A DNA stretch of 35,929 nt from Bugula neritina (lineage: Eukaryota > Animalia > Bryozoa), in the NCBI GenBank assembly GCA_964035545.1, contig CAXIUT010000308.1, forward strand, positions 1 to 35,929, given 5' to 3'. The notes below the pieces were generated by a model that was not told where the DNA came from, did no database searches, and saw only the letters and a list, made by a program, of their open reading frames with translations. The position numbers were made by a program, and so were the translations under genes. The stretch's first letter is position 1. The number at the start of each line of letters is the position of its first letter. This document shows, one piece after another, positions 1 to 35,929 of the stretch.

Positions 1-89
1 CCCAACCCCAACCCCAACCCCAACCCCAACCCCAACCCCAACCCCAACCCCAACCCCAACCCCAACCCCAACCCCAACCCCAACCCCAA
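1..89 (+). repeat. Left telomere, (CCCCAA)n
   Basis: Perfect C4A2 hexamer array at the 5' end; Tetrahymena-type ciliate telomeric repeat in the correct orientation for a left end. Confidence 0.97.
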
Positions 90-163
90 ATGAGTGTTCA
101 TAAATTCAATGATTTTAATTAGTGAGTTAATAGAATTATAAATTTATACTCATACATATCCAG

Positions 164-1086
164 ATGGAAGTAGCTGTTCCAAAAATTGATCTTTCAGTAC
201 ATCTTGGTCCTGATACCGGCCAACAGATGCTATCTCGTATCCAGGTCAGAAACTATGCTGGAAATGGTTAAGTATTTATGATCTGATGAAGGTCAATGAG
301 TTGAAACAAAAAGCTAAGATTGATAACTAGACAATTGGCAACAATATAGTGTGCATTATCAAATATTCTGTCTACCCAGGCAGATAAGCAGAAGCTCTAA
401 AATATCTTCAAGAAGGATTTGATCAGACTAAAAGTAAATAATTGCTCAGTCCACTTCAATTCATCTCTAGAAAATTTTAAGATTAATAAATTCAAACTTC
501 TCTTTATTCTGAGGCAGGAGCAGTCTGTATTCGATATAGAATTGTTCTTTAATAAGAAATGGAAGGTTTCTTATCAAACTTCTCTAAAATAAGCAGAGTT
601 AGATTGGAATTATTGCTAAAGGGAAACGTCAGCCATACTATGAAGAATCGTACCAATGTAAAAGTTGACTATTGTTATGCGAATCTCACAGCTTAAGAAA
701 TCGACTCTGATGTATTTCATAATATGCTATTAGAAGGAGATGTCTTGCCTCAAGAAGTCATCATGAATCCTTTTTACTCAATCGTACAAAAAAGTAAAAA
801 AATGCATCTAACTCTCAGACTTAAAAGTTTTAGACAAATCAATAAGTATTATGAAGATATTGGAAAATCTATTGGAAATGATCAATTCAAATTCAATAAA
901 AAATAAGAGAAAAATGATTTCAAGTACACTGTTCCTGGCCTTTTCAAAGAAAATGTTGAAGCATTTGCCTTTGTTCAGGATGGCTTTGCTTTAAAGGCTG
1001 ATATCACCCATCAAGGATAAGAAATCTTTTTCAGATTAGTCAAAGTTTACTTCAAAGCAGCTAAACATGCTATGGGTGACTTTTGA
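164..1086 (+). CDS. Uncharacterised protein, about 300 aa (TAR=Glu), one intron 272-291
   Basis: ATG at 164. The 20-nt GT-AG intron removes an in-frame TGA and joins a frame open to TGA 1084-1086; spliced length 903 nt. Confidence 0.75.
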
Positions 1087-1143
1087 TCATCTAAAACCTA
1101 TTCTATTAATAATAAAAATATATTGTAACCGAATTTATAATTA

Positions 1144-4100
1144 ATGTAATTTCGAGTTAGACCTTCTTCAAAAAAATCAAATAACGACGTTTCTCTAGTT
1201 GACTTTCCCAGTAGATCGCTGATAGGAGGAGATACAGCACTTCAAAGATCAATGGGTTCTCGTATGGACCAAATATAATCTGCTTTATCTTCTTTTCAAG
1301 AAATGTATAAACGAGATCGATAAATTTCAAACGCTGGATATATTGAAACTCAAAAACGATTAGATAAAACATAATATAAAATTTTTTCAGCAGAACAAGA
1401 TCTAAGACAACTGAGTTAGGTACATTAAAATAAATTTAGATAAGATAAATAAAACAGCCTCGATAGGTATCATTTTCCAATGGAGAGCCATCGAAAAATG
1501 AGATCAATCTACTTAAACAAGTGTTATTGCAGGATAAAGATGCTCAAAGAGAATTAACTAAACATCAAAATAGTCAAATTTAACAATTAAGCATCAAAAT
1601 GCTCAGACAAGAACAATAGATAAGACAACTTTTATCATAACAAAGAAATCATTGGGAAAATCGTTTTCATGGACAAGAAGATGAACTCAGATAAGTTTAA
1701 GGACTGAAAAATAAAAAAATGTAACAACAGTATTAGTTAATCAAAGGCGTTATTGCAAATGCATAAAGGAAAATCTATGAATAACTTTAAAGAAAAATAA
1801 GAAATTAAACAGTAGTTAGAGATTTTGTTGACTAGAAACTAGCACAACTTAAATAAGAATTAACTATAGAACATCGACAAACTTTAGCCTCTGAAGCTAA
1901 ATTCATAAAATAAACAAAACAATCACTTGAAACGTTATTTACATTATCAACAAGTACAAAAAAATAATTATCTGAAGAACTAGCAGAAACACAAAAACTT
2001 ACAACAAGTAGCATCAAACGTATTTTAATTATAATATAGGTCTATCAATGGCATTGGATATAGCCAGGGAGAAATCAACAGACTAACTAAAATAAGCTGC
2101 TGAACTTAATCGAGAAATTAGTAATTAAATTATTGAACTTCGCAACTTTGTCACTACTAGTTTAGATTAAAATAGACATGTCATAAATCAATTAGAATAA
2201 CAAACACTAGAAAGAGGTTAAAATAGTAGTAATAATTCTAGAACTGTCCATAATCATTAAAATGAGCCTTCTTTTAATTTAATTCAAAAGGAAATCAATC
2301 AATGGAAAAATCTGACAGAACAAAAAAATCTTAATGTCTTTAAAGAAATATCAAATACTCTCAAAGTTATGAAGGTAGAATGGAGAAAAGAAAATGATGA
2401 TCTTGTTAGTGAGGTTTCTAGCCTGAATGATAGTTTAAAATCTTTAAAGAAAACAGGACCAAACTAACTGAAAAAAAGTGTTCAGGGTCTTGTATCTATT
2501 TTCAACAATGAATTTGATGTTCTAGCAGAAGAGTTAGAAACATTAACTGATATGATTGCACTTGCTAAGAAAGAACTCTAAAAAGATTTTAAAGAAAAAT
2601 TAGCGAAAATGAAGACTGAAATCCTAGAATAAATGAAGGTAGTTGTGACTCAAAAAGGAAAATAAAGTGCTAATTACACAGATAAGACATTAGGTCGAAG
2701 CGAATAGAATATGAAAAGTTATACAAATAAAGAAATAAAGTTTTCAACTTAGTCTATATCTCAAAGAATAGATAAAAATTAATCATCTATAATGCAATTT
2801 GAAACAGCAATGAAGAAAAATAATTTATTAACTGCATCACAACTAGAATAATATAGTCTCAAACTTAAAGGATTTAATGATAGCTACAAAGATTACTTGG
2901 AAGAACAAAGAAGAGACGATATGAAAAAAAGGTTAGAATTAGAAGAAACTATGAGAAAGAACGCAAGTAATTTAATGGATATTGGTTATAAAAAATGTGA
3001 GTATCTTGTAGAAGGTTTAAAAAATAATATTTAAGTTGCTCAGATGAAATAAAAAGTAGAAGCAACACAAGCTCTTGATAGTGCTAAAGACGAACTCAAA
3101 GTAATTTTTAATTTATTTAGAAAGAACTTCAAGGTAATAGACTTTAATTTCAAAAAGATCTAAGTCAAGGAATGGATAAATTATCGAAGGAAAGATAAAC
3201 TAGTGAATAAAATATGTTATAAACTGTTCAATAGAATATTAATAATGCAAAGAGGAATTTAACAAATTAAATAGGTAATAGTAAACTTTAGATGGAATAA
3301 AAAATCAGTTAAATTAAAACAAAAGCATAATAAAATTCAAAATAACTTTAATAACAACAAATATCACTTAAAAATTCACTATTATAAATGCAAAGAAATT
3401 AGAAAAAACTTAATTAATAAAATTTCCAGAAAACTAAAGATTAAATAAATGAGAAAGTTTCTAATTTAGAAGAGTCAATTAAAAATAAAGAAGTATAAAA
3501 AAGTAAGGAATAGTCTGCTCAAAAAGCATAGATGGAAACTTATATATCAACTTAGATAAATAAAGCAACATCAGTTCAAAATTAAGAAATATCTCAATTA
3601 AAAGCATCTCTTCAGTAATCTCTGAACCAATAAAAATAATAAAATAACCAAAAATTTATCAGTTTATAAGAAAAACTTCAAAAATCTTCTTAAGAAAAAG
3701 ATAAGTCTGATCTAAATAATAAAGCAAAAGAATAGTAGCTTGAAAAAAGATTAGAAACTTCAAATTAAAACTTTGAAAATAAGATAATTGTGATTAATAC
3801 AAAACTTGATGAAATAAATAATAAAGTCGGTTAACAATACAACAACTTATAAGAAAAACTACAAAAATCTTCAGAAGAGAAAAATAAAGTTGAATCAAGT
3901 AATAAAATAAAATAATAATAACTTCAACAAAAACTAAATTCAACAAACTAAGAAATATAAGGTAAAATAGTATTAATGAACACAAAATTAGATTAATTAG
4001 ATAATAAAGTCGTATAAGTAAATAAAAAAATGGATGAAAACCAAAATCAAGCATAAAGATAAAAGCAAGAATCTTCAAAAGAAGTAGCATAAAAACAAAA

Positions 4101-4932
4101 AGATATATAAGAAATGATAAATCAAGTCGTAGTAAATATAGATGCTAAAAACAAGTAAACATCTAATCAACTTGAAACAATAAATCTTAAAATATCTTAA
4201 TTTTAAAATAGTTCTTAACAAAAAGCAATATCAAAATAAAAAGACTTTTAATAAAAACTCAATACTCTTGTTTTAAATGTTGATAAAAAAGATAAATAAA
4301 ATAGTAAATAATTTTAATAAATCAATAAAAAGATATCTCAATTTGAAAGTAATTCTGAACAAAAAGCTATATCGAAATAAAAATAATTTTAATAAAAACT
4401 TGACAAACTTATTGTTAATGTTGATGTAAAAGATAAATAAAATAGTAAATAATTTTAATAAATCAATAAAAAGATATCTCAATTTGAAAGTAATTCTGAA
4501 CAAAAAGCTATATCGAAATAAAAATAATTTTAATAAAAACTTGACAAACTTATTGTTAATGTTGATGTAAAAGATAAATAAAATAGTAAATAATTCGAAA
4601 AAGTTAACAAAAAGATTTCCTAATTCCAAAGTAATGTTTAAAAAAAAGACGGATAAGGAAAAAAGGTTGGATAATAAAGTTTAGATAAAATACAAAAAGA
4701 TCTGTAAAGACAAATAAAAAGTTTATCAGTTAGAATAGATGAAATACAAGACCGTGATAGAGGATAATAAAATGAAGAGGCAATAACAAGTGTACGTAAG
4801 TCAGTAAATAAGTTATAAGCTATGGTATTTTCTTAACAAGCAAAAAATAAAGCATTATTTGATAGATTAACTGAAGATGTTAATAAAGTTAGCTAAAACT
4901 TGAATCTTCTCACCAACTAAATGAGATAATGA
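1144..4932 (+). CDS. Large coiled-coil protein, about 1242 aa, introns 1420-1439, 2020-2039, 3101-3120
   Basis: Three 20-nt GT-AG introns link E/K/Q-rich open frames from ATG 1144 to TGA 4930-4932; spliced length 3729 nt. Confidence 0.8.
4219..4641 (+). repeat. Intragenic tandem repeat, 141 bp (47 aa) x about 3
   Basis: CAAAAAGC(A/T)ATATC recurs at 4219, 4360 and 4501; the middle copies are nearly identical. Confidence 0.9.
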
Positions 4933-5034
4933 TTAACAATCCTCTGCTATAATATCTAATATATTATCATAATATTCATATAAAAGTATTCAATCAGTTT
5001 CATACAAGCATTTTCATCTTTTATATTTATTTTA

Positions 5035-5122
5035 TGGGGTTGGGGTTGGGGTTGGGGTTGGGGTTGGGGTTGGGGTTGGGGTTGGGGTTGGGGTTGGGGT
5101 TGGGGTTGGGGTTGGGGTTGGG
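5035..5122 (+). repeat. Internal (TTGGGG)n tract, right telomere of the first 5.1-kb unit
   Basis: About 14 perfect TTGGGG units about 100 bp downstream of the TGA at 4932. Confidence 0.95.
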
Positions 5123-5958
5123 ATCTTATGCTCCTTACACTACATTTCCATCTTTGTCTACAAAACAATAAATGTGCATTACCTTGATTGTAAAATCAAA
5201 TTTCGGAATCAAATTTTATCCAACTCTGGCCTTTGACAATTGAGCTGGATAGTTAAACACTAATTCTGTAAACATCGGCCTCCATTTCTAAATTAATTTA
5301 TATTTACCTTCACTTTGTACATCTTGATATGCCCTGAAAAATATTAATATCCTTGATCTTAGGTCATTAGGTCTAGTTCAGATAGTTTTTAGTTCAAAAA
5401 AGCATGATAAGTTGTTTTAAAAATAACTGTTGATTCCTGTTCCAACTAGTATAGAGAAAAATCTGGAATATAGTTTCTCATCAGCTATGTTGCTCTTGCT
5501 TCTGGGCTGCCTTCTGAAATTTTACTATAAACAGTTGTTCCAGCATTAGCTATAGCTCCTTCTCTAGTACTAGCATATTATTTTAAATTTTCTTTGAAGA
5601 TTTCATATTCTTTATACTGCTAGGTATTAGTAATACGATTTTTGATGGACTCAGGAATCATTCCTGATAACTTAAATCCTTATTTTTTTTGTTAAGGTTG
5701 TTTATCACTACTAACAAGAGCTGATTTAAGATATTAAGGAGTTTCGTTTTGAATTTGTTCAAGTTCTTATTTACTGTATCTTTTTTGCTATTTGACTTTT
5801 TGATATTTTTGTTTGACTTGTTCTTCTTCATCAGGAAAAGTTTATTTCCAAGCTGACTTCACAAAAGCAAAGATTCTGTTACTTTTTGGTTTATCTTAGC
5901 AAAAGTAAAAACTGTTTCTACGCCATACTAGCATAGCCATATTTCTAAACCTCATCAT
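5123..5958 (-). CDS. TIM44: Mitochondrial import inner membrane translocase Tim44-like, 3'-truncated at the telomere tract; intron 5288-5307
   Basis: Arg-rich presequence-like N-terminus (MMRFRNMAMLVWRRNSF), PDFSLYELEQES..YHAFL segment and HIYCFVDKDGNVVEGAED, which resembles the Tim44 C-terminal domain. There is no stop before the frame runs into the repeat tract. Confidence 0.75.
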
Positions 5959-6128
5959 TTGTTGTTAATATAAAATTAATTGCCGTAATAAATTATTCTT
6001 CAGAATGAATATAGTGACAGAAATGACCAGATTCACAATAAAATATTATCCTTTCAATAATATTTCTATAAAATTATTTAATTTAGAATAGTTAATATAT
6101 AAGCATTAATATAATTAATGATGAATAA

Positions 6129-7100
6129 TCACTGTATGATTTAAGGAGTTAAAAATTACTTTTTTCTTGTTTATCTCTTAGCTTGACTTAAAAATTGACT
6201 CCTAGCCTTCTCAATTTCCTTGTTCATTCCCAAAACTGAACGACGAATCTTTTATATCTTTTTGATTTCTTCTAACTCTTTTAACTCATATCTTGATTTC
6301 AGATCGGTTGTCTGATCGATGTCACACATTGTAGAATACATTTCTACAAAGACTGCAAAAAGACCGAAAATATAGAGAAGAACGAAGTCTTTCACTTTTC
6401 CGTCCAAGATAGCGTCAGAACCTCCAGTATAATAAAAGTTGGCTGAAAGATAATAAGCTCCTATCTCAAAGAAGAGTGCCGAATCAGCCAAAAGAACAAA
6501 TTTAAAGAGTATGACTCTCCATTTAGACCACTTAACATGGATCATCATAATTCTGAAATTTCCAACAAAGAATATGATTTCAACTGGAAAGGCAATCATA
6601 GATATGACTTGATACCACTATCCAGTATAGATCACTAAGAGAAAGCCAATAAAGCCAAAACAACTGGCGACCTGAGTGAGAAATATATTATCCAACAACA
6701 CATAGATGTTGAATATTTTCCACCAGTCCTGGCACAGTTGTCTCGTAGTCAACAAGGTTATCACTATTGTGCTTATCATAATGACAATAGACATATATCC
6801 TTTTGACAGCTCATTATTGGTAAATACCAACAAGATGTTCTGGAAAGAAACTGTAAAGGAAAGGATCAAGTTGATGAAGTAGATAAGCAAGTGTTGTTCA
6901 GATCTTGATTCATTGTCTTATTCCTTTTCACTTTCATTTGAACTTTGTTTCTATTCAAGATTCGATACCTTGTTTCCATTTTGTAAGAGAGAAGGTAGGG
7001 AGTCTTCCATGACAGGAGTCTCTTTCATGCACTCTGCAGGACTTTCTAGGTTCCAAACTTTGCTGTTGTTGTTGCTGGTGAAGCTAAGCATTCCTAACAT
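6129..7100 (-). CDS. Multi-pass membrane protein, 323 aa
   Basis: Single frame from ATG 7100 to TGA 6129 joining track ORFs 6618-6890 and 6252-6599 through TAR codons; several hydrophobic helices. Confidence 0.8.
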
Positions 7101-7162
7101 AGTTTCTATTTCTAAGAAAAGAATATAATCAATCAGTATAATATCGAAATATTTATCTTAGT

Positions 7163-8296
7163 TCAAGTTTGACTCTAAAATATTTTTTTTATCGCCTTTA
7201 AATGTTCCATCTCCTTATATAGTTCTTCTTGATCGGATTCTAATCTATTATTCACTCCTCTAATTAGTCTCTGCTGTTAGATAATTACTCCAACTTTACC
7301 TCGTAAATACCCTCTGTCTCCTTCTATTTTTCTTCCCTTTTTACTGACAATTTCTCGTTTTTATTGAGTTTCTTTGATTTTCATGTTGATCTTTTCGTTT
7401 GTTTAGTTATAGAGCTTTAATTTAGAATTTAGAATGCCAATAGTTAGTCGATGATGTTTTACAAGGATTTAATTGTTTGTAAAATTACCTTTTAATGCAT
7501 AAAAGTGTTTCAATATTTAGCTATTTTTTTACTTCAAAAGATCTAACTTTCCAAATAACTTTTAAATATTCCTTTTTTCCCTTGTTATCCATCCTTCTCC
7601 AATGTTTTCTACATTTTATTTTTATAGTTCTTATTCTTCTTCTTCATATTATTTTTCTTCATCAAGAGATAGAGATAATTAAAGTTGAGTATTTTTTCCT
7701 TTTAATTTTTGAATATTCGATTCTATTTTTCTCATTTGATCTCTAATAGTTCTTCTTTCGAAATTGTACATTTACTTTTTTTTAACTGATTCTTCAAGAT
7801 TAATCAATTCTTGATTGATTTTATCTTCATTTAATTATAACTCACGAGATATTTTGATTTATAATTCAGCTAAAGATTGCTTTATCAACTTCTATTATTC
7901 TATTTGACGGCTACATTTTTCAATGGCATTTAATTATTAATATTATTTTTCTTTTCTTTTCTAGTAAGTTGTATTTTTATCTTTCCAGTCTGTCATAACT
8001 TTTTTCAATTTTTTTTGAAGTTAATAAATCTTTATTTTTTTATTAGTGTTTCTTCTTTGAGGTGCCTGCTTCACAATCTTACTCTTTGAATTTGAACTTG
8101 ACTATTTATAAGTTAAATTAATCTATTGAGAACGAGAATGATGCATCGAATGATTTATATCTTGTATCTCCTTTTATAGTTCTTGATAGTGATTAATTTT
8201 GTCCTGATAATCTAAGATCTATTCATGTAGCTAGAGTTTAACAGCCTCTTCTTGTTTTAGCTATATTTATGGTTCTGGGTTGGGTTAAGAAGACAT
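7163..8296 (-). CDS. Coiled-coil protein, 377 aa
   Basis: ATG 8296 to TGA 7163, 1134 nt, E/K-rich under TAR=Glu. Confidence 0.7.
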
Positions 8297-8364
8297 TTTA
8301 CTTCTTTGAACTAGTTTAATATATTGAATAAATATATCAAACTTAAGAATATATTCCATATAGA

Positions 8365-10584
8365 ATGGTTGATATATCGAAACATAGTCTTCTAAAAAAA
8401 CATAACTAGATACATAAAGATCTAATTAAAAAGTATCAATAACATTTTAACCCCCTTTTTCTACCTAAAATGGCAGTTACAGGCTACCATATAGAACTAG
8501 ATCCCTCTTGCCAGATCTTTTTCAGCAAATTAAAACTATCAGACAAGAACCTTATTCAAAGATAAAACTAGTTCATTGATATCATGAAAAATATTGTCAC
8601 TAAACAATCTTAAAATTGTGCTACTGATTTGCTACTACTGTCTTTAGCAAATATCCCAGAACAATCAAGAAAAATGACAGTACAATTCTAAGAAAATAAA
8701 CATAAATATTATTAAATTTTAAGTAGCAGATTAAAAGATCTCAACTAGTTGATATTTCATATATAAAGATTTCAAAAGTAACCATTGCTATAAAAATAAT
8801 GCAGAACAATTCTTCAGAAATAAATAGTAAAACTTAAAAGTGGATATAAACAACATCAAAATAAAAAGATGATAGAATAAATAAAAACAATGTAAAAATT
8901 AATTTAATAAAAATAAAGCTAAACCCAATATTTCAACTTAAAGGCTTTTAAATCAAAATAAAGAAAATAAAAAGAATAGCATATAAGAAATATGCTAGCA
9001 AAAAATAAAAATATACTAAATATGAATAGAATAACAACTTAAGCGTCTTCAAATAAATTTTAAAATACTGATTCAGTAGATATTAGATTCAGTTAGCAAA
9101 AAGATAAAAATTTTATATTAAAACAAAAACCTCTGATTCAACCTCCTTTTAAAAATAGTATCACATATAAAGATAGACTTCTTAACAAATTTGATTCAAT
9201 CAAATATGATTATCAAGCTCCAGAAGGATCTAAAAAAGTTATCACTAGGTTTAAATAGAATACTTTCAATAGTAAAAAACGTCAATTTTTTAATAAAGGA
9301 AACTATTGGAATAAATATAATAAATAAAAAAGTTAAAATATCGATAAAAGCATTAATTAAAATGACAAAACTAGTTAAATAAGATAAACTAAAAGATTAT
9401 TTAAAGTTAAAAGTAAAAGCAATGAAAGAAGATCATTGATGGCAGCCCCTATCTTTTAGTCAAAACAGAAAAATAAGAAAAAAATAAGATTGAAGACATA
9501 GATGATATCAAAATCAAAATACAATCAATAAAAGAGATAAAAGAGATAAAAGAGATAAAAGAGTAATAGTATTTGTAAGATTAGTTGCAGTTCGAAAAAT
9601 GATTCAAAAAAAATGTCTATATCAATCGATAACTAATAAAATATTAGACCCAAAAGCACTTCAATTGAAAAGAAATAATCATAAATATAAATACAATCTC
9701 TTGGTTTTCTTGTTTAAAATACTTAGCTCTAGGAACAGAAACAATACATGAAGAGTAAAGGTCAAAGAGGAAAGAAATTCAAAATAAATAATAGTCAAAG
9801 AAGAAACAGCATGGTGAATTCATAGTAATCATTAGTTAAAAGTTAATTAATGATTAGATATAATATTAAACCTGAGAAGCACAAATTTTTATCTAGATAA
9901 AAAGAATAGATTTAGAGAGAATAAAAAAAATCAGTAACCTCTGTTTTAAAATCAACAAAAAAAGGTCAAAGATGTGGAAAAATGGTTCCAAATAGTAATC
10001 GCGCTAAATTTCAAAGAATATTAAAATAAAAAAATTTATAATAAATACTTATTGATAAGGATATTTAAGAAGATGATAAATATCGAAATAAATAATCAAT
10101 TAAAAGAAGACCAGCTCATTTCTTAACAAATGATCTCAGAGTAAAAAATAACAAACATATTCTTTCTCATAAATCAAGAATTCTACTTGAAGTTGATCTT
10201 GATGCAGATTTTTAATAAAAATAACCAATCAAAAATAAAAATCAATAATATGTTGATAACAAAGGTTTCTCAGTACAATTTTCAGAACTAGCTAAATTTC
10301 GATAAAAAGCTAATCAATAAAATCCTTTTTATTAATATTCAATGGCTCACTTTTATGGAGGTCAAAATATTAAATAATTTTAGTATTAAATAATTTCCAA
10401 TGAGAAAGGTATGTATTCCTTTAATAGACAGTTCGTTCAAACTCCTAAAAGTTAACAATCTCAACAAAAAATGATTAGCTTTACAAATAAAAAGGATATG
10501 GCTCTTGATTTTGGAAAACAATTGGCAAGATAGTTTCAAGATTTAGGTCAAAAAAATATTATTACTCCTTCAAGAACTAATTGA
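8365..10584 (+). CDS. Uncharacterised K/E/N-rich protein, 739 aa
   Basis: ATG 8365 to TGA 10582-10584 in one frame; includes a short TAAAAGAGA (EKR) repeat near 9530-9563. Confidence 0.7.
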
Positions 10585-10907
10585 TTAATTATTATTCATA
10601 ATTTTGACTTTAATTAATTTTATATGTTAAAACCCAAGAATTTTAAGACCTTTTTTATGTATTGTTTTTATATATATTTTCGAACTTAAACTTACTCTTT
10701 TGATAGTAGACAAAAAAAGACGTCACTTTTATTGATTTATAAGACTCTTTTTGTATTATATATAATCTTTTATTGTCATTTAATGTCATATTATTGTCGA
10801 ACAAACTTCTCTAATTCATTAGATAATACCAACATTATGACAGGAAAATTTGTCTTTTTAAAATATTATCATTTTTAACAGTTAAACAGACGAATTTAAT
10901 GCTAAAA

Positions 10908-12533
10908 ATGAACATTATTATCCTTATCTTCTTTCTAATTCAATCATAGATAGCATTGAAATAGAAGAATTTTGAAGAAAATTGAACTACTAAGAGATTG
11001 AAAACTCCTTAGTTAAAGATAATTTAAATTAAGGCTTCAGGATAGTTACCTTCAGGTCTCACAATAACTTAATAATAGTATTAAAATATAAACATTGACA
11101 ATAATGATTAATATGACTGAAATGATATATATTCTAACAATTTATAACAAAAAAATGAGTCAACTAATAGATCTAGAACAAACCATTGTTCCCAACCTCT
11201 CAGAATTCTCTGCTACCATCATGTCTTTCTATCTACTGACACTTGCTTACCACAGTTCTTATAATAACATTCTCTATCTTCTTTACAGTTCAAACTATCA
11301 ACCATATAACCTCACCGACCCGTATCAAAATTACTTTATCCTTCTATGGGATTCAAACTCATCAACATCTATCAACAACTATACAAGTATCAACTTTACA
11401 TGTAGCCTACAATGTCGCATCAAGGCAACTTCTTCTATGTTTTTGATAGAAAGCGAAGATGAAATTAAACTTTTTTCAATGTTTTAAGATCAAATGAATA
11501 TTGATTTCAGTTCTCCATTGCAGGCATATTCTAAATCATCTCTGCCCAACTCACCTCCCTTTAAATATTATTCTTCAGATATCTTCAAAACAATGTTTAT
11601 CTACACTGAAGGAACTAATCTATACTTTTTATATCATTCTTCATATAATTCCACGCCTTCTTCTATTTTTTTCATATTGCCTAGTTTTTATTCTTCAGTC
11701 TACAGTATAATCATTACTGAAGCATATGCTATCATTGCATTTCAAATAACAAATGGTATAGAAAGCTATCTAATTCCCTGTGTCAGCTGTGTATTTAATT
11801 ATCAGTATGTTTCAGGATCAGTTATGGACTCCTCAATGTATCGAACTTTTACCGCTAATCGTAATATTACTTCTCGATTTTGGGTAACAAGAGCTGATCC
11901 TGCTTTCTAGACTAATAATATCACCACTATATGGTATATAATTGACTCAAGAGCAGTGAAGTTGTCATTAGATTTGAATTCGAATACTTAATCGTTCATT
12001 AATTTTACACTTATTGGGTAGACAGGAAGCTATGATAGCAACTATAATGATCTTATTTTTTATGGAAAAAACAATACTTTTGTGGAAATATAGAACTACT
12101 CTCTTGCTGATTCATCACTCATACTCTATCTTCCCTCAAATAATTCAATAGAAAGGACAGCAATTTCAAATGATTCTCAAAGAATAGCAATCCATGATGA
12201 TTCTGATAGTTACTCAGTAAAATTATACTCATTAGTTTAAAACTGTTAAAGTTATGAAACTTCCCAAAATACTGGAGATGTTTGCTAATGTTCATAATTT
12301 ATAAATGGAAATTGCAAACAAAAAATATAAATAGTCTAAACATAACAATCTTCTTCTTTTCCTATTTACATAATTATAGTTCCAATCATAGCAATTCGTA
12401 TTTTTGAGAATATTTAGCTTTAATAATAATTGGAACATGGCTTATTTATAAACTATGCCAAAATTATCGAAAAAAGAGTAGAAGAACAGCTTGGAAATAT
12501 AATTCCTCATAATTTATTTCACTTTAAATTTGA
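10908..12533 (+). CDS. Type I membrane/surface protein, S/N/Y-rich ectodomain; 5' end uncertain; intron 12398-12417
   Basis: Long frame open from about 11002. The 20-nt intron restores a TM helix (PIYIIIVPIIAIPLIIIGTWLIY) and basic tail ending at TGA 12531-12533. A signal-peptide-like start at 10908 lies in another frame and hits TGA at 10983. Confidence 0.6.
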
Positions 12534-12575
12534 ATATATTATATTGAATTATCTATAAAATAAAGATAAATGCCA

Positions 12576-13850
12576 TCACTTCTTTGAAAACTTCAAATAA
12601 AATTCTCTGTCATCTACATTTTAAAACTTAGCCAAAAAGTTAACCTTATTTACCTCATAAAATCCTTAGTTTAATGCAGGTTCTTCTTTGTACTTAAAGA
12701 AAGTATGAATTGGAATTGAACCAGCTTTTCCTGACATATGCTTCCTCTTATCATTTGCCACCCTTTGATAATCGTTATGGAAACATACCTCTTTGGTAGT
12801 TAACATCTCAAAACAACGGATTTTCAACCCATACTGCTTACCAAGGTTTATAAAGTATTGTCTGTCATCTTTTTTAGGATTAGTATTATCAATCACAACG
12901 CTTTTTCCGTTTTTTATCTCTTCTTCAGCCACCTTATAACACTTTTCTTTAGTTTTAAGAGTATCTCGATTAACTCGGACATAGTTAGGTAAATAATTCT
13001 TACAAAAAGAAGATTTTCCTGAACCTGGAGCACCAACCATTATGACCATTTATTTTTAGACAAAGTTTACCTTATTGCCTTTACCTACAATAAGTTATCC
13101 CTCCTCAGGAACAGATGCAGGATTGAATCCTTTCACTTCTAGTTTATCTTTTTCTCCCTTAAAGATATTATCAGGTGTCTTAAAGAGAAGTCCAGCGTTA
13201 AGAGCAAATTTATAATCAGAATCTGAAAAATCTTTATGTTGACCATACTTTCGACCAGCAGCATCTCCACAATAGAAACTCTTATTCATATCTACCTTTA
13301 TTTTACTATTGAATCTTTATCTAAACAGATTCCACATGCCAAGTCCAGGCTTACGATAAGAATCTTCAGAAGTAGCGAAAAACACTTGCATTTAAATTCC
13401 CATTCCACTGGCCAAGTTTTCTACTTTAGTCTTGATATCATTAGCATTGGTCTTTCCTTTCTAAACTCCATTCTGATTACTGAAAATGACCACTTTGAAA
13501 CCGTCAGTGTAAAGTTTTTTGATTGTTGAGCTCACATTGTCAAAAAGGAATCTCCAGTCATCAGCATTCTTAGCAAATTTAGCCCCACTTTTAGGAGTTA
13601 CTATGGTATCATCCATGTCAAAAGCAGCAAGAAGAGCTGAATCCTTGAGGTTGGGAGAAGATCCTACAATGCAAGTTTAATGTTGGGTCCAGTTCCACTG
13701 TCCCATCATCTTATTTCCTTTCATTTAATTATTTGATAATGTGATACTTTGATTGAATTTGTATTAATTTCTGATTAAATCTAATCTATCTCCCTCCAAA
13801 GGTCTCTTTCTACAGAATCTTGCAAATCTCCAACTAAAACCAACAAACAT
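12576..13850 (-). CDS. PNKP: Bifunctional polynucleotide 3'-phosphatase/5'-kinase (no FHA domain), up to 424 aa
   Basis: HAD motifs AAFDMDDT, FSNQ, RKPGLGMW, GDAAGR..DFSDSD; P-loop GAPGSGKS; VNRDTL; VIDNTNP; P..N[TAA=E]GF. In-frame ATGs at 13850 and 13724. Confidence 0.93.
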
Positions 13851-13905
13851 CCTAGCCACAGATTAATTATAAGTTAGTATTATAATTAGACTAATTTTAG
13901 CAAAA

Positions 13906-15003
13906 ATGGAATCCACCTAACCACATTCATCACCTTAAATCGAACACTTACTAAAATTTAAATTTAAAATACGAGAAGCACTTCAATAACAACAATACAA
14001 ACTACCAATACAAACTTTTTAAAAAGCCTTTGACTTCAATAAACTATCATATGTTAATCGATCTAAACAATTTCTCAATATTAGTATGAAATCAGTCTAT
14101 CTACTTACTCGGATCTTATAAATCATTGAAATAGTAATATAGCTCATTTAAAAACAACAAATCATCACCAAAAGGAACTTATACTATAAACTAGTGAAGT
14201 ACTATGCTACTAAGTACTATTTAGTTGACTTGGATATCGATTTGATCTGTTTTAACCTGAATATACAAAGATAATAGCTAAAAATTTTCAGTTCCAGTAG
14301 ATGTCTACTCTTTGGAAACCTTACTATCAATCTTAATCATCATGAACTATATTGTAAACCTAATATAGTAACCAATATTCCTCTAATTGAGCATTTAGGA
14401 CCAATTTAAACATAAAGTAAAACCTTGATTATTCTTGAAAAATAAAGTGCTCTCTATCAGCTACATCAATAACTTTTTAGATAAGTTATTCAAGGGATAT
14501 AGGATATTTAGTCTATCATATAAAATACTATTTTCATCTCATCTAAAGGATATCCTGACAGTACAACAAGAAACATTATTTAATCGCTTCTGCCTTTGAT
14601 AGATTCGATATATTACCTTGGAGATAGTGATATTTACGGTTTAGATATCATTTTATGTTATTCAATTGCCTATCATAATTGGAGTACTTTCATTAGCAAA
14701 GTTAAATGGATTCAATTAGAAAAATTAGTTGATCCCTTGAAGGTTACACCATAATTATTGACTCAAACAAAATAAGATAAATTAAAGTGCATAGAAGTGT
14801 TAGAAAGACCTTATTTCAAAGAAATAGAGATGTTTGTTCCTAACAATGATGAAGGTAAATAATTTCAAAATAAACTGATAGCTTGGAAAAGAAGAGTTAA
14901 AGCAATGCAAGCAAGTAATTCAAAATTATAACTCTAAGCTTTATTCAGATATTTACCTCAAGGCTGGCTTCAGTAAATTTTAACTGATTAGTATTGTATT
15001 TGA
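13906..15003 (+). CDS. SPO11: Meiotic topoisomerase VI-A-like transesterase Spo11, 365 aa
   Basis: TKRNLYY (catalytic Tyr region), IILEK[E]SALYQL, SKGYPDSTTR, GDSDIYG (DxD), KL[E]L[E]AL; TGA at 15001-15003. Confidence 0.9.
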
Positions 15004-15039
15004 ATAAATTCAGTTATCTTATAATATCTAAAATATCTT

Positions 15040-15527
15040 ATGCAAGGCTCCAACAACGATATCAAAACTATTATTTATGAAAGATTCAAACCTATCTTCC
15101 AGGCCTATGATAAAGACCTCAACTCCACTCTTGAACCTTTAGAACTTAAAGCTCTTCTTGCAGATAACCTTGGAGTCCCTGAAGGAGATATTTCTGAAGA
15201 ACAGTTGAACTGGCACTTTGGAAGAATTGATGAAAATGGAGACGGAAAAATTACCTTTTAAGAATATGTAAATGATTTTTTAGGTAGTTTTCTCATTTCT
15301 TTGGAGATCGAGCTAAGGTAGCAAAAAAGCAAAAAAAGTAAGGCGAAGAAGATGAGTTAATTGATATTACTTAATTCAGAAGACTTATGGAAGATACTTT
15401 TAAACCATTGAAAATAACTATTACCTAAGAAATGGTGCAATGGAACTTTGATAAGATCGATACTGATCACAGTGGACGTATTTCCTTTGAAGAATATATG
15501 AAATTTGTTCAGAAATACAACAGTTGA
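15040..15527 (+). CDS. EF-hand calcium-binding protein, 155 aa; intron 15268-15287
   Basis: EF loops DKDLNSTLEPLE, DENGDGKITF[E]E, degenerate EEDELIDIT[E]F, and DTDHSGRISFEE; the 20-nt intron is required for frame. Confidence 0.88.
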
Positions 15528-15643
15528 TACATCAATCAAATATTCTTTTAATTTTTTTTAAATAACTCTTTTCTTTTTCAAAATAGCAAAAATTCAAGTT
15601 ATTTTCAAAAGCTCATAAATATTGACATCAATGAAAATGAAAA

Positions 15644-15913
15644 TCAGCCAAATGAAATACTTGATTTTCCTCCTGGAGGATTCACTATTTTAACACCTTT
15701 ACCTTTCTTAGCCTCTCCTGAATGTTCCACCACTTTGAAGCTTGAATCATTTTTCTATGGATTCTTAGTCTCTTGAACAGGCATAGGTTCAGGAATATCG
15801 TAATTTTTTTTGACAGGTTCTTGCTAATGTCCCCAACCAATAGAAAAGTTATTTTTTCCTCCAGGTTATTGAGTGATCTTGACTCCACTATATGTTTTTT
15901 TGCTGTCAGTCAT
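15644..15913 (-). CDS. Small SPIRAL1/Jupiter-like putative microtubule-associated protein, 89 aa
   Basis: Two PGG motifs: VKITQEPGGKNNFSIGW and C-terminal VKIVNPPGGKSSISFG-stop. Confidence 0.75.
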
Positions 15914-16065
15914 TTTTAAAATTATTACTATCTACTAATAACAAATTACCGTTTTAGAATAGATTTACTACTGATTCTTCAAAAATAAATCAGATTTATG
16001 TTAATCATAGTAAATAAATTCAAATTGATTAATTCTCTATCTGATACAAATAAAAACAAATAAAA

Positions 16066-18363
16066 ATGACAACTCCATCATACTCTATTCCTTAACATCA
16101 TTTCTTAGAAGATTACTATAGTAACAAATAGTGGACCCCTTCACAATCATCTGAAAAAAACTCTCCTCCTTTCACCACTCGCTAATATGTCAATCATGGA
16201 GATATCAAAAAGTAAGAAATCAAAAATGATTATGGATAAATCATCTCAATATAAAATGGTTTTAAAAAACTAAAAACAAATCAAGTCGAAATGCTTAAAG
16301 AACTTAAAAAGTAATATGAAATTTTGAAAAATTCATAAATAAGATCTGGCATGTATCCAACAGATAGTCAACTACCTACAGATAGCAATCAAAGTAACTA
16401 ATAATCATCGAAAAGCATGTCAGAAGCATTATCTTCTGTCAGTAGCAAAGTCGAACAAAAAAATAGGAAATCTAGAAAAGAAGGGCAAATAGTGGCTCTT
16501 GAACGTAAAAAAATGGAAGTTTTACTCAATAATAGTATGAAAAAGATAGAATAGTTGCTCAGCAGCTAGATATAACTCAAAAAAACTGTCCTTTAGCTTA
16601 GAAATAAACTATAAAGCAATAAAGTTTTGGAATAAGATCTTTAAAACATGAATAAAGAACATAAAAGATAGATTTAAATATTGAGAAACTCTTTTGAGGA
16701 AGCTAAAAGATAATGCTAACTCACAAAATAAAAAATGAAAGAGTATAATAGTTCTCTAATTTCTGCAGAGGGAGAACTTGCTTTTGCAAAATTACAACTT
16801 AAGAAAAAAGATGAACATACAAAAGCTCTAGAATAAGATATTTATCTTGAAAAAAATAAATTATGTACTTCTGAGTTATAACTGAAGAAAGCTAGATTGG
16901 ATCTATAATTACAAGAGAGAAATTTTAAGGAATAAATTTTAATATTGAACAAAAGACTTACTTCCTCATAAGAATAATTCTTTTCTTAAAAAAATTAATA
17001 AAGAGAAAAGTTACTAAATTAATTATCTCTTAAAGAAGAACGATATAAATTATTACTTAATTATTCTTAAAAAGATCAGCAAGAACTTCTATAACAACAG
17101 CAGATATAAGATAAAGATACTATTCATAAGCTACAGAATGAAGTTAAGAATATAGAATCAGAGCTAGTACATTATAAATAAAAATAAAAGTTATTGATGT
17201 AAGAAATTGAAGTCTTAAAAACTGACAAAAAGTCTATTTCTTATTCATAAGTAGTTATATCATCAATACTTTCCAAATTAACATAAATATCTTCAAATTA
17301 TGATCAGAAATTAGCTTTAGAAGTAAATACATTAAAAAAACAACTTTAAAATCTTAAAATTCGAAACCAAAAAGATAATAAAGAGAGTGATTTGATATAA
17401 AAAATAAATAAAATGAATATTTATGAACAAAGTTTGAAAGCTAGAATACAATAACTTTAAATAACAAGTTAAGAATAAAACATTTAAAAACTTTATTTCA
17501 TTCGAGATATTAAAACAATTAAAGCTCAAGTATCTGAAGAAAGAAGAAATAAAGAATAAGCTCTTAGTTAAGTTAAAGATCTCAAAAAAACTTTAAGAAA
17601 AATTGAAGAATAAAATCAAAAATTACATATTTAACTTGATTCAAGAAATAGTCTAAAAGTAAATTCAAGTGAGACATAAAGCAGAAATAAGTATACACCA
17701 AAAGAATATTATCGAAAATAGTCAGAAATAGTAGAAATAAGATAAGATTTTGGACAAATGATCGATCATTATAAATAATAAATGCAAGAATATGAGGAAT
17801 AACTCAAACAAATAAAAAGACAACTAGCAGAGTAGTAGATAAAATCATATAAATACAAGTAAGAATCAGAGTTAAAATATTCATTATCTCGTACTCAATA
17901 TTAAGCATAGATCAATAGATTAAAAGATCAAATTAATAAACTAAAAAAAAATTATGCTTTAGAAAAAAATGATCAGATAAAATAAAAAGTAACACTTTAA
18001 TAAAAAATAATAGAACAAAATAAATAAATCGATTAAATTTTATCTCAATTGAAACTAATTCAAAAATAAAAAGATTCTTAACTTTAAAATTATAGAAAAG
18101 ATAACTAGAAAAAAATTAAAGGAATTCAAGAAGAAAATATCGAAAAAATAGGAAAATTAGGTCAACAAGTCTAGTCGTTAGCCAGCTTAGGTAATCAACA
18201 TGCACAAGTAGTGCATAGAAATGCTTGGCTATAACAGTAGTTAATTGAAACAAAACGATTAAATCGCCTAAATAATCAAGTTAATTAAGGAATTACACAT
18301 CTTTGGTCAATAAAAGAAGCTTAATACTCGAATATAAACTAAGTTTTAAAGTCTATTGAATGA
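16066..18363 (+). CDS. Long coiled-coil protein, 765 aa
   Basis: ATG 16066 to TGA 18361-18363 in one frame; heptad-like E/K/Q/L composition. Confidence 0.75.
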
Positions 18364-18405
18364 TTTTTTAAATAATTAAATTACTATTAATAAAAGTTGA
18401 AACAA

Positions 18406-19633
18406 TCAACCAACATTCTTTTTAACAACTCCTAGAGAAGTCATAGTTATCCCTGCATTAAGCATACTAACAAGATAGTTAGCATATTAATGAGCTCCTC
18501 TTTACAGTTATTCTGCCTTTCTTCGATCAAGACGTTTATGATGATTAATAGTTTCTCTTTTTAGAGTTTTAATTTATGCATCAAGTATCTTCTTTTTGTT
18601 ATCATCTTCATTTTTCTGAGTCTATGACCAATCAAGGATCCGTCTAGCCTACTCTTTATAATGAGCAAACTTTTATTATTTCAATTGTTCATTCTTATCA
18701 ACTTGAGTATACTTCATCTTAAACTAAGGAACGTAATTTCTTGTTTTGTATTTATTAGTCTTGAGGTAAAGTTCAACGATAGGACTATATCTTATAGGAA
18801 GAGTTTATCTCTTTCTTGTTTTATCTATTCCTTTATCTTTTCCTAATCCACTCTCTATTTAACTATAAGGATTAATCTATTAGGCTTTAGAATCTACTTT
18901 TTTCGGTTTTCTAGCCAAAATATTTCCAGTACCAAGATCTAAAGTCCATTTTTCATAATAATATTTTTTATTTGTTATTTAAACTCCAGTAAATATTTTG
19001 CTAAAAGTTGTTAGCAGTTGATCTTTTAACGTACTATCAAATTTAGATCTACTTTTAGGAAAAGCATAAAAGAAAGAGTAAAACACTTATTGTGCTAAAG
19101 TGTTGAAGTATTCTTTAAAAAATATATCATTTTCTTTTTTATCTGGAATAGACAAAAACAATCCAATGTAATTTTTAGCTATTCTTTTTTAAAGTTGAGA
19201 TTCAGAATATTAATACTTTCCTTGATGAAAAAATTTACAAATTGATAGCCAAAAACAATCTGATACTAAAGCCTTGTTTTCATCTAAATTTAAATATCTC
19301 GTCCATTTCTCAATTATGTTGTCATTTGTTCCATCTCTGAATAAGTTATACTTTACTTTTGACGCTCCAACTGCTTGAAGTAAGTAGTTGATAAGGAAGT
19401 TATCACGTTAGCTACTATTCTACTAAACTCAACTGTTGAAGGCAGAGGAGTGAAGTCTTCATGAGTTGGAAAGTCTGTAGGAGGAATAGAGTCTTCCACC
19501 ATATAAACTTGATATTTTTTTGAGTTCAAAGAAAGTATCTTGTTTTGAGAAGTCGGCACTTCTGTCAACATAGTTCCTCTATTGCTTTGTAAAGATAACT
19601 ATACCTTTAAAATTTGTCTGTGATCGACTCCAT
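18406..19633 (-). CDS. FAM227 (FWWh-domain)-like protein; introns 19585-19604 and 19337-19356
   Basis: SDCFWLSICKFF..RIAKNYIGLF..DIFFKEYFNTLAQ.VFYSFFYAFPKS..F..IFTG and YSPIVELYL resemble FAM227 motifs from memory. Two 20-nt introns give a continuous frame. Confidence 0.72.
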
Positions 19634-19657
19634 TAATAACAATAAAATAATAAAGCA

Positions 19658-20104
19658 TCATATTAATCTATAATTTTTCTTCTTTTGCATATTAGGCAAA
19701 TTTTTCGTTGTTTTCTTGGTCTTTTCCTTTGGAAAATAATCATTTCGTTTGGAAGAAGCTGTTTTCAAATCCTGATCATTTTAAGTTTTAACTCTTGTTA
19801 GTTATATCGATAGTTTTTCTGGACCGTTCGCTAAATCCATCCTATTTTCTTTATCACAGTCTTTGTTATGAATAGTATCCTATTTAGCTTTGACTAATAA
19901 CTTTATTTATCTTTTTTCAACAATCACAGGCTGTCTATTTTTAGTTGTCACAAGAATAAATGATGATCTATTTTGCTTATCTTTCTTGAAATCTTTTGAT
20001 AGAGAAATTCCTTTGCTACTCCTTCTTGAACTTGATCTTTCTCTTTGAGTAGTTGTTGAGCATTTACTTGCTCTGATCTTTAAAGTTTTATCCACCTGGA
20101 TCAT
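19658..20104 (-). CDS. Small basic uncharacterised protein, 148 aa
   Basis: ATG 20104 to TGA 19658, 447 nt; extends track ORF 19907-20104 through TAA. Confidence 0.6.
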
Positions 20105-20266
20105 TTTAACGAATTATAATATTTGTAATTATCACTTCAAACCATTTCTAATTTTTAATTATTTTATAGAATAGCTAAAATATCATTTTTTCTATTTTTA
20201 ATTATTTCATTTCTTTGAAGATTCAATAATTAATAATTGATTTGACACTATAAATAAAATAATTAA

Positions 20267-21916
20267 ATGTAAAAGAAGCTAAATAAAGAGTAAAGACTCT
20301 TAAATGCAAAAGAGTATTTTAAATCTCTTGTTAAAGAAGCAAAACCTCGACCTTTTGAACTCAATATTTCTCTAACATCTAACCCGTTCATCAAAAACAA
20401 GGATAGCTTTAGATATATAACAAGTCATCTCAAAGAATACAATATTCGTATTAAAAATGGAGAAGTTAAAGATATATATTAAATAATTTCTTTTCAAAAA
20501 ACACATTCAATGTTATCAGACATAGCTCAAATTGAAACTACTTAAAATCAAATTGCTTCCTTATAATCTCTTTTTTCATGGTTCAAGTAACAAGAGAAAC
20601 TAGTTCAACAAAGATAAGATCAAGGTAATATTCGATATAAAATGAGCAAATAATATCGAGATGCTCTCAAGTATTAACCTTAAAAAGAAGAAGAATAAAT
20701 TGAAGAAGAACTTGATATTCCTTTTTATCTAATAGAAAGACTAATTGAACCTTTCAGAGTACATTAAAGGACACTACATTCTTAATATGATTAACCTTCT
20801 CGAAGATTAAATGACTACAAAGTGAAAACTTTAAATATACTTAGCCTTGCTTCTTTAGATAATCAAAAATAATAGGCAAAACCAGCTAAAGTTCTTTATC
20901 CAGTACCTCCTAAATATTAATATCCAAAAGAAGAGCTTCCAGAAAACATAAATTAATAACCACAAGTTGTTCCAGTTGAAGGTTAAAAAGCTGAAATTTT
21001 ACCTGGAACCTAAGGAGCTCCTATACCCTAATAGCCATAACAACCAGGAATGGATCTTGGAATTGGCTAATAGCCATAATAACCTTAGTAATAGGAACCA
21101 TAGTAGCTACCAGATAAATTACGTCCAAAAAATCCTCTATATACAGCAGCAATATCAACGATAGATAACACAGATACAGACAAAGAAGGATATTTATTTT
21201 ATAGAAGCAACAATACAAAAGAATAAAAGCATATGAACAATCATTACATCAGAAAATATCAAGATCTTGTTAAAAAGCAAAGAGAAGATATTAGTCATCT
21301 TGAAATAGCGCATGATTGGGCTAAAAGAAAATCAAGAATAGTTAAAGATATGCAAAGAAAACTATAATAAATGAAATTCAAACCAGAATATAGCTATTGT
21401 AAAGAAAATCCTGTTCCTTAATAAAGATTAACTCAGCAATAATAGATAAAATTTGGATTTTCATCAGCAAATAAACCAAGAGGAAGAACTCTTGAAGTCA
21501 ATCTCACCTTACCAGAAATTAAAAATCATGATGGGCTGACAGAAAAATCAATAAGAAGAGATAGAATATCATCACTAAGAAACAAATTTGCTAAAGTTCT
21601 TAATATAGCAGATTATTAAGAAAGAGATAGTGTTCCTTCTCTTTGTCAATATTCATCAAGAAGACGAGGATTTTCATAAATAATTCGGAATCACAGTCAC
21701 TCAAAAGAAAGACTTAATCAGCTAGAATAAGTCAACAGAATTAAATAAAAATTAACTAAAGTCAAAGTCAATGTAAACATAAAGTCATTATCAAGAGGAT
21801 TATGTCTCCCATAAAATGAGGATTACTTTTCTGAGACACCTAGAGAATTTCCATAAAAGCAATTACCAAGTAATCCTGACTTGATTGATGCTAAGAAGAA
21901 AAAGAAGAAGAAATGA
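20267..21916 (+). CDS. Uncharacterised protein, 549 aa, with acidic Pro/Glu-rich middle and basic tail
   Basis: Single frame to TGA 21914-21916; the EEPEEPEEEEPEE tract is encoded largely by TAA/TAG. Confidence 0.72.
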
Positions 21917-21951
21917 TGATATTAATATCATATAATAATCGTTAAATTTAA

Positions 21952-23259
21952 ATGTTAATATAAAAGCCTCAAGAATTTCCTACTACAGGTCCCAACTCTC
22001 GCTATCCTTCTGATCCGCCTAAATCTGACCAATCATATCCTCCTAACCTGGTTCTAGCAGACTGTATTATTAAATAAAACAATACTCTTAAACATCAGAT
22101 TGACTATGTAAACAGTGAACTTAAAAAGGTAAGTTCTTTATCAAGAGGACTTCTCAAAGAAAACATAAGTTTAAGATAGTTGTATAAAGAAAGAACCCAG
22201 GATATTGTTAAGTTGATAAAATCTATTTCTATTCAAACAGATGAATAAAAAGTAGATTATGAACATCAGTGTCATTTGATAGAATAACTCAATTATGCCA
22301 CTTTAAAACAAATCAAGATATTGGATCAAGAACGTAAAAAATCAAAATAAAATCTATAAGAACAACAATCCAAAGTTGATGCTCTTGTTTAAAAAAAGAA
22401 TTAACTTGAATATGATTAACTTAATAAACTAAAAGCCAGACTTAACAATGGAATCAGTCCTTCATCTATTGCCAAATTCCAACAAAAATATTAAAAATAA
22501 GTATAACAAACATCAAAACTATAACATGAAATAAACCAACTTATTAAATTAGATACATAACTAAGAACATAAATACAACATCTCAGAAAAACAGAGTTAC
22601 CCAATCAATACTCCATCTCTTAATAAAAAATATAATATACTCATAAATTGACAGATATTCAAGAACTAAATAAAAAATTAAAAGAAGAATTACAAGTAGA
22701 TAAACAAGATTTTTAAAAGACAGAATCCAATAGAAATATAATAGAACAAAGACATAATCAATTGTCTCAAGGAATAGCAGATTAAATGAGAAAATATTAA
22801 AATTGTAGAAAATATCAAAATTAAATAAATACACAAATATAAAAAATAAAAAGTAAAATAAATGGATCTAATAATAGACAAATCAAACAACAAAATTAAC
22901 TATAATAACTTAATAATTTAAAATAATAACTTATAGATAAAATAAAAAAATATAAAACAAAAAAAATAACAGATTAAAATGATTTCAGAAGAAGATAAGA
23001 ACAATTAAGAATAGATAATCATTAAAAAATATAAAAAATATGCAAAGATATCAGTAAAAGCAACTCTAGCTTTTAAGATTAAAAAAATAAGTTGATAAAA
23101 TAACAAAATAAAGTCAATGATTTAGTAAATAACCTATAACATGAACATAGTTCATTGTTAGATCGAGTTTAAGAGTACAACAAAGTCATTCAAGAACATC
23201 CCAATCCTATTCAGTAAATATAAAGAATTCAGTTAACTCTTAGACTCAAAAAAAGATGA
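21952..23259 (+). CDS. Coiled-coil protein, 435 aa
   Basis: ATG 21952 to TGA 23257-23259, 1308 nt. Confidence 0.72.
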
Positions 23260-23383
23260 TATTTGATAAAAACTTAATATATTCTAATTATCATAATATT
23301 TATTATAAATAACTCTAGATCAAATATCATTTATTTCTATAAACAAATTACTTTATAAATTATATAAACATTGATAAAAAACA

Positions 23384-24910
23384 ATGAATTTTAATTGGGC
23401 TTTATCATTTAAACAGAAACTCTACAAACGTAACATATAAAGTATAGAATAATAAATATAAAATCAATATGACAACTATTACATTTATTAATAAATAGAC
23501 TAATAATTTTAATTTACAGTTTTCTCGGAATGCAAACCAAACATAGAAATAGACGACCCTCCATTGGAGTAGTATCCTCGATAACTCGCTAATTATATCC
23601 CTTTGAAACATCCAATTTACACAATCAGTGATATTTCTATCATACTACCTTCAGTATCGACATCCTTCAAAAATCAAAAAAGAAATAAAGTTTAGTAAGA
23701 CATCGTTCGACTTCTCTCTATGGCTGACAATAAAGAATCTCTAGAGATTATTTGGACACATATTTTTTAGAAATACTTATGTCCTTTAGACATTATAGCC
23801 AAAATATAAATATTTGTATAATTATTAAAATATGGTACATAAGTGCTTAATCCTCTAACGCTAGCATTTTGCCCTCATATGAAACCATCAACTTTCCTTA
23901 AATAAATACAAACTGCATAAAAATATGTCAGAATTAAACAATATATAAAAAATAATAAAAAATTATCATTCACATAAAAATGTCATAAACATCTATGTCC
24001 ATTTTGTTCACTATATAATTGCATCTATCATCAACCTCTAATCGAAAATAACAGAAACAAATAACTATAATATCAAACTAATAAAAAATAACTAAAATAA
24101 TCTTTGTAATTTAGAAACAAACATAAAATACACAATAATAATCATGTTTATTCTTACTATTAACTACTTAGCTAACTTAATTCTTCATTTTATTAGTTAT
24201 CGAAAAAAACAAGTTGCTCTGAACATTGCTATAGAAATCTTAATAGAATTACTTTAGAATCCATAGATTAGAAATATAAATTATCACATCCAGTATTACG
24301 ATAACTAATTTAGCAATCAAAATAAATGGTAGGATATAAACCTTGTAAAATATCTAAACTTCTCAAAACTAGTTGCACTTAAATCACTTTTAATCTAATT
24401 TTTTAACATAAATCTTCTTCAATGGGTTCTTCTCTGGGATTCGGATAAGATAACTATCTCAAAAATATTGTAAAAATACCTCAATAAAACAAATCTAAGT
24501 AAAATAATAGTAGAAAATAATTCAAATTATAAAATAAGATATATTAAAATTTACCTAATTTGAAAATAGGTCATTAACTAGATAAATAATATTAATTAGG
24601 ATTATATACTTTATAAAAAATAAGAAAAGGATCTATAGTTTTGTATGTAAAAGGTTAAATTATGACAAAATAATAATTTTAATTGAGATAAAGGTTATAA
24701 ATAAACTATTAAAGTAACAAAAATAGATAAAATAAATATTTGATAAATAATAAAAGAATGGGAGGTAAATAAAAATTCATTCGAAAAACTAAGCCCAAAT
24801 AAGCCAACCTCTAAATAAATACAATCAAAAAAGATGGACAATAGCGTATTGTTTATCGATCTCTTAGAAATATCGAATAAATGGAATAACTAACTATAGC
24901 TAATCAATGA
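23384..24910 (+). CDS. Uncharacterised protein, 508 aa, with Cys/His cluster
   Basis: ATG 23384 to TGA 24908-24910; KCHKHLCPFCSLYNCIYH at about 23978-24031. Confidence 0.65.
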
Positions 24911-25015
24911 TTTTAATTATTATATTATTTATTATCAATAATTATTCATTTCAAAGACTAAATATAGTTTTGTTCATATTTTGATTTGATTGATAAGATT
25001 AGAGTTCATAGCAGA

Positions 25016-26277
25016 TCATAGAAATTCACTTAGCTCTGAATTTTTGGGAAGTCTGTAAACAGAACAGTTGATTTGCTTTTCAAACATCTTGAGTCTAGGT
25101 AGTTCAGATTACTGTTCTAAATCTATAAAATTGATAGCAATTCCTTTAGTTTCAAACCTTCCAGCTCGTCCTATCCTATGCAAATAATCTTCTTTTTCCA
25201 CAGGCAAGTCAAAGTTAATAATAAGATTCACTTTCTCAATATCCATTCCTCTTCCAAAAAGATTAGTAGCAACCAAAACTTTCGATCCATTGTCTCTAAA
25301 CCTCGCATAATTTTAAAGTCTTTCCACTTGAGTAAGATCAGAATGAATGCAAATAGGATTGAATAGAATGCTTCTTAGGAGTTGACTGAGCTGAATAGTT
25401 CTGTCAATAGTACTAACAAAAATGATAGCCTGGTTAAAAGGAATATTATCCAGAATATAAGATAAAAACTAGAATTTGTTTCTTTCAGGAACCAATTCGT
25501 AAAATTGACTAATAGCACTCAAATCGATATTTCCATCATTAGTCTGAATAAAGTCATATTCATGCACAAAAGATTTATAGGCACTCTGCATATCATCATC
25601 AATAGTAGCACTCACCAATATATGTTGAACATTTCGAGGTAGACCCCTTTGAAGCTCAAATATTTACAAATACTCAAGCATCGCATCACACTCATCAATT
25701 ACAAAGAATTTTAGCTATATTATTAATCAATTACATTTGAAAAGTTAATACATTTACGATAGTAAAGATCCAGCAAGCGTCCAGGAGTACCCACTATGAT
25801 ATGCGGAGCTTTGTTTTTATTTTGAAGTTAGTCCATATCTTTGTCAATTGGAAGTCCACCAACATAGCATCCGCAGCGAATCTGAGGCCAGTTGAAATAT
25901 CCACTGAATTTCTAAAACTATTTGTATATCTGAAAAGCCAGTTAGCGAGTATGAGCGACTACCATGCACTGATGAGGTAAATATTCTTTGTTGGACTATG
26001 GCGCCATCATGTTCAAAATGCCTATCATAAAAATAGCTGTTTTTCCTGATCCAGACTTAGCCTGACACATTATGTTCCTTCCCAGCGATATTTTAGGAAT
26101 AACTTTTGATTGTATTTCACTTGGAAAAGAAAAGCCAAAATCATTGACAGCAGATAGTAGTTCATTCTTAAGAAAAAGATCTTTCCATGAAGCGTTAGTA
26201 GTCGAAGAAGGAAGAGAGTTAGCTGGTATGTTTTTAGACTTAGAACTTGAAGCTTTTCGAGTATGAGAACCTTTCAT
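25016..26277 (-). CDS. UAP56: DECD-box RNA helicase, UAP56/DDX39/Sub2-like, 413 aa; intron 25715-25734
   Basis: Q motif PSEIQ, AKSGSGKT, HTR[TAA]LAFQI, GTPGR, DECD, SAT, VATNLFGRGMDIEKVN, YLHRIGRAGRF. Confidence 0.88.
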
Positions 26278-26359
26278 GCTTAAGTATAATTGCAATTATT
26301 ATAATATCAAAAAAGTCAATTCAATATATAGTTCTTGATTAAAAATGTAAAAAAAGAAA

Positions 26360-27378
26360 TCATTGACAATCTTCTTCTTCAATAACTTTTAAGAACCGAT
26401 CGCTGAACCAATTAAATTCATCAATCAATTTTCTGTATTTCCCTTTTAAATACTCTAATTCTTTTATTTTATCTTCTTTTTGATTATTTATCATACTCAT
26501 ACTCATCTTTTTATTTGATGAACTTGATTTCATCTTCTTGTCTCTATTTAAAATAAAAGTCTTCCTTTTTTACCTTCCCTACTCTTTCTCCATAAATCTA
26601 CTTCGAGAGGAATCGCTTTACATCTTGATAAGTTATTCGGATTTTATTATTTATTTTTTTGAAGGTTGATGCTTTACAGGCACATATTGCTCTACTTTAG
26701 TATTTTTACCAGATTTTTATAGAGAAAAATATTTACGATTAACTTTCTTTTCTATCGATCTTTTTAAGATTTTACTTTTTTGACTATTATCTTTCGTTTA
26801 CATTTTCGAGGATCTTTAAGACTTAAGAATTGAAGGACTGTCTTCAACGAAAATCAATATTTTATTAAAACCATAATTAATTAAAGCTCTTTTTTTTTGA
26901 ATTATTTTCTTACTGATTTATTACAATAACATTCTGCAACCGACTGCAATACTGCACTATATCTCCTCCAAACTCTTTCTCTTCAATTCTAGTTGCTTAT
27001 TTTAATCACAATTTTAATCTTATAACTAGAAATGAAGTTCTCCACTTTCCCTATTCTCTTATTTCTACTTTTTTTGTCTCAAATATTGACTCTTTTTAAA
27101 CTGAAGACTTAAAGCATTGGGTTTATATTGTATCATTTTAAACAATGCTTTCATTTTCATCTTATTGTACCTGTTTTCAAGATTGCTAGTAACTTTGCAT
27201 AGAGTGAAAGCTAGCTAATAATAAGTTGAGTGAAGTTGTGATAGTAATAGTATAGTTTAAAGATGAACGTGTTGTTCTTCTAGTTCCTCATTTCTAAATA
27301 AAGGAAAAAATACTAATAGGAAGCTTCTTAAACCTTATTAGTTGATAATTGTGTTTTCTTTCTATTTTTCATACTCAT
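26360..27378 (-). CDS. Uncharacterised basic protein, 332 aa; intron 27294-27313
   Basis: ATG 27378, 20-nt intron, open to TGA 26360; spliced 999 nt. Confidence 0.65.
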
Positions 27379-27450
27379 AATAATTATAGTCGTCCCATTA
27401 ATTACTAAATTTTGAACATAATCGAATAATTTCTATAGATATATTTTCTA

Positions 27451-28077
27451 ATGAAAAAAACATCAAAGAAATTAACTCTTAGCTCTCCATACAATAAAAT
27501 AAACTAACTACTTTGGCAAGTTAAACGATAAAATACAACTAAATAGAAATAAAACATACAACTTAAAACAAAAATAAAACAAATGATTCAACACCCACCA
27601 AAAGAAGAACCATCGTTAACACTTAAAATAGAATAACATTATAAAAAACTATTACAAAAAACTAAAACACAAGCTCTATGGCTCAAATAAACACACTCAA
27701 TGATTTAGTAAAGAAATTGCTAAGAACTTAGAAAAAATATCACTAAAATGGAAAATAAAATACATAAAACAACCAAAAAAGCATTAAAACTCGAATAAAA
27801 AATAAAGAAAATATATCTTAAATAACACTAATAACCATCAAATATCAATTAAAACAATTAAGAATAGTCTAACACACTAAACTAATTATAAAATGATAAA
27901 TAAAAATTGTAAAAACTTCTAACCCATAAAAAAGATCAAGCAAGTAAACTAGAATAAGGCAATAAAATATTCAACAGAGAACTAAGACAACTTCTTAGCG
28001 CCAAGCATGCTCTTCAAAAATAATTAAAAAATAACAGAAATTCAACTCCATCAGAAGTAATCGTCTCAATAGAGTGA
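27451..28077 (+). CDS. Coiled-coil protein, 208 aa
   Basis: ATG 27451 to TGA 28075-28077. Confidence 0.65.
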
Positions 28078-28114
28078 TTCATATTCAAAAATTATAAATA
28101 TAAACATTGTAAAA

Positions 28115-28549
28115 TCATCTTCTTCTGATAACATTGAATGTATCAAAAGATAACTAATTACAATTTTGTCTATACTTACGCCAAACACTTTTACGACCTC
28201 TGTTTTCTCCATAACTATAACAATCCATCACAATCTAGTCTAAATCACCTTCAAAAGGTTATTTACTAACATATCGTCGAGGAGAATACTATCGAGAAAG
28301 CTACAAAAATTTTTATCTTTTAAATTGACTCTGCTCTTATTCATTAGGGACATACATCTGCTTTTTCCTATCACCCGCTCCTATCTTCTTCAAAACATTG
28401 CTTATACGAACTGTTGGCAGCCTCTACCAAATTGCTGTTACTCCACCTCCTTTTTCTTTTTTGTCCTCACTCTTATCAAAAGACTCTCCTTTACTTGAAT
28501 AACTTTTCGATATTGCTGGCATTGAATAAGAACTTTTTCGTTTACTCAT
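28115..28549 (-). CDS. Small uncharacterised protein, 144 aa
   Basis: ATG 28549 to TGA 28115, 435 nt, filling the gap between neighbours. Confidence 0.55.
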
Positions 28550-28594
28550 GCTCTAAATAAATTTATAAAATCATAATTGCGAAAATATTATTTC

Positions 28595-29413
28595 TCACCT
28601 TCTCTTATCAGCTTCAATCATAAAGTGAATAAAAGCCTATCGGATAGCCTTCAAAGGCATTGGCTTCTATCTTACAACTCCTACGAAATCTGTTTTTAAT
28701 TTTCTAGTCTGCAATGCTGTCCAATTATTAGTAAGTTTCAGTTTGCCAAGACAGGTCTCATTACAAACTTATTGACAAATTTTGTCAATCTGATATAGAT
28801 AATCTTCTGATAGTTTTTCTTCCTCTTTTGTCGATACTGGGTCTTTGGATTTTTTAACCTCATAAAGCAAAGTATTAGCTATCTCTTACAAAGGAGTAGG
28901 TTCATCTTCTCTCCTTTCGAACAAAGGGACATCCCAGCGATCTTTATATCTCAAAATATACTTTTCAATTGAGGAGCTTCCATACTTTTTGACAATTCAG
29001 CCCATAGTTTTTCAGGAAAACTATTATTTTATGATCCTTTATTGAACTTTTCTGCAGCTTCAAAAGATGTATTACAATAAAGTACACAATAAGTTGCCTT
29101 CTGTTACCGAGCAATGCAATACATCTGATATCGATACCCCTTGATATAGTTCAAAGAATCTGCTATCACAACAGTATTTCCAATTAAATTCTTCTCTACC
29201 TCAAATTTTATTCTTCCTCTCGTGATTTTTTCTTATGTTGAGTCTTCTTATCATACATGTACCTTTGTAACCTTCAGCCTTAACTATCCCTAGTGATTCC
29301 TCATTGATTAGCACAACATTGCATTTGTGCTACTTAGCCAGATACTAACTCAATTTTTTGGCTCTTTATGTCTTTCCACTTCCTGGAATTCCACAAACAA
29401 CAACCAAAGGCAT
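28595..29413 (-). CDS. KTI12: KTI12 (Elongator-associated P-loop protein), 259 aa; introns 29244-29262 and 28942-28961
   Basis: MPLVVVCGIPGSGKT, DSLNYIKGYRYQMYC, and NRWDVPLF, the last restored only by the 20-nt intron. Confidence 0.92.
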
Positions 29414-29435
29414 AAAAGAAATAATAGTATTAATA

Positions 29436-30794
29436 TCATTCTTGCTAAGCTATCCAATCATCTACAAATGAAATAAATTAAATATTTCCACTCTATAAAG
29501 CCATCTGCATTAATTATGCCACTTTTAACTTGTGTTTCTTAAGTTATTCTTTGTAATAGATCTTTTGCTGACCAACTTTATCAACTGCCAGTTGGGTTGT
29601 TTCTATCTTTTCAAGATAATCTCGATTTATCGATTATAGCTAGCTCACTTTCATCTATGCCTTTTATAATTGATTCTGTAAGGTTCCAACTTCTTTTGTT
29701 AGCTGCTTGGCTTATCGATATTTAACTTCCTTTCTTTGCTGTTATAGTAAAACTTCATTGATTTTTCTTTGATCCTCTAACTCCTTCTTTGCTTTGGATA
29801 ATTATTTTTCTTTCATTTTTAATTTTTGTTAAGTCTAAAAGAGTTGTAGTTCAACTGATTCAGATATATTATTTTTTAGATGAGGAGGAGTGACTATTTG
29901 TCTATTTAAAATGACTGTATCGTTATCTTCTGAAACTAAATCAATATTTTTGTCTCTAGTTGGACTTTATTAAGCCTTTTTTTCACTCTATTAATAATAC
30001 TTATAAGTTTATTCCTCTTTTTTATTTTTTTTATCAAAAAAAGTCTAAAACTATTTTATTGTTTTCTTTGAATCATGGTAACGATTTTTGTGATTTAATT
30101 CTTCAGTTTATTTTGAAAACTTTTTTTTCAAAGCTGTATCCTTAGATTTCTTTCTTCTACTTTCTTATTTCTTTTTATAATCTTGTTTTTTTCTCATTTC
30201 TTACAAATAAATTTCCTCTTATTTCTTCTTTTTCTTATATTGATAAGTCAAATTCTAGCTACTTTAAGCTGATTGTTAACTACAATAAAGTTGTAAATAC
30301 TTTTAATCATACTTTCTTTCCAGAATAACATTAAATTGAATTTTACAAAACTGTTTCTTTTTCCCTTCCAACTATAATTCTAAGACAAATTCCTAACAAC
30401 CATGTTCTTTTGCATATTTAGCAATGTTTAGTTAAGTTTATCCCAATTATAATTCTACTTCATTGAGATCATTTAGAATTCTAGCCTATACTACCATCTA
30501 AATAAACGATAAATAACCTATTTTTCGTTAAATTAATTAGTATCTCTATCAAAGTAAAGTGTCATTGGGATGTTTTGACTTAATTTATCGCATGAAATAT
30601 GAGTTCTTTTTACTCCTGAAAGAAATTTCAATTAGTGGCTCCCTCTAATCTTTATCTAATGAATCATACCTGATAACTTTTACTTAGAATTGATGATCAC
30701 GAGTTATCCCACTCATGTCAGAATATTTCATCTTAAAAAGGGATAGAGTAAGACGATAACTCAGTTTTTATTTTCCTATTCGCAACAAAAACAT
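29436..30794 (-). CDS. NT-C2 (EEIG1/EHBP1-type) domain plus coiled-coil protein, about 437 aa; introns about 30645-30669 and 30498-30517
   Basis: MFLLRIGKEK..VKVIRG..MTLYFDRDT.EF.EK..LGETELNIAKYA pattern. The first intron boundary is uncertain (22 or 25 nt). Confidence 0.62.
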
Positions 30795-30956
30795 ATAACT
30801 ATTATCATCTCATCAATCAAAATATTCAACACCATTTTTTTTTTGAACGTTTTTGCTAAAGATTCATTTAATAGATATTTTTATTTGAAATAGTTATAAT
30901 TAGTCAATATTTTGAATAATAAGGTAATAAATTTTTATTAATAAAGATTTCATAAC

Positions 30957-31037
30957 GTTGGGGTTGGGGTGGGTTGGGGTTGGGGTTGGGGTTGGGGTTG
31001 GGGTTGGGTGGGGTTGGGGTTGGGGGGTTGGGGTTGG
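30957..31037 (+). repeat. Internal, imperfect (TTGGGG)n tract
   Basis: About 13 units including variants (TGGG, TTGGG, TGGGG, TTGGGGGG), about 160 bp beyond the ATG at 30794. Confidence 0.93.
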
Positions 31038-31772
31038 TGTTACGCACAAGAACAAAAAAGCTATAGTTACTATCGTCTCAGCATTGATTCTCATCGTTCA
31101 TCAGATCACTAAAACATTTCTGCTCAGAAATAACATCCTATCAGTTACCAATAAATAAAGACCAATCATAGAGATGATAAAAAGTAATAAAATATCAAAG
31201 AATTAAAAATAATTGATAACTATGACATCCCTCAAGTACTTGAAAATTGCCAAGCAATTGATAACTATAACCATTGTTTAAAAAAGCAAAGACTCAGAAA
31301 AAATAGTAATTAAGTAACACTCACAAATCAAATGAAATAAAACTCAAATATTCATAATCTAAGAAGACTTTTGCCAACAAAAATGATTTAATAGCCTTCT
31401 TTCACACCCAGAAAACACAAGAATCTAAAATAAAACTTTAACAATCAAATCAATCAAAAAATGGCTATTCTGAATCATAAAATAGCTAAAATAGAAGTCA
31501 TGACTCCCCAAAAGCCATCAACTCCTAGAAAAAACAATTATAGAGAAGAATAATTAGAGTACCCTATCTAGTTTTAAAAAGAAGAATCAATAACATAAAG
31601 AGGATATAGTCAAGTAACTGCTACTTCTGAAAAATAAAATTAACTCTTAAGTAGAATAAATTTAGGAAGACTCATTGAATAAGAATAAAATTAAAATTAA
31701 GTTTAGATTATCCAAGATCTCAGCTATAAACTTAGCACAAAACTAAGGTCAATTATCAGAAATTTTAGTTGA
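31038..31772 (+). CDS. 5'-truncated uncharacterised protein
   Basis: The frame is open directly from the telomere junction (YAQEQKSYSYYRLSIDSH...) to TGA 31770-31772, with no ATG for about 98 codons. Confidence 0.6.
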
Positions 31773-31814
31773 TGATCTTTTATATTTTATGTTTATTAAT
31801 AATTATTAAGTCAA

Positions 31815-32861
31815 TCATTCAATAATGGAACATGCCTCTTTGATTAGCTCCTTTAGACGATCTGGATTTAAATAAGTTCCAGTTTATGCTTTATTTCTCC
31901 ATTTCTTCAAACAACTTTGAGAATGACCCATATTTTTCAACCATTTCCAGAGCTATTTCAATGAACTAGGTTTATTTCCGACTATCTTCAAATGCATTGA
32001 ACGAATACTTTCAAGCAAATCTTCCACTTTTTTATTTTATCTATCCACTCCTGACTTAACATATTCACTTTAAAATTGGTTCAGTTTTTAGCAATTCATT
32101 GTATTTCTGTTTTAAGATTTATCTTATCGACTTCCTCTAAGACTTTCAATACGTTTAATTTCCTAAATATTTCCATTTGTTCTATTCATTAGTTTCCCAA
32201 CTGATCTTTTTGGTTGAACACGAGTCATAGACATTTCTTTCAGACTATCTTCTCTTCTATTTTAGATGAATTTTCTTTCTTAGTCTCTTCTTAACTGGTC
32301 ATATTTTCTCCTTTCCTGTTCTAAATTTCCCTTAGTAGCTGATAACTATTGCTCAAGCATTCTATTTTTCATCAATATTGTCTGAATTTATCCATTCATT
32401 TCATCAGTTACGTTCTCAAAATATCGCCTATCGGCCTATCTCGCTTGTTCTGATTTCATCAATTCTGCTTCTTGACATCTCATCTAAATTTTTAATGATT
32501 ATGCTGTTTCAGATAACTGATATAATTGTGCTTTAAGATTAGCGTTCTCTTCTCTTAACTAACTATTTACTTATTATTCTTCTCTTGCACCTCTTTAATC
32601 ATAAGGAGAAAATTAATCCTGAGTTAAGACTCGCTGAGGATTAAATGTACTGCATGAAGGAGAATATTGATGAAGACCTATCGACTTTTTATTTGAAGAT
32701 TGAAAAGGAGAAGATCTATGACTTGAATATTGATGTTTTTGCTTCAAATTTTGATATTTTTTCTTTAAATTCGGACTTTCTTGTCTGTTGAGATCAAGAA
32801 GATAACGATATTTGCCTTCTATAGGCTTTTTTTCTCTCTCAATGTCGAAATTTTCAATCAT
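31815..32861 (-). CDS. Coiled-coil protein, 348 aa
   Basis: ATG 32861 to TGA 31815; extends track ORF 32613-32861. Confidence 0.72.
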
Positions 32862-32905
32862 AATATTGATATTATAGCCGTTGAATAAATAATATTACGA
32901 TCAGT

Positions 32906-33919
32906 TCATTGTTATTTTCTATGTTCTTTTATATTTTCATAACCTTTAGCTTCTGAAGAATACTCAAGTTCCATTTTGGTTTATATAATTTCCATTTTGG
33001 TTTAGATAATTTCCATTTTATTTTACTCCTTGATATCATTTTTCTTCTCCAATTTTTACTTTTGTCTATTCGTAAGTGTTCTTGTTGAAAGGGTTTGACT
33101 CTCAGGAAGAACTGGCTAAATCACTTCTTTAGGACAGAACACAGTAAAATTACTCCAGTTAAAGTACCATCTATGATTAGCAGCACATTTATAATGAGCT
33201 TCTTTCTTACAAGACTATGAATGACATGCAAAAGATGCTCCCTTTTTATTACAATAAATACATTTCATGCTTTTTGTTTCCTCAATTCCCTTTTAAACAT
33301 TGCTCAACTTGGATGTTTAAGGTTGCAAAAATATATGACTTACCCAGAGCAAACACAATAAATGAGCATAAACTTTATCTTTGAAAGGACCATAAAATAA
33401 CCCAGATTCTCTTTTTCCCTGTTTTTCTTTACTTGTTAAACGACAAAAATGACATCTAACTACCTCTTAACCTCTGAATGGCTAATCTACAGGCGAATTC
33501 ATTTTAATAGCTTATTTAATTTTGTTGTCTTAAGCTGATTCTATTGATCCGTCACTGTCAAAGGCAACAGGAATTTATTCTTGTCTTTTACCTTTTTCTC
33601 TTAACTATCCTATTTTTATTACTTTTAAATCTATAGTAAATACATCCCTTTCTAACATATCTGCAACCAAAATAGCCCAATTCTTAGGACTAAAAACAGG
33701 AATTTCGACTTTATTAGCTCCATTGTAAAAATTATTAATCACTAGTCGAATACATTTCCTACTAGAAGCAACATAATTAAAACTTTGAACAATCTTTTTG
33801 CATACATAATCATAGTCAAATAATAGATCTGTTTCAGTTTATTAATCTAGAGGAAATTCTTCTTGTTCAAGTCCTTCTATTTTTATTTTTAGAGTTATTT
33901 TCTATTCTAATTTTTTCAT
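32906..33919 (-). CDS. Extended PHD finger (zf-HC5HC2H, PHF6/PHF7/PHF11-type) protein, 337 aa
   Basis: CHFC..AHLLCLLW..CIYCNKKGASFACHSESCKKEAHYKCA..FCPKE. Confidence 0.82.
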
Positions 33920-33963
33920 AGCGCCTAAATAATATCAATTGAAACAATTAGTAATATAAAATA

Positions 33964-35307
33964 TCAACAAGGAGGAGGATAGACGTATAAGTAATTCATC
34001 ATCTCCATGTATTGCTCATAAATGAAAGGATAGTTGGGTAACATATTCTAAGGGCAAGAATATGCATAAGGATTCATTTGAAGAGGAGATTCTAAAGGAA
34101 TTTTTTAGAACACTTGTTAAGGTTCATGTTGTTGAAGAATGAGTTCTTTTTCTATTGGTTCTTATTTTTTTAGAGATTCAGTGCACAAAGGACTTTCTAT
34201 TTTTTAATTGTTTTCATTGTTATATGTGAAAATCTGATAAGAATGGTGCTATTCAGAAACTTCTTTTTTGAATAAATGTTCTGTTTTAACTTAAGGCTCT
34301 TCCTAATTCATTCTTTATTCAGCAAGAGGTAATTCATGAGCACATTATTTTTCCATCTTTTTGAGTCTTCTTCTTTCAATGTTAGCCATTTGTTTTTTGA
34401 GAAGTTTGATGATTTTCTGAACCATCAGGTCTTCTCTTTATTTTTTGTTGTATTTTTGTTTGGTCATCAAAGAGTTAAACCTATTTTTTATCATATGCTA
34501 GGTCCTAGTATCGTTAAGAATAGGCACCAATTTACACCATCTTTTTCCAAATTATCCAACAAATTTAAAGATAGCTAGGTCTTCTTGATGAGTCCAAGCT
34601 CCCCTTTTTTTCTTATCATCAAGATGGTTGAGCCATCTTTCTCTGCAGTGTTTTGGAGATTTGAATAGAATGCAGTTAGTTTTTCTGAAGATGTAGTTGG
34701 AAACCTAGTTCCATTGGTTGATTTCAAAGGCCTTAATCGCTTCTAATAAGAGAGCATCTTCTTCCTAACTCCATAATATTTTAGATGATGATTTTTGTAA
34801 ATTGAGGTATTGGAAAAGTAAAAATTAAGGGTTTTTGTTGAAGAAAATAGGAGCATGATGAGTCCAAAACTAAAGATTCTAAATAAATAAAGGAAGTACC
34901 ATCTCCTAATTATTTATTTTTGCAAAATAATCTTTGAAAAGAGAGAACCAAATAAAAACTTTTTTCTCATTATCATACCAGTTCTAAAAGTCTTGAGAAA
35001 GCTCTTGGGTTGAATAATACCTAGGTAACAATAGAATGTACTTCTGATTAATGGTTTTGTACATGTTTCTAATAGTGTTACAATCCAAAGTTTCAATTTT
35101 AAAGGACGACACTATAAAAGCTTTAACTTGGCACGAGACTATGCTCTAGAAGTTTCCCTTCTCTTCTACAATGTCCACAAAGTCCAAAAATAGGTTTTTA
35201 CCTTCGCTCATGTAAAAAATATATGTTGAGTTTCTGTTTTCCTTTTGAATTCCACAGCTCTAATTTTCATCCGAGATTACAGTACAAAGGAAAAAATCTT
35301 TATTCAT
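33964..35307 (-). CDS. Two-repeat Myb DNA-binding protein, 447 aa
   Basis: WS[E]EEDALL..W..KSPKHCRERWLNHL..KGAWTHQED..GKRW..RT[E]HMIKNRF. Confidence 0.88.
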
Positions 35308-35839
35308 CAAATATCAAAGATATCGAGAAAACAAGCAGATGGTTAGTTTAATATTTAGGAATCTAACTCAAAAATAAAGGTCTTTTTTTTCTATTAATTT
35401 TAGTTTTTGCATTGATTTTACTTTCGTTCACTGAGAAGAATAATACAATACTACCTGAATTTAAATAAAATAATTTAAAAACTACTAAAACTACCTATTC
35501 TTGTTGATATCTATCATAACATAGTTATTTTTCTTTATAAATACCAAGAATATTCTTTTTGGATAATAAGAGAGTATAATTCGAAAAAAATCCTTTTTCC
35601 TTCTTTAAACATCAGAGCAAAAAAATAGAAGACTAAAGTTATTAACTTTCTTGAAAGAATTCGAGTCATAACTGTTTTTTTTATAAATAATACGTTATTT
35701 AAAAAGTTTATTTTAAATAGCATTATGATAAGTATTATAGTCATATACTAAACTTGATAAAGCAAAGAATTGATTAAATATCATATATTAAATGTAATTT
35801 TAGAACTTAATATTCATTCTAAACATTAATATTTGATTA

Positions 35840-35929
35840 TTGGGATTGGGGTTGGGGTTGGGGTTGGGGTTGGGGTTGGGGTTGGGGTTGGGGTTGGGGT
35901 TGGGGTTGGGGGTTGGGGTTGGGGTTGGG
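35840..35929 (+). repeat. Right telomere, (TTGGGG)n
   Basis: G4T2 array running to the end of the window, preceded by one TTGGGA variant. Confidence 0.96.

Follow-up and report, generated by a model that had tools for sequence, protein, structure and literature searches.

The window, that is, the whole stretch of 35,929 bases that was analysed, is made up of three ciliate macronuclear contigs joined end to end. Its G+C content lies between 24 and 32%, and that of the genome is given as 27%. The segments and their telomeric repeats are as follows.

1-5122: segment 1, with a C4A2 left end and a G4T2 right end, a complete linear minichromosome of 5.1 kb
1..89: left-hand telomere of segment 1, C4A2
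5036-5122: G4T2 tract at the right end of segment 1, pairing with the C4A2 repeats at 1..89
5123-31037: segment 2, closed on its right side by G4T2
30958..31037: imperfect G4T2 telomere at the junction of segments 2 and 3, on the 3' end of the former
31038-35929: segment 3, closed on its right side by G4T2
35841..35929: 3'-terminal telomere of segment 3, G4T2

It is these short chromosomes, capped by telomeres of C4A2/G4T2 repeats, that assign the window to a ciliate macronucleus. Telomere repeats of the C4A2 type are those of Tetrahymena and Paramecium, and we take those of the window to fit an oligohymenophorean. Multi-gene minichromosomes of about 5 kb are present. Scans of the window for tRNA genes and against Rfam, rRNA included, gave no matches; the window holds no eRF1 gene, and no homologues were found for segment 1 (1-5122).

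Genes with in-frame TAA and TAG codons

Seven genes, all on segments 2 and 3, are described here individually. Each is interrupted in its reading frame by TAA or TAG (TAR) codons and closes with TGA. The motifs quoted in the earlier note, which had read both codons as Glu, were each located in frame.

12576..13724, minus strand: gene for PNKP (polynucleotide kinase 3'-phosphatase), one exon; stop TGA at 12576-12578
12666-12668, minus strand: TAA of the PNKP site N[TAA]GF
13906..15003, plus strand: gene tentatively called Spo11/Top6A-like, with many TAA and five TAG in frame; stop TGA at 15001-15003
14443-14445, plus strand: TAA of ILEK[TAA]S in the same gene
14923-14943, plus strand: KL[TAA]L[TAA]AL in the same gene, with TAA at 14929-14931 and 14935-14937
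15040..15527, plus strand: EF-hand protein gene, 155 aa, four in-frame TAA
15040-15267, plus strand: EF-hand exon 1
15250-15267, plus strand: ITF[TAA]EY
15268-15287, plus strand: EF-hand intron, 20 nt
15288-15524, plus strand: EF-hand exon 2, followed by the stop TGA at 15525-15527
15360-15377, plus strand: IDIT[TAA]F
25016..26277, minus strand: SUB2/UAP56-like DEAD-box helicase gene, 413 aa
25735-26277, minus strand: helicase exon 1
25715-25734, minus strand: helicase intron, 20 nt, GT..AG
25019-25714, minus strand: helicase exon 2, followed by the stop TGA at 25016-25018
25927-25953, minus strand: HTR[TAA]LAFQI
25942-25944, 25918-25920 and 25912-25914, minus strand: TAA, TAG and TAG of the helicase motif Ia region
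31815..32900, minus strand: coiled-coil protein gene of unknown family, 15 TAA and 6 TAG; stop TGA at 31815-31817
32906..33934, minus strand: gene for a PHD-like zinc-finger (zf-HC5HC2H) protein, 13 TAA and 5 TAG; stop TGA at 32906-32908
33964..35313, minus strand: Myb-domain protein gene, given as a TGA-free frame whose start is not fixed; stop TGA at 33964-33966
34756-34773, minus strand: WS[TAG]EED, with TAG at 34765-34767
34705-34707, minus strand: TAG of WN[TAG]V
34477-34506, minus strand: RT[TAG]HMIKNRF, with TAG at 34498-34500

The helicase carries five TAA and four TAG codons in frame, three of them within the stretch 25912-25944, which reads on the minus strand TAA CTG GCT TTT CAG ATA TAC AAA TAG TTT TAG and is translated as [TAA]LAFQIYK[TAG]F[TAG], the region of DEAD-box motif Ia. 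The stop-free N-terminal piece of the protein matches Pfam DEAD, and its closest relatives of solved structure are DDX39B/UAP56/SUB2. A full HMMER search with a 93-residue piece from the N terminus as query returned 150 representatives; the best full-length homologues are named SUB2/UAP56 of Cryptococcus and plant helicases, and these named fungal and plant organisms use the standard code. When the helicase was read through with X at every TAR and aligned locally to the homologues, it showed ~40% identity to fungal and plant SUB2 and aligned as far as the last residues of the full-length SUB2 homologues.

The alignment columns at the TAR codons speak for Glu at the best conserved sites. At TAA112, in the motif Ia signature HTR-x-LAFQ, Glu is found in 83 of 87 homologues, and at TAG120 in 70 of 83; Gln occurs in these two columns, of which Glu makes up 95% and 84%, in no more than one sequence. 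The column of TAG122 has Glu in 30 of 75 homologues, Asp is seen at TAA198 in 15 of 26, and the other five sites fall in variable columns. Conserved Gln is encoded by CAA or CAG, as had been claimed: the Gln of PSEIQ is CAA (Gln in 148/148 homologues), that of LAFQI is CAG (Gln in 87/91) and that of FSNQ is CAG as well.

The closest match to the helicase, P0001, is a fragment of 94 residues ending where the window has TAG94. The 581-bp metagenome contig from which it comes (L001) stays in frame through TAG, TAA, TAG and TAA, and has TAA opposite TAG122 of the window. An exact look-up of the helicase fragment among public assemblies gave no record, and a scan of viral contigs with the helicase piece gave no relatives.

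Among the remaining genes, PNKP matches Pfam PNK3P and AAA_33, the EF-hand gene matches Pfam EF-hand families, the fragments of Myb orthologues (P0151-P0165) contain Pfam Myb domains and an orthologue of the PHD-like gene (L028) matches Pfam zf-HC5HC2H. For the gene at 13906..15003, the stop-free piece of one orthologue (L002) gives a weak match to Pfam TOP6A-Spo11_Toprim (E 0.0044, below the cut-off) and the window's own piece of 56 aa has no match in Pfam or PDB, so that the name Spo11/Top6A-like is only weakly supported. The spliced EF-hand product aligns without gaps to an orthologue that has no intron (L005), and three of its four TAA codons face Glu there. IDIT[TAA]F, which had been put forward as an EF-hand site, lies outside the calcium-binding loop, but the orthologues do have GAA or GAG at this position.

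Codon comparison with orthologues

The meaning of the two codons was assessed from 12 genes of the window and their orthologues on 25 metagenome contigs, 21 once near-duplicates had been removed. A scan of metagenome contigs with a 127-residue piece of the PNKP kinase gave 21 loci from relatives at 44-81% identity, several of which also hold, in unchanged gene order, the Spo11-like gene, the EF-hand gene and others. An apparent in-frame TGA in the PNKP of L021 and L022, which belong to a more distant lineage, is located in longer introns. A word search with a piece of the Myb protein gave a single match, and a second search with that match gave 15 fragments. Five of these (P0151, P0152, P0153, P0157 and P0159) were traced to seven further loci (L023-L029), which carry orthologues of the Myb, PHD-like and coiled-coil genes and of four further genes of the window. 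TGA-free frames were translated with X at TAR, orthologues in the true frame were aligned with BLASTP, near-identical loci were dropped and the codons opposite each codon of the window were tallied. Scoring was by a site-weighted BLOSUM62 likelihood in which every codon was treated as if its meaning were unknown. The comparison presumes that the standard codons of the environmental orthologue contigs are standard, and this is supported by the control, in which all of the 61 standard codons were assigned correctly, and by the named fungal and plant homologues of the helicase.

When TAA and TAG were scored separately, Glu was best for each, in agreement with the reading first proposed. TAA is assigned to Glu from 113 sites, 31.7 nats ahead of Gln, and TAG from 45 sites, 10.2 nats ahead of Asp. 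The margin for TAG is equal to that of the GAG control, which is assigned to Glu from 43 sites, 10.7 nats ahead of Asp. With the helicase added, Glu was recovered in all of 5000 site bootstraps for TAA (118 sites) and in 4922 of 5000 for TAG (49 sites), for which the margin rose to 12.1 nats. Gln, Lys and Tyr, and a meaning split between the two codons, were all rejected. The number of genes matters for TAG. The first six genes alone gave 10 TAG sites, all at variable positions and with Ser nominally leading, and because these left TAG undecided more genes were added; the assignment of TAG to Glu depends on the genes brought in afterwards, those of the helicase and of the Myb, PHD-like and coiled-coil proteins.

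The proportions of amino acids found opposite the two codons resemble those opposite the two standard Glu codons.

Opposite TAA: Glu.39, Asp.08, Gln.07, Lys.08
Opposite GAA: Glu.48, Asp.08, Gln.08, Lys.06
Opposite TAG: Glu.33, Asp.15, Gln.05, Lys.11
Opposite GAG: Glu.35, Asp.16, Gln.08, Lys.07

The exchange is also seen from the other side: GAA and GAG codons of the window face TAR in ~16% of pairs, CAR and AAR codons do so in 1-4% and TAT in 0%. Single sites show the same pattern. The partners of the PNKP TAA in N[TAA]GF are GAA (13), GAG (4) and TAA (2), and those of the TAA in K[TAA]MVIMVG are GAA (9), GAG (6), TAG (2) and TAA (1). The Spo11-like gene, with orthologues located in L002, L005 and L011, has the partners GAG/GAA, GAG/TAA and GAA/GAA at three TAA sites, the two of KL[TAA]L[TAA]AL and the one of ILEK[TAA]S. 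The three TAG codons of the Myb gene face GAG/TCA/ATT/GAA in WS[TAG]EED, GAG/GAT/GAA/GAG/GAA, that is, four Glu and one Asp, in WN[TAG]V, and GAG/GAA/GAG/TAG/GAG in RT[TAG]HMIKNRF. The TAG of the PHD-like site D[TAG]P has GAA in both partners, and the TAR codons of the coiled-coil gene are paired mostly with GAA, GAG, TAA and TAG.

In composition, GAR at 4.0% and TAR at 3.8% add up to a normal Glu content, which is not decisive by itself. Within the coding regions that were aligned, ~44% of the codons for Glu are TAR; that these codons are not rare is expected at 27% G+C, a composition that favours TAA. A tRNA scan of the 21 orthologous loci found nothing but one tRNA-Pro, in L019.

We also compared contigs from four public sequencing runs with the window over positions 11000-16999. 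Two of the runs, which carry the same organism label as the window, cover most of this sequence and the others small parts of it. There are 40 listed differences, ~1% and at the level of strains, and since most of them are synonymous third-position changes they confirm the reading frames used. Three involve TAR, two of them GAA>TAA (at 16453 and 16480) and one TAA>CAA (at 14149), and the three together fit TAR = Glu weakly.

The peritrich-type code and its rivals

From these comparisons, UAA and UAG are supported as sense codons for Glu, with the other 61 codons standard. In the genes of segments 2 and 3 this reading holds as the earlier note had claimed for the whole window; for segment 1, which lacks homologues, it would apply by extension. 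UAR as Glu, with no stop other than UGA, is the code of NCBI table 30, which has been reported for peritrich ciliates (PMC11687900, PMC10553269, PMC4967479). It was described by Sanchez-Silva et al. 2003, as cited in PMC4967479, and has been predicted for Carchesium polypinum and Campanella umbellaria (PMC4967479). All four features of table 30 are matched here, and the code itself shows no difference from it. We are therefore confident, as far as sequence comparison allows, that the window comes from a ciliate macronucleus that very probably uses this peritrich-type nuclear code. By analogy with stop reassignment in other ciliates, UAA and UAG would each have a tRNA of their own, Glu-charged and with the anticodon UUA or CUA, and eRF1 would no longer recognise UAR while keeping UGA.

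The earlier note had left open whether the organism is a peritrich or whether the reassignment arose independently. A peritrich is much the more likely, and is favoured because telomeres of the C4A2 type and introns of 20 nt are in keeping with a peritrich or another oligohymenophorean. These two features and the AT-rich genome fit Peritrichia, with which they are compatible rather than being diagnostic of it. UAR as Glu in a ciliate outside Peritrichia, through a second origin or in a deep lineage that has gone unsampled, we regard as improbable. In its favour, changes of code have occurred repeatedly among ciliates, also inside Oligohymenophorea (PMC10553269, PMC11687900), and the window is without rRNA and its relatives are metagenome contigs. 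Against it, UAR = Glu in ciliates is reported as a single event, in Peritrichia (PMC10553269), and is taken as of single origin there (PMC10553269, PMC11687900); a search of the literature from 2024 onward gave no other ciliate lineage with this reassignment. The genomes of three peritrichs have tiny introns in a narrow range of sizes (PMC13685798), and both verified introns here are of 20 nt. The known clade is also the simpler explanation.

The next question is whether the code is ambiguous or dependent on context, with TAR also acting as a stop or TGA read as Trp, as in Condylostoma, karyorelicts and the table 31 code of Blastocrithidia. Such codes exist (PMC4967479) and about a dozen genes have been examined here, but codon counts and gene ends make this a very unlikely reading. 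The 2203 homology-supported codons include 55 TAA, 20 TAG and 25 TGG and not one TGA, where chance would give ~36 (by arithmetic from the base composition of the window); were TGA read as Trp, it should at 27% G+C be commoner than TGG. That all 26 gene ends are TGA, as the earlier note counted, is partly circular, since with TAR as sense only TGA can close a reading frame. The independent observation is that nine gene ends at TGA match the TGA of orthologues or, for the helicase, the end of homology. The terminal TGA of PNKP aligned exactly with the terminal TGA in most full-length orthologues. Seven more genes, namely those ending at 31769 and 28118 and the Spo11-like, EF-hand, Myb, PHD-like and coiled-coil ones, stop within 0-5 residues of their orthologues: the Myb gene is level with the L026 orthologue, at TGA; the PHD-like gene ends at most 5 residues from the end of its L028 orthologue; and the coiled-coil orthologues in L024, L026 and L028 stop at the same aligned position. 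TAR codons do lie 5-30 residues before gene ends, and because conserved sequence continues after them they do not terminate. In the dozen or so genes seen, UGA is thus the sole terminator and has no use as a sense codon. The table 31 code of Blastocrithidia, a trypanosomatid, shares UAR = Glu with the window and differs in that UGA is Trp and UAR also stops; the homology-supported codons of the window, in contrast, include no in-frame TGA against 25 TGG, and the window carries ciliate minichromosomes with C4A2 telomeres.

Two readings would keep TAR as sense and give it another meaning, and to each we attach only a very slight probability. The first is the common ciliate code, table 6 (Tetrahymena, Paramecium, Oxytricha), in which UAR is sense and UGA the sole stop as here, but both UAA and UAG are Gln. 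The C4A2 telomeres point to Oligohymenophorea, whose ancestor has been inferred to have had UAR = Gln (PMC10553269); the one strain difference TAA>CAA and a few TAR sites at which Gln is the most frequent partner would also agree with it. Gln is nevertheless rejected for both codons, falling behind Glu with the helicase sites included by 32.6 nats for TAA and by 14.5 nats for TAG. Its share opposite TAA and TAG is not above that opposite GAA and GAG, it is nearly absent from the helicase columns of TAA112 and TAG120, and the invariant Gln positions are encoded by CAA or CAG.

The second divides the two codons as in Oligohymenophorea sp. PL0344 (PMC10553269), UAG being Glu and UAA Lys or another residue. 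PL0344 belongs to the same class, is AT-rich and has UAG = Glu and UGA as stop, like the window; a code of this kind exists in an oligohymenophorean, and TAG = Glu alone would fit it. It differs in that its UAA is Lys and in its introns, which have a median of 57 bp as against 20 nt for the two verified here. With the helicase sites included, Lys is behind Glu by 52.4 nats for TAA and by 19 nats for TAG, and it makes up.08 of the partners of TAA, compared with.55 for AAA. In the conserved columns of the PNKP family, TAA stands in Glu columns 34 times and in a Lys column once; TAG stands in Glu columns 11 times and in Lys columns three times, and these three single TAG codons of relatives are what might speak for a split. 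TAA and TAG also replace each other at identical sites between species, which argues against different meanings.

The least credible reading, to which we give almost no weight, is that the in-frame TAR are true stops in pseudogenes, assembly errors or RNA-edited sites: it has in its favour only that TAA and TAG are stops in the standard code, whereas TAR-bearing frames are kept across many species, the mostly synonymous strain differences indicate purifying selection, TAR interchanges specifically with GAA and GAG, and the two other samples with the same organism label have the sequence too.

Consequences for annotation and for the history of the code

The code is one already known in kind: the reading is correct and is needed for annotation, and it is not new. 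Its scientific value is small, the code having been known since 2003, and its practical value is large. Under the standard code or the common ciliate code, every gene of this genome would be fragmented or have ~44% of its Glu positions mistranslated. Protein databases already contain truncated fragments of relatives, P0001 and P0151-P0165, all of which end at TAR. We advise table 30 for annotating the assembly and the many related environmental contigs. What the comparison adds is a separate and clean assignment of UAA and of UAG, with a control of 61/61 codons, and the separate scoring matters because PL0344 showed that the two codons can diverge. Should the organism after all lie outside Peritrichia, UAR = Glu would have arisen a second time in ciliates or would mark a deep lineage not yet sampled.

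The PNKP locus and TAG codons in lysine columns

The relatives whose metagenome contigs bear orthologues of the window's genes (L002–L029) share the in-frame use of TAA and TAG (TAR) and occur widely in public data, both metagenomes and sequencing runs (JGI, ENA, Logan). Their G+C content is 35–48%, compared with 27% in the window, and their recorded proteins are only fragments, cut at the TAR codons. In two of these contigs, L002 and L005, the gene order found at 12576–15527 of the window is conserved:

12576–13724 (−), PNKP gene
13906–15003 (+), Spo11-like gene
15040–15527 (+), EF-hand gene

The first two genes are divergent, with fewer than 200 bases separating their probable starts, and the EF-hand gene begins 36 bases past the Spo11-like stop. 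Three columns of the PNKP alignment that are otherwise Lys (AAA or AAG) each contain a single TAG codon (L005, column 561; L016, column 485; L019, column 271). These are most simply explained as Lys-to-Glu replacements, AAG being one base away, but may instead represent a lineage-specific difference.

Introns and the helicase

Both verifiable introns in the window (25715–25734 and 15268–15287) are exactly 20 nt long and of the form GT..AG. The second, in the EF-hand gene, is absent from the L005 orthologue, where the alignment is seamless over the junction. The PNKP gene in L021 and L022 (about 3150–4520) is split by longer introns that contain TGA; at 44–63% identity, these two contigs are a more distant lineage, outside the window's 20-nt-intron clade.

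25016–26277 (−), SUB2/UAP56-like DEAD-box helicase gene

Compared with fungal and plant SUB2/UAP56, the helicase shows only about 40% identity, a low value for a protein that is usually very highly conserved, and it is probably a divergent paralogue rather than the main UAP56 orthologue.

TAA-rich frames and the minichromosome

Three long TGA-free frames have TAA as 8–9% of their codons and, with TAA read as Glu, give Glu/Lys-rich, coiled-coil-like proteins:

16045–18360, with GAA>TAA in two strain differences
21889–23256
7858–10581

The stretch 1–5122 is telomeric at both ends and is thus a complete linear minichromosome of 5.1 kb, within which lies:

around 4276–4680, internal direct repeat

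Several TGA-free frames are present in 1–5122, some of them coiled-coil-like; a search for homologues of this stretch found none.

Telomeres and chromosome breakage

The telomere tract ending the second segment (30958–31037) is irregular, containing GGGGTGGGTT, GGGTGGGG, GGGGGG and GGTGTT, an irregularity that looks like an artefact of reads or assembly within a repeat. G4T2 repeats also terminate L027, a contig of a relative. The regions 26363–28570 and 31818–35313 of the window lie on two separate telomere-ended contigs, and their orthologues are found together on a single contig in a relative (L026, 1–10028). Because L026 joins genes that are split in the window, the macronuclear chromosomes of related species seem to be broken at differing places.
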